64,000 nucleotides of DNA from an uncultured Actinomycetota bacterium (GTDB lineage Bacteria; Actinomycetota; CALGFH01): the NCBI GenBank assembly GCA_963733175.1, contig CAVTCL010000025.1:65720-129719 (forward strand), read 5' to 3'. The position numbers were made by a program, and so were the translations under genes. The notes below the pieces were generated by a model. That model worked only from the letters and a program-made list of their open reading frames with translations, did not search any database and had not been told where the DNA came from. Each line of letters begins with the position of its first letter. Within the stretch, counting starts at the first letter, position 1. Positions 1-64,000 of this stretch are shown here, one piece after another.

Positions 1-2883
1 AACCCGGGCACCATCGGCACCGTGCTGTCGGTCCCCCGCCTGATGGCCGGCCAGTCGGCCATCATCGGCGTCGGCGCCATCGACTACCCGGCCGAGTACC
101 AGGGCGCCGACCCCGACACCCTGGCCGACATGGGCATCGGCAAGGTCATCACCCTGACCTCGACCTACGACCACCGGGTCATCCAGGGGGCCGAGAGCGG
201 CGAGTTCCTGGCCCGCATGCACCGGCTGCTGCTGGGTGCCGACGACTTCTACGGCGAGATGTTCCGCGCCATGACCGTCCCGTATGTGCCGGTGGAGTGG
301 CACAAGGACGAGAAGCCGAGCGAGGACTCGCTGGAGGGCATCGAGAAGCAGGCCAGCGTGCTCCAGCTCATCAACCTGTACCGGGTACGTGGCCACCTGA
401 TCGCCAACCTGGACCCGCTCAAGGCCAAGCTCCCCCAGATGCCCACCGAGCTCGACCCGGCCAGCTACGGCTTCACCATCTGGGACCTGGAGCGCCGCTT
501 CGTCACCGGCGGGCTGGCCGGCCAGCGCGAGCTGCCGCTCGGCGAGATCCTGCACATCCTGCGCGACGCCTACTGCCGCACCGGCACCGTCGAGTACATG
601 CACAACTCGCATACCGACGAGAAGCAGTGGATCCAGGAGCACGTCGAGGGCGTCCCCCAGGAGCTGCCCGAGGACGACCAGCTCCAGATCCTGCACAAGC
701 TCAGCGAGGCCGAGGCCTTCGAGCGCTTCCTGCACAACAAGTACACCGGCCACAAGCGCTTCAGCCTGGAGGGCGCCGAGAGCCTCATCCCGATGCTGGA
801 CGCCGTCCTGGACAAGGCCGCCGACGCCGACATGGAGGGCACGGTCATCGGCATGAGCCACCGCGGCCGCCTCAACGTGCTCGCCAACACCGTCGGCAAG
901 AGCTACGGGGAGATCTTCGGCGAGTTCGAGGGCAACCTCGACCCGACCCTCACCCAGGGCTCGGGCGACGTGAAGTACCACCTGGGCGCCGTCGGCAAGC
1001 ACGTGGCCCGCTCCGGCAAGGAGGTGCGGGTCGAGGTCGCCTCCAACCCCAGCCACCTGGAGGCGGTCAACCCGGTGGTCGAGGGCATCGCCCGGGCCAG
1101 GCAGGACCTGCTCGACCGGGGCGAGGAGGCGCCGGTCCTGCCCATCCTGATCCACGGCGACGCCGCCTTCGCCGGCCAGGGGGTGGTCGCCGAGACCCTC
1201 AACCTGTCGCAGCTGCGCGGCTACCGCACCGGCGGCACCGTCCACATCGTGGTCAACAACCAGGTCGGGTTCACCACCAGCCCCGACTACGGCCGCTCCT
1301 CCACCTACGCCACCGACGTGGCCAAGATGATCCAGGCGCCCATCTTCCACGTGAACGGCGACGACCCCGAGGCGTGCGTGCGCGTGGCCCGCCTGGCCTT
1401 CGACTTCCGCCAGGCGTTCAAGAAGGACGTCGTCATCGACATGTGGTGCTACCGGCGCTACGGGCACAACGAGGCCGACGAGCCGTCCTTCACCCAGCCG
1501 CTGATGTACGAGCGGATCAAGAACCGCCGGCCGGTCCGCAAGCTCTACACCGAGGCGCTGGTCAACCGGGGCGACCTGTCGATCGAGGACGCCGAGCGGT
1601 CGCTGGAGGAGTTCCGCCAGCGCCTCCAGCAGGCCTTCGACGACACCCACGACGAGGAGGACCACCAGGTCGCCAAGGTCGAGCTGGAGCGGCCGGCCCC
1701 GATGGCCACCGACCCGGCGGTCGACACCGCCGTGGACCGGACCACGCTCGACCAGCTCCTGGTCAAGCTGACGACGGTCCCGGACGGCTTCGGCGTCCAC
1801 CCCAAGCTCGCCAGGTGGCTGGAGCAGCGGGCCGGGGCGCTGGAGCGCAACGCGGTCGACTGGGCCCTCGGCGAGGCCCTGGCCCTGGGGTCGCTGCTGC
1901 AGGAGGGCCGCACCATCCGGCTGTCCGGCCAGGACACCCGCCGGGGCACCTTCAGCCAGCGCCACTCGGTCCTGGTCGACCAGCGCACCGGGGAGCTGTA
2001 CACGCCGCTGGCCAACCTGGGCGAGGGCCAGGGCAAGTTCTTCGTCTACGACAGCCTGCTCTCGGAGTTCGCGGCCATGGGCTTCGAGTACGGCTACTCG
2101 GTGGCCAACCCCGAGGCGCTGGTGCTGTGGGAGGCCCAGTTCGGCGACTTCGTCAACGGCGCCCAGATCATCGTCGACCAGTTCATCTCGGCCGCCGAGG
2201 ACAAGTGGGGCCAGCGCTCCAGCCTGGTCCTGCTGCTCCCCCACGGGTTCGAGGGCCAGGGGCCCGAGCACTCCAGCGCCCGCCTGGAGCGCTTCCTCGA
2301 CCTCGCCGCCGAGGACAACATGCAGGTCGCCTACCCCTCCACCCCGGCCCAGTACTTCCACCTGCTGCGCCGTCAGGCCCTGCGGGCCAACCGCAAGCCG
2401 CTGGTGGTGATGACCCCCAAGTCGCTGCTGCGGCTGCCGGCGGCCCGCTCCACGGCCGAGCAGCTCACCACCGGCCAGTTCCACGAGGTCCTCCCCGACC
2501 CCGACCAGCCGTCCCCCGACGGGGTCACCCGGGTCCTGCTCTGCGCCGGCAAGGTCTTCTACGACCTGGCCAAGCGGCGCGCCGACGGTGAGCTCGGGCA
2601 GGCGGCCATCCTCCGGGTGGAGCAGCTGTACCCGTTCCCGGCCGAGGCGCTCCGCGCCCAGCTCGACGCCTTCCCCAACGCCGAGCGCACCGTCTGGGTG
2701 CAGGAGGAGCCGGAGAACATGGGCGCCTGGCGCTACGCGCGGATCAAGGCCGAGGACGAGCTGGGGCTGCGGCTGGAGCCGGCCACCCGCGACGAGGGCG
2801 CGGCCCCGGCCGCCGGCAGCCCGACCCTGCATCAGCAGGAGCAGCAGGAACTACTCGACCGCGCGTTTGCCGGGTTAAGGTAG
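1..2883 (+). CDS. kgd: 2-oxoglutarate dehydrogenase/decarboxylase E1 component (Kgd/SucA type), 5' end cut by window edge
   Basis: Open from nt 1 in the frame of the 953-aa ORF. Acyltransferase-like segment (TSTYDHRVIQGAESGEFL) followed by E1 motifs (HRGRLNVLAN, IHGDAAFAGQGVV, EAQFGDFVNGAQ). Confidence 0.93.
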   Translation, partial: NPGTIGTVLSVPRLMAGQSAIIGVGAIDYPAEYQGADPDTLADMGIGKVITLTSTYDHRVIQGAESGEFLARMHRLLLGADDFYGEMFRAMTVPYVPVEWHKDEKPSEDSLEGIEKQASVLQLINLYRVRGHLIANLDPLKAKLPQMPTELDPASYGFTIWDLERRFVTGGLAGQRELPLGEILHILRDAYCRTGTVEYMHNSHTDEKQWIQEHVEGVPQELPEDDQLQILHKLSEAEAFERFLHNKYTGHKRFSLEGAESLIPMLDAVLDKAADADMEGTVIGMSHRGRLNVLANTVGKSYGEIFGEFEGNLDPTLTQGSGDVKYHLGAVGKHVARSGKEVRVEVASNPSHLEAVNPVVEGIARARQDLLDRGEEAPVLPILIHGDAAFAGQGVVAETLNLSQLRGYRTGGTVHIVVNNQVGFTTSPDYGRSSTYATDVAKMIQAPIFHVNGDDPEACVRVARLAFDFRQAFKKDVVIDMWCYRRYGHNEADEPSFTQPLMYERIKNRRPVRKLYTEALVNRGDLSIEDAERSLEEFRQRLQQAFDDTHDEEDHQVAKVELERPAPMATDPAVDTAVDRTTLDQLLVKLTTVPDGFGVHPKLARWLEQRAGALERNAVDWALGEALALGSLLQEGRTIRLSGQDTRRGTFSQRHSVLVDQRTGELYTPLANLGEGQGKFFVYDSLLSEFAAMGFEYGYSVANPEALVLWEAQFGDFVNGAQIIVDQFISAAEDKWGQRSSLVLLLPHGFEGQGPEHSSARLERFLDLAAEDNMQVAYPSTPAQYFHLLRRQALRANRKPLVVMTPKSLLRLPAARSTAEQLTTGQFHEVLPDPDQPSPDGVTRVLLCAGKVFYDLAKRRADGELGQAAILRVEQLYPFPAEALRAQLDAFPNAERTVWVQEEPENMGAWRYARIKAEDELGLRLEPATRDEGAAPAAGSPTLHQQEQQELLDRAFAGLR

Positions 2884-2917
2884 GCGAGCCCTGATCCGCG
2901 ACCAAGGAGGTGCCGCC

Positions 2918-3289
2918 ATGAAGGTGCGGGACGTGGCGAGCAGCGCGGTCGTGGCGGTGGGCCCAGCCTCCTCGCTCCGGGAGGCGACCCAGCTGATGGC
3001 CAAGCACCGGGTGGGCTCGGCCGTGGTCCAGGACGCCGAGATGCTGGTCGGCATCCTGACCGAGCGCGACGTGCTCCTGGCGGTGGCGGCCGCGAACGAC
3101 CCCGAGAGCGTCAGCGTCGAGCAGATCATGACCGCCGACGTGGTCACCGTCGGGCCCGACTGGGACCTGGTCGAGGCGGCCAAGGTGATGGCCAGCCGCC
3201 GCATCCGCCACCTGGTGGTGTACGAGGGCGGCCAGCTCCTCGGGGTGCTGAGCGTCCGCGACGTCCTGCCGGCGGTCCTGGCGGAGTAG
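2918..3289 (+). CDS. CBS domain pair protein
   Basis: 123 aa with two CBS-like halves (VGILTERDVL..., GVLSVRDVL). GGAGG ribosome-binding site about 8 nt upstream of the ATG. Confidence 0.8.
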   Translation: MKVRDVASSAVVAVGPASSLREATQLMAKHRVGSAVVQDAEMLVGILTERDVLLAVAAANDPESVSVEQIMTADVVTVGPDWDLVEAAKVMASRRIRHLVVYEGGQLLGVLSVRDVLPAVLAE

Positions 3290-3297
3290 CCGGCGGG

Positions 3298-4530
3298 GTG
3301 ACCTCGCGGGCCGGGCCGGCCGGGCGGGTCCTCGGCGACCTCCTGCTCGCCGACCATCACTGCGGCAGCCTGCTCACCACCTGGGCCGAGGTCGGCGGCG
3401 GCCAGTGGCCGGCCTGGCGGGCCAGCTTCACCGGGGCGGCGCGCCAGGGCGGTCTGGCCAGGGACGTGCCCGGGCTGCTCGGCTACCGCCACTTCCTGGC
3501 CGCGCTGGCCGGCCTGCTGGAGGTCACCGGCGCCCCGGCGGCCCCGTCCGCCGGGGGGCCAGGCTCGAACCCCCTGGCCGGCGAGGAGCTGGAGCGGCAG
3601 GTGGCGGCCAGGCGCGACGAGCTCGCCGGGGCCGACCCGGACGGCTACCTGCGGCTGCTGCTCGACCACGCCGGCACGGCGGCCCTGCTGGTCGACACCG
3701 GGGCCGGCGGCGACCAGGTCGTCGAGGTGGCGGAGCTGGAGCGGGCCGCCAACCGGCCGGTGCACCAGATCGTCCGGCTGGAGGCCATGGCCTCCGAGCT
3801 GCTCGCCCAGGGCGCGCCGACGGCCAGGTCGCTGGCCCGGTTCCTGGGCGGGTTCGAGGAGCGGGTCGGCACGGCCATGGAGCGCGGCGCGGTGGCCCTC
3901 AAGTCGATCGCCGCCCACCGGGGCGGGCTGTGGCTGTTCACCGAGTCCACCCAGGCCGACCGCCGCCGCGCCTTCGCCGGCCTCGACAAGGCCGCCCAGG
4001 CGGCGAGGTTCGACGACCCGGTGCTGCTGCCGTTCCTGGTCAGGCGGGCGGCCGAGCTGGCCGCGACCCGCCAGGTGCCGCTCCAGTTCCACACCGGCAT
4101 CGGCGACGAGGACGTCTACCTGCCCCACGCCGACCCGGGCCTGCTCTGGCCGATGCTGCGCGACCCCCGCACCGAGGACTGCCCGGTGGTGCTGCTCGGC
4201 TGCTACCCGTACGTCGGCGCCGCCGCCCACCTCGCCGGGACCTACCCGCAGGTGCACATGGACCTGTCGCCGGCCGTCTCCCTGGCCGAGCCGATCGCGG
4301 CCAGGCTGGTGTCGGAGGCGCTCGGCCTGTGCCCGCCGGGCAAGCTGCTGGCCGGCTCGGGCGGCCGCGCCTACCCCGAGTCGCACTGGTGGGGGGCGAC
4401 GGTCTGGCGGCGGGCCCTGGCCCGGGTGCTGCGGGCCGAGGTCGAGGCGGGCGGCCTCGACGACGCCGCCGCCCGGGACACGGCCCGGCGCGTCCTGGCC
4501 ACCAACGCCACCCGGCTGTACCGGCTGTGA
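3298..4530 (+). CDS. amidohydrolase family protein (Amidohydro_2-like)
   Basis: 410-aa ORF with a metal-dependent hydrolase-like C-terminal half (LQFHTGIGDED..., VVLLGCYPYVG..., HMDLS). Confidence 0.65.
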   Translation: MTSRAGPAGRVLGDLLLADHHCGSLLTTWAEVGGGQWPAWRASFTGAARQGGLARDVPGLLGYRHFLAALAGLLEVTGAPAAPSAGGPGSNPLAGEELERQVAARRDELAGADPDGYLRLLLDHAGTAALLVDTGAGGDQVVEVAELERAANRPVHQIVRLEAMASELLAQGAPTARSLARFLGGFEERVGTAMERGAVALKSIAAHRGGLWLFTESTQADRRRAFAGLDKAAQAARFDDPVLLPFLVRRAAELAATRQVPLQFHTGIGDEDVYLPHADPGLLWPMLRDPRTEDCPVVLLGCYPYVGAAAHLAGTYPQVHMDLSPAVSLAEPIAARLVSEALGLCPPGKLLAGSGGRAYPESHWWGATVWRRALARVLRAEVEAGGLDDAAARDTARRVLATNATRLYRL

Positions 4531-4539
4531 CCGCCGGCG

Positions 4540-5121
4540 CTAGCGGCGCGTCAGGTCCAGCAGGCGCCAGCTCCCGTCCCGCCGGACCAGGGTGCAGCGG
4601 TAGACGGCCGCGCTGGCCTTGGTCGCCCTGACCTGGCGGCCCGAGCCGGTCACCAGCCGGGCCGGGGAGCGGCCGACGCGGGCGACCACCACCCAGCTCC
4701 TGTTGTCGGGCCGGAAGGCGTCGAAGACCTTGACCGGCAGGCGCAGGCCGTCCAGGCGGCGGCCGGAGGCGCGCAGCCGGGCGATCTCGGCCCGGTCCGC
4801 GGCCAGGCCGGCGGCGCCGGGCGCGTAGACCGACTCGAGCAGCCGCGGGTCGCGCTCGCGCAGGGCGATCTCGCGCAGCAGCATCAGCTCGCGGAAGCGG
4901 GACACGATCTTTTCCCGGACGAGGACGGCCGGGGTGGCCGCGGCGACCGCGGTCACCTCCGGCTGTTGGGCGGGGCCGGGCGATGGGGCCGAGTCCAGGG
5001 TCGCCACCACGCCGAGCGAGCCGGCGGCGAACAGGCTGACCAGCACGATGGCGACAAAGGTCAAGCCCACGGCGCTTTCCGCGCTCGACGGGCTGGGCGA
5101 TGGCTCCGGCTCGGTCTGCAT
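4540..5121 (-). CDS. hypothetical membrane-anchored protein
   Basis: 193-aa ORF with one N-terminal hydrophobic helix (LTFVAIVLVSLFAAGSLGVVA) and a soluble C-terminal domain. Family not recognised. Confidence 0.5.
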   Translation of the reverse strand: MQTEPEPSPSPSSAESAVGLTFVAIVLVSLFAAGSLGVVATLDSAPSPGPAQQPEVTAVAAATPAVLVREKIVSRFRELMLLREIALRERDPRLLESVYAPGAAGLAADRAEIARLRASGRRLDGLRLPVKVFDAFRPDNRSWVVVARVGRSPARLVTGSGRQVRATKASAAVYRCTLVRRDGSWRLLDLTRR

Positions 5122-5196
5122 TCCAGGAGAAAATTCGCAGGGACCAAAGCATGCTACGACGCGCGAGAAACCATGACAATTGCTCGGCGACGCTTT

Positions 5197-6847
5197 TCAG
5201 GCCGAACCGGCAGGATCGCCGAGGCCGGCCGCGGCCTGGCGGGCCTCCAGGCGGCGCTCGGCGGCCAGCCTGCCCAGCCCGACCTCGTCGTGGACCACGA
5301 ACCGCATCGCCTCGGCGATGGCCCGGTGCCCGGCCTGGTCGGCGACCAGCCGGTGCATCCGCTGGGCGACCAGCCGGTAGGCGGGATGGCCCTGAGGGGT
5401 GGACCGCAGCTCGGCCAGGTGCATCAGCTCGCGGGCGTTCATGGTCATGGCGAACCGGACCCGGTGGGCCAGGCCGACGGCGTAGGGGGCCTGGGCCGGG
5501 AACCGGGGGGCCAGCGCCTCGTACAGCGCGGCCGAGGAGGCCATGGCGGCCTGGAAGCGCCCGGCCAGCCCGGCCTCGACGACGTCGGCGGGCAGGTCGT
5601 AGCCGAGGGCGGGGGTGAGCGGCTGCCACACGATCGTGCACATCCGGTGCCGCTGGAGGTCCCGGAAGGCGCCGTAGTCGGCGACGACGTCGAAGGTGTA
5701 GACGGCCCGCTCGAACGCCCGCCCGGGACGGTGGCGGCGGTTGCGGCGCTCGCCGACGTAGGCGGCCAGCAGCCGGGCCCGCTCCTCGGCCCCGAGGCGG
5801 GCCACCCGGGCGGCCACCTCGGCCTCGCCGGCCTCCAGGTTGGGGTAGGCGATGGCGGTCAGCACCTTGTCCTCGCCGGCCGGGTCGAACTCGGTGAGCC
5901 GGACCGAGGGGCCCGGCTCGGTGGCCGCCGGGATGTCGCCCAGCACGGCCTCGACCACCTTGGACGTCTCGGCGGCCGTCTCGGCCAGGTAGCGCGACCA
6001 GGCCACCCCCCGGTCCTCGCGGTCGACCCGGTGCAGGAACGCCGGGATCACCTTGCGCAGCTCCTCCAGCAGCAGGTCGGCGTAGCTCCGGGCCTCGGGC
6101 AGGGCGGAGGCGCGCAGGCGCAGCAGCAGCGCCTCGTACGCCTGCCCGGTGGCGTAGATGCCCAGGTTGGAGGTGGTGGCGGCCGGCAGCAGGCCGCGCA
6201 GCCCGTCCAGGGCCCGCGCCTTGACGGCCCGCCGCCAGGCGGCCTCGCTCGACCCGGGCTCCTGGGGCACGACCCTGGCCAGGTGCCCGGTCAGGGCCGG
6301 GAGCAGCTCGGCATAGGTGGCGAACAGCCCGTCCAGCACCCGCCGGTACTCGGGGCCGAGGTCGCTGGCGTCGACGTCGGGGTCGAGGTGGTAGCGCCAG
6401 CGGCCCCCGGGCCGGTCGGCGTAGGAGACATACCGGGTCGACTGCTCCAGGTAGGCGGCCAGCCGGCCCCACTCCAGCTGCTTGGTGAGCAGGTTCGAGG
6501 CCTGCTCGCAGGCGACGTGGGCCCCGCCGAGCTGGGCCACCGAATCGTCCCCGTAGTCGTCGAAGACGCGCTGGTAGAGGGCGGTGGCCCTGGCCTCACC
6601 GACCGGGGGCGCGCCAGCGCCCCACCGTGACCCCCCCGAGCTCGACCTCGTCGGCGAACTCGTCCAGGAACAGCCGGCGCAGGGTCTTGCCCGAGCGCGA
6701 GTAGCGGGCGAACAGGGCCCCCTTCACCGTCTCGGGCAGGTTGCGCAGGGCGAACACCGGCCGGTCGAGGTTGGTGACGTACGGGGCCAGCCGGGCCCGC
6801 TCGTCGTCGGTGAACTCCTCCACCCAGTAGTCGGGCAGGGTGCTCAC
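5197..6847 (-). CDS. long ThyX-like FAD-dependent thymidylate synthase family protein, reading frame interrupted near 6,590-6,640
   Basis: The 83-aa ORF ([14 protein letters not shown]) and the 447-aa ORF ([22 protein letters not shown]) are two parts of one ThyX-like protein. A third frame between them reads [24 protein letters not shown]7 run lies at about 6,631-6,637. Confidence 0.7.
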
Positions 6848-7680
6848 GAGAGCCCCAGCAGCGGTTCGAGGCCGACGGTGAGGCCGGGGCGGGCGGCCAC
6901 CGCCTGGACGGCCAGCAGCACCCCGGGCATGAACGACGAGCGGTCGAGCGAGTCGTGGCGCAACGTCAGGACCTCCCCCTGGCCGCCGAAGATGACCTCC
7001 TGGTGGGCGACCAGCCCGGGCAGGCGGACCGAGTGGACCCGGACCCCGTCGACCTCGCCGCCCCTGACCCCGGCCACCGACTCGCCGCCGGCGCCGTCCG
7101 GCGCCCGCGCCCGATCCACCGGGGGACCACCCCGGCGGTCCCCCGGACCCCCCCGGGCGGCGGCGATCGCCCTGGCCGTGCGCAGGGCGGTGCCCGAGGG
7201 GGCGTCGGCCTTGCCCTGGTGGTGCAGCTCGATCACCTCGGCGGCCGGGTAGAACCGCCCCGCCACGACCGCGAAGTGCATGGCCAGCACGGCCCCGAGG
7301 GCGAAGTTGGGCGCCCAGACGGCGTTGCCGTGGTCGCCCTTGCCGGCCCGGGCGTCCAGGTCGTCCATGAGCTCGGCCGGCAGCCCGGTGGTGCCCGAGA
7401 CGAGGTGCACACCCTCGCCCAGGACCGCCCCGGCCGCCGCGGCGGTCGCCTCGGGCCGGGAGAAGTCGACCACCACCTCGGCGCCGGCCTCCAGCAGCCC
7501 GGCCAGGCGGTCGGTGACCAGCAGCTCCTCGGGCGCGCCGGGCACCAGGTCGCGCAGGGGCCGGCCGACCCCGGTGGCGCGGGCGACCGCGGCGGCCAGC
7601 TCCAGGTCGGGCGCGTCCAGCACCGCGTTGCAGACAGCCAGCCCCATCCGACCCGTCGCCCCGAGCACCCCGACCCGCAC
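6844..7680 (-). CDS. dapB: 4-hydroxy-tetrahydrodipicolinate reductase
   Basis: 278 aa with N-terminal [13 protein letters not shown]ossmann motif and DapB-like C-terminal half. Its stop overlaps the downstream start (GTGA). Confidence 0.9.
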
Positions 7681-7772
7681 AGCGCGCCTCCCTCCGTCAC
7701 CTGCCGACCGGGAGCAGGATAGCCGGTCGCCGTGACCTGCCTGGGGACGGCCGGTTTCGTTAGGCTGTTGCC

Positions 7773-8498
7773 ATGCTGGACCTGGTCGACAACGAGGCCG
7801 TGGTGCTCGCCGTGCTCGGCGACCGCTACGGGCTGCCGGTTGCGCGCCTGGCCGCCGGCGGGGTCGCCGTGGCCGAGGCGGACCACCCGGGCATGCCGGT
7901 CCGCGCCCTGTCGCGGGCGGGCGGGGCGGTGGTCGCGGTCGCCCCGGCCTGGAGCGGGCTGCTCCGCGAGCACCTGGACGGCCCGGCGTCGCTGGGGTCC
8001 GCCCTGTCGGCGGTGGCCGCCGCCGCCGGTGGCCAGCACTTCTCCTGGGTGGCGCGTACCGGGGTGGCCATCCCGGCCCCGTCGGCCGAGATCACCGTGC
8101 TCGACACCAACGACCCGCGGCTGCCCGAGTGGGTCGTCGGCCATTTCAGCGGCGAGGCCTGGGTCGTCCTCGGCGACGACGGCCAGGTGCTGTCGACCGC
8201 GGTCCTCAAGCGCTACGACGACCGGCTGCGGGAGATCTCGGTCGGCACCGCCGAGGCGGCCCGCGGCCGTGGCCTGGCCAAGGCGGTGACCGCCGCCGCC
8301 GCCCGGGCGGTGCTGGCCGAGGGCCGGGCCGTCCTCTACAACCACGACACCAGCAACCACACCTCGGCCAGGGTCGCCGAGGCGGTCGGGCTGCACGAGT
8401 TCGGCCGCTGCCACGCCGTCGTCACCGACGACGACCCCGGCCCCGAGCTGCCCGACGACCCGCAGGCGGCCCAGCCGGGAGGGTCGACCTCGACCTGA
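7773..8498 (+). CDS. GNAT-like acetyltransferase domain protein
   Basis: 241 aa with an acetyl-CoA-binding-like motif RGRGLAKAVTAAAA in the C-terminal half. Divergent from dapB. Confidence 0.55.
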   Translation: MLDLVDNEAVVLAVLGDRYGLPVARLAAGGVAVAEADHPGMPVRALSRAGGAVVAVAPAWSGLLREHLDGPASLGSALSAVAAAAGGQHFSWVARTGVAIPAPSAEITVLDTNDPRLPEWVVGHFSGEAWVVLGDDGQVLSTAVLKRYDDRLREISVGTAEAARGRGLAKAVTAAAARAVLAEGRAVLYNHDTSNHTSARVAEAVGLHEFGRCHAVVTDDDPGPELPDDPQAAQPGGSTST

Positions 8499-8525
8499 GG
8501 GTCACCCACAGAGCCGGAGTGGGAC

Positions 8526-9557
8526 ATGGGGATGCGGCGGACCAACCTGGCGCTGCTCGCCGTGCTGGTGGTGGCCCTGGTCAGCGGCGGGCTGGCGTTC
8601 GCGGCCGGGACCGGCTGGGGACGGCCGGTGGTGGTCGCCCACGGCGTGGCCGGGCTGGCCGTGCTGGTCCTGGCCCCCTGGAAGTCGGTGGTGGTGCGGC
8701 GGGGGCTGGCCAGGCGCTCGGGCCCCGGCCGGTGGGCGTCGGTCGCCTTCGGGGTGCTGGTGCTGGTCGCGGTGGCCGCCGGGCTGGCCCACGCCACCGG
8801 CGCCCTGGCCAGGGTCGGGCCGGTCAGCGCCATGCAGGTCCACGTGGGCGCGGCCCTGGTCGCGGTGCCCCTGCTGGTCTGGCACGCCGCCGCCCGCGGC
8901 GGGGCCAGGGCCCGCCGCGCCGACCTGTCCCGCCGGGCGCTGCTGCGGGCCGCCGCGGTCGCCGGCGGGGCCGGGCTGCTGCTCCTGGCCGTCGAGGGCG
9001 CGACCCGCCTGGCCGGCCTGCCCGGCGCCCGCCGCCGCTTCACCGGCTCCCTGCCGGTGGCCGCCGGGACGGCGACGGCCGACCCGGGCCGGATCCCGGT
9101 GACCCAGTGGCTGGACGACCGGGTCCAGGTGCTCGACCCGGCCGCCTGGCGGCTGCGGGTCACCGCGGACGGCTCGACCCGGGACTGGACCTACCAGGAG
9201 CTGGCCGGCTTCGGCGACCGGGTCGAGGCGGTGCTGGACTGCACCGGCGGCTGGTACGCCCGGGCCGCCTGGGAGGGCGCCCGCCTGGACCGCCTCCTCC
9301 CGCCGGCCGCCGGGCGGGCGGGCGGCAGCCTGGTCGTCACCTCGGCCACCGGCTACCGGCGCCGCCTCCCCCTGGCCGACGCGGGCAGCCTGCTGCTGGC
9401 CACCCGCCTGGCCGGCCGCCCCCTCAGCGCCGGCCACGGCTTCCCGGCCCGCCTGGTCGCCCCCGGCCGCCGCGGCTTCTGGTGGGTCAAGTGGGTGGTC
9501 TCGATCCAGGTCGACCCGGCCCCCTGGTGGCGCCAGCCGCCGTTCCCGCTCACCTGA
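8526..9557 (+). CDS. membrane-anchored molybdopterin-binding oxidoreductase (sulfite oxidase/MsrP-like fold)
   Basis: 343 aa with about 4 N-terminal hydrophobic helices, then a Moco-domain-like core ending in GHGFPARLVAPGRRGFWWVKWV. Confidence 0.7.
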   Translation: MGMRRTNLALLAVLVVALVSGGLAFAAGTGWGRPVVVAHGVAGLAVLVLAPWKSVVVRRGLARRSGPGRWASVAFGVLVLVAVAAGLAHATGALARVGPVSAMQVHVGAALVAVPLLVWHAAARGGARARRADLSRRALLRAAAVAGGAGLLLLAVEGATRLAGLPGARRRFTGSLPVAAGTATADPGRIPVTQWLDDRVQVLDPAAWRLRVTADGSTRDWTYQELAGFGDRVEAVLDCTGGWYARAAWEGARLDRLLPPAAGRAGGSLVVTSATGYRRRLPLADAGSLLLATRLAGRPLSAGHGFPARLVAPGRRGFWWVKWVVSIQVDPAPWWRQPPFPLT

Positions 9558-10680
9558 GGCGGGCCCCGCCCTTCAGGGGATGGCGGCCCGGCCGCCGCCG
9601 CCGGCCGCCGACCGGTCCCAGGTGCTCGCCGCCGGCGGTCACCTCGGCCTCGCGCAGCACGTAGAACCACAGCGGCGTGCGCCGCTCCAGGTGCAGCGGC
9701 TCCAGGTCCTGGAGGTCGGCCGGGGCCAACTCGGGCAGCTGCAAGAGCTTGGTGTCGATCCGCTTGTTGGGCCGCACCCGGCCGTCGCCGAAGTCGAAGA
9801 AGGTCTGCCAGTCGATGAACCGCCGGGGGGCGCGCCGCCCGCCGCGCAGGTCGGCCGGGTCGTCCGGGTCGGCGGCGGCCGGGTCCAGGAACAGGGCGAA
9901 GAACTGCTGGAGGGGGTCGTCGGCGCTGGTGGCGAAGTTGGCCCGGTAGCTGGGGCGGACCTGGGAGTGGCCGAAGCGGTAGGCGGCCACCGAGAACTCG
10001 ACCGGGATGAAGGGGTCGTTGCGCCAGTGGTAGTGCTGCAGGCCGTTGGCCAGCACGTCGTCGACCAGCGCCTGGCCGACCGTGGTGGGCAGGAACTCGT
10101 GCAGGACCAGCCACTGGTAGTGCCAGCGCACCACCCGCTGGGCCTCGGCGAACAGCTCCTGGCGGGTGTAGCCGGGGCCGAGGTCGGCCTTGACGTCGGC
10201 CAGGACCCGGTTGTGGAAGCGCAGGAAGGCCAGCTGGAGCTGGGAAACGACCAGGTTCTCGTCGTTGCGGGGGTCGCCGACCAGGGCGACGAGCTGGCGG
10301 TTGCGGGGCAGGTCCATCCGGGTCGAGCCGTCGATGGAGACGGCCCCCGACCCCGGGATCTCCTCGACCAGCAGGCTGGTCTGGCCGCCGTCGACCGTCT
10401 GGTCGTACAGCTGGGGCGACGCCACCGGCCCCCCACCGTACACACTGTAGAGGGCGGCGGGCCAGGCTGGAGGTGGGGTCGAAGGTCATGTCGTGGGTCG
10501 AGGAACTGGCCGAGGAAGGTGAACCCGGCCGCGATGGCCGGGTTGTTGGGGTTGGCGAGGCTCTTGGCCGGGTCGGTGACCAGGGTGATGGGGTCCGACA
10601 GGTCGTCGCCGGGGTTGCTCGCGCCGATGCCCCTATCGTGGCACAGCGGGCAACTCGAGCAGTTCGGGGACCCGGCCGGG
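9550..10680 (-). CDS. animal-haem-peroxidase-family protein, frame broken at least twice (5' end unresolved)
   Basis: Pieces lie in three frames: AAGFTFLGQFLD / HDMTFDPTSSL / LYSVYGGGPVASPQLYDQ...RNDENLVVSQLQLAFLRFHN...FSVAAYRFGHSQVRPSY. Confidence 0.6.
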
Positions 10681-11306
10681 TCAGGGCTCGGCGGTCCAGT
10701 CCTCCAGGGCCGCCTCGGTGCACGGGGGCGCCGCGGCTGTCGAAGGGGCCGGCGATGGGGGCTGGGCCGGCCTCGGCCAGGTCGACGGCTTCGGCGGGGG
10801 TCTTGGCCACCTGGAACAGGGCGCCCTCGCCGAGGGGGGCGAAGCCCTGGGCGACCATGTCGGAGACCATGGCCAGGAACGGGTCCCAGTAGCCGGCCAC
10901 GTTGACCAGCACGATCGGGCGGTCGTGGAGGCGGAGCTGGCGCAGGGTCAGCACCTCCAGCAGCTCCTCCAGGGTGCCGAAGCCGCCGGGCAGGGCCACG
11001 AAGGCGTCGGCGCGGGCGTCCATCTCGGCCTTGCGCTCGCGCAGGGTCTCGGTCACCAGCAGCTCGTCGGCCGGGTCGTAGGCCAGCTCGCGGTCGACCA
11101 GCCCCTGGGGGATGACCCCGACCACGGTGCCGCCGTGGTCGTGGACCGAGCGGGCCAGCTCCCCCATCAGGCCGACGTTGCCGCCGCCGTAGACCAGCCG
11201 GTGGCCACGCTCGGCCAGCTCGCGGCCCAGGTCGCGGGCCGCCCGCCGGTACGGCCTCGGGGAGCCCGCCGGCCGACGAGCAGAAGACACACAGCGACAT
11301 GGTCAC
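10681..11306 (-). CDS. LOG family protein (TIGR00730-type nucleotide 5'-monophosphate nucleosidase), frameshifted near the 5' end, 3' end uncertain
   Basis: MTMSLCVFCSS in one frame and RLVYGGGNVGLMGE...PGGFGTLEEL in the next. The stop at 10,681 needs one more shift at a G5/C5 run. Confidence 0.7.
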
Positions 11307-12574
11307 GACACGTACTGCGCGAACCCGTCGTCGTCGAACGGCCCGATCAGGGCCAGGGCGCGGGGGCCGGTGCCGAGGACCTCCTTGGCCACGGCGCGGA
11401 CGTCGGCGTCGGTGACGGCGTCGACGCGGCGGATGACCTCGTCGACCGAGAGGATCTCGCCGAAGGTCAGCTCGGACTTGCCCAGGCGGGTCATGCGGCC
11501 GGAGGTGTCCTCCATGCCGAGCACCAGCGACCCCTCCAGGTGGCCCTTGCCCCGCTCCAGCTCGGCCTCGGTCAGGCCCTCGGCCACCACCCGCTCCAGC
11601 TCGTCGCGGACGATGGCCAGCACGTCGTGGATGCGCTTGGGCGCGGCCCCGGCGTACACCGAGAACGAGCCGGTCTCGGTGTACTGGGCGGCGTAGGAGT
11701 AGATCGAGTAGACCAGGCCGCGCTTCTCCCGCACCTCCTGGAACAGCCGCGAGCTGACCCCGCCGCCGAAGGCGACGTTGAGCACCCCGAGGGCGAAGCG
11801 GCGCGGGTCGGCCCGGGACAGCCCGCGGCTGCCCAGCACCACGTGCGCCTGCTCGGTCGGCTTGCGGCGGACCGCGACCCCGCCGTTGACCCGCGGCTCG
11901 CGCCGGCCCTCGCGGGGGCCGATGGCCTCGCCCGACCCGGCCTCGCCGAACGCCTCGGCGAACAGCTCGACCACCTGGTCGTGCTCCAGGCTCCCGGCCG
12001 CGGCCACCACCAGGTTGCCGGGCACGTAGTGCCGCCGCCAGTAGCGGGCGATGGCGTCGCGCCGCATGGCGGTGATGGAGTCGACCGTGCCCAGCACCGG
12101 GCGGCCCAGCGGGTGGCCGCCGAACAGGGTCTCGGCGAACAGGTCGTGCACGACGTCGTCGGGGGCGTCGTTGTGCATGCCGATCTCTTCCAGGATGACC
12201 GTCCGCTCGGCGTCGACGTCGGCGCTGGCCATCTTGGAGAAGCGCAGCATGTCGACCAGGACGTCGACCGCCAGGGGCAGGTCGCGGTCGAGGGTCCTGG
12301 CGTAGAAGCAGGTGTACTCCTTGGAGGTGAAGGCGTTGGTCTCGCCACCGACCGCGTCCATCGCCTCGGCGATGTCGCGGGCCGAGCGCCGCCCGGTCCC
12401 CTTGAACAGCAGGTGCTCCAGGTAGTGGGAGGCGCCGGCCAGGCGTGGGGTCTCGTCGCGGGACCCCACGCCGGCCCAGATGCCGAGGGTGACCGAGCGC
12501 ACGGCGGGCATGCGCTCGGTCAGGACCCGGAGGCCGCCCGGGAGCTCGGTGCGCTCGAACCCGGCCTCGGCCAC
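11303..12574 (-). CDS. M16 family zinc peptidase (pitrilysin-like)
   Basis: 423 aa with HxxEH motif (HYLEHLLFKGT). Sits immediately downstream of pnp, as is usual in actinobacteria. Confidence 0.88.
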   Translation of the reverse strand: MAEAGFERTELPGGLRVLTERMPAVRSVTLGIWAGVGSRDETPRLAGASHYLEHLLFKGTGRRSARDIAEAMDAVGGETNAFTSKEYTCFYARTLDRDLPLAVDVLVDMLRFSKMASADVDAERTVILEEIGMHNDAPDDVVHDLFAETLFGGHPLGRPVLGTVDSITAMRRDAIARYWRRHYVPGNLVVAAAGSLEHDQVVELFAEAFGEAGSGEAIGPREGRREPRVNGGVAVRRKPTEQAHVVLGSRGLSRADPRRFALGVLNVAFGGGVSSRLFQEVREKRGLVYSIYSYAAQYTETGSFSVYAGAAPKRIHDVLAIVRDELERVVAEGLTEAELERGKGHLEGSLVLGMEDTSGRMTRLGKSELTFGEILSVDEVIRRVDAVTDADVRAVAKEVLGTGPRALALIGPFDDDGFAQYVS

Positions 12575-12578
12575 CGGC

Positions 12579-14807
12579 TCAGCCTTCCTCGCCGCCGCCG
12601 GCGTCGGCCGAGGCGTCGGTCGGGCGTCGGTCGGGGCCGTCGGTCGGGGTCTCGCCCTCCTCGGCCAGCTGGAGGGAGATGCGGTTCTGGCGGTCGATCT
12701 CCATCACCTCGACGAGCAGCTTGTCGCCGACGTTGACGACGTCCTCGACCGCCCGCACCCGCTGCCCCTTCCTGCCGAGCCGCGAGATGTGCAGCAGGCC
12801 GTCCTTGCCCGGGGTGAGCGAGATGAAGGCCCCGAAGGTGGTCGTCTTGACCACCGTGCCCAGGTAGCGCTCGCCGACCTGGGGCATGACCGGGTTCATC
12901 TGCTCGCGGATCATCTTGAGGGCGATGTCGAGCTGGTCGCCGTCGGTGGCCCCGATGTAGACCCGCCCGTCGTCCTCGATCGAGATCTCGGCGCCCGAGG
13001 TGGCCTGGATCTCGTTGATCCGCTTGCCCTTGGGCCCGATCAGCTCGCCGATCTTGGCCACCGGGATCTGCTCGACGTGGACCCGCGGGGCCAGCCGGTT
13101 GAGCTGCTCACGCGGCCGCTCGATGGCCGCCTGGATGACGTCCAGGATGACCATGCGGGCGTCGCGGGCCTGGGTCAGGGCGCCGATCAGGACCTCGCAG
13201 GGGATGCCGGTGAGCTTGGTGTCGAGCTGCAGGGCGGTGACGAACTCGCGGGTGCCCGCGACCTTGAAGTCCATGTCGCCGAAGGCGTCCTCGGCGCCGA
13301 GGATGTCGGTCAGGGTGACGAACTCGCCGCCCTCGGAGATCAGGCCCATGGCGATGCCGCCGACCGGGGCCTTGATGGGCACGCCGGCGTCCATCAGCGA
13401 CAGGGTGGAGGCGCACACCGAGGCCATCGAGGTCGAGCCGTTGGAGCTCAGCACCTCCGAGACCAGCCGCAGCGCGTAGGGGAACTCCTCCTTGTCCGGG
13501 ATCACCGGCAGCAGGGCCCGCTCGGCCAGCGCCCCGTGGCCGATCTCGCGGCGCTTGGGGCCGCGCATGAAGCCGACCTCGCCGGTGGAGAACGGCGGGA
13601 AGTTGTAGTGGTGCATGTAGCGCTTGCGGTCCTCGGGGTCGAGGGTGTCGATGATCTGCTCCATGCGGACCATGCCCAGGGTGGTGACGTTCAGCACCTG
13701 GGTCTCGCCGCGCTGGAACAGCCCGGAGCCGTGGGCCCGGGGCAGGATGCCGACCTCGGCCTCCAGCGGCCGGATGTCGCGCGGCCCGCGGCCGTCGATC
13801 CGCTTGGCGTCCTTGACGACCCGCTGGCGGACCAGCTCCTTGGTGAGGCTGCGGAAGGCGGCCGAGGCCTCCTTCTCGCGGCCGGCGAAGGCCTCGCCGA
13901 GCTGCTCGGTGGCGGCCTGGGCGGCCTCGGCCTTGAGCTCGTCCAGCCGGACCTCGCGCTCGGCCTTGTCGGCGATGGTGATGGCCTCGCGCACCTGGGC
14001 CTCGACCGCGCCCCGGACGGCGCCGGCCACGTCCTCGCCGTACTCGGCGAACAGCGGGAACTCCCGCGGCTGGGCGCCGGCCTGGCGGACCAGCTCGACC
14101 TGGAGCTGGCAGGCGGTGGCGATGTGGGTCTTGGCCAGCTCGAGGGCCAGCCCGAGGGCCTCCTCGGTCGGCTTGGGGGCGCCCTCCTCCTCCATCAGCC
14201 GGACGGCGTGCTCGGTCGCCTCGGCCTCGACCATGAGGATGTCGACCCCGCCGGCCTCGTTCTGGCGGCCGGCCACGACCATGTCGAAGGTGCACTCCTC
14301 CAGCTCGGAGTAGGTGGGGTTGACGATCCAGTCGCCGGCCTTGCGGCCGAGGCGGACCGCCCCGACCGGGCCCGAGAACGGGATCCCGGCCAGCTGCACG
14401 GCCGCCGAGGCGCCGTTGATGGCCAGCACGTCCGAGAGGTTCTCCATGTCGGTCGACATGATGGTGGCGACCACGTGGATCTCGTTGCGCAGCCCCTTGG
14501 GGAACGAGGGGCGCAGCGGCCGGTCGACCAGCCTGGCGGTCAGGATGGCCGTCTCCGACGGCCGGCCCTCACGCCGGAAGAAGCCGCCGGGGATCTTGCC
14601 GGCGGCGTACATGCGCTCCTCGACGTCCACGGTGAGGGGCATGAAGTCGAGTTGTTCCTTGGGATGCTTGCTCGCGGTCGCGGTGACCAGGAGCTGGGTC
14701 TCGCCCAGCCCGATGACGACGGCGCCGCCCGCCAGCTTGGCCAGCTTGCCGGTCTCCAGATAGAGCTCGCGGCCGCCGACGGCGCCTTGCACACGATGAA
14801 CTGCCAT
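12579..14807 (-). CDS. pnp: polyribonucleotide nucleotidyltransferase (PNPase)
   Basis: 742 aa with two RNase PH-like halves, KH and S1 regions ([25 protein letters not shown]). Confidence 0.96.
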
Positions 14808-15077
14808 AGATGAGGTCTCTCCCTCTTCCTCTGCCGCCCCGGTCTTGTCCGGGGCGGGCCCATGCCCGGCCGCGGTCGCGGCCAGGGCGGCCTGCTCGGG
14901 CGGGAGCCGGGGGACGAGGTGCCAGTTCTCAGTCGAAAGGCCTGGGCGCCGTGGCTGGCGTTCCAGGGCTCACCACTGACAACTGACACGGCCGCTCGTC
15001 CGGCTGCCGGTCGGCAGGCGTTGCTCAGCGCGCCAGGAGCATCACCATCCTCTGCACGCTGCCTGTGTCCACCCCGG
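14808..15077 (-). promoter_or_regulatory. structured rpsO-pnp intergenic leader (candidate processing/attenuation hairpins)
   Basis: 270-nt non-coding gap containing GC hairpins, e.g. gccccgg-tcttgt-ccggggc (about 14,836-14,855) and ggccgcg-gt-cgcggcc. The function is inferred from the known rpsO-pnp arrangement. Confidence 0.35.
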
Positions 15078-15344
15078 TCAGCGGCGCAGGCCGAGGCGTT
15101 CGATGAGCGCCCGGTAGCGGGCGACATCGTTGTTCTGGAGGTAGCGCAGCAGCCGCCGGCGGCGGCCGACCATCTGGAGCAGGCCGCGACGGGAGTGGTG
15201 GTCGTGCTTGTGGACCTTGAGGTGCTCGGTGAGCGAGTTGATGCGCGTGGTGAGCAGGGCCACCTGGACCTCGGGCGAGCCGGTGTCGCCCTCCTTGGTC
15301 GCGTACTCGGTGATGATCTCGGTCTTCTGATCCTTGACCAGCAT
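15078..15344 (-). CDS. rpsO: 30S ribosomal protein S15
   Basis: 88 aa with [38 protein letters not shown]. Confidence 0.97.
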
Positions 15345-15467
15345 GCTGCTACCTCTTCCATGACGATGCGGATTCTGCCCGGGGGCCCCGGCTGGCGCTG
15401 TGACGGCGCGGCCAGGGGTCCCGCGTCCCGGACGGTCGCCGGGCCGAACGGCCCAGCCACCCGCGCA

Positions 15468-15476
15468 AGGGTAGCA
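15468..15476 (-). promoter_or_regulatory. candidate extended -10 element (TGcTACCCT) upstream of rpsO
   Basis: The minus strand reads cgTGcTACCCTt about 125 nt upstream of the rpsO start. The same motif recurs upstream of rplS and rpsB. Confidence 0.3.
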
Positions 15477-15543
15477 CGGGCAGCCTCGCCGGCCGCCGGA
15501 ACCCGCTGCTCAGAAGGGCAGGATCGCCTGAACCCGCGCCGGG

Positions 15544-16872
15544 TCAGCCGCGGGGCACGGCGGCGGTCAGCTCGCCCAGGGCGGCCTCCTCGGCGTCGCA
15601 GGCGGCCGCGACCGTGCCGGCCAGGGTGGTCAGCAGGGTCTCGACGTCCTGGTCGTCGCCGGGGAACTCGTGGCGCCAGCGGTCGCGGAGGGCCCACAGG
15701 TCGGCGGCGGTGGCGGCCGCCGCCTGCTGGGCGGCGTCGCCCCGCTCGACCTGGGCCTGGAGCTGGTCGGTGAGGCGGCGGGCCTCGGCGAACGGCTCGC
15801 GGCCGGCGGGCAGGGCGGTCTCGGCGACCTCGTGCCAGCGGGCGGCGGCCTCGCGGTAGGCGGCCGCCGCCTTGCCGAGGGCGGGGGCGTCGAGCAGGCC
15901 GGCGGCCTCGTCCAGGAACTCGGCGTACAGCCCGCGCAGGTTGCCGCCGTCCCGACCCGGACGGCTCCAGGTCCTCGTACACCGACAGGCAGGCGTCGAA
16001 CAGGCTGACCCGGTCGGCGAACACCGTCGGCCAGCCCTTGGCGTTGCGGGGGTCGGTGAGCAGCCGGGCCCACTTGCGGAAGGCCGGCAGCGAGAACGAG
16101 TCGGACCGCTGGCCGAGGTGCTCGACCTGCTCGGCCAGGCCGTCGCGGACCGCCCGGCGGAGCCCGCCGGCGTCCAGCTCGGCGGCCGGGGCGTCCAGCA
16201 CCAGCAGCCGGTGCTTGTAGGAGCCGACCCGGGCCCGGGCCGCGGCCAGGGCGTCCAGCGGGACGCGTCAGCGGGGCCCGGTTGCGGTCGTCGACCAGGG
16301 CCACCCCGGCGGCGTCGTCGATGCCGTAGACGGTCACCGGGGGGCCGCCGTGCCCGTCCAGCCAGGCCGGCAGGTGCCGGTAGCCGAGGGCCTGCTGGTC
16401 GGCCCAGGCGATCGCGGGCACGCCCTGGCCGACCGCGGCCCGCAGCTCGGCGTCGGCCTTGCCGGCCGAGCCGGTCTCGTGGACGGCCGCCGGGACGCCC
16501 AGGCGCTGGCAGGTCTTCCTGGCCCAGCGGTCCGGGTACTGCCAGGAGTTGCGGAACCCGAAGACCAGGCTGCGCAGGTCGTGGGCCTTGAACTCCCAGA
16601 GGATGTAGCCGGCGCCGAGCCCGCCGCCGGCCCCGAGGACCATGGCCTCGGACAGGGGCTGGCCGGTGCTGGGGGGCGAGCAGGCCGCGGTTGGCCAGCA
16701 CCCCGGCGATGGCGTGGGCGTCGGGGTGGACGCCGCCGAGCAGCTGGTACTCCGACGGCGGGAGGGCGTTGAGGACGTGGCGCCGGGCGGTGGTGTAGCT
16801 CTCGCCGGTCCTGGCCATGCGGGCGCGGATGCGCTCCTTCAGGTGCTTGTGCGCGGTCATGCGGTGCTCCAT
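15544..16872 (-). CDS. BtrH_N/DUF4872-like protein, frame broken about 3 times
   Basis: Consecutive pieces lie in three frames: KERIRARMARTGESYTTARRHV...; GAGGGLGAGYILWEFKAHDL...WADQQALGYRHLPAWLDGHG; SFSLPAFRKWARLLTDPRNAKGWPTVFADR; LRGLYAEFLDEAAGLL. Confidence 0.55.
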   Translation of the reverse strand: MEHRMTAHKHLKERIRARMARTGESYTTARRHVLNALPPSEYQLLGGVHPDAHAIAGVLANRGLLAPQHRPAPVRGHGPRGRRRARRRLHPLGVQGPRPAQPGLRVPQLLAVPGPLGQEDLPAPGRPGGRPRDRLGRQGRRRAAGRGRPGRARDRLGRPAGPRLPAPAGLAGRARRPPGDRLRHRRRRRGGPGRRPQPGPADASRWTPWPRPGPGSAPTSTGCWCWTPRPPSWTPAGSAGRSATAWPSRSSTSASGPTRSRCRPSASGPGCSPTPATPRAGRRCSPTGSACSTPACRCTRTWSRPGRDGGNLRGLYAEFLDEAAGLLDAPALGKAAAAYREAAARWHEVAETALPAGREPFAEARRLTDQLQAQVERGDAAQQAAAATAADLWALRDRWRHEFPGDDQDVETLLTTLAGTVAAACDAEEAALGELTAAVPRG

Positions 16873-17001
16873 TCGCGGCAGAGCGGCCGGGCCCCACGCC
16901 CCCATGCCACTCCGCCGGGCGATGGAGTCGACCAGCGCCAGGCGATCCCGAGGACAACCATCCCCTTCGCCCCCGCGGGGCCGGGTCGCGTGGAGACCCG
17001 G

Positions 17002-17979
17002 TCAGGGGGTCGGGCGTGAGAACCCGCCGGGCCGGACTGTACCACCCGGGGGGGACGAGAGCAGCCGGCGGGCCTGGTCGACGTCGGCGCGCATCTGGGC
17101 GGCCAGCTCCTCGACGCCGGCGAAGACGGCCTGGCCGCGGAGGCGGTGGGCGAAGCCGACCGACACCCGGTGCCCGTACAGGTCGCCGTCGAAGTCGAGC
17201 ACGTGGGCCTCGACCCGCCGCCGCTCGGTGCCGAACTGGGGGTTGGTGCCGACGCTGACCGCCGCCGGCCGGGCCACACCGTCCAGGCCGTCGGTCAGGT
17301 GGCCGGCGTAGACGCCGTCGGCGGGGATGGCGATGCCGTCCGGCAGGTCCAGGTTGGCGGTGGGCATGCCGAGGACGGGGCCGCCGCGCCGGTTGCCGGC
17401 GACCACCACCCCCTCGACGGCGTAGGGACGGCCGAGGGAGGCGGCCGCCGCGGCCACGTCGCCGGCGGCCAGCTCGGCCCGGACCCGGGTCGAGGAGACG
17501 GCCTGGCCGCCGTGGGCGTGCAGGCCGACGGCGATCGACCTCGATCCCCCGGGGCCGGCCCAGGTCGGCCAGCAGGTCCGGGTCGCCGGCCGCCTTGTGG
17601 CCGAAGCGGAAGTTCTCCCCCACCACCACCGCCCGGGCGCCCAGGCCGTCGAAGAGCACGTCGGCGGCGAACGCCTCCGCCCCCACCTGGGACAGCTCGG
17701 GGGTGAAGGCCAGCACCAGCACGACCTCGACGCCGGCCTGGCCCAGCAGCTCGACCTTGCGGTCCAGGGTGGTGAGCAGCGGCGGCTCGCTCCCGGGCCG
17801 CAGGACGGCCAGGGGGTGGCGGTCGAAGGTGACCGCGGCCGCGGGCACGCCCCTGGCGGCCGCCTCGGCGGCCACCCGGTCCAGCAGCGCCCGGTGCCCC
17901 CGGTGGACCCCGTCGAACATCCCCACGGTGACCACGGTCGGCCCCAGCCCGGCCGGGACGTCGGCGAGCCCGTCGTAGC
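17002..17979 (-). CDS. ribF: bifunctional riboflavin kinase / FAD synthetase, frameshift near 17,530-17,550, start unresolved
   Basis: VVTVGMFDGVHRGH...VVGENFRFGHKAAG in one frame, and IAVGLHAHGG...GMPTANL...GTNPQFG in another. Confidence 0.85.
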   Translation of the reverse strand, partial: ATTGSPTSRPGWGRPWSPWGCSTGSTGGTGRCWTGWPPRRPPGACPRPRSPSTATPWPSCGPGASRRCSPPWTARSSCWARPASRSCWCWPSPPSCPRWGRRRSPPTCSSTAWAPGRWWWGRTSASATRRPATRTCWPTWAGPGGSRSIAVGLHAHGGQAVSSTRVRAELAAGDVAAAAASLGRPYAVEGVVVAGNRRGGPVLGMPTANLDLPDGIAIPADGVYAGHLTDGLDGVARPAAVSVGTNPQFGTERRRVEAHVLDFDGDLYGHRVSVGFAHRLRGQAVFAGVEELAAQMRADVDQARRLLSSPPGGTVRPGGFSRPTP

Positions 17980-17989
17980 GCCTGCACGG

Positions 17990-18856
17990 TCACGCCAGCA
18001 CCACCTTGGGGCGGGCGCGGCCGGCGCTGTCCTGGATGACGGCGACCAGGCGGCCGTCGGGGGCGACGGCGGCCACCGGGTCGCCGCGGCCGGTCGGGTC
18101 GAGGGTCCGGCCGGTGGCCAGGGCGGCCGCCTCGTCCGGGGTCAGGGCACGGACCGCCGCCGGGTCCATCGCCGCCGCCGGGTCGAGCACCGCCGAGGCC
18201 AGCTCGCCCGGCCCGGCGAGGTCGTCCAGGGTGCGGGCGTCCTGCTCGGTGAACCGGCCGACGGCCGTGCGGCGCAGGCTGGCCAGGTGGGCCAGGGTGC
18301 CGAGGGCCCGGCCCAGGTCGGCGGCCAGGGAGCGGACGTAGGTGCCGCCCGAGCAGGCGACCTCGATCGTGGCCGCCGGCCGCTCCCCGGGCGTGAACCC
18401 GAGCAGCTCGAGCTCGTGGATGACGATCGGGCGGGGGGCCCGATCGACCTGCTCGCCCCGCCGGGCCTTGGCGTACAGCCGCTCCCCGCCCACCTTGATG
18501 GCCGACACCATCGGCGGGACCTGGAGCTGGGGGCCGAGGAAGCCGGCCATGGCGGCCCGCAGGCCCGCCTCGTCGACCCCGGCGGCGTCGGCGGTGGCGG
18601 TGACGGTCCCGGCGGCGTCCAGGGTGTCGGTCTCGGCCCCGAAGGCGACCGTGGCCAGGTAGCGCTTGGGCTCGGTGGGCAGGAACGGCAGCAGCCGGGT
18701 GGCCCGGCCGAGGGCCAGGACGAGCACGCCGGTGGCGGGCGGGTCGAGGGTGCCGCCGTGCCCGACCCGGCGCTGGCCGGCCAGGCGGCGCACCCGCGCG
18801 ACCACGTCGTGGGAGGTCATCCCCGCCGGCTTGTCGCAGACGAGCACCCCGTCCAC
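17990..18856 (-). CDS. truB: tRNA pseudouridine(55) synthase
   Basis: 288 aa with DKPAGMTSHDVV and HGGTLDPPATGVLVLALG motifs. Confidence 0.95.
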   Translation of the reverse strand: MDGVLVCDKPAGMTSHDVVARVRRLAGQRRVGHGGTLDPPATGVLVLALGRATRLLPFLPTEPKRYLATVAFGAETDTLDAAGTVTATADAAGVDEAGLRAAMAGFLGPQLQVPPMVSAIKVGGERLYAKARRGEQVDRAPRPIVIHELELLGFTPGERPAATIEVACSGGTYVRSLAADLGRALGTLAHLASLRRTAVGRFTEQDARTLDDLAGPGELASAVLDPAAAMDPAAVRALTPDEAAALATGRTLDPTGRGDPVAAVAPDGRLVAVIQDSAGRARPKVVLA

Positions 18857-18871
18857 CCGCGCCGCCAGCCT

Positions 18872-19903
18872 CTACCTGACCAGCGACCGGGGGTCGCTCC
18901 GGGGGTCGAGGTTCGAGCCCCCGGGACCATCCGGGCCGGTCAGCTCGGCGACCAGGGCCGCCACCGCCGCCTCGGCGTCCAGGTCGGTGGAGTAGCCGGC
19001 GGCGTACTTGTGCCCGCCGCCGCCGAACCGTGTGGCCAGCCGGCCGACGTCGGTGGCGCCCTTGGAGCGCAGCGAGACCTTGTAGCCGCCCTCCGGCTGC
19101 TGCTTGAGCACGGCGGCCACGTCGCTGGCCCCGTCGGTGCGGACCAGGTCGATCAGGCCCTCGGTCTCGTCCATGTCGACCCCGTGGGCGGCCAGGTCGG
19201 CCAGGTCGACCCTGGTCCAGACCAGCGACGCCTCGGGGACCTGGGTGATGCGGCCGAGCGTGTCGGCGACCAGCCGCAGGTAGGCGATGTCGTTGGTCTC
19301 GAACACGGCCTTGGCGACCTCGTACTGCTGGACCCCGGCGGCCAGCAGCTCGGCGGCCAGGAGATGGGTCTCGGGGGTGGTGGCCTGGTACTGGAAGCGG
19401 CCGGTGTCGGTGACCAGCCCGGTGTAGAGGGCGGTGGCGATCTCGGTGTCGATGGGCAGGTCGAGGCGGCGCAGGAGCTCGCGGCAGAGCACGGCGCTGG
19501 CCGGGGACGCCGGGTCGATCAGGTTGACGTCGCCGAAGCGGGTGTTGGAGGCGTGGTGGTCGACGACCAGGGTGCGGCGGGCGCCCCGGAAGGCGTCGAC
19601 CAGGCTGCCGAGGCGGTCGAGCGAGCCGGCGTCGAAGCAGACGAACAGGTCGGCGTCGGTCGGCACCTGGTCGGGCGGGACGAGCCGGTCGAGCCCGGCC
19701 AGGAAGCGGTAGTGGCGGGCGACCACGAACGGCTCCGAGAAGCTCACCACCGCCTCGCGGCCCGCGTTGGCCAGGGCCCGGTGCAGGGCCAGGGCGGACC
19801 CGAGGGCGTCGCCGTCGGGATGGATGTGGCAGGAGATGACCGCCACCTCGGCCTCGGCGATCGCGTCGACGGCCGCCTGCCAGTCCTGCTCCGGGATGCT
19901 CAC
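18872..19903 (-). CDS. nrnA: DHH-family phosphoesterase (NrnA-type oligoribonuclease/pAp phosphatase)
   Basis: GTG start at 19,903 overlaps the rbfA stop (GTGA). Motifs HIHPDGDALGS, VVDHHASN and GGGGHKYAAG. Confidence 0.85.
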   Translation of the reverse strand: MSIPEQDWQAAVDAIAEAEVAVISCHIHPDGDALGSALALHRALANAGREAVVSFSEPFVVARHYRFLAGLDRLVPPDQVPTDADLFVCFDAGSLDRLGSLVDAFRGARRTLVVDHHASNTRFGDVNLIDPASPASAVLCRELLRRLDLPIDTEIATALYTGLVTDTGRFQYQATTPETHLLAAELLAAGVQQYEVAKAVFETNDIAYLRLVADTLGRITQVPEASLVWTRVDLADLAAHGVDMDETEGLIDLVRTDGASDVAAVLKQQPEGGYKVSLRSKGATDVGRLATRFGGGGHKYAAGYSTDLDAEAAVAALVAELTGPDGPGGSNLDPRSDPRSLVR

Positions 19904-20283
19904 GCGCCTTGACCCTCCTGGTCCGACCCCTCCGGCGCGCCCAGCTCGGCCAGCAACCGGTCGATCCGCGCACCCTGGCCGGGCACGGTGTCGGGAACGA
20001 ATTCTAGCGTCGGTGCGTGACGGAGCCGCAGCTGCGAGGCCACGAAGGTCCGTGCCCCGGTGGCCGAGGAGGCCAGCCAGGCCTCGGCGGCGGCCCGCTG
20101 CTGGTCGTCGCCGAGCACGGTGAAGTAGACGCTGGCGTGGTGCAGGTCCTCGGTGACGCGCACGTCGGTCACGGTCACCAGCGGGACCGGCTGGTCGGCC
20201 TGCTCGGCCTCCAGCCATTCGCCGGCCAGCCGCCGGATCGTCTCGGCCAGGCGGCGGGCTCTGGGGTAGCTCGGCTTTGCCAT
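19900..20283 (-). CDS. rbfA: ribosome-binding factor A
   Basis: 127 aa with VTVTDVRVTEDLHHASVYF...LRHAPTLEF. Confidence 0.92.
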   Translation of the reverse strand: MAKPSYPRARRLAETIRRLAGEWLEAEQADQPVPLVTVTDVRVTEDLHHASVYFTVLGDDQQRAAAEAWLASSATGARTFVASQLRLRHAPTLEFVPDTVPGQGARIDRLLAELGAPEGSDQEGQGA

Positions 20284-20289
20284 CGCGGT

Positions 20290-20580
20290 TCAGTCCTCGG
20301 GTCCGTACATGGTCACGTCGCTGGCCAGCAGCTCGACGCCGGGCGTGCGCTCGACCTCGCGCTCGGCCGCCACCAGCACCCGGCGGGCGTGGAAGCCCTC
20401 GCCGGCCACCGTGGCCACCGCCAGGGTGGCCCGCTGGCGCAGGTCCTGATGATCGACCTCGGCGACCGTGCAGTTGAGCTTGCGCAGCGCGGCGGCCAGG
20501 CTCTTGACGACCGACCGCTTGTCCTTGAGCGACGAGGCGTCCGGGAGCCGGAGGTCCAGGCGGAGCAGGGCGACGAACAT
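20290..20580 (-). CDS. DUF503 family protein (YlxP-like)
   Basis: 96 aa with LRLPDASSLKDKRSVVKSL. Sits in the conserved position between infB and rbfA. Confidence 0.8.
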   Translation of the reverse strand: MFVALLRLDLRLPDASSLKDKRSVVKSLAAALRKLNCTVAEVDHQDLRQRATLAVATVAGEGFHARRVLVAAEREVERTPGVELLASDVTMYGPED

Positions 20581-20650
20581 GGCAGCAGGGTCGCCCCGGG
20601 ACCGGGCGGCAGACGCCGAGGCGTGCGCCGTGGCCCCGGGGCCGTCGGGG

Positions 20651-23575
20651 TTACCGTGGGATCTCGACCATCTCGTAGGCCTCGATCTGATCGCCTTCCT
20701 TGACGTCCTGGAAGTTGTCCAGGCCGATGCCGCACTCGTAGCCGGCCGCGACCGTGCGGACGTCGTCCTTGAAGCGGCGCAGCGACCCGATCCGCCCGTC
20801 GTAGACGACCACGCCGTCGCGGACCAGGCGGGCCTTGGCCCCGCGGGCGACCTCGCCCGAGGTGACGTACGACCCGGCGACGACGCCGATCCGCGGCACC
20901 CGGAAGGTCTGCCTGACCTCGGCGGTGCCGAGGGCGCGCTCCTCGTACTCGGGGGCGAGCATGCCCTTGAGGGCCTTCTCGATGTCCTCCACCACCTGGT
21001 AGATGACCGAGTACAGGCGGATGTCGACGCCCTCGCGGTTGGCCAGCTCGCGCGCGGCCGGGGTCGGCCGCACCGAGAAGCCGATGATGATGGCCCCGGC
21101 CACGGCGGCCAGGCTGACGTCGTCCTCGGTGATGGCGCCGGCCGCCTTGTGGAGCACCCGCAGCCGGACCTCGGGGATCTCGATCCGCCCGAGGGCGTCG
21201 TCGATGGCCTCGACCGAGCCCATCACGTCGGCCTTGATGATCAGCGGCAGCTCCTGGAGCTGGCCCTCGCGGATCCTGGCGAACAGGTCCTCCAGGCGCG
21301 GGGCCCGGCTGGTCGCGATCGCCGCCTGGCGCTGGCGGGCCTCGCGGGTCTGGGAGATCCCGCGGGCGATGCGCTCGTCGGTGACCGCCCTGACCTCGTC
21401 GCCGGCGCTGGGCGGGGCCGAGAGGCCGATGACCACGACCGGCTGGGCCGGGACGGCGGCGGTGACCTCCTTGCCGTTCTCGTCGAACATGGCCCGGACC
21501 CGCCCGAAGGCGGTGCCGGCGGCCACCGCGTCCCCGACGTGCAGGGTGCCCCGGCGGACCAGGATGGTCGCCACCGGGCCGCGGCCCTTGTCCAGGTGGG
21601 CCTCGATGACCGAGCCCTGGGCGCGCCGGTCGGGGTTGGCCTTGAGGTTCAGCTCGACGTCGGCGACCAGCAGGATGGTCTCGACCAGGGTGTCGAGGTT
21701 CTGCTGGGTCTTGGCCGACACGTCGACGAACTGGGTCTTGCCGCCGTACTCCTCGGCCACCAGGTCGTACTCGGTCAGCTGCTGGCGGACCTTGGCCGGG
21801 TTGGCGTCCTCCTTGTCGACCTTGTTGACCGCCACCACGATCGGCACCCCGGCCGCCTTGGCGTGGTTGATCGCCTCCACGGTCTGGGGCATGACCCCGT
21901 CGTCGGCGGCGACCACCAGCACGGCGACGTCGGTGACGGCCGCGCCCCTGGCCCGCATGGCGGTGAACGCCTCGTGGCCCGGGGTGTCGATGAAGGTCAC
22001 CAGCCGGCCGTCGGCGCCCGCCCTGACCTGGTAGGCGCCGATGTGCTGGGTGATGCCGCCGGCCTCGCGGGCGACCACGTCGGTGTTGCGGATGGCGTCC
22101 AGCAGCTTGGTCTTGCCGTGGTCGACGTGGCCCATGACGGTCACGACCGGCGGGCGGGGACGGAGGTCCTCGTCCTTGTCGGCCTCGGTGTCCTCCCAGC
22201 CCTCGATCTCCTGGAGGGCGTCGGCCTCGCTGGGGTCGACGACCTCGATGCGGGCGCCGATCTCCTCGGCGAGCAGGGCGACCGCCTCGTCGGACATCGA
22301 CTGGGTGGCGGTCAGCATCTCGCCCATCTGCATGAGCACGCGGATCAGGTCGCCGGCGGGCTGGCCGAGCCGGTCGGCCAGGTCCTGCACGGTGACCCCG
22401 CGGGGCACCCGGACCAGGCCCTCGACCGACATGTCGGAGACGGCCTCGATGGTCGGGGCCCCCATGGCCTCGAACTCTTCCCGCCGACGCCCGCCGCGGC
22501 GCTTCTTGGGACGCCCGCGGCCGCCGAAGCGGCTGCCACCGGGACGGCCACCGAAGCCGGGGCGGCCACCGCCGCCGACCGGGCGACCGCCGCCGCCGGG
22601 ACGCCGCCGCCGCCACCGCCACCGGGACCGCCGGGACGACCGCCGACACCGGGACGGCCGGCGCCGCCGGGCGCACCCGGCCGGCTGCCGTAGCCTCCTG
22701 GGCGGCCGCCGCCACCGCCACCCGGGGCCGCCGGGGCGGCCCTGGCCGGGCTGGCCACCGCGCATGCCGGGCTGGCCGGGGCCGCCGGGGCGGCCCTGGC
22801 CCATGCCGGGCCGGCCGGCGCCGGGCGGGCCCTGGCGCTGGCCCATGCCGGGACGCCCGGCACCCGGAGGGGCCGGGCGGGCGCCCGGCGGCAGCGGGCG
22901 ACCGCCGGACCCGACCGGGCGGGCGCCTGGCGGGAGCGGCTTGCCGTCACGGCCGATCGGCCGCGCACCCGGAGGAAGCGGACGGACACCCGGAGGCAAC
23001 GGCCGCGCCCCGGGCGGAAGGGGACGGACCCCGGGGGGCAGCGGCTTGCCGTCACGGCCGATCGGCCGCGCACCCGGAGGAAGGGGACGGACACCCGGAG
23101 GCAACGGCCGCGCCCCGGGGGGAAGGGGACGGACCCCGGCGGGAGCGGCTTGCCGTCACGGCCGACGGGACGCGGCTGACCGGCCCCTGGCTGCCCAGGC
23201 GCGGCTGCCTGGCCGGGCTGGCCCGGACGCGGCCTGGCCGGCGCCCGGCTGGGCGGGCCGTGCCTGGCCGGCCCCGGACTGCCCAGGACCCGCCTGGCCG
23301 GCGCCGGACTGGCCGGCGCGTGCCTGGCCGGACGGTGCCGGCTGGGCGGCGCCCTTGGCGCGGCCCTGCGCGGGGCGTGCGTCACCCTGGTCCTGCCGGG
23401 CGGCCTTCGCCGGACGGCCGCCACCGGCCGACGCACGCAGCTTGTCGGCCACGTCCTGGGTCACCGTCGAAGAATGGCTCTTGGCCTCCACCCCCATGGA
23501 GGACAGCTTGGCGAGCAGGTCCTTGGACGGGACCCCAAGCTCTTTGGCGATCTCATACACCCGCGGGTTGCTCAA
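20651..23575 (-). CDS. infB: translation initiation factor IF-2, with several frame breaks in the Pro/Gly-rich N-terminal region
   Basis: IF2_N start ([24 protein letters not shown]) in the 139-aa ORF, and the GTPase core ([25 protein letters not shown]) in the 817-aa ORF. The PG-rich linker switches frame near 23,150-23,230 and about 22,560-22,700. Confidence 0.93.
22936..23169 (-). repeat. 105-nt tandem repeat (about 2.2 copies) with 21-nt sub-periodicity inside infB
   Basis: Copies at 22,936-23,040 and 23,041-23,145, plus a partial third. They encode repeated [35 protein letters not shown]. Confidence 0.85.
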
Positions 23576-23946
23576 CCAGATCTCACTTCCTCGTCATCGT
23601 TCGAGCGGGGCGCCGGCTGGCCGGCGCGACCGCTCAACATTCGGTTCCGCAGTGCCTCCACGGCGGCGTTGGCCGCCACCGTGTCGGTCACCTTCAGGGC
23701 TCGTTGGATGCTGCGCCGCCGCACCGCCGTGTCCAGGCAGGCGAGCTGCCCGCACAGATAGGCGCCACGGCCGGCCGCCTTGCCGGTCGGGTCGTAGGCG
23801 ACCGTCCCGTCAGGCGAACGCACGATCCGGTGGAGGGTACGCTTCGCAGCCGTCGAACGGCATACCACACACGTCCGCCGCGGCTCTGCCTTCCCTGCAA
23901 CGCCTGGTGACCGCCTGCGCATTCCCACCTCCTCCACCGTGTGCAC
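23572..23946 (-). CDS. YlxR/DUF448 family RNA-binding protein
   Basis: RRTCVVCR...GRGAYLC motif between nusA and infB. The true start may be the internal Met at 23,922. Confidence 0.85.
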   Translation of the reverse strand: MHTVEEVGMRRRSPGVAGKAEPRRTCVVCRSTAAKRTLHRIVRSPDGTVAYDPTGKAAGRGAYLCGQLACLDTAVRRRSIQRALKVTDTVAANAAVEALRNRMLSGRAGQPAPRSNDDEEVRSG

Positions 23947-23966
23947 CGTGCCCGCCTCCTGGTCCG

Positions 23967-24959
23967 TCAGCGCCTCGGGCCCTGGCTCGCCTGCTCGGCG
24001 GCCTGGCTCTCGCTCACGATGTCGATCCGCCAGCCGGTCAGCCTCGCCGCCAACCGGGCATTCTGACCCTCTTTGCCGATGGCCAGCGAAAGCTGGTAGT
24101 CGGGGACGACCACGTGCGCGGTCCGCTCCGGCTCGTCGATCTGCACGCTCTTGACCTTGGCCGGCGAGAGGGCCTCGGCCACGAACTGGGCCGGGTCCTC
24201 CGACCAGGACACGATGTCGATCTTCTCACCGCGCAGCTCGTTGACCACCATGCGCACCCGCGACCCGCGGGCGCCGACGCAGGCGCCCTTGGGGTCGACC
24301 CCGGGCTCGTGGCTGCGGACGGCGATCTTGGTCCGGTGGCCGGGCTCGCGGGCCACGTTGGTGATCTCGACGATGCCCTCGGCGATCTCGGGCACCTCCA
24401 GCTCGAACAGGCGCTTGATCAGGTTGGGGTGGGTCCGCGACACCACCACCCGCAGGCCCCTGGCCGAGCGGACGACGTCGGTCACGTAGACCTTCAGCCG
24501 GTCGTTGTGCTGGTAGTGCTCGCTCGGCACCTGCTCGGAGTGGGGCAGGTCGGCCTCGATCTTGCCCAGGTCGACCGAGATGTGGCGCTGGTCGCGCTGC
24601 TGCACGATGCCGGTGACGATGTCGCCGACCCGGCCCTCGTACTCGCCGAAGGTCACGTCGCGCTCGGCCTCGCGGAGGCGCTGCATGATCACCTGCTTGG
24701 CGGTGACCGCGGCGATCCGGCCGAAGTCGTTGGGCGTGTCCTCCCACTCCCGGATGACCTGCTCCTCGTCGTCCAGCTCCTGGGCGAACACGGTCACGTC
24801 GCCGCTGTCGCGGTCGACCACCACCCGCGCCCCCTCGGGCGCGTTGGGCTGGCGCTTGTAGGCGGCGGCGAGGGCGCTCTCGAGCGCGCTGATGACCGTC
24901 TCGAGCGCGATGCCCTTCTCGCGCTCGAGGAAGCGCAGCTCATCGATCGGGATCTTCAC
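23967..24959 (-). CDS. nusA: transcription termination/antitermination factor NusA
   Basis: 330 aa with N-terminal, S1 and two KH regions (GIVTGIVQQ..., ARGSRVRMVVNELRGEKIDIV, AIGKEGQNARLAARLTGWRIDI). Confidence 0.96.
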   Translation of the reverse strand: MKIPIDELRFLEREKGIALETVISALESALAAAYKRQPNAPEGARVVVDRDSGDVTVFAQELDDEEQVIREWEDTPNDFGRIAAVTAKQVIMQRLREAERDVTFGEYEGRVGDIVTGIVQQRDQRHISVDLGKIEADLPHSEQVPSEHYQHNDRLKVYVTDVVRSARGLRVVVSRTHPNLIKRLFELEVPEIAEGIVEITNVAREPGHRTKIAVRSHEPGVDPKGACVGARGSRVRMVVNELRGEKIDIVSWSEDPAQFVAEALSPAKVKSVQIDEPERTAHVVVPDYQLSLAIGKEGQNARLAARLTGWRIDIVSESQAAEQASQGPRR

Positions 24960-25008
24960 GTCGCCGTCCTCTCGTTGCGGGTGGACCTGGGTCGGGGTCG
25001 GTTGCGCG

Positions 25009-25467
25009 TCACCACGGCAACACCACCGTTCCCCTGACCACCTCGGACAGCGGCACCCGGACCTGCTCCCCGCCGACCTCCAGGACGACCGCCTCGTCGT
25101 CGGCGTCGACGACCACCCCCTGGATCGAGGAGTCGTCAGGCGTCCCAGCGCGGAGGATGGTGACCTCGTGGCCGCGCTGGCGGCGGAAGTCCCGGGAGGT
25201 CTGCAGCGGACGCGAGAGCCCGGGCGTGCTCACCTCGAGGGTGTAGCGGCCGGCCACCGGATCGGCCTGGTCGAGCTCGCGCGACAGGTCCTTGGAGACC
25301 AGCTCGACGACGTCGGCCTCGACCGGCTCCTCGGCGTCGAGGATCACGCTCAGCACCCGGCCGCGACCCTGGCCACGGAGGGTCAGCTCCAGCACCTCGA
25401 CCCCGTGGCCGGCCGCCACCCGATCGGCCAGCTCTTGGACATGCGAAGGAAGCGCCGTCACGCTCAC
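25009..25467 (-). CDS. rimP: ribosome maturation factor RimP
   Basis: 152 aa with YTLEVSTPGLSRPL motif, directly upstream of nusA. Confidence 0.9.
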   Translation of the reverse strand: MSVTALPSHVQELADRVAAGHGVEVLELTLRGQGRGRVLSVILDAEEPVEADVVELVSKDLSRELDQADPVAGRYTLEVSTPGLSRPLQTSRDFRRQRGHEVTILRAGTPDDSSIQGVVVDADDEAVVLEVGGEQVRVPLSEVVRGTVVLPW

Positions 25468-25550
25468 CGACCTCCCTCACCTGTCGCGCGTTGCTGCTCG
25501 CCCTCTCGGTAGCGGCACCATTCCAACTCGTCGCCGCGCCGCCGGCCCCT

Positions 25551-25582
25551 GACAACACAGAAGTGGGCGCAATGCCCACTTC
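25551..25582 (-). terminator. candidate intrinsic terminator downstream of eccC
   Basis: Perfect 9-bp stem gaagtgggc/gcccacttc with a 5-nt loop (25,560-25,582), followed on the minus strand by a U-rich ctgtgttgtc. Confidence 0.45.
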
Positions 25583-25696
25583 GCTCCTCACCGGTGCCTG
25601 ACCTGGGAACAGGCCGGACGGCCATACGTCAACAGGCTGCAAGATAGCACTCGCCACGCCAACCAGCAACCCATATCACCGCCCTGGCCTGCGCAT

Positions 25697-28600
25697 TTAC
25701 CCCTCCCCCACCCATGCATCCCCCTCGGGCCGGCCCGCCTCGACAGGCGGTGGAGGGCTGTAGGCGACCTGGACGAGAGCGGGCGGCCGGCGCGGCCGGA
25801 CCAGGAATCCCCGACCTGGAGGAAGCGGGCGCCGCCCTCTGGTTCCCGAGCAGCGGCCCCTCACCGGGGTCGCCACCCATGACGAGCCCCGACCCACCGA
25901 GCTCCCGGAGCCGCTGGAAGACCGGTTCGAACGCCGCCCGCGCCGCCCCGGCGACCCGACGGGTCAGCACGAGATGGAACCCCAGCTCCCGACCCAGGCC
26001 GAGCAGGTCCAGCAACGGCAGCAGCGGACTCCCGGCCGCCGCCGGCAGCAGGTCGTAGTCGTCCACCAGCACCACCCACCGCGGCCGGGCCCGGACCGGT
26101 GCTCCGACCAGCCCTGTTGGCGAGTCGGCGTCCCGGGTCCGAGCGCCGGCGGTGCGGACGGGCTCCAGGTCCGTTCGGTGGGCCGGGTGGGAGGCCGGAG
26201 TCGGCTGGGGTGCGTTCGGTGAGCTCGCGGTGCAGGTGGTCGACCGCCTGGGCGACGGTCGCCGGGGTGCAGGCGTAGCCGGCCAGGTTCGGCAGCGACG
26301 TCAGGTCGAGCAGGCCGCGGCGCAGGTCGATGACCAGCAGGGCGACCTCCTCGGGTGGGTACAGGGCGGCAAGTCCCTTGGCGATGAGCCGCAGCAGGCT
26401 GGACTTGCCGCATCCGCCGTCCCCAAGGACCAGCAGATGCGGCGCCCCCTCGAACAGGTCGAGCCAGACCGTGTCCAGCCGATGCTCCTCGACCCCCAAC
26501 GGCAGGCCCGCAGGCACTCCGGACCCGGACGGCCGGCGGGTCCGGAGAGAGGACCTGCGGCGGCTTGATCGACGGCGGAGAGCTCCGCCTCCCGCACCAG
26601 CGGTGGGCAGCAGGCGTAACGGCGGGGCGGCCGCGCCGTTCCGGCCGGGCATGGCGCGTTCCAGGACGGCGCTTGCCGGACCGGGCAGGGCGACCTGGAA
26701 CTGGAGACCGGCCTGGGTCAGGCCGCGGCCCGGCAGCTCGGGCAGGCCCGCGGCCGCCGAGCGGCCGAGCTCGGACTCCAGGGGATCGTTCAGGCGCAGC
26801 TCGAGGCGCCCGCCGAGGTTCTCGCGGAGGCCGGGGCGCAGCTCGGCCCAGCGGTTGGCGGCCAGGACGAGGTGGACGCCGTAGTGCAGGCCGATGGCGG
26901 CGAGCTCGGTGATCTCCGCCTCCAGCTCGGGCAGCTCACGGACGAACGCGCCCCAGTTGTCGATCAGCAGGAAGACCTCGCCGTAGCCGCCGAGGTCGAG
27001 CCCGCCACGGCGTAGATCGTGCCAGGCGGCCATCGAGTCGACGCCCAGGTCGCGGAAGCGCCGTTCGCGCTCGAAGACCAGGGTGCGGAGCTCGCGCACG
27101 AGGTGGCGGACCCGTTCGGCCTCACGGGGACCGCACACGGCCCCGACGTGCGGCAGCTCGCCCAGTCGATGGAGGAACCCGCCGCCAAGGTCCACGGCGT
27201 ACGCCTGTACCTCGTCGGGCGGGTGGGTGGCGGCCAGCGCGGCCACGATCGTGCAGAGCAGCGTGCTCTTGCCGGTCCTCGGCGCCCCCACCACCGCCAG
27301 GTGACCCGCGCTCCCGGACAGGTCCAGCATCAGCGGCTCCTGGACCTGTTCGAGCGGCCGGTCGACCACACCGACCGGCACCCGGAGCCATCCGGGCGCC
27401 GCGGTCCGGAGCAGCGGGTCCAGCTCGATGGCTCCGGCGAGGGGCGGGAGCCAGACCTGGTGGGCCCGAGGGCCGGCTCGCACCAGACGGTCCACAAGGA
27501 CCTCGAGGTCGGTCCGGAAGCCGCTATGGCCGGGCGCCGGGGCCGGCAGCGCCTGCGGCGGGTTGGGCCGGTCGGTGGAGATGAGGGCGGCGGTGAAGGG
27601 GACGGGCGGGGACGCGTCGAGCTTGATCAGGGCGGTGCCGGGGGCCGGGGGGAGGTGGTGGGCGTCGGGGACGCCGAGGACCGCGGTGGACTCGGCGGCG
27701 CTGAAGGTGCGGAGGCAGATCCGGAACCGGAGGTGGCTGTCGAGGCCGCGCAGGCGGCCTTCGTCGAGGCGCTGGGAGGCGAGCAGGAGATGCATGCCCA
27801 GGCTGCGACCGACCCGGCCGATGGCGGTGAAGATGTCCAGGAACTCGGGCCGGACGGCCAGCAGCTCGCCGAACTCGTCGACGACGATGAGCAGGTAGGG
27901 CAGCGGTTCGAGTCGCGGGTCGGTCGCCCGGCGTGCGGTGTAGGCGCGCAGGTCGGGCTGGTTGCCGGCCAGGTGCAGGAGCCGCTGGCGCCTGGCCAGC
28001 TCGCCCTGGAGGGCGGCCATGGCGCGGTCGACCATCGAGAGGTCGGATTGCAGGTTGGTGATGAGCCCCGCCACCTGCGGGAGCGGGGCGAGGGGGGCGA
28101 AGGCGGCGCCGCCCTTGAAGTCGACCAGCACGAAGGCGAGCTGTTCGGGTGGGTGGGTCGCGGCCAGGCCCGCGACGATCGTTCGCAACAGCTCGCTCTT
28201 GCCCGAACCCGTGGCACCGACGACCAGGCCATGTGGGCCGATACCGCCCTCGGCCGCCTCCTTGAGGTCCAGGACGAGCGGCTCCCCGGCCAGGCCGACG
28301 CCGACCGGCACGTTGAGGAGCTCTCCCCGCGGACGCAATGGCAGCTCGTCGCCATGGGGACCGACCGCGCCATCGGGGCTGGCCTGGGAGGCCAGCAGGT
28401 CGAGGAGACGAATGGGCCCGGTTCGCGAAGCCATTGGCGGCGGGCGGTCGAGCCGGAGGGGCGCCAGGCGCCGGGCGATGGTCTCGCAGGTGGCGATGCT
28501 TGCCGAGTCGGCGCGGATGCCGGTCACCTGGCGACCGCTGGGAACGGTCTCCAGGAGCGTCGCGAACCCCTGGTCGTCGACGCGGATGCGCATCGACAGC

Positions 28601-29757
28601 TCGGACGGCTCGTCGGCGGTGGTCGCGGCCAACCAGACGACGGTCACACCGGCCGCGCGACACCGGCCACGGCGATACCGGCGCCGCGACGCCACCCGCC
28701 GCGGCACGCTCGAGCCATTCCTCGACCCTGGTAGTCGCGAACGGCCCGTCCGGGTCGTGCGGTGCTGTCCAGACCTCGCGGGGGGTCGGCGACCGGACCC
28801 GCTTCGGTCGTGTCGAGGATCGCCAGCAGGTGCGGGCGGGCGCCGGGGCGGGCCTGGGTGTCGGCGAGCAGGGAGGCGGGTGGCTGGCCAAGGGCGGCCG
28901 TGGGGTCGCGAGCGGTTGGGTCGCGGGTGTGCGGGAGCCATCGCATCCAGTCCCAGGTCGGGCGGGCGGAGGGTGGATGGGCGGCGAGGATCTGGAGGTC
29001 GTCGGGAGCGTGGAAGGCGGCGAGCTGGCAGACCAGGGAGCGGGCGAGGGCGCGTGTCCTGGCCGGTGGGCCGGTGAGGGACAGGATGGGGAGCTGGCGG
29101 AGGGGAATGGTCACCGGGGCGTCGGGGAGCCAGCCTGCTCGGCGGACGAGGTCCTTCGCCGCCTGCGAGGAGGTCGGGGTCGTACTCGGCGAGTGGGCCA
29201 CCGGCGGTGTCGAGCCGGGCCGGGGTGGCGAGGGGGACGGGGCCGCGGCCGACCCGCACCGTGAGGAAGTCGGCGTCGCCGGGGCGGCGTTCCCAGAGCC
29301 GGTTGGTCTGGTCGATCGTCGCCCAGAGCGTCGGCAGGTCGGGGTGGAGGTGCTCGGCGACGGCGAGCTGGGCGGCGGCCAGCTGGTTGACCTGGATGGC
29401 GACCTGCTCGAGGTGGGCGAGGTAGCGGGACCGTTCGCGGCGCCTGGCTCGGCGGGCGGAGCGGCGCTCGACCAGGCGGAGCGCGAGACCCGCCACGACC
29501 GAGGCGACGGCGGCCCCGGCCACCAGGGCGATCAGCCAGGCCGGCCGGGGGCCGGGGATGGCGAACAGGAACGCGACCGACCCACCGCTGCCGACCAGCG
29601 GCACCAGGTACTGCAGCCAGCCGGCGAGGCTGGAGGCGGTCCAGCCGATCGTCGGCGGGGCCGCCACCGTCAGCTCGATCGCCGGCAGCGGGCGCGGGTA
29701 TGCCCGCACCGGCCGATGCACCAGGAACCCGGTGGCAGGGGTTGTCGAGGTCGCCAT
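25697..29757 (-). CDS. eccC: EccC-type FtsK/SpoIIIE triple-ATPase (type VII secretion family), frame broken at least 5-6 times
   Basis: Two N-terminal TM helices and three P-loops (GATGSGKSELL, GAPRTGKSTLL, GDGGCGKSSLL). Pieces lie in the 1298-aa ORF plus ORFs 28,644-29,201, 25,629-26,075 and 25,697-25,897. Confidence 0.8.
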
Positions 29758-29834
29758 GACCGCACGCTACGACCCCGCAACGGCCGCCGGAGCGGTCCAG
29801 GCAAAGTTGTGGATAACCTCGCGGAGCTCCCCGC

Positions 29835-30737
29835 TCAGGGGAGCATGATCGTCTGGAAGTCGTACGGCTCCCGGTGGAACCCGATGCGCTCGTACAGGGC
29901 GACCGCCGGGGTGTTGAAGTCGTTGACGTACAGCGACAGGTTGGGGTGGCGGTCGAGGGCGAGGTCGCAGCAGGCGGCCATGGCGGTGGTGCCGACGCCG
30001 CGGCCGCGGAGCTCGGGGGGGACGTAGACGCCCTGGATCTGGGCGGTGTGGTGGCTGGCGCAGCCGACGTCCATCTTGAACTGGAGCTGGCCGGCGTGCT
30101 CGTAGACGTAGGTCCAGCCGCGGGAGATGAGCATGCGGACCCGGCGGCGGTAGCCGTCGGGGTCGCGGGCCATGGGGTTCTCGCCCATCTCCTCGGTGTA
30201 CATGGCGGCCGACAGCCGCAGGACCCGGTCCTCGTCGGAACGCTCGGCCAGGCGGGCGATGCCGCGGCCGCGGGCGTGCCGGTCGTGGACCAGCAGGTCG
30301 GGCTCGACGGCGTAGACGAACTGGCGGCGGCGGACCTCGCGGGGGGCCGGGTAGCTGGGGCCGATGAGGGACCACAGCAGCTCGACCGTGACCCGCTCGC
30401 CGACCACCATGCGGGTCGGGTAGAGGCCGCCGGCGGCGGCGGCCAGGGCTTCGCAGGCGGCCTGGTCGTCGGTCGCGGGGACCAGGTTGGGGCCGACGTG
30501 GAGCATGCCCCGAAGCTGGCCGTCCTCGAAGGCGCCCCAGAGGGGGCTGGGGCCGAAGGTGGTCAGGGCGCCGTCGTGGAGGATGCGGCTGGCGATGAAC
30601 ACGTCCCTGACCGGGTTGCGGTCCAGCGCCTCGAGGGCGATCGCCTCGTCCTCGCGGCCGATGGGGCGCACCTGGAACCGGGACGGTCGCGCCGCCTGCC
30701 CAGCCCGGTCGTCACCGCCGGTCCACGACCGGAGCAC
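29835..30737 (-). CDS. GNAT family N-acetyltransferase (DUF4081+GNAT type)
   Basis: 300 aa with a C-terminal GNAT core (IQGVYVPPELRGRGVGTTAM). Sits in the conserved position upstream of ispG, as in mycobacteria. Confidence 0.75.
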   Translation of the reverse strand: MLRSWTGGDDRAGQAARPSRFQVRPIGREDEAIALEALDRNPVRDVFIASRILHDGALTTFGPSPLWGAFEDGQLRGMLHVGPNLVPATDDQAACEALAAAAGGLYPTRMVVGERVTVELLWSLIGPSYPAPREVRRRQFVYAVEPDLLVHDRHARGRGIARLAERSDEDRVLRLSAAMYTEEMGENPMARDPDGYRRRVRMLISRGWTYVYEHAGQLQFKMDVGCASHHTAQIQGVYVPPELRGRGVGTTAMAACCDLALDRHPNLSLYVNDFNTPAVALYERIGFHREPYDFQTIMLP

Positions 30738-30738
30738 C

Positions 30739-31884
30739 TCAGCTCCGGATGACCTCGGGGACGCCCGGCCCGCCGCCGGACAGCCGGTACTCCTCGGCCA
30801 GGAGCTTGGCCTCGTGCATCAGGGCGTCGACGATCTCGGCCTCGGGGACGGTGCGGATCACCTGGCCGTGGCGGAAGATCTGGCCCTTGCCCTTGCCGGA
30901 GGCCACGCCGACGTCGGCCTCGCGGGCCTCCCCGGGGCCGTTGACGATGCAGCCCATGACCGCGACCCGCATCGGCGCCTCGATCTCGGCCATGCGCTCC
31001 TCGACGGCGTTGGCCAGCGCGAACACGTCGACCTCGGCCCTGCCGCAGGAGGGGCAGGCGACCAGGTCGAGCTTCTTGGGCCGCAGGCCGAGGGCGCCGA
31101 GGATGGCGTTGCCGGCCTTGACCTCCTCGATCGGCGGGGCGGTCAGCGACACCCGGATGGTGTCGCCGATGCCCTGGGCGAGCAGGGCGCCGATGCCGAC
31201 CGCGGACTTGATGATGCCGTCCTTGGGGGTGCCGGCCTCGGTCACGCCCAGGTGCAGCGGGTAGTCGACACGGGTGGCGAGCAGGCGGTAGGCGGCGATC
31301 ATCGACACCGGGTTCTGGTGCTTGACCGAGATCTTGATGTCGCCGAAGCCGACCTCCTCGAGGATGCCGACCTCGAACAGGGCCGACTCGACCAGCGCCT
31401 CGGGGGTGGGGCCGCCGTGCTTGGCCAGGATCTCCTTCTGGAGGGAGCCGGCGTTGACCCCGACCCGGATGGGGATGCCGCGGGCCTGCGCCTCCTGGGC
31501 GATCAGCTTCACCTTGTCGTGCTTCTTGATGTTGCCGGGGTTGATGCGGACCCCGGCGCAGCCGGCCTCGATGGCGGCCATGGCGTACTTCCACTGGAAG
31601 TGGATGTCGGCCACCACCGGGATGGTCGACTTGGCCGCGATCGCGGGCAGGGCGGCGGCGTCGTCGGTGTCGGGCACCGCCACCCGCACGATGTCGCAGC
31701 CGGTGGCGGCGAGCTCGGCGATCTGCTGGAGGGTGCCGTTGATGTCGGCGGTCTTGGTGATGGTCATCGACTGGACGCTGACGGGGGCGCCGTCGCCGAC
31801 CGCGACCTTGCCGACGTTGATCCGGCGTGAGCGCCGCCGACCGACGCCTGCCGCCAGGTCGGTCAACTCGAGCGGGAAGGCCAC
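30739..31884 (-). CDS. ispG: 4-hydroxy-3-methylbut-2-en-1-yl diphosphate synthase
   Basis: 381 aa with VAVPD...VVADIHF...RINPGN...CPSCGR motifs. Confidence 0.95.
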
Positions 31885-31893
31885 CAGGGCTCC

Positions 31894-33070
31894 TTATCGG
31901 AACGGGTAGGGGACGGGGTTGGTGATGTCGAGCCAGACCAGGCCCACCGTGAGCATCACCAGCAGGCCGACGATCAGGGCGGCCACGGGCACGACCTTGC
32001 GCAGGTCGACCTCGCGCCTGGTCACCACCTGCCAGAGCACGAAGGCGAGGTAGCCGCCGTCCATCGGGGGCAGGGGGAGGAGGTTGAACACCCCGACGAC
32101 GATGTTGAGCTGGATCAGGATGGCGATGAAGATCGCCCACTGGTTGTTGGCCACGGCCTGGCCGGCCAGCCGGGTGATGCCGACGATGCCGATGGGGCCG
32201 CCGTCGCGCACCTCCCCGCCGCCGCCTCCGCCGCCCGCGGGCGCCGGCCCTGGGGCGCTGATCCGGTCGGCCAGGCCGGTGACGAAGCCGCCGAGGCCCT
32301 TGACGGTGGCCACGGTGGTGTCCCAGAAGAGCTTGACCGACTCGGGGAGGGCGGCGAGCACGCCGACGCGCCTGGTCTCCTCGCTGGGCTGGAAGCCGAG
32401 GAACCCGCGGCCGTCCTGCTCGACCGGGCGTCGCGGTGGTGGAGCGCCGCTCGCCGTCGCGGATGTACTCGATGGTGATCTGCTCGCCGCCCGTTTCGGT
32501 CAGGGCGTTGCGCAGCTCCTCGAAGGTGGCGACCTGGTTGCCGGCCACGGCCGTGATCTGGTCGCCCGCCCGGAGCCCGGCGTCCTGGGCCGGGCTGGGC
32601 GTCCCCGCGGACAGCGTGACGGTGCGGTCGATCGTGGTGGTGGCCTGGCCGGTGCCGATGCCGATGGCCACCAGCACCATCCAGATCAGCAGGATGGCCA
32701 CCAGGAAGTGGGTGATCGACCCGGCCGCGAGCACGATCGACCGCTGCCAGGCCGGCTTGTTGCGGAACTGCCGCTCCGGCGGGGTGGGCTCGGCCGGGGC
32801 CTTGCCCGAGCGGTCCTCCTCCAGGAAGTTGGCGTCGTTCTCGTACGGGCTCATGCCGGCGATCTTGCAGAAGCCGCCGAGGGGCAGGGCCTTGATGCCG
32901 TACTCGGTCTCGCCCCGGCGGAACGACCAGATGGTCGGGCCGAAGCCGAGGAAGAAGCGCTCGACCTTCATCCCGAAGAACTTCGCCGTCGCGAAGTGCC
33001 CGCCTTCGTGCAGGAAGATGGCCAGCATGAGGGCGAGAACAAAGAGCGTGATGCCGAGCGCGCTGGTCAT
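31894..33070 (-). CDS. rseP: M50 site-2 protease (RseP/Rip1-like), frameshift near 32,430
   Basis: HEGGHF zinc motif and PDZ-like segment in one frame. The C-terminal NLLPLPPMDGG motif is in the 155-aa ORF. ATGA overlap with dxr. Confidence 0.85.
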
Positions 33071-34239
33071 CGAGTCCCCCGGGAGGTGATCAGGTCCTCG
33101 ACCAGTGTACGGGCGAGTCCACGCGACCACCGCTCGGTGGCGAGCACGGCGTCGAGGTCGAGGGCGGCCGGGGGGCGGTGACGTTCGAGGACTTCGGCCA
33201 CCACCTGGGCGATCCCGGGGAACGGGAGCCGGCCGGCCAGGAAGGCGCCCACCGCCTCCTCGTTGGCGGCGTTCAGGGCGGCCGGGGCGGTGGCGCCCTG
33301 GCGGCCGGCCCGCAGGGCCAGGTCGAGCAGGGGGAAGGTGGCCCGGTCGACGGGCTGGAACTCGAGGGTGGCCGCCCGGGCCCAGTCGATCCGGCCCACC
33401 GGCCGCTCGTCCCGCTCGGGCCAGCCGAGGGCCAGGCCGATCGGCAGCCGCATGTCGGGCATGGAGAGCTGGGCCACGGTGGAGCCGTCGCGCCACTCCA
33501 CCATGGCGTGGACGATGCTCTGGGGGTGGACGACGACCTCGATGCGGCCGTACGGCACGCCGAACAGCAGGTGGGCCTCGATCACCTCGAGGCCCTTGTT
33601 CATGAGGGTGGCCGAGTTGACGGTGATCATCGGGCCCATCGCCCAGGTCGGGTGGGCGAGGGCGTCGGCCGGGGTCACGGTGGCCAGGTCGGCGGCCGAG
33701 CGCCCGCGGAACGGGCCGCCGGAGGCGGTCACGATCAGCCGGGCGACCTCGCTGGGGCGGCCGGCCCGCAGGCACTGGGCGAGGCCGGAGTGCTCGGAGT
33801 CGACGGGGACGATCTGGCCCGGCCTGGCCAGGGCGGTGACCAGCTCGCCGCCGACGATCAGGCTCTCCTTGTTGGCCAGGGCGAGCCGGCGGCCGGCCTC
33901 CAGGGCGCGGAGGGTCGGGGCCAGGCCGACCGAGCCGGTGATGCCGTTGAGGACCACGTCGGCGCCGTCGGCCGCGGCCAGCTCGGCGACCGCCTCGGGC
34001 CCGACGGCCAGGCGGCAGCCGGGCGGCAGCTCGGCGGCCAGGCCCGCCGCCTGGGCCTCGTCGACCAGGCCGACCGCGGCCGGCCGCAGCTCGCGCGCCT
34101 GGGCGGCCAGCCGGTCCGCCGAGCGCCCCGCGGCCAGGGCCACCACCCGGAACCGCCCCGGGGCGGCCCGGATCACGTCCAGCGCCTGCTCCCCGATCGA
34201 CCCGGTCGACCCGAGCAGCGCCACCCCGACGGGACTCAC
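33067..34239 (-). CDS. dxr: 1-deoxy-D-xylulose 5-phosphate reductoisomerase
   Basis: GTG start at 34,239 (VSPVGVALLGSTGSIG). Motifs LANKESL, PVDSEHS and NKGLEVIEAH. Confidence 0.94.
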   Translation of the reverse strand: MSPVGVALLGSTGSIGEQALDVIRAAPGRFRVVALAAGRSADRLAAQARELRPAAVGLVDEAQAAGLAAELPPGCRLAVGPEAVAELAAADGADVVLNGITGSVGLAPTLRALEAGRRLALANKESLIVGGELVTALARPGQIVPVDSEHSGLAQCLRAGRPSEVARLIVTASGGPFRGRSAADLATVTPADALAHPTWAMGPMITVNSATLMNKGLEVIEAHLLFGVPYGRIEVVVHPQSIVHAMVEWRDGSTVAQLSMPDMRLPIGLALGWPERDERPVGRIDWARAATLEFQPVDRATFPLLDLALRAGRQGATAPAALNAANEEAVGAFLAGRLPFPGIAQVVAEVLERHRPPAALDLDAVLATERWSRGLARTLVEDLITSRGTR

Positions 34240-35390
34240 ATGCCCTCCGCCAGCGGGAGGACCTTCCGGCCTGGCCGCCCGGTGGCGGTGCGGAGCTGGC
34301 CGCAGGCGGCGTCGATGCCGACGCCGCGGTTGGCGCGGACGCTCACCGGGACCCCGGAGGCGGCGACCGCGTCCCGGAAGCGGCGGACCGCCGCCTTGGA
34401 CGGCGGCGAGAACCCGGTGCCGGGGGTCGGGTTGTAGGGGATGAGGTTGACGTGGGCGGCGTGGCCGCCGCTGCGTGGGACCCGCAGCGGGGCCAGCAGC
34501 CGGCCCAGGCGGCCGGCCTGCTCCAGGTCGTCGTTGACCCCGGCCATGAGCGCGTACTCGAACGAGACCCGGCGCCGGGTCGCGGCCACGTAGTCGCGGA
34601 CGGCGTCGAGCAGCTCGGCGATCGGCCAGCTGCGGTTGACCGGGACCAGCCGGTCGCGGACCTCGTCGGAGGCGGCGTGGATGGAGACGGCCAGGTTGAC
34701 CGGGAGCGGCTCGGCGGCGGCCCGCCGGATCCCCGGGACCAGCCCGACGGTCGAGATCGTGATCGCCCTGGCCGACAGCCCGAACCCCTGGTGGAGCCGG
34801 TAGGCGGCCCCCCAGGTGGCCTCCTGGTTGGCGAACGGCTCCCCCATCCCCATGAAGACCACGTTGGTGAGGTGGTCGGGGGCGCCCGGCCCCGGGCGCA
34901 GCTCCGGCAGCATCGTCGACACCCTGGCGACCTGCTCGACCACCTCGCCCACCGACAGGTGCCTGGTGAACCCGAACTGCCCGGTGGCGCAGAAGGTGCA
35001 GCCCATGGCGCAGCCCGCCTGGGTCGAGATGCACACCGTGGCCCGCCCCCGCGGGCCGCCCTCCCAGTCGTCCTCGGGTCGGGACCCGGCCGGCGGGTAC
35101 AGCATCAGGACCGACTCGACCGCATCGCCTCCTGGCAGGCGGAACAGGAACTTGTGGGTCCAGCCGTCGTCGCCGGCCTGGTGGTGGTCGAGGGCCAGCC
35201 CGGCGCCGGCGAACCGCTCCGAGAGCCGCGCCCGCAGCGAGCGGGGCAGGTTGGTCATGGCCCGGGGGTCGGGCTGGCGGCGGGTGTCCAGCCAGTGGGC
35301 GAGCTGGCGGGCGCGGTAGGGCGGCTCCCCGGCCTCGGCCACCAGCGCCTCGAGCTGCCCGGCGTCCAGGTCGTACAGCGAGCGGGTCAT
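34236..35390 (-). CDS. rlmN: 23S rRNA/tRNA (adenine-C2)-methyltransferase, radical SAM
   Basis: Start at MTRSLYDL (35,390). Motifs CAMGCTFCATG and MGMGEPFAN. Confidence 0.92.
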   Translation of the reverse strand: MTRSLYDLDAGQLEALVAEAGEPPYRARQLAHWLDTRRQPDPRAMTNLPRSLRARLSERFAGAGLALDHHQAGDDGWTHKFLFRLPGGDAVESVLMLYPPAGSRPEDDWEGGPRGRATVCISTQAGCAMGCTFCATGQFGFTRHLSVGEVVEQVARVSTMLPELRPGPGAPDHLTNVVFMGMGEPFANQEATWGAAYRLHQGFGLSARAITISTVGLVPGIRRAAAEPLPVNLAVSIHAASDEVRDRLVPVNRSWPIAELLDAVRDYVAATRRRVSFEYALMAGVNDDLEQAGRLGRLLAPLRVPRSGGHAAHVNLIPYNPTPGTGFSPPSKAAVRRFRDAVAASGVPVSVRANRGVGIDAACGQLRTATGRPGRKVLPLAEGM

Positions 35391-36274
35391 GGCGCGTGGA
35401 CCAGGTCGAAGGCGGCCAGCACGTAGTACAGCACCGGGGCCATGAACAGCAGGGCGTCGACCCGGTCGAGCACGCCGCCGTGGCCGGGCAGGATCGAGCC
35501 CATGTCCTTGACCGCCAGGTCGCGCTTGAGCATCGACTCCGACAGGTCGCCCAGCGGCGCCACCACGCAGGTGGCCCCGGCCAGGACCAGGCCGGAGGCC
35601 AGCGTCCACGGCTCCCACAGCGGCAGCAGGAAGGCGCCGGCGGCCAGGCAGACGACCGAGGCGCCGATGGCCCCCTCCCAGGACTTGTTGGGCGAGACCT
35701 GGGGGGCGATCGGCCGGCGCCCGAGGGTGGCCCCGGTGGCGTAGGCGGCGGTGTCGTAGATCACCACCAGGGCCGCGTAGCCGATCATGGCCCCGACGTA
35801 GTGGTCGGCCCGCCCCACGACCAGCGACAGGTGGGCGGCCATGAAGGGCACGTACACGACGGCGAACACGGTGGCGGCGACGTTGCGGGTGACCTCGGTG
35901 CGGCCCCGGTCGACCAGGTACCAGCCGAACGCGGCCAGGATGGTCACCAGCAGCCCGAACGACAGCGCGGCCGGGCCCTCCAGGTAGGCCCCGACGACCA
36001 GCAGCGCCCCCATGGCCAGGACGACCGGGCGGGCCGGCCGGGTCGCCCGCGCCCGCAGCACGGCGAGCAGCTCCAGCAGGGCCAGGGTGACGATCCCGAG
36101 CAGGAAGGCCACGAACAGCGGCCGCGACAGCACCAGGGTGGTGATCAGCACCCCGGCCAGCAGCAGCCCGGTGAGGATGGCGACGGGCAGGTTGCGCCCG
36201 GCCCGGGCGCCCCGCTCGCGCCGCGGCATTCCCGCCTCGGCTCCGGCGGGGTCGAGCGGAGCGGGCTCAGCCAC
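35387..36274 (-). CDS. cdsA: phosphatidate cytidylyltransferase
   Basis: 295-aa polytopic protein with the C-terminal signature SMLKRDLAVKDMGSILPGHGGVLDRVD. Confidence 0.92.
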   Translation of the reverse strand: MAEPAPLDPAGAEAGMPRRERGARAGRNLPVAILTGLLLAGVLITTLVLSRPLFVAFLLGIVTLALLELLAVLRARATRPARPVVLAMGALLVVGAYLEGPAALSFGLLVTILAAFGWYLVDRGRTEVTRNVAATVFAVVYVPFMAAHLSLVVGRADHYVGAMIGYAALVVIYDTAAYATGATLGRRPIAPQVSPNKSWEGAIGASVVCLAAGAFLLPLWEPWTLASGLVLAGATCVVAPLGDLSESMLKRDLAVKDMGSILPGHGGVLDRVDALLFMAPVLYYVLAAFDLVHAP

Positions 36275-36280
36275 CGGCGC

Positions 36281-36838
36281 TCAGCCCTCGAGCAGCTCCT
36301 GCTCCTTGTGCTGGAGCAGGGTGTCGACCTCGGCGACGTACTTGTCGGTGATGCCCTGGAGGCGCTGCTCGGCCCGGCGCAGCTCGTCCTGGGAGATCTC
36401 GCCGTCGCGCTCCAGGCGCTCCAGGGCGTCCTTCTCGTGCCGGCGCACGTTGCGGATGCTGGTCCGCGCCTCCTCGGCCCGGTGCTTGGCCAGGCGGACG
36501 TACTCCTTGCGCCGCTCCTCGGTGAGCTGCGGGAAGGCCAGGCGGATGACCTGGCCGTCGCTGGCCGGGTTGATGCCCAGGTCGGAGTTGCGGATCGCCT
36601 TCTCGATGGCCGCGGCGGCGTTGCGGTCGTACGGCGAGACCACCAGCAGCCGGGCCTCGGGGGCGGAGATGCCGGCGAGCTGCTGCAGCGGCGTCGGGGT
36701 GCCGTAGTAGTCGACCTGGAGGCGGTTGACCAGGGCGGGGTTGGCGCGGCCGGTGCGGATCCCGCTGAACTCCTCCTTGGCCACCTCGATCGCCTTGCTC
36801 ATCTTGGTCTCCGCCTGCCGGAGCGTGTCCTCGATCAC
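36281..36838 (-). CDS. frr: ribosome recycling factor
   Basis: GTG start at 36,838 overlaps the pyrH stop. [18 protein letters not shown]...[13 protein letters not shown]. Confidence 0.94.
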
Positions 36839-37652
36839 CTTGGCTCCCCTCGCTGGGTCTCGTCTGCTCCCTCGAAGGCGTCGGTCGGGCCGACCACCGT
36901 GCCGATCGGCTCGCCGCACACCGCCCGCCGGATGTTGCCCTCGGTGAGCAGGTCGAACACGATGATGGGCAGGTCGTGATCCTTGCACAACGACAGCGCG
37001 GTGGTGTCCATCACCCGCAGCTCGCGCCGGATCGCCTCCAGGTAGTCGATCCGGAGGAACTTGCGCGCCTCGGGGTGCTTCTTGGGGTCGGCGTCGTAGA
37101 CGCCGTCGACGCCGTTCTTGGCCATCAGGATCGCCTCGGCGCCGATCTCGAGCGACCGCTGGGCGGCGGTGGTGTCGGTCGAGAAGAACGGGGCCCCCAT
37201 GCCGGCCCCGAAGATCACGATGCGCCCCTTCTCCAGGTGGCGGACGGCCCGCCGGGGGATGTAGGGCTCGGCGATCTGGGTCATCTGGATGGCGGTCTGG
37301 ACCCTGGTCACGACCCTGCGGCGCTCCAGGGCGTCCTGGAGGGCGAGACAGTTCATCACCGTCCCCAGCATGCCCATGTAGTCGGCCCTGGCCCGGTCCA
37401 TGCCGGCGGCCTCGGCGGCCGACCCGCGGACGATGTTGCCCCCGCCCACCACCACCGCGACCTGGACGCCCAGGTCGAGGACCTCGACCAGCTGCCTGGC
37501 GACGCCGTCGATCTTGCCGTAGTCGAGCCCGAACCCGACCTCGAGTCGGCGAAGGCCTCCCCCGACAGCTTCACCACGACCCGGTCGAACCGCGGCTTGC
37601 CGTCCCCCCCATCGGCCGGATGGCTCTCGTCACCCGCCATCAGGTACGCCAT
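36835..37652 (-). CDS. pyrH: UMP kinase, frameshift near 37,540
   Basis: [13 protein letters not shown] in the 98-aa ORF, then FGLDYGK...[11 protein letters not shown]...[11 protein letters not shown] in the 206-aa ORF. Confidence 0.9.
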
Positions 37653-37705
37653 GGTTCACGTCCCTTCGGGCTGCTTGACGGATCGGGGGTCCCTTCGACC
37701 TGGGG

Positions 37706-38314
37706 CTAGGCGCCCTCGCCGACCTTGAACCGGGAGAAGCGGCGCAGCACCAGCTTCTCGCGGACCTTGGCCGAGTAGGCGTCGAGCAGGTCCTGGATGG
37801 ACTGCTTGTCGTCGCGGATGTACGGCTGGTCGAGCAGCACGACCTGCTTGTAGTAGTCCTTGAGCTTGCCCTCGACGATGCGCTCGACGATGTGCTCGGG
37901 CTTGCCCTCGGCCTGCTTGGCGTAGATCTCCCGCTCCTCGGCGAGCACCTGCTCGGGCACCTCGTCGCGCGAGATGTAGGTGGGGTCGGCGACGGCGATG
38001 TGGAGGGCGATCTCGTGGGCCAGGCGCTGGAACTCGTCGGTCTTGGCCACGAAGTCGGTCTCGCAGTCGAGCTCGACGAGCACGCCCAGCTTGGGCGGCA
38101 GGTTCGGGTCGGGGGTGTGCAGGTAGGCGTCGACCACGCCCTGGGTGGCGCTGCGGCCGGCCCGCTTCTCGACCCCGGCCTTGCCGGCCTCGCGCAGCAG
38201 CTGCGTGGCCCGTTCCAGGTCGCCGCCGGCCTCGCGCAGCGCGTTCCTGCAGTCCATCATTCCGGCTCCGGTGGCGTCCCGGAGCGCCTTGACCTGAGCG
38301 GCCGTGATCTCCAT
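37706..38314 (-). CDS. tsf: elongation factor Ts (short, about 200-aa form)
   Basis: Likely start at MEITAAQVKALRDATGAGMMDCRNAL. Also contains LDCETDFVAKTDEF. Confidence 0.92.
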   Translation of the reverse strand: MEITAAQVKALRDATGAGMMDCRNALREAGGDLERATQLLREAGKAGVEKRAGRSATQGVVDAYLHTPDPNLPPKLGVLVELDCETDFVAKTDEFQRLAHEIALHIAVADPTYISRDEVPEQVLAEEREIYAKQAEGKPEHIVERIVEGKLKDYYKQVVLLDQPYIRDDKQSIQDLLDAYSAKVREKLVLRRFSRFKVGEGA

Positions 38315-38376
38315 GTCGGGTGGTGCTCCTTGCTGCAACGTCGATTCGATGTCAGTCAGGTCCCAGGGGCGTTGGC

Positions 38377-39772
38377 TCAGGCCCGCCGGGATCGGTTCTC
38401 GTCGTCCGGGTCGGCAGCCTCAGCCTTGTCGCCGGGCGCGGAGGCGTCCTCGCTCCCGGCCTCGGGCTGAACCTCAAGCTCAGCTTGAGCCTCGGCGCCG
38501 GCCTCCGGCCTGGGTCGTCCCACCCTCGGCCTCGGGAACCTCGCCGGTCTCCGGGACCTCCGCGGTGGTCTCAGCCGGGGCCTCGGCCTGGGTCGCCCCT
38601 GCCTCGGCCTCCTCGGCTGGGGCCGGTGCGCCGGCTGGGCCTCCGCCTCGGTGGCGCCGCCCTCGCCGCTCGGGGAGCTCGGGCGGCGCCTCGGGGCCTT
38701 GGCGCTCGCCTCGGCCGGGGCCTCCGCCTCGGGGCCTTGGCGCTGCCGGCCGGGGCCTTGGCCTCGGTGGTGCCGGCCGAGGCCTTCGCCTTGGTGGTGC
38801 CGGCGGGGCCTTGGCCTGGCTCTTGGCCGGGGACGCGCCCTTGGCGCCGCTCCGGGACTGGGTCGCGCCCCGGCTCGAGGTCCCGCTCTTGCCGGCGCCG
38901 GCCGGCTTGGCGGCGGCAGCGGAGGCCGCCGCCGCCTTCGCGTCGCCGGAGCGGCCGGCCGCGGCCTGGTCGCCGCTCTCGGACTCGAGCAGCTCGCGCT
39001 CCCACTCGGCCAGCGGCTCCTCGTCGGCCGGGCTGACCGAGATCGCGGCCGCGCCCTCCTTGCCGGCGGCCTCGGACGCGTAGACGCTGCGCAGCCGCAG
39101 CCCCTCGGCCACCGCGTCGGCGACGATCCGGGTGAGCAGGCTCCCGGCCCGGATGGCGTCGTCGTTGCCCGGGATCGGGTAGTCGACCTCGTCCGGGTCG
39201 CAGTTGGTGTCGAGGATCGCCACCACCGGGATGCCGAGCTTGCGTGCCTCGGTCACGGCGATGTGCTCCTTGCGGGTGTCGACCACCCAGACCGCGGCCG
39301 GCAGCCGGGTCATGTCACGGATGCCGCCCAGGTTGCGCTCCAGCTTCTCGCGCTCGTGCCCGAGCCGGAGGACCTCCTTCTTGGGCAGCACCTCGGTGGC
39401 GCCGGTGGCCACCATCGCCTCCAGCTCCTTGAGCCGCTGCAGGCGCTTGTAGATGGTGGTGAAGTTGGTCAGCATCCCGCCGAGCCAGCGGAAGTTCACG
39501 TACGGCATCCCGACCCGCTCGGCCTGGGTCTTGATCGACTCCTGGGCCTGCTTCTTGGTGCCGACGAACAGCACGTTGCCACCCTTGGCCACCGTGTCGC
39601 GCAGGAACCCGTAGGTGGACTCGATGGCCGTGCTGGTCTTCTGCAGGTCGATGATGTAGATGCCGTTGCGCTCGCCGTAGATGAAGCGCTTCATCTTCGG
39701 GTTCCAGCGCCGGGTCTGATGCCCGAAGTGGACGCCAGCTTCGAGCAGCTGGCGCATGGTGACGACTGCCAC
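38377..39772 (-). CDS. rpsB: 30S ribosomal protein S2 with long Ala/Glu/Lys/Pro-rich C-terminal extension (3' end needs a frame correction)
   Basis: GGGAGGA then GTG at 39,772. Core motifs [15 protein letters not shown]...FVGTKKQA...DTNCDPD. The tail continues about 190 aa, and the last about 35 codons to the stop at 38,377 are in another frame. Confidence 0.88.
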
Positions 39773-39939
39773 GGTGGTCCTCCCTGCCGTTCCGGTTCGA
39801 CCTCCGCCCGTTGTGTTTCCCACAGTCATCAGATCGTGGGGGGCCGGGACCTCGACCCGCTCGGGTCCACCCGGAGCGGGCACCGTCGAGTCCCGTCGAC
39901 GGGCGTGCGTTGTAGCCCGGACACCCGGGCCCGCCGCGG

Positions 39940-39948
39940 ACGATAGCA
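39940..39948 (-). promoter_or_regulatory. candidate extended -10 element (TGcTATCGT) upstream of rpsB
   Basis: The minus strand reads tgTGcTATCGTc about 170 nt upstream of the rpsB start. Confidence 0.25.
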
Positions 39949-39974
39949 CAAGCCCCCCAATCCCCGCCCCAGGA

Positions 39975-40598
39975 TCACCCGCCGGGCAGACCACCAGGAG
40001 CCGGCAGCGGAACCAGCCGCGGTCTCGGCCGGTCGACCAGGTAGCGCCAGAGGATCGACGTACACCCCATCCACCCGCACGCTCAGGTGCAGGGTCGCCG
40101 GGGCCGCCGGGCCCGCCGGATGACCCGGGCCGACGCGGCCGACCGGGGTCCTTGACCGCACCCGGGTCGCGGTGACCGCCGGGTCGAGGAGCGGGCCGAG
40201 GGTCACCAGCACCCCCGGAGCCGCCATGAGCGTCACCCAGTTGACCCCGGCCACCGGGCCGGCGAACACGACCCTCCCCGCCGTCGGCGCCCGAACCAGC
40301 TCCCCCACGGGGGCCGCGATGTCGATCCCCCGGTGCCCCGGCCCGTACGGCCCGGCCCGCGCGTCGAACCCCCGCACCAGCGGTCCTGTCACCGGCATCC
40401 ACAACCCCGGCACCCGTGGTGATCGCGGCGCTCACGTGGTGCCCGCGGGGAGGGATGCTCGGCCCCGCCACCGGCGGCGACCGGAGCGGCGGCCGCGGCA
40501 ACGGCGGCGCAACGGCCGGCCGCCAGGAGCGCGGCCAGGAGGAACGGCCTCCAGCCGCGGCCGGGCTCGGCCGCTGCTTCGGGATACGCCGGCAACAT
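39975..40598 (-). CDS. secreted M23 family metallopeptidase, frame broken about twice
   Basis: Signal-like start ([12 protein letters not shown]) in the 69-aa ORF and the M23 core ([14 protein letters not shown]...[16 protein letters not shown]) in the 194-aa ORF. The likely C-terminus ...RPRLVPL... is in a third frame. Confidence 0.75.
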
Positions 40599-40825
40599 GG
40601 GACTCCCAGGCGATCGGACGCGATGGCGTCGTTCGGACTGCCCAGGACGCTACCGGGCGGCGAGGGCCGGCGGACCGTCATCCACGAGAATGTGGAGAAC
40701 CAGTTCACCGCGCGAGTCGAACGACCGTACCGCGCCATCGGGGTGATCCATCGCAGCCTGTCCCGCGTACACCAGGCAGGAGCCCGCCATGCGGCGCCGG
40801 AACGGCCCGGACGAGAGGACGACCG

Positions 40826-41092
40826 ATGAGACCGCGAAGCAGCCTTGCGCTCGCCGGGGCGCTGCTGGTGACGCTGCGTGCCAGGCACCGCCATGGCCAC
40901 CCGATCCGACACCTCCGTCACCGACGGTCGTCCGTGGCGACCGACGGACGCGTCCTCTTGGAGGATGCCCTCACCGACGAGATCCGCACGGACAACGCAG
41001 ATGCTCCTGACGCGAGCATCCTGGTTCCCCAGGACGGCGCCGTCGTCGACGACGTCGACCACCGGCTCAACGAGACCCGCGATCCGAGCTAG
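40826..41092 (+). CDS. hypothetical small secreted protein (possibly frameshifted)
   Basis: ATG followed by a signal-like [17 protein letters not shown]. The acidic C-terminal half has high third-position GC. No family recognised. Confidence 0.3.
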
Positions 41093-41385
41093 CGGCGTCC
41101 TGCATCTTCGCCCGGAGCTGGAGCACCGCCTTGGTGTGCATCTGGCAGACGCGCGACTCGGTGACGCCCAGGACCTGCCCGATCTCGGCCAGGGTGAGGC
41201 CCTCTCGTAGTAGTAGAGGGTGATGACGATCTTCTCCCGCTCGCCGAGCCGGTTGATGGCCCCGGCCAGGATGCCCTTCATCTCCTGCCCGACAGCCGTT
41301 CCACGGACGACGGCTCGTCCAAGAAGCCCCCCTGTTGGCCGGGCGCGACCGTGTCGGCCGCTCCGGCGTTTGTTACCCGACCCAC
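41067..41385 (-). pseudogene. whiG: WhiG/FliA-type sigma factor remnant (region 4 only), with internal frameshift
   Basis: Reads ...[24 protein letters not shown] / [33 protein letters not shown]. Only about 130 nt separate it from the xerC stop, so regions 2-3 are absent. Confidence 0.75.
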
Positions 41386-41424
41386 CGCGCTGGGGCGGTT
41401 GGTGGCTGGGCTCCCCTCGTCGGC

Positions 41425-42483
41425 TCAGGCGCGCGGGTGCGCCTGCTCGTAGACGCGGCGGAGCCGCTCGTTCGAGACGTGCGTGTAGGTCTGGGTCGTG
41501 GTCAGGGCAACGTGGCCCAACAGCTCCTGCACCGCCCGCAGGTCGGCACCTCCCTCCAGCAGGTGCGTTGCGAAGCTGTGGCGGAGCGTGTGCGGGCTGG
41601 TCCCAGCGGGCGCACCGGCCGCCAGCCGGTACCGCTCGAGCATCCCGCGAACGTCCCGCTGGGTCATCGGCTTCCTCCGCCGATTGAAGAACAGCGCCTC
41701 TCGATCGTCGGCGCCGTCCCGCGTGCTGGCGGTCGTCGAGCGTGCCGGCCGGTCCGCGCCAGGCAGCATGGCGGCGCGGCCGTCCACGAGGTAGTCGAGG
41801 ACGGCGACGCGGGCCGGCTCCCCGAACGGCACGACCCGCTGCTTGGCCCCCTTGCCGAGCACCCGGACGGTGTCGGCCGCCAGGTCGACGTCGCCGAGGC
41901 GGAGGCCGCACAGCTCCCCGACCCGGATGCCGGTCGCGTACAGCAGCTCGAGGATCGCCCGGTCCCGCAGGCCAACCGGGTCGACAGGCTCGGGTCCGGC
42001 GAGCAGCCGGTCGACCTGGCGCGGCTTGAGCACGACGGGGAGGCGCTTGGGCCCACGGGGGACCCCGAGCCCGGCGGCCGGGTCGTCGGGAACGAGCCCC
42101 CGGCGCGCCAGGAACCGGAACCCCGCCCGCAGGGCCGCCGCCTTCCTGGCGATCGACGCCGCGGCAAGCCCCCGCGTCCGCTGCAGCGCCAGAAATCTCC
42201 GCAACAGCAGCGGCTCCACCCGGGCCGGGTCGGTCACCCCAGCCCTCCCGGCGTACTCCAGGAACTGGGTGAAGTCCCGCCGGTAGGCCGCCACGGTATG
42301 CACCGACAGCCCCCGTTCGTCCCGGAGATGGGCGACGAACGCCTCCAACGCATCCCGAGCCGCCGGCCCCAGCCCGTCCGGGTCGTCCACCGGCCCGTCC
42401 GGGTCGAGTGCTCGACCTGACGGGTCGGGTCCGCCACCTGGCGGGTCGGGTTCGCGTCGGTTGTCAGTCATCGCGGTCATCAT
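41425..42483 (-). CDS. xerC: site-specific tyrosine recombinase XerC
   Basis: Likely start at MMTAMTDN (42,483). Motifs [31 protein letters not shown] and [15 protein letters not shown]. Confidence 0.9.
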
Positions 42484-43858
42484 CCCCACCCGGCCCGCTG
42501 TACTCAAGCACCCTCGCGGAGGTGTTGGCGGGTGGGCTGCATCGGGAGGACCCGCGGACCCGAGGTATCGGGCGGTCACCGGTGCCAGGCGGGCTGGCAT
42601 GGCGAGGAGGGCCCCGCGGTTCGGGAGTCGGGGCGGGACCGCCGCCGGCGGCAGGCAGGCCCAGCAGGCTGATGGCCTGGATGCCGGCGGTTGTGCGGCG
42701 GATCAGGCCGGCGAGTTCGAGGTCGAGGAGGGCGGCGTCCAGGGCGGCGGGTGGGAGGGTGGTGGCGGCGGCGAGGCGGCCATGGGTCAGGAGCTGGCCG
42801 TCGACCAGCGCCGTCAGGACCGCCCGGGCGGGAGGATCGAGGCCCGGCCAGGTCTGGACGCCAGGGCCACCACCGTGAGCGGCGGAGCCTGCGCCTGCGA
42901 TGGTGGCGCCGGTCACGGTGGCGCCGAGCTCCTCGAGGATGTCGGTGAGGCTGCGGACCAGGGTGGCACCGTCGCGGATGAGCTGGTTGCAGCCGGCGGC
43001 GCCGGGGTCCCAGGGGGCTCCCGGGAGGACGAGCACGTGGCCCACGCCGCGGCTGCCGGCGGCTCGGGCCGTTGAGAGGCTGCCCGATCCTTCGGCAGCC
43101 TCGACCACGACCACGGCGGCGGACAGCGCGGCGATCAGGCGGTTGCGGGGGAGGAAGTTGGCCGCCCGGGGTTGGGCTCCGGGCGGGTGCTCGCTCGTGA
43201 AGGTGCCACCGCCGGCCAGCACCCGGGTGAACAGGCCGGTGTTGGCGCGGGGATAGGGAACGTCCAGGCCACAGCCGAGCACGACCACGGTGCGTCCACC
43301 GGCATCGACGGCCCCGGCGTGGGCGGCCGCGTCGACGCCGACCGCGCCACCGCTGACCACGCACCAGCCGGCCCTGGCCAGCCCGGCCCCGATGGAGCGG
43401 GCGGCGGCGCGCCGGAGCGGCGAAGCCCGGCGGCCGCCCACCACCGCGACCGACGCCATCGCCTGGGGCGGGGCCGGCCCGGCGACGAACAGCCAGGCGC
43501 AAGGTGGGTCGGGCGGTGTGGCCTCCAGCGGCCAACCCTCGTCGCCCGGGACCATGAGCCGCAGGCCGAGGGCGTCGAGTCGCGCGGCCACGGCGCCCGG
43601 CTCGGGACTGTGCGCACGGAGCAGGCTCGCGGGGTCCCTGCCCTCGGCCAGCCGGGTCGCCACCGCCGCCGGCAGCGGCCCCGGGGTGGCCGCCAGCGAC
43701 AGCAGCACCTCCCGCTCCCCCACCCGAGACGTCCACCACGCCGGGCGACCCTCCATCCCGGTCACGCCCGACCCTCGACGCCGATCATCGCCGCGCCTCC
43801 AGGTCGGAGGCGCACCGTGCGGCGCTGGATGTCTGGTCGGCCGGACCTCCCAGGTCAT
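42464..43858 (-). CDS. dprA: DNA-processing protein DprA (Smf)
   Basis: Rossmann-like core VVSGGAVGVDAAAHAGA...PRNRLIAALS...VVVEAAEGSGSLSTA. Its start overlaps the comM stop (ATGA). Confidence 0.88.
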   Translation of the reverse strand: MTWEVRPTRHPAPHGAPPTWRRGDDRRRGSGVTGMEGRPAWWTSRVGEREVLLSLAATPGPLPAAVATRLAEGRDPASLLRAHSPEPGAVAARLDALGLRLMVPGDEGWPLEATPPDPPCAWLFVAGPAPPQAMASVAVVGGRRASPLRRAAARSIGAGLARAGWCVVSGGAVGVDAAAHAGAVDAGGRTVVVLGCGLDVPYPRANTGLFTRVLAGGGTFTSEHPPGAQPRAANFLPRNRLIAALSAAVVVVEAAEGSGSLSTARAAGSRGVGHVLVLPGAPWDPGAAGCNQLIRDGATLVRSLTDILEELGATVTGATIAGAGSAAHGGGPGVQTWPGLDPPARAVLTALVDGQLLTHGRLAAATTLPPAALDAALLDLELAGLIRRTTAGIQAISLLGLPAAGGGPAPTPEPRGPPRHASPPGTGDRPIPRVRGSSRCSPPANTSARVLEYSGPGGDDDRDD

Positions 43859-44496
43859 AGGAGTTGCGCCTCACGGTCGCCGATGATCGGGAGGTGGCGG
43901 AGGCTGAGGGCCTCCTTGACGTGGTGGTCCTCGACCCGGTCGGAGGTGGCGAGGTCGGCGACCGTCCGGGCGACGCGGAGGGCGCGGTGGAACCCGCGGG
44001 CGCTGAGGCCGAGACGATCGACGGCGGCCATGAGGGTGCGGCGGGCCGCCGGTGTCACCTGGCAGTGAGCGGCGAGGTCGGGGGCGGCCAGGCGGCCGTT
44101 CTCGGCGCCCTGGCGGCGGCGCTGGACGTCGCGGGCGGCCAGTACCCTCGCCCGGACCTGCGCGGTCGGCTCGGCGTCGGCGGCGCCGGTGAGCTCCTCG
44201 GCGGTGAGGCGCTCGGCCTGGACGTACAGGTCGATGCGGTCCAGCAGTGGCCCGGACAGGCGGCTGGCGTAGCGGTGCAGGTCGTACAGGCTGCAGCGGC
44301 AGGTGAAGCGGCTGTCCCCCAGGTGCCCGCACGGGCAGGGGTTGGCCGCCGCGACCAGGGCGAAGCGGGCCGGGAACACCACGCTGGTCATGGCCCGCGC
44401 GACCGTGACCTCGCCCTCCTCGAGCGGTTGGCGCAACGCCTCGCAGGCCGCCCGGGAGAACTCCGGCAGCTCGTCGAGGAACAGCACGCCGCGGTG
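43855..44496 (-). pseudogene. comM: comM/yifB (Mg-chelatase-like AAA+ ATPase), 3' fragment left of the insertion
   Basis: From RGVLFLDELPEF (Walker B) through NPCPCG... to the C-terminus. No ComM-like sequence lies upstream of 44,496. Confidence 0.9.
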
Positions 44497-44520
44497 CCCG
44501 ACGGTGCGGCTAACACCGCC
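44470..44520. other. left attachment junction (attL-like)
   Basis: gccgcgg-TG-cccgacggtgcggcTAACA, with host sequence to the left of the TG at 44,495-44,496. Confidence 0.6.
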
Positions 44521-44640
44521 GGGAACCACGGCGAAGACATGCCCGGAGCGACGTAGGAGCGTCCCCCGGGCTCGGCACGACGAGGATCGGAGCCCTCGCC
44601 ATGCAGAGGCATCGTAACGCGTTCCTGGAGGCCTGGGGAG

Positions 44641-45040
44641 ATGGCGACCTCACCCGTCCCGCTGTGGGCGCAGGAGATGAGCCCCTACCACCGCGGGCCG
44701 ACCGGCGCCGGCGTCCTGGCCCTGGCCGTCGTGGCGGTCCTGCTCGGCCTCGTGCTGAGCGCCAGCGCACCCAGCCAGCCCAGCGAGCAGGACGGGCCGC
44801 GCTGGCAGTCGCCGGCGTGTGCCGAGCTGCAGCGGCTCCAGCGCCACGGCGTGGACAGCGGGCCAAGCTACAGGGCCGTCGCCCGGGCCTGTCGGGAGGC
44901 GAGCAGTGGCCGCTGAGTTCGAGCCCTGGCCGTACGAGCCCTGGCCGGTACTGTCCCGAGAGCCGGCCGGCTTCTGGGAGGACTGGCCTTACGAGCCACC
45001 CCCACCGGCCGAGCCCTGGCCGGCTCAGGAGAGCCGGTAG
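44641..45040 (+). CDS. hypothetical small membrane protein with Trp/Pro/Glu-rich repeat tail (two overlapping ORFs, possibly one frameshifted gene)
   Basis: TM helix GAGVLALAVVAVLLGLVL in ORF 44,641-44,916. ORF 44,819-45,040 ends FEPWPYEPWPVLSREPAGFWEDWPYEPPPPAEPWP, with gagccctggccg repeated in the DNA. Confidence 0.4.
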
Positions 45041-45141
45041 CGCGGGGCTGGAGGGCCTCCAGGGGGAGGGCCGCCCCTTCGGGGCGGGCGGCTCCGGCGG
45101 CAGCCTCCGCCGCCCGGATCGTCCGGATTGCACACCGGACA

Positions 45142-45183
45142 TGCCACGCCAATGCCGCGCTACTGCCACGCCAATGCCACGCC
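45142..45183. repeat. iteron-like direct repeats tgccacgcc(aatgcc)
   Basis: The 15-nt tgccacgccaatgcc occurs at 45,142 and 45,164 (22-nt spacing), and a third tgccacgcc at 45,175. Confidence 0.7.
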
Positions 45184-45243
45184 CCTCCTGGCGCGGGCAG
45201 CGGTTCTCGCCGCAGCAGCGTTCCTGCAGGTAGATCCCCCTCC

Positions 45244-45286
45244 GGGGGCCGAGTCACCCGCAAAAACCGCGGGTGACTCGGCCCCC
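45244..45286. promoter_or_regulatory. 18-bp perfect inverted repeat (candidate oriT/ori or operator hairpin)
   Basis: gggggccgagtcacccgc-aaaaacc-gcgggtgactcggccccc, flanked by small ccccc/ggggg hairpins, about 120 nt upstream of the Replic_Relax-like gene. Confidence 0.6.
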
Positions 45287-45408
45287 TACGGGGGAGTGGA
45301 TGGGCGCACCTTCGGTGCGCGCTCGCTTCGCTCGCAGGATTTCAAGCATCCATCCGGGGTGCCGTGGCCCGGGGCCACGATCGGTTGTGGCGGGGGCGGT
45401 GGTCGGCG

Positions 45409-46143
45409 ATGACGGCCTCGGAGAACCCCACCAGGCGGCGACGGTCGGACGCCGGGATGGTGCATCTGACGGTCCGGGATGGTCGTGCCCTGGGTTGGAT
45501 CGGGGAGCAGTACGGGGTGCGGATCGACGTGGCCGCGGTGGTGCTGGCGCGGGTGTCGGAGCGGGAGGAGCTGAGCCGCCGGACGGTCCGGGTGCAGCTG
45601 GACCGGTGGGAGCGGGCCGGGCTGATCCTGCGGCCGCGGCTGTACGGCCGGTCGTGGGTGGTGCCGACTGCGGCCGGGTTGGCGTTCGCCGGGCTGCCGT
45701 ATCTGCCGTGGCGGCCCGCCTACGGCCGTCTCGCCCACGTGCATGCGGTCAGTGTGGTGCGGCTGGCGTTGGAGGCGGCCGCGCCTGGGGTGGTGTGGAT
45801 CAGCGAGCGGGCGCTGGAGCGTGAGCGTCGCACCCAGGGTGGGAGCTGGCATCGGGCCGATGGGGCGGTCGAGGTTCCCGCGCCGACTGACCGGCCGGGG
45901 CTGCAGCGGGCGCTGCACGCCATCGAGGTCGAGCTGACGCCCAAGTCGCGGCCGCATCTGGCCGAGGTGTTCGCCACCCTGCCTGGCAACACCGTGGCCG
46001 TCACCTACTTCGTCCCGGCAGAAGACCTGGCGGCGCTACGGGTAGCGCTGGCCGAGGTCCTGGCCGACCGGCGCACGCCGCTGCAGGTGCAGGCGGTGGA
46101 GCTGCCCGGCGTGCCGGGGATCGTCTATGAGGGGGAGCGGTGA
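45409..46143 (+). CDS. replication-relaxation (Replic_Relax, PD-(D/E)xK-like) family protein
   Basis: N-terminal wHTH-like region, then LAHVHAVSVVRLALE...VVWISERAL...HRADGAVEV...HAIEVELTPKS, which matches the family architecture. The start could be 45,364, 45,409 or 45,457. Confidence 0.6.
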   Translation: MTASENPTRRRRSDAGMVHLTVRDGRALGWIGEQYGVRIDVAAVVLARVSEREELSRRTVRVQLDRWERAGLILRPRLYGRSWVVPTAAGLAFAGLPYLPWRPAYGRLAHVHAVSVVRLALEAAAPGVVWISERALERERRTQGGSWHRADGAVEVPAPTDRPGLQRALHAIEVELTPKSRPHLAEVFATLPGNTVAVTYFVPAEDLAALRVALAEVLADRRTPLQVQAVELPGVPGIVYEGER

Positions 46144-48176
46144 GGCCCGAGCTGCGCGACCCGGGTGGCGCCCCCACGCCCCCGCCGCGGGTCGTCACCC
46201 TGCTGGGGCTCTACAGCCTGCTCGGGCTCCTCTGCCTACCCGCCCTGCCGGTGGCCATGGCCACCGCGGCGCTGCTGCGCACCTGGACGCGGGTGCGGCC
46301 TGTGCTGGTCGCGGCGGTGGCCGCGGTCGCTCTGGCTGGGGAGCTGGCTGCCTGGCGGTCGCCGCTGTTCGGCGGCAACCTGCTCAGCTTCCACCTCTCG
46401 GGGTGGGCGATGTTCTCCCTCACCCACCCGCACGTCGACGTGGCGTTCTGGCGGATGGTGTTCGAGGCCCCGGTCGGCCTCCCCCTGGGGGTGCTGCTGG
46501 GGGCGGTGCACATGCTCCATAGCGACCACGCCACCCGCGGGCTGCCCTGGCATCCACGGACCGTCCAGCGCACGCCGCCAGCAACGCCCGCGCCGGCCGC
46601 CAGGTGGCCCGGACCCTGGAGCGGATGCCGCCCTTCGTCGGCGACGCGCCAGCGCTCGGGGCGGTCTATGACGGGGAGCTGCCGGCCTGGCAGCACGGCG
46701 CCTATGCGGTGCTGCCGAGGGAGCTGCGCGGCCGGGCGATCACTCTGGCCGGCGCCCCCGGCGTGGGTAAGACGGTGCTGCAGCGCCGGTTGGTCTCTGC
46801 TGACGCGGCCCGTGGCCGGCGGGTGGTATTCATCGACGCCAAGGCCACCGAGCCCACCCTGGCCGCCGAGCTGATCGCCGCCTACACCGCCGGAGCCGGG
46901 TTCGTGCCGCGGGTCAAGCTCTGGCCGGCCGAGCCGCTGTCGGGCTGGCAGGGCGACCCGATGGAGCTGGCCAACCGCCTGATGGCCGTCCAGGACTGGT
47001 CCGAGCCCTGGTATGAGCGGGTCGCCTCCCGAGCGATCCGGCTGGCCTGTGGCGCCGACATCGGCCCGCCCCGCTCGGCCGAGGAGCTGCTGGCAAGGCT
47101 CACCGCCCGGGGCTGGAGCAGCTGTACGCCGGCACCGACCGGGCCGAGCTGGTCCGCCAGCTCACCGCGGCCAAGGGGTTCGAGGGGGCGGCGCTGCGCT
47201 ATGGCGACTTCTTCGACGCCCTCGCCGGCCGCTTCGACGGCAGCTGGAGCTACGACCAGGCCGACCTGGCCGTCCTCAGCCTGCCGGTGCTGGCCGCCCG
47301 CGAGGACGCCAGCGCCGCCTTCCGGCTGCTGCTGGAGGACCTCGGCCACTACGGCGTGGCCCGCAAGGACCGCGACGACCAGGGCATGACCGTCTACCTG
47401 GAGGAGTTCTCCGCCGTGTCCGACGGCGCCCGAGCGGCGATCGACTGGCCGAGCGGCTCCGAGACGCCGGAGTCGGAGTGGTGTTCGTCGTCCAGTCCTA
47501 CGAAGGGTTGGGTGACGAGCACCAGGCGGCCCGGCTGCTGGGCAGCTCGGCCGCGCTCATCGTGCATCGCATGCCCCAGCCCGAGCGCCTGCTGGCCGCC
47601 GCCGGGACCATCTGGACCCCGGAACAGACCTGGCAGCTCGACCAGTGGGGACCAGACGGGCACGCATCGCTGCGGATGGCCCAGCGGCCCCTGGTCGACC
47701 CGGACGCCGTGCGCCGCGCCGGGGTCGGCGAAGCATGGACCATCGCCGCCGGCCGCAGCCTCCACCTCCAAGTCGCCGAGACCCCGTACGCACCGCAGCC
47801 GGCCGAGTTGCCCACTCCCCACCAGGATGGCCTGGCCGTCGTCGAGGAGCGGCCGCCGTGGGTCGTTGACCTGCCCGAGCAGGAGCCGGCAACGGCGACG
47901 GTCGTTGCTGGAGAACTGCCGTCGCCCGGCCAGTCCTGCCGCCACCGTCGCCGGAGCTGCCAAGGTTGCGGTGCAGCTCGCCACGCCGTCCGCGAGGGTG
48001 ACGAGCTGGCCCTGCGGAGAGTGTTGAAGCGGGCTGCTCGGGTCGCGCCCACCTGGGACGCCGAGGCCGAGCTGGCCGAGCTGACCGCGGACCGGCGCCG
48101 GCGCCGCCGCAACCAGCCGCCGGCCTGGCGGGGCTGGCTGACCCGCATCGCTCACGCACGGAGGACCCAGCCATGA
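46140..48176 (+). CDS. type IV coupling protein-like / TraD-TraG-like P-loop ATPase, frame broken about 3 times
   Basis: N-terminal TM helices, Walker A LAGAPGVGKT, Walker B-like MTVYLEEFSAV, and VGVVFVVQSYEGLGD. Frame changes near 46,600, 47,110 and 47,440. GTGA overlap with the upstream gene. Confidence 0.6.
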
Positions 48177-48399
48177 CCGACGACGAGATCATGCGCCAGC
48201 TCAGCCAGGCGGTCGCGACGACGACGTGCTGGCCGCCGAGGAGCTGGTCACGGCCGGGCAGCAGGAGCATCCGGAGTGGGACTGGTCGTTCCTGGCCACG
48301 GTGCTGTGGATCCAACGCGGCCAGGTGCAGGAGGAGCCGCCCCGGCAACCGGGCTGGCGGCGGTGGCTGCGCTGGCTGGGCGACGGTGGCCACCGGTGA
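48173..48399 (+). CDS. hypothetical small protein (frameshift near 48,215)
   Basis: ATGA overlap with the ATPase gene. MTDDEIMRQLSQAVA / DDVLAAEELVTAGQQEHPEWDWSFLATVLWIQRG... Confidence 0.4.
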
Positions 48400-48698
48400 G
48401 GACCGGCCTCGCCTTCGGCGCCGCGTCCGGGAACCCTGCACCCGGATGCGGACCGGCCGGTTGCCTGCCAGGTGGGCTGCCACCTGGCCGCCGTCCGCGT
48501 CAAGGGCGCTCCGCGTCCCTTCGGGATGGCCTGCGGCCCCCCTTGACCCGGCCGTCGTCCAGCCGGCCCGGAGACAGCGGTCGCCCGGGGCGGGCGAGGA
48601 CCTGAGCCCACCAGGCAGGCAGCCCGAGGAGGTGACCAGCCCAGGCCTGCCGCAGTCACCGAAGGGGCGCAAGCGCCCCACGAGCCCAGGAGGGACGC

Positions 48699-49115
48699 AT
48701 GGCCACCGACAACACCGTCACCCTGATCGGCAACCTCACCGACGACCCCGAGCTCCGCTTCACCGCCAACGGCGCCGCCGTGGCCAACTTCCGCCTGGCC
48801 GTCACCCCCCGCATCCGCCAGGGCGACCAGTGGACCGACGGGGAGACCAGCTTCTTCCGCATCAACTGCTGGCGCCAGCTCGCGGAGAACGTCACCGAGA
48901 CGCTCAGCAAAGGCGCCCGGGCCATCGTCATCGGCCGGCTGCGCATGCGCGCCTGGGAGACCGACGAGGGCGAGCGCCGCAGCGTTGTCGAGGTCGAGGC
49001 CGATGAGGTCGCCCCCTCGCTGAAGTTCGCCACCGCCACCGTCCAGCGGACCAGCGCAAAGGCGGCCGCCGGCGCCAGCAAGGGCGGCCAGTTCACCGAC
49101 GAGCCGCCGTTCTGA
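48699..49115 (+). CDS. ssb: single-stranded DNA-binding protein
   Basis: 138 aa with an OB fold ([29 protein letters not shown]...[15 protein letters not shown]) and the acidic tail FTDEPPF. AGGAGGGA ribosome-binding site. Confidence 0.93.
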
Positions 49116-49126
49116 CCTGCAGCAGT

Positions 49127-49159
49127 GAGGCCGGGACAGCCGCTAACCGTCCCGGCCTC
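49127..49159 (+). terminator. 11-bp perfect hairpin downstream of ssb (terminator/attenuator candidate)
   Basis: gaggccgggac-(11 nt)-gtcccggcctc. No strong U-tract follows. Confidence 0.35.
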
Positions 49160-49182
49160 GCGCATCTGAGATTGGAGCCCCG

Positions 49183-49386
49183 ATGCAGACTCGATCCTAC
49201 CCGACCCGGCCGACAGCCCCGACCCCGGCCGTCCCGGCCGCGGAGCCGGCCCTGCACCTGCTGGGCGGCATCTGGATCGCCTCCTGCCCCACTTGCGGCT
49301 ACCAGCTCACCACCGCCCAGACCCAGCAGCGTTGCGAGCAGCGCGCCCGCCGCCGAGATTGCCCGGTCTGCCGAGAGGACGCCTAA
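49183..49386 (+). CDS. small zinc-ribbon-like protein (CPTC...CPVC)
   Basis: 67-aa ORF with paired CxxC motifs. Its last 54 nt are duplicated at 51,835-51,888. Confidence 0.5.
   Translation: MQTRSYPTRPTAPTPAVPAAEPALHLLGGIWIASCPTCGYQLTTAQTQQRCEQRARRRDCPVCREDA
49333..49386 (+). repeat. direct repeat copy A (3' end of the zinc-ribbon gene)
   Basis: 46 of 54 nt identical to 51,835-51,888, with the last 18 nt (tgccgagaggacgcctaa) identical. Confidence 0.85.
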
Positions 49387-49569
49387 AGGCATCCACGATC
49401 CCAACCTGGCACAGGTAGATACATGGCCCGGTCCCCAGCTCACGGTACCAAGACGGTGTACTTGCAATGCCCGCGCGGCCACGTTCACCCCCCTACCAGT
49501 TCGGCGGCTGTGCCTGGGATGGCTGAACGGGAGTGCCAGCCAGCGTTGAAGTGGCGAAGCCACAGGCTC

Positions 49570-49634
49570 TTGCCGCATGACCTGGTGGTCGTTGACCACC
49601 AGGACGCGGATGGTTCGATGCTGGTGGGCGTCAC
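49570..49634 (-). pseudogene. 5' stub of a NarL/LuxR-type response regulator gene
   Basis: A GTG overlaps the kinase stop, then (after one frame slip) TIRVLVVNDHQVMRQ. Similarity stops after about 20 codons. Confidence 0.55.
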
Positions 49635-51199
49635 CGCTGGGCTGGGATCTGGACGCGCAGGACGGTGCCGGCGCCGGGGGCGCTGGTGAGCTCGAGCCGG
49701 CCCCCGAGGTCGGCGACGCGGCCTCGCATCGATCGCAGGCCGAAGTGCTCGCGACCAACGGCGGCCGGGTCGAAGCCACGGCCGTCGTCGGCCACCTCGA
49801 CCGTAACGGTGCCGTCCGCCGTCGCGATGTGGACCATGGCGGTGCTCGCCCGAGCGTGCTTGACCACGTTGGCCAGGGCCTCCTGGCCCAGGCGGTACAG
49901 CTGCTCTTCGACCTCGGCGTCGAGGGGCAGGCGCCCGTCGGGTCCGTCGACCTCGATCACCAGCCCCTCCCGGGCGCTCAGGGCCGCCGCCTGCTTGGCC
50001 AGCGCGGCGACCAGCCCCTCCTCGGCGAGCGCGCCCGGCTGGAGCTCCAGGATGAGCGCGCGCATCTCGGCCAGCGCCCCCCGGGTCAACTGGCCGATCT
50101 CGCGCAGCTCCTCCCCCACGGGCCCGTCGGTGTCGAACTCCTCGAGCTCCAGCTCGAGCTGGGCGCTGCGGACATGCAGCGTCGCCGAGAACAACGACTG
50201 GGAGACCGAGTCGTGCAGATCGCGGGCCAGGCGCTGTCGCTCCAGGGCGGCACGCTCACCCTCGCGACGCTGCGACTGGGCCAGCTCCAGGGCGGCCCGC
50301 CGGCGCTCACTGACGATCGCCGCCAAACAGCACGTCGTCAGCGCCGCCAGCACGATGTAGAGCTGGAGATTGAGCGCGCTGTCGGTCGCCGAGTGCACCA
50401 CGAAGGGTCCCAGCTGGCGCGAGGTGGCCGCCACCGCGATCACCGCCGCGACCGCGACCGCCAGGGTCGCGCCCGGGGGGCCGAGGCGCAACGCGGCCCA
50501 GATGAAGGCCGGGAACACGATGTAGGTAAGCGGCTGGTCGGCCGAGAACGCCAACAGGCTCAGCCCGATCACCGCGGCCAGCATCAGGGCGGCCTCCACC
50601 ACCCGGCGGCCCGGCCACGCCGACGCGCTGGTGTGCGCCCAGGCGAGGGCGAGGGGGACCACGACCAGCCCGCCCGCCAGGCCGCCCAGCCACCAGCTCC
50701 GCCAGAACACCCCCATCACGGATGTCTCGATGAACCCTTCTGCCAGCCCGACGAGCATGGCCCCGGTCGCGGTGACCGCCGCATTAACGGCCACGGCGAC
50801 GAGCACCGCGCCGACCTGGTCGAGCCGGTCCATGGCCGCCCGCCGGCCGACCAGCCGCTGGAGGATGAGCACGGCGGCGAGCGTCATGACAACCTCGACC
50901 GCCGTTGAGACGAGCACGACCCACAGCGGCAGCACGAACACCCTCGACAGCAGGTTCCCGAGCAGGACCCCGGGCCACCAGCGCAAGCCACCCAGGTACA
51001 GCACCGCGATGCCCACGCCGGTGGCCAGCCAGAAGGCCGCAGCCTGGCCCGTCAGCCACAGCACCTCGGCGCCCTTGGCGGCGGCCCAGTAGCCGCCGGC
51101 GATCAGCAGCACCCCGGCCGCATACCGCAGCGACCGTCCGGAGAGCAGTGAGCCCCGCCAGGTCGGCTGGGCGGCGGGGACCGGTGCGTCGGTGTTCAT
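49631..51199 (-). CDS. sensor histidine kinase, MASE1 + HisKA_3 + HATPase_c
   Basis: GGGAGGGG then ATG at 51,199. Polytopic MASE1-like N-terminal half, H-box LARDLHDSVSQSLF, and ATPase motifs EALANVVKHA and DDGRGF. Confidence 0.85.
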   Translation of the reverse strand: MNTDAPVPAAQPTWRGSLLSGRSLRYAAGVLLIAGGYWAAAKGAEVLWLTGQAAAFWLATGVGIAVLYLGGLRWWPGVLLGNLLSRVFVLPLWVVLVSTAVEVVMTLAAVLILQRLVGRRAAMDRLDQVGAVLVAVAVNAAVTATGAMLVGLAEGFIETSVMGVFWRSWWLGGLAGGLVVVPLALAWAHTSASAWPGRRVVEAALMLAAVIGLSLLAFSADQPLTYIVFPAFIWAALRLGPPGATLAVAVAAVIAVAATSRQLGPFVVHSATDSALNLQLYIVLAALTTCCLAAIVSERRRAALELAQSQRREGERAALERQRLARDLHDSVSQSLFSATLHVRSAQLELELEEFDTDGPVGEELREIGQLTRGALAEMRALILELQPGALAEEGLVAALAKQAAALSAREGLVIEVDGPDGRLPLDAEVEEQLYRLGQEALANVVKHARASTAMVHIATADGTVTVEVADDGRGFDPAAVGREHFGLRSMRGRVADLGGRLELTSAPGAGTVLRVQIPAQR

Positions 51200-51289
51200 C
51201 CGGCCCCTCCCAGGTCTGCGCATCGCCCTTTGAAAGAACGGTACCGCCGCGCGCAACCCGAGTTGACCAACGCGCGGGGGGCGCCGGCC

Positions 51290-51682
51290 TCAGCCGCCAG
51301 GTGGCCAGGGATCGTGGCGGTAGGCAGCGCGGATCATCTCGAGGAGGTCGTCGACGTCGCGGCCATGCTTTTCCAGGAAGGCGTGCGCGCCTTCCGCCAC
51401 AGCCTGGGGCCCCAGCTCGCCCATGCGGCTGATGGCCACGACCGGGCGGCCGCGGCCTCGCAACTCCTGGAGGACCTGCATCCCATCCGACGCCTGGGGC
51501 AGCAGGAGATCCAGGACGACCACGTCAGGATCCAACTCCAGGTCGAGGCGTCCGGCGCTTCCGGCGGACCCGGCCTCGCCGACCACCGTCAGGTCCGACG
51601 CCCGCTCGATCAGACCGCGGAGCGCCCGCCGGACCCGGGCGTCGTCGTCGACGACAAACACCCTGATTGGCGGTTGTTGCAT
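51290..51682 (-). CDS. stand-alone receiver-domain response regulator (no output domain)
   Basis: Start at MQQPPIRVFVVDDD, then DVVVLDLLLP. About 130 aa with no HTH. Confidence 0.7.
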   Translation of the reverse strand: MQQPPIRVFVVDDDARVRRALRGLIERASDLTVVGEAGSAGSAGRLDLELDPDVVVLDLLLPQASDGMQVLQELRGRGRPVVAISRMGELGPQAVAEGAHAFLEKHGRDVDDLLEMIRAAYRHDPWPPGG

Positions 51683-51834
51683 GGTCCTCGCCAGTGGCAG
51701 ATGGGTCGAGTCGGCTGTAGAGGGACCTAGGTCATCTGTCGCGCCGAGCTTGCGTCGCTCGACCGATGATCCTGCGTCTCTCACCTGTGATGATGCGGTT
51801 CGGCCGCATGTGAGGTGGCGGCCATGGACGCCAG

Positions 51835-51888
51835 TGCGAGCAGCGTGCCAGCAGCCGGCGTTGTCCGGTGTGCCGAGAGGACGCCTAA
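51835..51888 (+). repeat. direct repeat copy B (orphan copy of the zinc-ribbon gene's 3' end)
   Basis: Encodes CEQRASSRRCPVCREDA*, against CEQRARRRDCPVCREDA* in copy A. An in-frame stop lies a few codons upstream. Confidence 0.85.
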
Positions 51889-51920
51889 GTAAGCGACTTG
51901 CGCTCTCCTGCCCTCCTACC

Positions 51921-52060
51921 GCCGCCGGTCTCGCAGCCGGTCTCGCAGGCCGCCTCCCCGGTCGTCGCGCCGGTCGTCGCGTCGGTCCCCGCGGTCGTCG
52001 CGCCGATCTTGCAGCCGGTCTCGCAGGCCGCCTCCCCGGTCCCCGCGGTCGTCACCCCGG
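51921..52060. repeat. composite short tandem/direct repeats (12-nt ccggtctcgcag x2; 31-nt unit repeated 78 nt apart)
   Basis: gcagccggtctcgcaggccgcctccccggtc occurs at 51,933-51,963 and 52,011-52,041, with gtcgtcgcg-type repeats between. Confidence 0.8.
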
Positions 52061-52108
52061 TCCCCGATCACACCAGGTCGTTCAAAGCGCCCGCTTCCAA
52101 GCGGCATC

Positions 52109-52573
52109 TCAGGCTCCTTCCGACTTCGAACGCTCGTCCTCCTCGATCAACGAGATGATCGCCTGCATCGGGATGCGGCCACTCGCTGCAAGCCGGCCGC
52201 CGGCGTGGCGGACCGCCGAGGCGAAGGGGGCAGCCCATGCGTTCTCCCAAGCCAACACAGCTGCGACGCTGCCGGGCTCCATCGCCTCGGCAAGCGCTGC
52301 GATGTCGTCTGCTGCCAACAGCTCTGTGACCTCTGTTTCGAACGCGCGGAGCTCACCGACCTCACTGTCGTCACGATCCGGCACTTCGAACGCTTCAAAG
52401 GAGCCATCGGCGTCCTTCTGAATGAAGAGCAGATCCAGTATGCGGATGAGCCCTCGCTCGACCAGATCGTGCAGCGCGGCAGCCATCTCCCCGTGGAACT
52501 GGCTCTTTCCCTGGGGGAACTCGACCACGAGGTAGTCGACCGGTCCGAACTCATCAACGTCGCCCTCGCTCAC
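52109..52573 (-). CDS. conserved hypothetical protein (resembles actinobacterial DUF6325-type family)
   Basis: GAGGAGGGA then GTG at 52,573. GPVDYLVVEFPQGK...IRILDLLFIQKDADGSFEAFEV...VLAWENAWAAPFASAVRHAGG. The family name is from memory and was not verified. Confidence 0.55.
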   Translation of the reverse strand: MSEGDVDEFGPVDYLVVEFPQGKSQFHGEMAAALHDLVERGLIRILDLLFIQKDADGSFEAFEVPDRDDSEVGELRAFETEVTELLAADDIAALAEAMEPGSVAAVLAWENAWAAPFASAVRHAGGRLAASGRIPMQAIISLIEEDERSKSEGA

Positions 52574-52962
52574 GTGTCCCTCCTCTCGGACTCACTCTCG
52601 AACTGTGCCGCTAGCTGTATCGCTGCCATGCTTGGCAGGCATTACCCCAACGGGATAACCATGCGCCGTAGCGACCCCCCCAACGGTGCTTCCACAGAGC
52701 GCTGTGCACGAGTGTCGTGTTGCTGAGCGGGCAACCAGCTGCTGCGAACCACGCTGGTCCGTGCCACCGACCACGCCCGCCGGTGAGGACTAAGCGGCTG
52801 TGGCGTTGTAGAGATCGGTTCTGGCTTGGGTGGTGGGTGAGGCCGATCGCCGGTGACCGTCGTGTCGTTGCCGGGCCGGAGGGCGGCCGCAGGCCGCCCG
52901 CAGGGCCGGCCTTGAGGGTGTGGAGAAACTCCTCACGGCTGCCGCCCCAGGGAGGAGGGGGT

Positions 52963-52988
52963 CCGGGGGAGGAGGCCTCCTCCCCCGG
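52963..52988. repeat. 26-nt perfect palindrome
   Basis: ccgggggaggaggcctcctcccccgg is self-complementary. It lies in an about 700-bp stretch with no convincing ORF. Confidence 0.85.
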
Positions 52989-53295
52989 CTTGACCAGCCA
53001 TCCGGGTTGCCCGGGCATGGCGGTGTCGGTGGGGCGCGATGCCGCCCCGTCAAGCGGCAATGTCCGGCATCCCGCCACAGCTCAGCCGTCACGCCGCACC
53101 CCATTGGCGCTTGACGGGGTGCCGTCAGGTCAGGCGCCCGCCTCCCGGAACCTAAGAACTTCCTGAGAAGTTCGTCCCATTTGGTGCCCCCTGGTTCCCC
53201 CTCGTGCCTGCTGGTGTCCGTGCGTGCCCCTGAGTCCCAGCGGGGCTGTGGATACGTAACGGTTGAAGGCCGCCTAACCGTGTTTTCCTGGCTGG

Positions 53296-53440
53296 GTGAC
53301 TGCGCTCGACCCCGGAGACATCGACCGCCTGGCGGTCGAGTCCCGCCGCCGCCAAGGCCTCCCCGACTACGTGGAGGACCCGGCCACCATCGCCCGGGTG
53401 GTCCGGCTCATCCTGGCCGGCCGCCCGCCGTCAGGTCCGC
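53296..53440 (+). CDS. hypothetical small protein convergent with, and running into, the recombinase 3' end (3' end unresolved)
   Basis: GTG start. The first about 45 codons (LDPGDIDRLAVESRRRQGLPDYVEDPATIARVVRLILAG) have near-uniform G/C at third positions. Beyond about 53,430 the frame is just antisense to the recombinase. Confidence 0.35.
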
Positions 53441-54828
53441 CAGATGACCTCGATACGGGAGGGGTCGAAGACGTTGCGGCCCTGGAGGCAGGGGTGCAGG
53501 ACCACCCTTTCGACCACCGCCGCCAGGACCGCGCGGCGCCAGCTCAGCCCCCCAGTGGCCCAGGCCTCGCGCAGCGCCCGCTCCCCCACCGGCAGGGCCG
53601 CCAGTGTCCGCGTAGCTGCCTGGCCCGCCAGGCGCCGCCGGGTCGTGTCCATGCGCGCCTCGACCCGCGCCCTGGCCCGGGCGAAGTCGGCCCGGCGCAG
53701 GGTGCCGTCGGCGAAGGCGTCGACCAGCTCGTCCAGGCGGTCCTGGTCGACCTGCAGGGCGTGCAGCAGTTCCCGCTCGGCCTGGTCCTCCCCGGTCGCC
53801 GCCGCCAGCGCCGCCGTGAGGGCTGGCCCGCTGAGCTGGCGGACCACCCACTCAGAGACGAGCTGCTCGACCGGCTCAGCGAGGCGGCCAGTCTTGCCGC
53901 AGCCGCCGAAGTTCGGGCCCGACGCGCACACGTACCGGCGGCGCCGGTCCTGGCGGGGCCGGGCGACCAGCTTGCGGCCGCAGCGGCCGCAGACCAGGAA
54001 GCCGCTGAGCAGGTAGCGGCGGGCGTCGATGCCGTTGAACTTCTGGCGGCCGGGGTCGGTGAGGATGGCCCGCAGCCGCTCGTGGGTATTGCGGTCGATG
54101 ATGCCCGGCCACACCGCCTCGGCAGTCACCACGCCGTGGTGCTCGCGCAGCCCGGCGATGCGGGCCGACAGCAGCATCCGCCGGAGGGTCTGGGTGCGCC
54201 ACTGGCCCCCGGTCGGTGTGGCGGCCTGGCGGGTGTTCCAGTCGGCGGCGATGCTTCGCAGCGACTCGCCGGCCAGGACCCGAGCAACGGCCTCGCGGAC
54301 CAGCTCGGCCTCGGCGTCGACCAGGTGCAGGCGGTCGGCGGTGTAGCCGAACGGGCGGGTGCCGCCGCCGGCGACGCGGCCCTGCTCGGCGGCCTGGAGG
54401 GCGGCGCGCTGGATGCGCCGGCGCCGGTCGTCGTTCTCCTTCTTGGCCACCGCGCCGAGGATGCGGGCGTGGAAGCGGCCGTCGTTGGTGCCCAGGTCGA
54501 CGTCGCCGGCCACGCTGGCCAGCCGGGTCACGCCGGCCCGGTCGCAGACCTCGAAGAAGCGTTCCAGCTCAGCAGGGCGGCGATGCAGCCGGTCCAGCGC
54601 CCACACGATCACCGCATCCACCAGGCCGGCCTCGATGTCGGCGAGGAGCCGCTGGTAGGCGGGGCGGGGCCGGCCGGAGTCGGCGGACACGTCGTTGTCG
54701 CAGTAGACCTGGGCGACGGTCCAGCCGCGGCGCTCGGCCAGCTCGCGGCAGTCCCGCTCCTGACGCTCGACACCGGCCCGCAGCCCGGAGGGGTCCGAGC
54801 TGATCCTCACGTAGACGGCCGCGGGCAT
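53431..54828 (-). CDS. large serine recombinase (integrase)
   Basis: 465 aa with N-terminal resolvase catalytic domain (AVYVRISSD...GVERQ), recombinase domain and a zinc-ribbon region (CGRCGRKL...YVCASGPNFGGCG) followed by a coiled-coil-like tail. Confidence 0.9.
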   Translation of the reverse strand: MPAAVYVRISSDPSGLRAGVERQERDCRELAERRGWTVAQVYCDNDVSADSGRPRPAYQRLLADIEAGLVDAVIVWALDRLHRRPAELERFFEVCDRAGVTRLASVAGDVDLGTNDGRFHARILGAVAKKENDDRRRRIQRAALQAAEQGRVAGGGTRPFGYTADRLHLVDAEAELVREAVARVLAGESLRSIAADWNTRQAATPTGGQWRTQTLRRMLLSARIAGLREHHGVVTAEAVWPGIIDRNTHERLRAILTDPGRQKFNGIDARRYLLSGFLVCGRCGRKLVARPRQDRRRRYVCASGPNFGGCGKTGRLAEPVEQLVSEWVVRQLSGPALTAALAAATGEDQAERELLHALQVDQDRLDELVDAFADGTLRRADFARARARVEARMDTTRRRLAGQAATRTLAALPVGERALREAWATGGLSWRRAVLAAVVERVVLHPCLQGRNVFDPSRIEVIWRT

Positions 54829-54835
54829 GGTGGAC

Positions 54836-54886
54836 CCGGATGTTACAGTAGATCCCTGCCATGGGCGAGGGAGACCTCGCCGGGTC
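54836..54886. other. right attachment junction (attR-like)
   Basis: TGTTAcagtagatccctgcca-TG-ggcgagggagacc, with host comM sequence to the right of the TG at 54,862-54,863. Confidence 0.6.
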
Positions 54887-55745
54887 GGGGGACCTGGCCG
54901 CCGCCGACGAGGCCGGGGACCGAGATGGCGTGGTGGGGGGCGCGGAACGGCCGGATGCGGATGAGGCCGGCGTCCGGGCCGAGGAGCCCGGCGGCCGAGA
55001 ACACCTGGGTGACCTCGAGCGCCTCGTCCTGCTCGAGCGGCGGGAGCAGGCCGGGGAGGCGCCTGGCCAGCATCGTCTTGCCGGCGCCGGGCGGGCCGGT
55101 GAGGAGCAGGTTGTGGGCGCCGGCGGCGGCGATCTCCAGGGCCCGGCGGGCCTGGTGCTGGCCCCGGATGTCGGCGAGGTCCTCGACCGCCGGCACCTGG
55201 GGTTCGGGCGGCGGCCCGGGACGGCCCAGATCGGCCCGGCCGACCAGCCACTCGCCGACCTGCTCCAGCGAGGCGGCTCCGGCGACCGGCAGGTCGGGGA
55301 CGAGGGCGGCCTCGACCAGGTTGGCCTGGGGTACGACCAGGAGCCGGGCGCTCGACCGGCGGGCCGCCAGGGCGGCCGGGAGCACGCCCTTGACCGCGCG
55401 GACGTCGCCGCCGAGGCCGAGCTCGCCGATGGCCCACAGACCCTCGAGGGCCGTCGGCGGCACCCACCCGGCCGCGGCCAGCAGCCCGATCGCGATCGGC
55501 AGGTCGAACCCGGAGCCCTGCTTGGGCAGGTCGGCCGGGGGCAGGGAGACGGTGATGCGCCGGTCCGGCCACTCGTAGCCGGTGTTGCCGAACGCGGCCC
55601 GGAGCCGGTCGCGCGCCTCCAGCACGGCGGTGCCGCCGAGCCCGACCACGGTCACGGCGGGCAGGCCGCGGCCGATGTCGACCTCGACCCCGACCGGGTA
55701 TGCGGTGAGGCCGACCAGCGCGGCCGTGGCCAGCCGGGCCAGCAT
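54843..55745 (-). pseudogene. comM: comM/yifB, 5' fragment right of the insertion
   Basis: MLARLATAALVGLTAYPVGVEVD...LLLTGPPGAGKTMLARRL...RPFRAPHHAIS...GEVSLAH, then 5 foreign codons (GRDLL) and a stop at 54,843. Confidence 0.9.
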
Positions 55746-55747
55746 CC

Positions 55748-56120
55748 TCACAGCACTCCCTTGAGGTGCTCGACCCGCGGCTGGCCCTGGCGGGGCCAGA
55801 CGACGGTCACGACGTCGAAGCGGACCCGCGAGGGCCGATGCGGGGTGGCTGCGCAGGTAGGCCCCGGCGAGCCGGCGGAGCTGGGCCTGCTTGGCGGCGT
55901 CGACGGCGGCCGCCGGGGTGCCGTAGCCGACGCCTCGCCTGGTCTTGACCTCGCAGAACACCAGCAGGCCGGGCGCCTCGGCGACCACGTCGATCTCACC
56001 CGACCGGCAGCGCCAGTTGCGGGCCACGATGCGGAGCCCGGCGGCGGTCAGCCGGGCGCAGGCGAGCGCTTCACCGCGCCGCCCCAGTTCGCCGCGATCG
56101 GCGGGATGCTTGGCAGGCAT
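55748..56120 (-). CDS. yraN: YraN family (UPF0102) endonuclease-like protein, frameshift near 55,850
   Basis: GRRGEALACARLTAAGLRIVARNWRCRSGEIDVVA...LVFCEVKTRRG. The C-terminus RFDVVTVVW...EHLKGVL is in ORF 55,748-55,999. Confidence 0.82.
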
Positions 56121-56265
56121 GGGCCGCACCCTAGCCGCCGCCAGCCCCGAATTGGACGACGCTCCCAAGAATGTGGAAAACCCCGCGGGAGCGCGGCGCG
56201 CGTCCGGGCGGCGACCCGCCGGCGGGGGCCTTGAATCCCGGGGCGGGAGCGGCCACCCTAGGCCT

Positions 56266-56700
56266 GTGGAGAACACGGGAGCACTGTCGGCCCGCCGGGA
56301 TATGTTCCTCGACGAGCGCGGGGCTGGGTTGCGCGTCACCTGGCACCCGGAGCGGGACCTGGTGGTGCTGAGCGTCTGGCACGACGAGAGCTGCGTCGGG
56401 ACCTTCCGGATGCCGGTCCAGGACGTGCCCCGACTCAGCGGCCTGCTGGCGGCCGCCCTCGGCGACTGGGTCGACCAGTCCGGGGGTGCCGTCCCGCTCA
56501 GCTTGGGCGGGCCCGGCGGCCGGAACCGGGGCGGGCCCACGGGCGGGGCCGGGCGGCCCAGGGGCCGGGGCCGGTCCGGTGGCTGGGGCCGGTGGGGTCA
56601 GCCTTTCGGTGCAGCAGCGGCTCAGGCTCAGCCGGCCGGTGCTCAGATTGCGGGGACTTCAGCACCGGCGGCGTCGGCCTACCTGAGCGCGACCCCGCGC
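56266..56700 (+). CDS. hypothetical protein (3' end unresolved; Gly/Arg-rich tail)
   Basis: MFLDERGAGLRVTWHPERDLVVLSVWHDESCVGTFRMPVQDVPRLSGLLAAAL looks protein-like. The frame then runs on as antisense to the LCP gene, so the stop is unclear. Confidence 0.4.
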
Positions 56701-56751
56701 CTACCGCATCGCCCGCGCGACCGGCCCCGCTCGACCCCGCTCCCCAGCTCG

Positions 56752-58242
56752 TCAGCAGGGGCGGGGGTCGTAGGGGCGGAGGTCGGGAACGGCCTTCTTC
56801 GCGCTGGGCTTCTTGGTGGTCGGGCCCGACCCACCGTCTCCATCCGAGGCGCCGCTGTCCCCGGCCGTTGTGCCTGGCCCGCTGGGGGCCGAACCTGGCG
56901 AGGCCAGGGGGCGGATGCCGGTGAAGCCGGGGCCGAGGACGAGGGTGAGGTTGGAGGCGCTGAGGGTGGGGTCTTCGACGAGGCGGGCGCCGCCGATGAG
57001 GGTGCCGGCGAGGGTCTGGGCGTCGGCGAGGCGGCCGGGGGGGTAGGCGATCTGGGACCTGGGGAGGTCGGCGGTGGGGGCGTTGCCGACGGTGGCGATG
57101 CGGTAGCCGGAGCCTCGGAGCTTGGTGGCGGTGGTGGCGGCCAGGCCGGTGGTGCCGAGGGCGTTGAGGATGGTGACCTGGGTGTTGGCGGGGGCGGTGG
57201 CGCCGGGGGTGGCGCCGGGGGCCGGGGCGGGGGCGCGGCCGAGGAAGCGGTCGACCACGGCGGTGGCGTCGGGCTGCTTGAGCAGGAGGACGTCGCCGAG
57301 GGGATGGTCGGTGGGGACGGTCACCGGCAGGGTGTAGGTGGCCAGCTTGGAGGGGCTGAAGGAGCGGAAGGCGGTACCGGTGCGGATGACGTCGCTCACC
57401 CGCAGGCCGCTGTCCTTGGTGACCTCGTGGACCAGGGAGCCGACGAAGGCGTTGGCCCGCACCGGGTTGGTCAGGCCCTTGTCGAGGGCGGCCTTGACCA
57501 GCGCCTGGAGGAACGCCTGCTGGCGGCGGATGCGGCCCAGGTCGGCCCACGGGTCGCTGTGCCACACCCCGTCGAGCTGGTAGGCGAAGTAGCGGCTGCG
57601 GGCCAGGGCCAGCGCCCGGCCGCCGTTGAGGTGGCGGCAGCCGGCCTCGCGGATGTCGAGGCCGGACTTGAGGTCCCGCGACGGGTAGGGGAAGCGGACG
57701 TCGATGCCGCCGAGGGCGTCGACGATGGCCCGGAAGCCGTCGAAGTCGATCAGCACGTAGTGGTGGATGGGCACGCCGAAGTTCTGCTCGATGGTCTTGA
57801 CCAGCTGGCCCGGGCCCCCGGTGAAGGCGGCGTTGATGCGGTTCTCGCCGCCGCCGGCGATGGGGACGACCAGGTCCCGGGGGATGGAGAGCATCGAGAC
57901 GCGCTTGCGGGCCGGCTCCACCCTGACCACCAGGGTGGTGTCGTTGCGCTGGCCGCCGACGTTGCCGTAGCGGCTCCCGTCGGCGTCGTCCAGGCCCTCG
58001 CGGGAGTCGGAGCCGACCACCAGCAGGTTGAACGGGCGCCCGCTGCTCGACTTGTGCAGCCCGGGGACATCGACCGAGCTGATCTGGCCGAAGCGGTAGT
58101 GCACGTAGCCGTACCCGGCCGTGGTCGCCACGACCAGGAACACCAGGAGCAGGCTGCACCCCACCATGAGCCGCCTGCGCATCCGACTTGCCCGGGCGCG
58201 GGCTGCCCGAGAGGTCCGTACCATAGGCGAGCACGCTACCAC
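56752..58242 (-). CDS. LCP (LytR-CpsA-Psr) family cell-envelope phosphotransferase with LytR_C domain
   Basis: N-terminal TM helix, then NLLVVGSDSR...RNDTTLVVRV...SIPRDL...INAAF...GGRALALARSR. The C-terminus has VTILNALGTTGLA. Confidence 0.88.
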   Translation of the reverse strand: MVACSPMVRTSRAARARASRMRRRLMVGCSLLLVFLVVATTAGYGYVHYRFGQISSVDVPGLHKSSSGRPFNLLVVGSDSREGLDDADGSRYGNVGGQRNDTTLVVRVEPARKRVSMLSIPRDLVVPIAGGGENRINAAFTGGPGQLVKTIEQNFGVPIHHYVLIDFDGFRAIVDALGGIDVRFPYPSRDLKSGLDIREAGCRHLNGGRALALARSRYFAYQLDGVWHSDPWADLGRIRRQQAFLQALVKAALDKGLTNPVRANAFVGSLVHEVTKDSGLRVSDVIRTGTAFRSFSPSKLATYTLPVTVPTDHPLGDVLLLKQPDATAVVDRFLGRAPAPAPGATPGATAPANTQVTILNALGTTGLAATTATKLRGSGYRIATVGNAPTADLPRSQIAYPPGRLADAQTLAGTLIGGARLVEDPTLSASNLTLVLGPGFTGIRPLASPGSAPSGPGTTAGDSGASDGDGGSGPTTKKPSAKKAVPDLRPYDPRPC

Positions 58243-58253
58243 GTGCTCAGCGG

Positions 58254-58376
58254 CTAGCTGCCGCCAGCGGCAAACACCCAGGCCAGCAGGCCCAGGACGA
58301 TCAGGATGGCGGCGACCAGCAGGGCGATGTCGACCGTCTTCTTGTCCCGGTATCGCCGGGTCGCGTTGAACCCCAT
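58254..58376 (-). CDS. possible 40-aa membrane peptide
   Basis: ATG...TAG ORF found by eye and not in the supplied track: MGFNATRRYRDKKTVDIALLVAAILIVLGLLAWVFAAGGS. High third-position GC. Confidence 0.3.
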   Translation of the reverse strand: MGFNATRRYRDKKTVDIALLVAAILIVLGLLAWVFAAGGS

Positions 58377-58449
58377 GGATGCCTCGTTCAGCCGGGTCGT
58401 CCCGTCCAGCCGGGGGCTACCGCTCCGCTCCTTGAGCCCCCGGACCCCG

Positions 58450-58746
58450 TCACAGCTCTTCCTTGCGGATGAGCTCCTCGATGTTCACGTCCTTGAAGGT
58501 GACCACCCGGACCCTGGTGACGAAGCGGGCCGGCCGGTACATGTCCCACACCCAGGCATCGTGCAGGGTGATGTCGAAGTAGGTGTCGCCGTCCTGGTTG
58601 CGCATCTGGAGGTCGAACTTGTTGGCCAGGTAGAAGCGCCGCTCGGTCTCGATGACGTACTGGAACATCCCCAGCACGTCCCGGTACTCCTGGTAGAGCT
58701 GCAGCTCCATGTCGGCCTCGTAGCGCTCGAGATCCTCGGCGCTCAC
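58450..58746 (-). CDS. DUF2469 family protein
   Basis: MSAEDLERYEADMELQLYQEYRDVLG...ETERRFYLAN...DAWVWDMYRPARFV...VVTFKDVNIEE matches the conserved actinobacterial protein upstream of rnhB. Confidence 0.88.
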   Translation of the reverse strand: MSAEDLERYEADMELQLYQEYRDVLGMFQYVIETERRFYLANKFDLQMRNQDGDTYFDITLHDAWVWDMYRPARFVTRVRVVTFKDVNIEELIRKEEL

Positions 58747-59474
58747 TGGCGCTCCTCCTCGTCACGAGCGGTCTCGTGTGCGCCCGCCGTGATCATCGGA
58801 CACTCCCCCTCTTCCTGGTCGTTCAGTACCGCCTGGTCGTTCAGTGCCGCCGGGTGACCGGTTGCCCACGGCGCGGCCACGCCCGTGAAGGAGTGGCGAT
58901 GGTAGGCCGAGGGGCCGAGTCGGCGCAGGGCGGCCCAGTGCTCGTCGGTGCCGTAGCCCTTGTGCCGCTGGAACCCGTAGCCGCGGTAGCGGCGGGCCGC
59001 CCCGGTCATGATCTTGTCCCTGGTCACCTTGGCGATGATGCTGGCCGCGGCCACGCAGGTGGCCACCTGGTCGCCCTTCTTGACCCCGAGGACAGGCGCC
59101 GGCATGCGGGGCAGGGGGAAGCCGTCGGCCAGGGCGTAGTCGTAGCCGCCCTCCAGCTCGCGCAGGGCCCTGGCCAGCAGGGCGATGTTGGCCCGCTGGA
59201 GCCCGACCCGGTCGATCGTGTCGGGCCCGATGCGGACCACGGCGACGGCCAGGGCGTGGTCGTGGATCTGGGCGGCCAGGCTGCGGCGGCGCTGGGGGGT
59301 GAGCAGCTTGGAGTCGGCCAGCCCCTGGATGGGACAGTCCCTGGGCAGGATCACGGCGGCGGCGACCAGCGGCCCGGCGAGGGCGCCGCGGCCCGCCTCG
59401 TCGACGCCCGCGACCCGGCCGAAGCCGGCGTCGCGGAGCCGGTCCTCGAACAGTGCGGTGGCGGTGGCGAACAT
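58743..59474 (-). CDS. rnhB: ribonuclease HII
   Basis: GVDEAGRGALAGPLVAAA...DSKLL...ASIIAKVTRD. Confidence 0.93.
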   Translation of the reverse strand: MFATATALFEDRLRDAGFGRVAGVDEAGRGALAGPLVAAAVILPRDCPIQGLADSKLLTPQRRRSLAAQIHDHALAVAVVRIGPDTIDRVGLQRANIALLARALRELEGGYDYALADGFPLPRMPAPVLGVKKGDQVATCVAAASIIAKVTRDKIMTGAARRYRGYGFQRHKGYGTDEHWAALRRLGPSAYHRHSFTGVAAPWATGHPAALNDQAVLNDQEEGECPMITAGAHETARDEEERQ

Positions 59475-59500
59475 CGGCAGGAGTCTAACGGCGGGCGGCG

Positions 59501-60223
59501 TCAGCGGTCGCGCCGGAGCCAGCCGGTGTGGTTCAGCGGCCAGATGCGCACGAACGCCCGCCCGACCACGTCGGAGCGCTGGATCACCCCGAAGATGCGG
59601 GAGTCCTGGGAGTTGGTGCGGTTGTCGCCCATCACGAACAGCTCCCCGGGGCCGACCGTGGTCCTCTTGCAGCCCTCGGTCCTGATGCCCTCGTCGACGT
59701 AGGGCTCCACCACCTTCTCGCCGTTGCGGACCAGGACGCCGTCCTCGCAGGTGATGGTGTCGCCGGGCAGCCCCACGACCCGCTTGATGAAGTCGCGGTC
59801 CGAGGGCGGGACCACCCCGATGGCCTGGCCGAGGCTGGAGAAGAAGCCGGTCACGGGGTTGCTCGGGCCGACCGGCTCGAAGCCCGGCTCCTCGTGGACG
59901 AACACGACCACGTCGCCGTGCTCGATGTCGCCGAAGCGGTAGGACACCTTCTCGACCAGGACCCGGTCGGAGATGTTGAGCGTCGACTCCATCGACCCCG
60001 AGGGGATGTAGAAGGCCGCGACCAGGAAGGTCTTGAAGACCACGGCCAGCAGCACGGCCAGGGCGACCAGCACCACCGTCTCGCGGACGACGGCCAGCAG
60101 CCCTGGCTGCTTCTCGTCCTCTCTGTGGTACGGCGGGGTCTCGGGCTCGGGCGGGTCGGCCGGGGCCGGCGGCGGGTCGACCCGGTCGCCGAGCCGTCCG
60201 CGCTCGTCGCTGGTCTTGCTCAA
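59501..60223 (-). CDS. lepB: signal peptidase I
   Basis: TM helix then IPSGSMESTL, DVVVF, IKRVVGLPGD and GDNRTNSQDSR boxes. Confidence 0.93.
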   Translation of the reverse strand: MSKTSDERGRLGDRVDPPPAPADPPEPETPPYHREDEKQPGLLAVVRETVVLVALAVLLAVVFKTFLVAAFYIPSGSMESTLNISDRVLVEKVSYRFGDIEHGDVVVFVHEEPGFEPVGPSNPVTGFFSSLGQAIGVVPPSDRDFIKRVVGLPGDTITCEDGVLVRNGEKVVEPYVDEGIRTEGCKRTTVGPGELFVMGDNRTNSQDSRIFGVIQRSDVVGRAFVRIWPLNHTGWLRRDR

Positions 60224-60241
60224 GGGGCTGGCCTCCCCGGC

Positions 60242-60598
60242 TCAGGTCCGGGCGGGGCTGCGCTTCTCCTTGATCTTCGCGGCCCGGCCGGTCCGCTCAC
60301 GCAGGTAGTAGAGCTTGGCCCGGCGGACGTCGCCCCGGGTGACCAGCTCGACCTTGGCGATGCTGGGCGAGTGCACCGGGAAGGTCCGCTCGACGCCGAC
60401 GCCGAAGGAGACCTTGCGGACGGAGAAGGTCTCCCGCAGGCCGCCGCCCTGGCGGCGCAGGACGAAGCCCTGGAAGACCTGGATCCGCTCCCGGCTCCCC
60501 TCGACCACGCGGACGTGCACCTTGACGGTGTCGCCGGGCCGGAAGTCGGGCAGATCGTCGCGCAGCTGCGCGCGCTCGGCCACGTCGGTGATCTGCAT
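60242..60598 (-). CDS. rplS: 50S ribosomal protein L19
   Basis: 118 aa with [28 protein letters not shown]...RRAKLYYLR. Confidence 0.96.
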
Positions 60599-60665
60599 GA
60601 TGAAGAGACTCCTTGGAAAGCTGAAAGACGCGAACGGTCAGCATAGCGCGACCCGCGCTCACCCG

Positions 60666-60674
60666 AGGGTAGCA
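60666..60674 (-). promoter_or_regulatory. candidate extended -10 element (TGcTACCCT) upstream of rplS
   Basis: The minus strand reads cgTGcTACCCTc about 70 nt upstream of the rplS start. The 11-mer cgtgctaccct is also found upstream of rpsO. Confidence 0.3.
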
Positions 60675-60688
60675 CGTTCGGGTCCGGG

Positions 60689-61366
60689 CTACTCCGGCTC
60701 GTCCAGCAGGTCGGGACGGAGCCGGCGGGTCCGTTCCAGGGCCTGGGCGCGGCGCCAGCGCTCCACCGCGCCGTGGTCGCCGGAGCGGAGCACGGCCGGG
60801 ACCTCCAGGCCCCGGTAGACGGCCGGGCGGGTGTACTGCGGGTACTCGAGCAGGCCGGCCGCGAACGACTCGTCGGTGGCCGAGGCGGCGTTGCCCATCA
60901 CCCCGGGGACGAGCCGGGCCACGGCGTCCAGGACCACCAGGGCGGCCGTCTCCCCGCCGGCGAGCACGAAGTCGCCGATGGAGAGGACCTCGTGGACGCG
61001 GGTGCGGACCCGCTCGTCGATGCCCTCGTAGCGGCCGCAGCACAGGATCAGCCGGGGCTCGGCGGCCAGCCGCTGGGCGACCCCGTGGTCGAAGCGGCGG
61101 CCGTCGGGGGCGAGGAGCACCACCCGGGCCGGGCCCTCGGCCTCCAGGTCGTCCAGGGCGTCGAACCAGGGCCCGGGGAGCATGACCATGCCGGCGCCGC
61201 CGCCGAAGGGCGCGTCGTCGACGCTGCGGTGGCGGTCGCTGGCCCAGTCGCGCAGGTCGTGCAGGCGGACCTCGACCAGGCCCCGCTCCCCCGCCTTGCC
61301 GAGCAGGCCGGTGGCCAGGGGCGAGGCGAAGAACCCGGGGAAGATGGTGACGATGTCGACGAGCAT
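60689..61366 (-). CDS. trmD: tRNA (guanine37-N1)-methyltransferase
   Basis: [11 protein letters not shown]...[17 protein letters not shown] ([14 protein letters not shown])...LEYPQYTRP. Confidence 0.95.
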
Positions 61367-61369
61367 GGC

Positions 61370-61954
61370 TCAGGTCTCGTCCAGGAGGCCGGGGACGGCG
61401 TCGACCAGCACCCGGCCCGCGTCCAGGTCGACGGTGACCAGCGCGGCCACCGCCGGGACCAGCGCGCTGGTCCCGCCGGGGAGCTCGACCGCCAGCAGGT
61501 CGTGGGCGGCGCCGGGGACGACGTCGGCGACCCGGCCCCGTTCGCGGCCCTGGTGGTCGACCACGGTCAGGCCGACCAGCTGGTGGGGCCAGAACTCGCC
61601 GGGGTCGAGGGGGCGGGCCGAGGCGGCCGGGATCGACAGCCAGGCGCCCCGGAACCGGTCGGCGGCGTCGCGGTCCTCCACCCCTTCCAGGCTGAGCAGC
61701 AGCCGGCCCAGGTGGAGGCGGGCCGCCCGGATGACGGCCGGCTCCAGCGGTTCCGGGCCGTCGGGGTCCCCGACGCCCAGCTCGGCCCCGGGCGCGAACC
61801 GCTCGGGCGCGTCCGAGAGCACCTCGACCGACAGCTCCCCCCGCACCCCATGGGGCCGGACCACGCGCCCCACCACCAGCCGGTCCGGAGGGCCGGGAGG
61901 GGTCCGGGGAACCCCAGGGGGGTGCCCCGGTGGATCGGGCTCGGGCATGGTCAC
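61370..61954 (-). CDS. rimM: ribosome maturation factor RimM
   Basis: VVGRVVRPHGVRGEL...plus a PRC-barrel-like C-terminal half, between the KH-protein gene and trmD. Confidence 0.88.
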   Translation of the reverse strand: MTMPEPDPPGHPPGVPRTPPGPPDRLVVGRVVRPHGVRGELSVEVLSDAPERFAPGAELGVGDPDGPEPLEPAVIRAARLHLGRLLLSLEGVEDRDAADRFRGAWLSIPAASARPLDPGEFWPHQLVGLTVVDHQGRERGRVADVVPGAAHDLLAVELPGGTSALVPAVAALVTVDLDAGRVLVDAVPGLLDET

Positions 61955-62187
61955 TCGCCCTCGGCGAGGACCTCGACCTCGACCCGGTGGCCCTTGGGGG
62001 CGGCGGCCTTGACGACCCGGCGCAGGGCCTTGACCGTCCGGCCGCCCCGGCCGATCAGCTTGCCGACGTCGTCGGGGGCGGTCCGGACCTCGTAGGTGAC
62101 GCCGCGGCCGCCGGGCAGCTCCTCGACGGTGACCCGGTCCGGGTCGTCGACGAGCGCCCTGGCCAGGTAGAGGACGACGTCACGCAT
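61951..62187 (-). CDS. KH-domain RNA-binding protein (YlqC/KhpA-like)
   Basis: 78 aa with DDVGKLIGRGGRTVKALR (GxxG loop). Confidence 0.85.
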   Translation of the reverse strand: MRDVVLYLARALVDDPDRVTVEELPGGRGVTYEVRTAPDDVGKLIGRGGRTVKALRRVVKAAAPKGHRVEVEVLAEGE

Positions 62188-62193
62188 CGGGCG

Positions 62194-62547
62194 CTACTTC
62201 TTGGCCTTGGCCTTGGCCGGGGCCTTCTTCTTCTTGGCCGGCTCGGCCTTGGCCTTGGCCACGGTCGCCCGGAGGGCCTTGGCGGCCTGCTTGCGCTCGG
62301 CCATGCTCTCGACCCCGGCGATGGCCAGCAGCTTGGCGACCGCCTCGGTCGGCTGGGCGCCCTTGGCCAGCCAGGCCGACGCCTTCTCGGTGTCGATCTC
62401 GACCTTGGACGGCTCGTTGTTGGGGTGGTAGACGCCGAGGTTCTCGAGGAAGCGCCCGTCGCGGGGGCTGCGCGAGTCGGCGACGACGACCCGGTAGAAG
62501 GGGGCCTTCTTGGCGCCCATGCGCATCAGGCGGATCTTCACGGCCAT
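62194..62547 (-). CDS. rpsP: 30S ribosomal protein S16 (Lys/Ala-rich C-terminal tail)
   Basis: [33 protein letters not shown]. Confidence 0.96.
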
Positions 62548-62643
62548 GGTGTGGGAGTGCTCCTGTCTCGGGGTGGCCCGCCCTCCCGGTGGGTCTGCCG
62601 TTCCCCGTCGTGTGCCTGCTGTGGCATCCGGGACCGAGGCAGT

Positions 62644-63975
62644 CTAGCGCAGGCCCATCCTGCGCAGCTTCTTGGGCGTCATGCCCGACAGCTGCTTCAT
62701 CATCCGGCGGGCCTCCTCGAACTGCTTGAGCAGCGCGTTGACCTGCTGGGTGGTGGTGCCGGAGCCGCGGGCGATGCGGGCCCGGCGCGAGCCGTTGAGG
62801 ATCCTGGGGTTGTTGCGCTCCACCGGCGTCATCGAGCGGATGATCGCCTCCACCCTGGCCACGTCGCGGTCGTCGACCTCGACCCCCTTGAGCTGCTGGC
62901 TCATGCCCGGGAGCATGCCGAGGACCTGGCTGAGCGGGCCCATCTTCTTGACCTGCTGGAGCTGGTCGAGGAAGTCCTCCAGGGTGAAGGAGGCCTCCCG
63001 CAGCTTGCGCTCCATCTTCTCGGCCTGCTCGCGGTCGATCTGCTCCTCGGCCCGCTCGATCAGGGTGAGCACGTCGCCCATGCCCAGGATCCGGCCGGCC
63101 AGCCGGTCGGGGTGGAAGGCGTCGAAGTCGGCCAGCTTCTCCCCGGTGGCGGCGAACTTGATCGGCCGCCCGGTGACCGACCGGATCGACAGGGCGGCCC
63201 CGCCCCGGGCGTCGCCGTCCAGCTTGGTCAGGACGAACCCGGTGACCTCGACGCCCTCCTGGAACGCCTGGGCCGTGGCCACCGCGTCCTGGCCGGTCAT
63301 GGCGTCGACCACCAGCAGGACCTCGGTGGGCTGGACGGCCTCGCGGATCGCGGCCGCCTGGGCCATCATCTCGGCGTCGATGGCCAGCCGTCCGGCGGTG
63401 TCGACCACGATCACGTCGCGCCCGGTCCGCTCGGCCTCGTCGCGGGCGCCGAGGGCGACCGGCACCGGGTCGGCGTCCGGCCCGCCCGGGTGGGGGGCGA
63501 ACACCGGGACCTTGGCCTGCTCCCCGAGCACCTGGAGCTGCTTGACCGCGGCCGGGCGCTGGAGGTCGCAGGCGACCAGCAACGGCTTGCGGCCCTTGCC
63601 GGCCAGCCATCGGGCCAGCTTGGCCGCGGTGGTGGTCTTGCCCGAACCCTGGAGGCCGGCCATCAGCAGCACCGTCGGGGGCCGCGGCGACCACTGGAGG
63701 GGCACGTTGCGCTCGCCCAGGGTGACGACCAGCTCCTCGTGGACGATCTTGACCACCTGCTGGGCCGGGGTGAGGCTGCGGGTGACCTCCTCCCCCACCG
63801 CCCGCTCGCGCACCCGGGCGATGAAGTCCTTCACCACCTTGAAGTTGACGTCCGCCTCCAGCAGGGCCAGCCGGACCTCGCGCAGCGCCGCGTCGACCTG
63901 GGCCTCGGACAGCCGCCCGTGGCCGCGCAGGCGGGTGAAGGTGTCCTGGAGCCGGTCGGAGAGGGTGTCGAACAT
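62644..63975 (-). CDS. ffh: signal recognition particle protein Ffh
   Basis: 443 aa with MFDTLSDRLQ..., GLQGSGKTTTAAKLA, DTAGRL, TKLDGDARGG and a Met-rich M domain. Confidence 0.96.
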   Translation of the reverse strand: MFDTLSDRLQDTFTRLRGHGRLSEAQVDAALREVRLALLEADVNFKVVKDFIARVRERAVGEEVTRSLTPAQQVVKIVHEELVVTLGERNVPLQWSPRPPTVLLMAGLQGSGKTTTAAKLARWLAGKGRKPLLVACDLQRPAAVKQLQVLGEQAKVPVFAPHPGGPDADPVPVALGARDEAERTGRDVIVVDTAGRLAIDAEMMAQAAAIREAVQPTEVLLVVDAMTGQDAVATAQAFQEGVEVTGFVLTKLDGDARGGAALSIRSVTGRPIKFAATGEKLADFDAFHPDRLAGRILGMGDVLTLIERAEEQIDREQAEKMERKLREASFTLEDFLDQLQQVKKMGPLSQVLGMLPGMSQQLKGVEVDDRDVARVEAIIRSMTPVERNNPRILNGSRRARIARGSGTTTQQVNALLKQFEEARRMMKQLSGMTPKKLRRMGLR

Positions 63976-64000
63976 GACCCCAGCATATGCTGGCTCGCGG

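Follow-up and report, generated by a model that had tools for sequence, protein, structure and literature searches.

Homology-facilitated illegitimate recombination is a proposed explanation for the strings of orphaned 3' regions and displaced genes that are found in T6SS and Rhs loci (PMC5361080). In Rhs C-terminal displacement and in the Vibrio cholerae T6SS effector-immunity arrays, new DNA lies behind a conserved upstream anchor, the old 3' part is kept downstream as an orphan that begins with a conserved piece, and the joints are not site-specific (PMC5361080; PMC3240628). The locus reported here resembles these systems in each of these respects. It differs in being the cargo slot of a small integrative element rather than a toxin locus, and in having a single displacement and no array. 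Its orphan is only 17 codons long and probably functionless, and its parents were not recovered.

Two further groups of elements invite comparison. Elements with tyrosine integrases that target, and restore, the 3' end of a tRNA gene or other gene likewise flank a block with two direct copies of that 3' end, identical to each other over a stretch at one end. Here, in contrast, the block has no integrase and is a chromosomal insert with arbitrary ends, the two repeat copies diverge at 15% of their positions, and the pattern does not recur in the family. The other group consists of integrative (mobilisable or conjugative) elements with a large serine recombinase, inserted in comM, a gene that is a frequent target of mobile elements. 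The present element shares with them the split comM gene, the recombinase domains at one end and the existence of relatives with an empty site, whereas its backbone matches curated families only at the SSB and the recombinase.

The analysis was performed on a 64,000-nt stretch of a contig from an uncultured Actinomycetota bacterium, called hereafter the window. The element and its borders are as follows.

43855..44496, minus strand: split comM/yifB gene, 3' part, for an Mg-chelatase-like ATPase (Pfam Mg_chelatase_C and positions 96-206 of the Mg_chelatase profile)
44497..54863 (approximate), no strand: integrated element of ~10.4 kb, with attL near 44497 and attR near 54863 from the junction alignment
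45364..46143, plus strand: backbone gene of unknown family, called with 228 aa in assembly L046, with homologues in the related elements on contigs C34 and C8 of the same genome
46140..48176, plus strand: P-loop ATPase with a membrane anchor, possibly a coupling protein (a single frame of 680 aa in assemblies L046 and L047)
48699..49115, plus strand: SSB gene of the element backbone (Pfam SSB, 5.4e-33; phrog_44)
49183..49386, plus strand: intact zinc-ribbon gene (67 aa, CxxC...CxxC), with which the conserved genes of the left backbone end
52823..52950, no strand: dispersed repeat of ~115 nt, with many copies in related genomes
52951..53146, no strand: conserved non-coding piece common to the element family, right border of the cargo slot
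53431..54828, minus strand: large serine recombinase (Pfam Resolvase, Recombinase and Zn_ribbon_recom; phrog_95 integrase, 8.6e-97)
54843..56000 (high-end coordinate approximate), minus strand: split comM/yifB gene, 5' part (ChlI domain and positions 1-106 of the Mg_chelatase profile)

The two parts of comM are contiguous in same-genus genomes, and six genomes have an empty site, in which window position ~44496 is joined directly to ~54864. No tRNA gene lies in the interval 40000-58000. The only Rfam match between 44000 and 56000 was a weak one at the left junction (naRNA4, E = 0.033, below the gathering score). Three backbone proteins, the 228-aa protein, the membrane ATPase and the zinc-ribbon protein, did not match curated families, and the SSB and the recombinase did. 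The first of the three gave zero Pfam, PHROG and NCBIfam matches; for the ATPase, just weak matches to AAA_22/AAA_16 and TraD were obtained, at the P-loop. Neither a relaxase, nor a Rep protein, nor a secretion system was recognised in the element. The right border piece (52951..53146) is 72-80% similar to segments of four related loci and of contig C22 of the same genome, and contains a 26-nt palindrome (52963-52988) and the inverted repeat I25. As further related elements, or parts of them, are carried by contigs C34, C8 and C22, related elements do co-reside in one genome.

The zinc-ribbon protein has 191 homologues in metagenomes. In a set of 80 related loci, coverage was 62-74 across the zinc-ribbon gene and 0 from position 49401 on; the backbone, including the SSB and zinc-ribbon genes, is conserved in the 80 relatives up to the stop codon. 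By this alignment, the stop codon is the border between backbone and variable cargo across the element family. Behind it, the window contains the following features.

49333..49386, plus strand: repeat copy 1, the last 17 codons and stop of the intact zinc-ribbon gene
49387..49628, no strand: 242-nt spacer, with a perfect hairpin at ~49580-49604
49631..51202, minus strand: MASE1-HisKA_3-HATPase histidine kinase (Pfam), captured cargo
51290..51682, minus strand: hybrid receiver gene, in which the start of a NarL-type regulator is fused to the body of a receiver-only gene
51683..51834, minus strand: native upstream region of the captured operon, where similarity to congeners stops at 51834
51835..51888, plus strand: repeat copy 2, probable orphan 3' fragment of a second zinc-ribbon allele
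51885..52736, minus strand: second captured piece, with a small repeat-rich ORF (51885-52055) and a DUF6325 gene (52109-52573; Pfam DUF6325)

As the initial annotation had reported, the two repeat copies match at 46 of 54 nt, in a gap-free alignment, and both end in the same 18 nt, TGCCGAGAGGACGCCTAA, so that all 8 mismatches fall within the first 36 nt. The encoded peptides are CEQRARRRDCPVCREDA for copy 1 and CEQRASSRRCPVCREDA for copy 2, each followed by the stop. In this in-register alignment the likeness starts sharply at a TGC codon and stops at the TAA stop. Copy 2 is a fragment only, with an in-frame TGA at 51811-51813. In the whole 64-kb window, just three pairs of 54-nt segments at most 5 kb apart have 46 matches, this pair included. 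The two others are local repeats, 78 and 105 nt apart, of which the first is the tract at 51922/52000. No such pair was found in five triplet-shuffled controls of the window; the repeat is therefore beyond chance. When the 3.45-Mb genome was searched for the repeat, as the initial annotation had suggested, no further occurrence was detected of the 18-mer with up to 2 mismatches or of the 54-mer with up to 12.

The genome is a metagenome bin of 77% completeness, and, compared with L046 and L047, the 2-kb ATPase gene of the window has six gaps of 1 nt that break its frame. Such observations could raise the suspicion that copy 2 is a remnant of a second intact zinc-ribbon gene, or a chimeric join, produced by the assembler. 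This is hardly credible. Both copies, both joints and the same overall structure were recovered in L046 and L047, two independent metagenome assemblies from two other samples, so that the repeat is not an assembly error. Moreover, copy 2 is preceded by the operon's native upstream region, not by zinc-ribbon sequence. The 54-base repeat is thus real, and the paralogue truncated only by an assembly error, which the initial annotation had named as a possible refutation, is not borne out.

Over the CEQR-to-CPVC stretch of 39 nt, the two copies share 79.5% identity; of 79 relatives, 10 come closer than that to copy 2. The copy-2 peptide is one residue off the common family tail CEQRASRRRCPVCREDA, which it matches better than copy 1 does. 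By these comparisons, copy 2 derives from a different allele of the zinc-ribbon gene, not from that of copy 1. An in-place duplication of the gene tail during insertion of the operon, followed by drift of the non-functional copy, would be the simplest route to a direct repeat, and the distribution of mismatches among codon positions (4 third, 3 first, 1 second) is not significantly different from random. We nevertheless regard it as improbable, given the other alleles that are closer to copy 2 and the better fit of copy 2 to the common tail. A drift of 15% in the tail is also hard to square with the neighbouring DUF6325 segment, which has kept 93-97% identity to its source, and the copy-2 peptides are identical in all three sampled variants.

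The 2,448 nt between the copies encode a MASE1/HisKA_3 kinase and a receiver-only protein, both on the minus strand. The segment 49629-51834 shares 79-84% nucleotide identity with a locus for a NarL regulator, a receiver and a MASE1 kinase in four congeners (G001, G005, G010 and G019). On the contigs of these four genomes the operon is without element backbone and without such repeats. The similarity to these loci extends from the kinase stop to precisely position 51834. Judged by these alignments, the block is a captured chromosomal two-component operon. No native copy of the operon was found in the same genome; an orthologue of the neighbour gene in G010 sits in a rearranged region of the genome under study (C25:281-285 kb). 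On exact look-up the kinase protein returned no record, and the regulator of the L047 variant was found only on its own contig.

The operon has probably been modified since its capture. Positions 51573-51654 of the window align twice to the native operon locus, and the L047 variant retains both receiver genes (+725 bp). The crossover is located in GTCGTCGACGAC, the VVDD codons. This pattern points to a later deletion between the two receiver genes, which would have removed the DNA-binding regulator in the variant of the window.

The kinase and the receiver-only protein were correctly listed in the initial annotation, but the third component of the block, a regulator stub, is not confirmed. It consists of a 15-residue resemblance without an in-frame start codon, encoded by a perfect hairpin of 10-11 bp that lies ~27 nt past the kinase stop (fold z = -3.3). 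A Pfam search with it was empty, and nothing alike is present at that place in the native loci of the four congeners. The hairpin itself was considered as an argument against a gene remnant and dropped, since LVVDDHQ written in high-GC codons is itself nearly palindromic. Aligned locally to the 400 nt that follow the zinc-ribbon gene in relatives, the spacer that contains it scored at shuffle level, and a tblastx search against the genome and all fetched loci produced no significant match. The left end of the operon block is not placeable within 49387-49628.

Inspection of the joints around copy 2 revealed two different situations. The joint between 51834 and 51835 is blunt, with 0 shared nt. 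It lies in the upstream intergenic region of the operon, the word across it is GACGCCAGTGCGAGCAG, and the native sequence would run on as GAGGGCGAG. The joint between copy 2 and the DUF6325 segment, at 51885-51888, has 4 shared nt, CTAA, and the word across it is GACGCCTAAGTAAGCGAC. A non-element locus on L048, L049 and L050, contigs from the same sample series, matches the DUF6325 segment (51885 to ~52736) at 93-97% identity, and the DUF6325 protein is 100% identical in all three. The gene order at that locus is ion channel, DUF6325, small ORF, phosphatase and PPK2. The sequence after copy 2 is a second, independent chromosomal capture. Copy 2 is an island of ~50 nt placed exactly between the two captured chromosomal pieces. 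The initial annotation had expected relatives whose zinc-ribbon gene runs directly into the sequence after 51888. None was found; the sequence in question is the DUF6325 segment.

The initial annotation had proposed a site-specific insertion of the block at the 3' end of the zinc-ribbon gene, bringing its own copy of the target; the recombinase would then have to act in trans. A direct repeat of a gene 3' end with 18 identical nt at its outer end, that is, an identical core at both ends of the block, is in keeping with this proposal, as is the family-wide position of the cargo border at the zinc-ribbon stop. We consider it unlikely all the same. No recombinase was found among the ORFs between the copies, as had already been noted, and the block is an ordinary chromosomal operon, whose end at 51834 is blunt and lies in an upstream intergenic region, so that the ends of the insert do not coincide with the repeats. 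Over the first 36 nt there are 8 mismatches between the copies. Large serine recombinases of the type carried by the element leave a shared core of ~2 bp only, and the comM junctions are, by eye, unlike the 54-mer. Finally, the arrangement recurs neither elsewhere in the genome nor among relatives: a second zinc-ribbon tail was present in 0 of 79 other family members, of which 29 have at least 1.5 kb of downstream sequence and 17 at least 2.5 kb. It is about as doubtful that the zinc-ribbon 3' end is a true cargo entry site for the whole family, where modules are inserted by a trans recombinase or a replication-linked mechanism, each with a replacement tail. If this were true, the orphan tail would mark one step of an ordered, cassette-like accretion.

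The other possibility mentioned in the initial annotation, recombination between two related elements at the zinc-ribbon gene, fits the data better, in view of the different allele, of the position of copy 2 between two captures and of the family-wide border. Consider a parent X, in which the zinc-ribbon gene would be followed directly by the captured DUF6325 segment, and DNA from a parent Y, with its own zinc-ribbon gene, a spacer of ~0.2 kb and the captured two-component operon. Y DNA would pair with X via the conserved backbone, and its non-homologous end would form an illegitimate joint 54 nt inside the zinc-ribbon gene of X. The gene of Y would remain intact, and the last 17 codons of the X copy would be displaced 2.5 kb downstream, still linked to the X cargo. 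Such a process would count as displacement through homology-facilitated illegitimate recombination; a deletion within a transient tandem of both elements would be its equivalent. We favour this explanation with modest confidence: copy 2 would be the orphaned tail of a second, diverged zinc-ribbon allele, left behind as two related elements that target comM and differ in cargo became joined. In agreement with it, a conserved anchor lies next to new DNA, the joint at 51834/51835 is non-homologous, with 0 shared nt (the separate joint with the DUF6325 segment has 4), and the orphan comes from a different allele.

The parents and the order of events are what we infer from the recombinant. No contig was found with a full zinc-ribbon gene directly followed by the DUF6325 segment, nor with the intact gene and spacer in the absence of copy 2. 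No parent came up in exact-protein look-ups with the zinc-ribbon and DUF6325 proteins, which led back to the element itself, to one variant and to the chromosomal DUF6325 locus. A scan of GTDB genome contigs gave only three already-known loci and no parent, a scan of viral contigs for the joint between copy 2 and DUF6325 gave nothing, and in a plasmid search SSB genes alone were matched.

Apart from the missing parents, three observations go less well with the preferred displacement between elements. The 242-nt spacer matches nothing. The joint at 51834/51835 is blunt, without the microhomology of a few nt that is usually reported for homology-facilitated illegitimate recombination. The identity of the last 18 nt, which include a TAA stop used by the zinc-ribbon gene in just 5 of 79 relatives, is a mild coincidence for independent alleles, since the chance that 8 mismatches among 54 positions leave the last 18 free is about 0.03. 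The coincidence is softened by three facts: a CREDA tail is shared by 5 of the 29 closest proteins, the exact 18-mer also ends the zinc-ribbon gene in the element of genome G014, and the TAA of copy 2 may have been supplied by the chromosomal sequence at the CTAA joint.

A Campbell-type insertion would account for the same 18-mer. A 2.5-kb circle cut out of a related element would have comprised the two-component operon, the spacer and a zinc-ribbon tail, its closure being the blunt joint 51834/51835. It would have integrated by a single crossover within the short homology to the resident zinc-ribbon gene. The crossover would most likely have taken place in the identical 18-mer, giving a direct repeat around the insert. 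This scenario accounts for the repeat that brackets the block and for the terminal 18-mer as the only perfectly identical stretch, all 8 mismatches being in the first 36 nt; the different allele and the blunt joint it explains equally with the displacement. It calls for an illegitimate circularisation followed by recombination over only 18 identical nt in a 54-nt stretch of 85% identity, two rare events where the displacement needs one. Neither a circular form nor a second insertion of the unit was seen, the 54-mer and 18-mer occurring only here in the genome, and the 79 relatives are devoid of a second tail. We therefore retain it as a possible but clearly less probable course of events.

Most likely, then, the orphan tail reflects ordinary cargo build-up in mobile elements and not a new insertion system. 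It would be the fossil of one recombination event between two small mobile elements, and as such is of modest importance. More interesting than the repeat is the element family itself, which is common in soil metagenomes and uncharacterised. Its cargo slot, behind the SSB and zinc-ribbon module, appears to fill with chromosomal pieces at arbitrary joints, with no dedicated insertion system. The locus would also offer a clean, datable series in one natural population, in which the capture of DUF6325 was followed by the addition of the two-component operon, and then by the loss of its DNA-binding regulator through recombination between the two receiver genes of the operon.

The direct repeat described in the initial annotation was confirmed. 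Copy 1 (49333–49386) and copy 2 (51835–51888) align in register and without gaps, 46 of 54 nt being identical, among them the whole of the final 18; the similarity sets in abruptly at a TGC codon and runs to the TAA stop. Copy 2 is only a fragment: 24 nt before it, the frame is closed by a TGA. Counting this one, only three pairs of 54-nt segments lying at most 5 kb apart reach the 46-match level in the 64-kb window, the remaining ones being local repeats spaced by 78 and 105 nt; no pair at this level appeared in five shuffled controls. A search of the 3.45-Mb genome for the 18-mer and the 54-mer, as the annotation had proposed, found neither outside the two copies. The features discussed below are the following (G, other genomes used for comparison; L, loci fetched from metagenome assemblies; C, other contigs of the same bin).

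49183–49386, intact zinc-ribbon gene, 67 aa, CxxC...CxxC, with copy 1 as its 3' end
49629–51834, two-component operon, with 79–84% identity to a locus of the congeners G001, G005, G010 and G019
51885–52733 (far end near 52736), DUF6325 segment, 93–97% identical to a non-element locus found on three contigs of the same sample series
52951–53146, conserved non-coding piece of about 200 nt, common to the elements of G011, L105, L129, C22 and others
53431–54828, large serine recombinase, with Resolvase, Recombinase and Zn_ribbon_recom domains

The repeat pair sits within an integrated element that interrupts comM/yifB: the 5' portion of this gene (Mg_chelatase profile 1–106) ends at 54843, and the 3' portion (profile 96–206) starts near 44530. 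As the two parts are contiguous in six same-genus genomes (for instance G003:C770, 5700–5836 and 5838–5932), the element was placed at about 44497–54863. Its backbone encodes, in order, a 228-aa protein of unknown function, a P-loop ATPase anchored in the membrane (680 aa in other assemblies), a protein of 75 aa, SSB and the zinc-ribbon protein; matches to curated families were obtained for SSB and the recombinase only. The ATPase gene is a single 680-aa frame in both L046 and L047, relative to which the window has six single-base gaps (46573, 47105, 47444, 47924, 47971 and 47983), mostly in short C or G runs. These are probably assembly errors of the bin, although they may reflect real decay. 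A weak match to Rfam naRNA4 across the left junction (44493–44572; 30.4 bits, below the gathering score of 59.5; E = 0.033) is probably due to chance.

Homologues of the zinc-ribbon protein number 191 in metagenomes. When 80 related loci were compared with the element, SSB and the zinc-ribbon gene were covered by 62–74 loci per 100-nt bin, and the sequence directly past the stop codon by none. The conserved piece lies 0.4 to 3.6 kb behind the zinc-ribbon genes in the elements of G011, L105, L129 and C22; within it are a perfect palindrome of 26 nt and an inverted repeat of 25 nt, and it may be a regulatory region, a transfer origin or a small RNA. These alignments define a variable cargo slot in the family, bordered on the left by the zinc-ribbon stop and on the right by the conserved piece, which accounts for the repeat ending exactly at the stop codon. 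To the right of about 52783–52794, still within the slot, two other assemblies (L047:10432–10959 and L052:1–523) depart from the window and also differ between themselves; this is another breakpoint. A dispersed repeat of about 115 nt (52823–52950) has one further copy in the bin (C9:76178–76253, some 1.2 kb from the chromosomal ssb), and G004 gives about ten or more matches; it matches no tRNA or Rfam family and may be either a miniature mobile element or a structured RNA.

The annotation had first considered a site-specific insertion bringing its own copy of the target. The block between the copies indeed holds no recombinase, as was noted then, and a second zinc-ribbon tail was found in none of 79 related loci, of which 29 extend for 1.5 kb or more past the gene and 17 for 2.5 kb or more. 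Compared with the empty site, the comM junctions have a short core in common and are, by eye, unlike the 54-mer; serine recombinases leave only a core of about 2 bp. An insertion of this kind is not supported and is very improbable, and there is no sign of a dedicated insertion system.

Both neighbours of copy 2 are captured chromosomal DNA. In the congeners, the operon (NarL-type regulator, receiver-only protein, MASE1 kinase) adjoins ordinary genes, on contigs devoid of the element backbone. Its similarity to the window is limited on the left by the kinase stop and on the right by position 51834 exactly. There the native sequence would run GAGGGCGAG towards a divergent regulator gene, whereas the window has TGCGAGCAG, the start of copy 2, and the joint is blunt. 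At the DUF6325 side, 4 nt (CTAA, including the copy 2 stop codon) are common to both sequences. Given these two joints, copy 2 is an island of some 50 nt of element backbone exactly between two captures. The source-like DUF6325 locus (L048, L049, L050) consists of an ion channel, DUF6325, a small ORF, a phosphatase and PPK2, and its DUF6325 protein is 100% identical to that of the window, where the DUF6325 gene and a small, repeat-rich neighbour form the nearly identical copy. The rest of this 12-kb locus is absent from the 77%-complete bin; the segment may have come from a part of this genome that the bin lacks or from a neighbouring organism. An orthologue of the gene next to the operon in G010 is present at C25:281500–285300, rearranged and in pieces with duplicated HTH parts, and no operon lies alongside.

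The left end of the operon capture is somewhere within 49387–49628, a stretch that matched nothing in the genome, in the fetched loci or downstream of the relatives' zinc-ribbon genes. It includes the regulator stub, 15 residues (TIRVLVVNDHQVMRQ) with no in-frame start codon, no Pfam match and no counterpart in the four native congener loci. The stub is encoded on a perfect hairpin about 27 nt past the kinase stop (fold z = −3.3); since LVVDDHQ in high-GC codons is itself nearly palindromic, the hairpin does not exclude a gene remnant.

Two independent assemblies, L046 and L047, contain both joints and both copies, which argues against the assembly error that the annotation had named as a possible refutation and leaves an artefact hardly credible. 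L047 is 725 nt longer and retains the NarL-type regulator as well as a receiver gene distinct from it (L047:8107–9313). In the window and L046 the two are fused, so that the receiver (51290–51682) consists of the regulator start MQQPPIRVFVVDD followed by the receiver-only body, with the crossover within GTCGTCGACGAC, in the VVDD codons. The 725-nt deletion removed the DNA-binding output domain, leaving kinase and receiver only, behind the regulator's upstream region. Because both genes persist in L047, which comes from another sample, the population is polymorphic for the deletion.

The two copies show 79.5% identity across the 39 nt running from CEQR to CPVC, and copy 2 is more similar to 10 of 79 relatives, which come from unrelated metagenomes, than to copy 1. 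The copy 2 peptide CEQRASSRRCPVCREDA is one residue off the common family tail CEQRASRRRCPVCREDA; the unusual tail is that of copy 1 (ARRRD). Copy 2 is then another zinc-ribbon allele and no duplicate of copy 1, and a duplication in place followed by drift is very improbable. A Campbell-type insertion of a 2.5-kb circle via the 18-nt identity seems unlikely to us, but is kept as a rival on two grounds: a stretch free of mismatches over the last 18 nt would arise with a probability of about 0.03 under random placement (our calculation), and a TAA stop occurs in only 5 of 79 relatives. The identity is less striking because CREDA tails recur (in 5 of the 29 closest proteins), because the gene in the element of G014 has the exact 18-mer at its end too, and because the TAA of copy 2 may come from the chromosomal side of the CTAA joint.

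The most economical account, to which we give a slight preference, follows the other reading put forward in the annotation, recombination between two related elements at the zinc-ribbon gene, and takes it as a single event that left copy 2 as an orphan of one of them; an allele placed between two captures fits it. Parent X would have carried its zinc-ribbon gene and, starting at the stop codon, the DUF6325 capture. DNA of parent Y would have comprised the backbone, its own zinc-ribbon gene, a spacer of about 0.2 kb and the operon. Y would pair with X along the backbone, and its non-homologous end would be joined 54 nt inside the X gene, giving the intact Y gene and Y cargo, followed by the terminal 17 codons of the X gene and X cargo. 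The same product would result if X and Y formed a transient tandem within which a deletion occurred. An incoming related element would presumably find nowhere to integrate if the comM site were occupied. Neither parent was found by protein look-ups or by searches of GTDB, viral and plasmid sequences. Opportunity for recombination is offered by the related elements or parts on C34, C8 and C22.

These lie at C34:16964–20726, C8:47925–50434 and C22:223864–224034. On C34, synteny extends from the first backbone gene through the zinc-ribbon gene; the zinc-ribbon homologue of C22 is longer and precedes 3.6 kb of other cargo, then the conserved piece. They likely reside in one cell with the window's element, at a bin contamination of 4.9%.

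Homology-facilitated illegitimate recombination gives such outcomes and also occurs in conjugation (PMC3240628); it was proposed for the orphaned 3' regions of Rhs and T6SS loci (PMC5361080). The phenomenon is of a known kind, mosaic mobile elements with orphaned 3' fragments from displacement, and its setting here is an uncharacterised yet common family of small actinobacterial elements.
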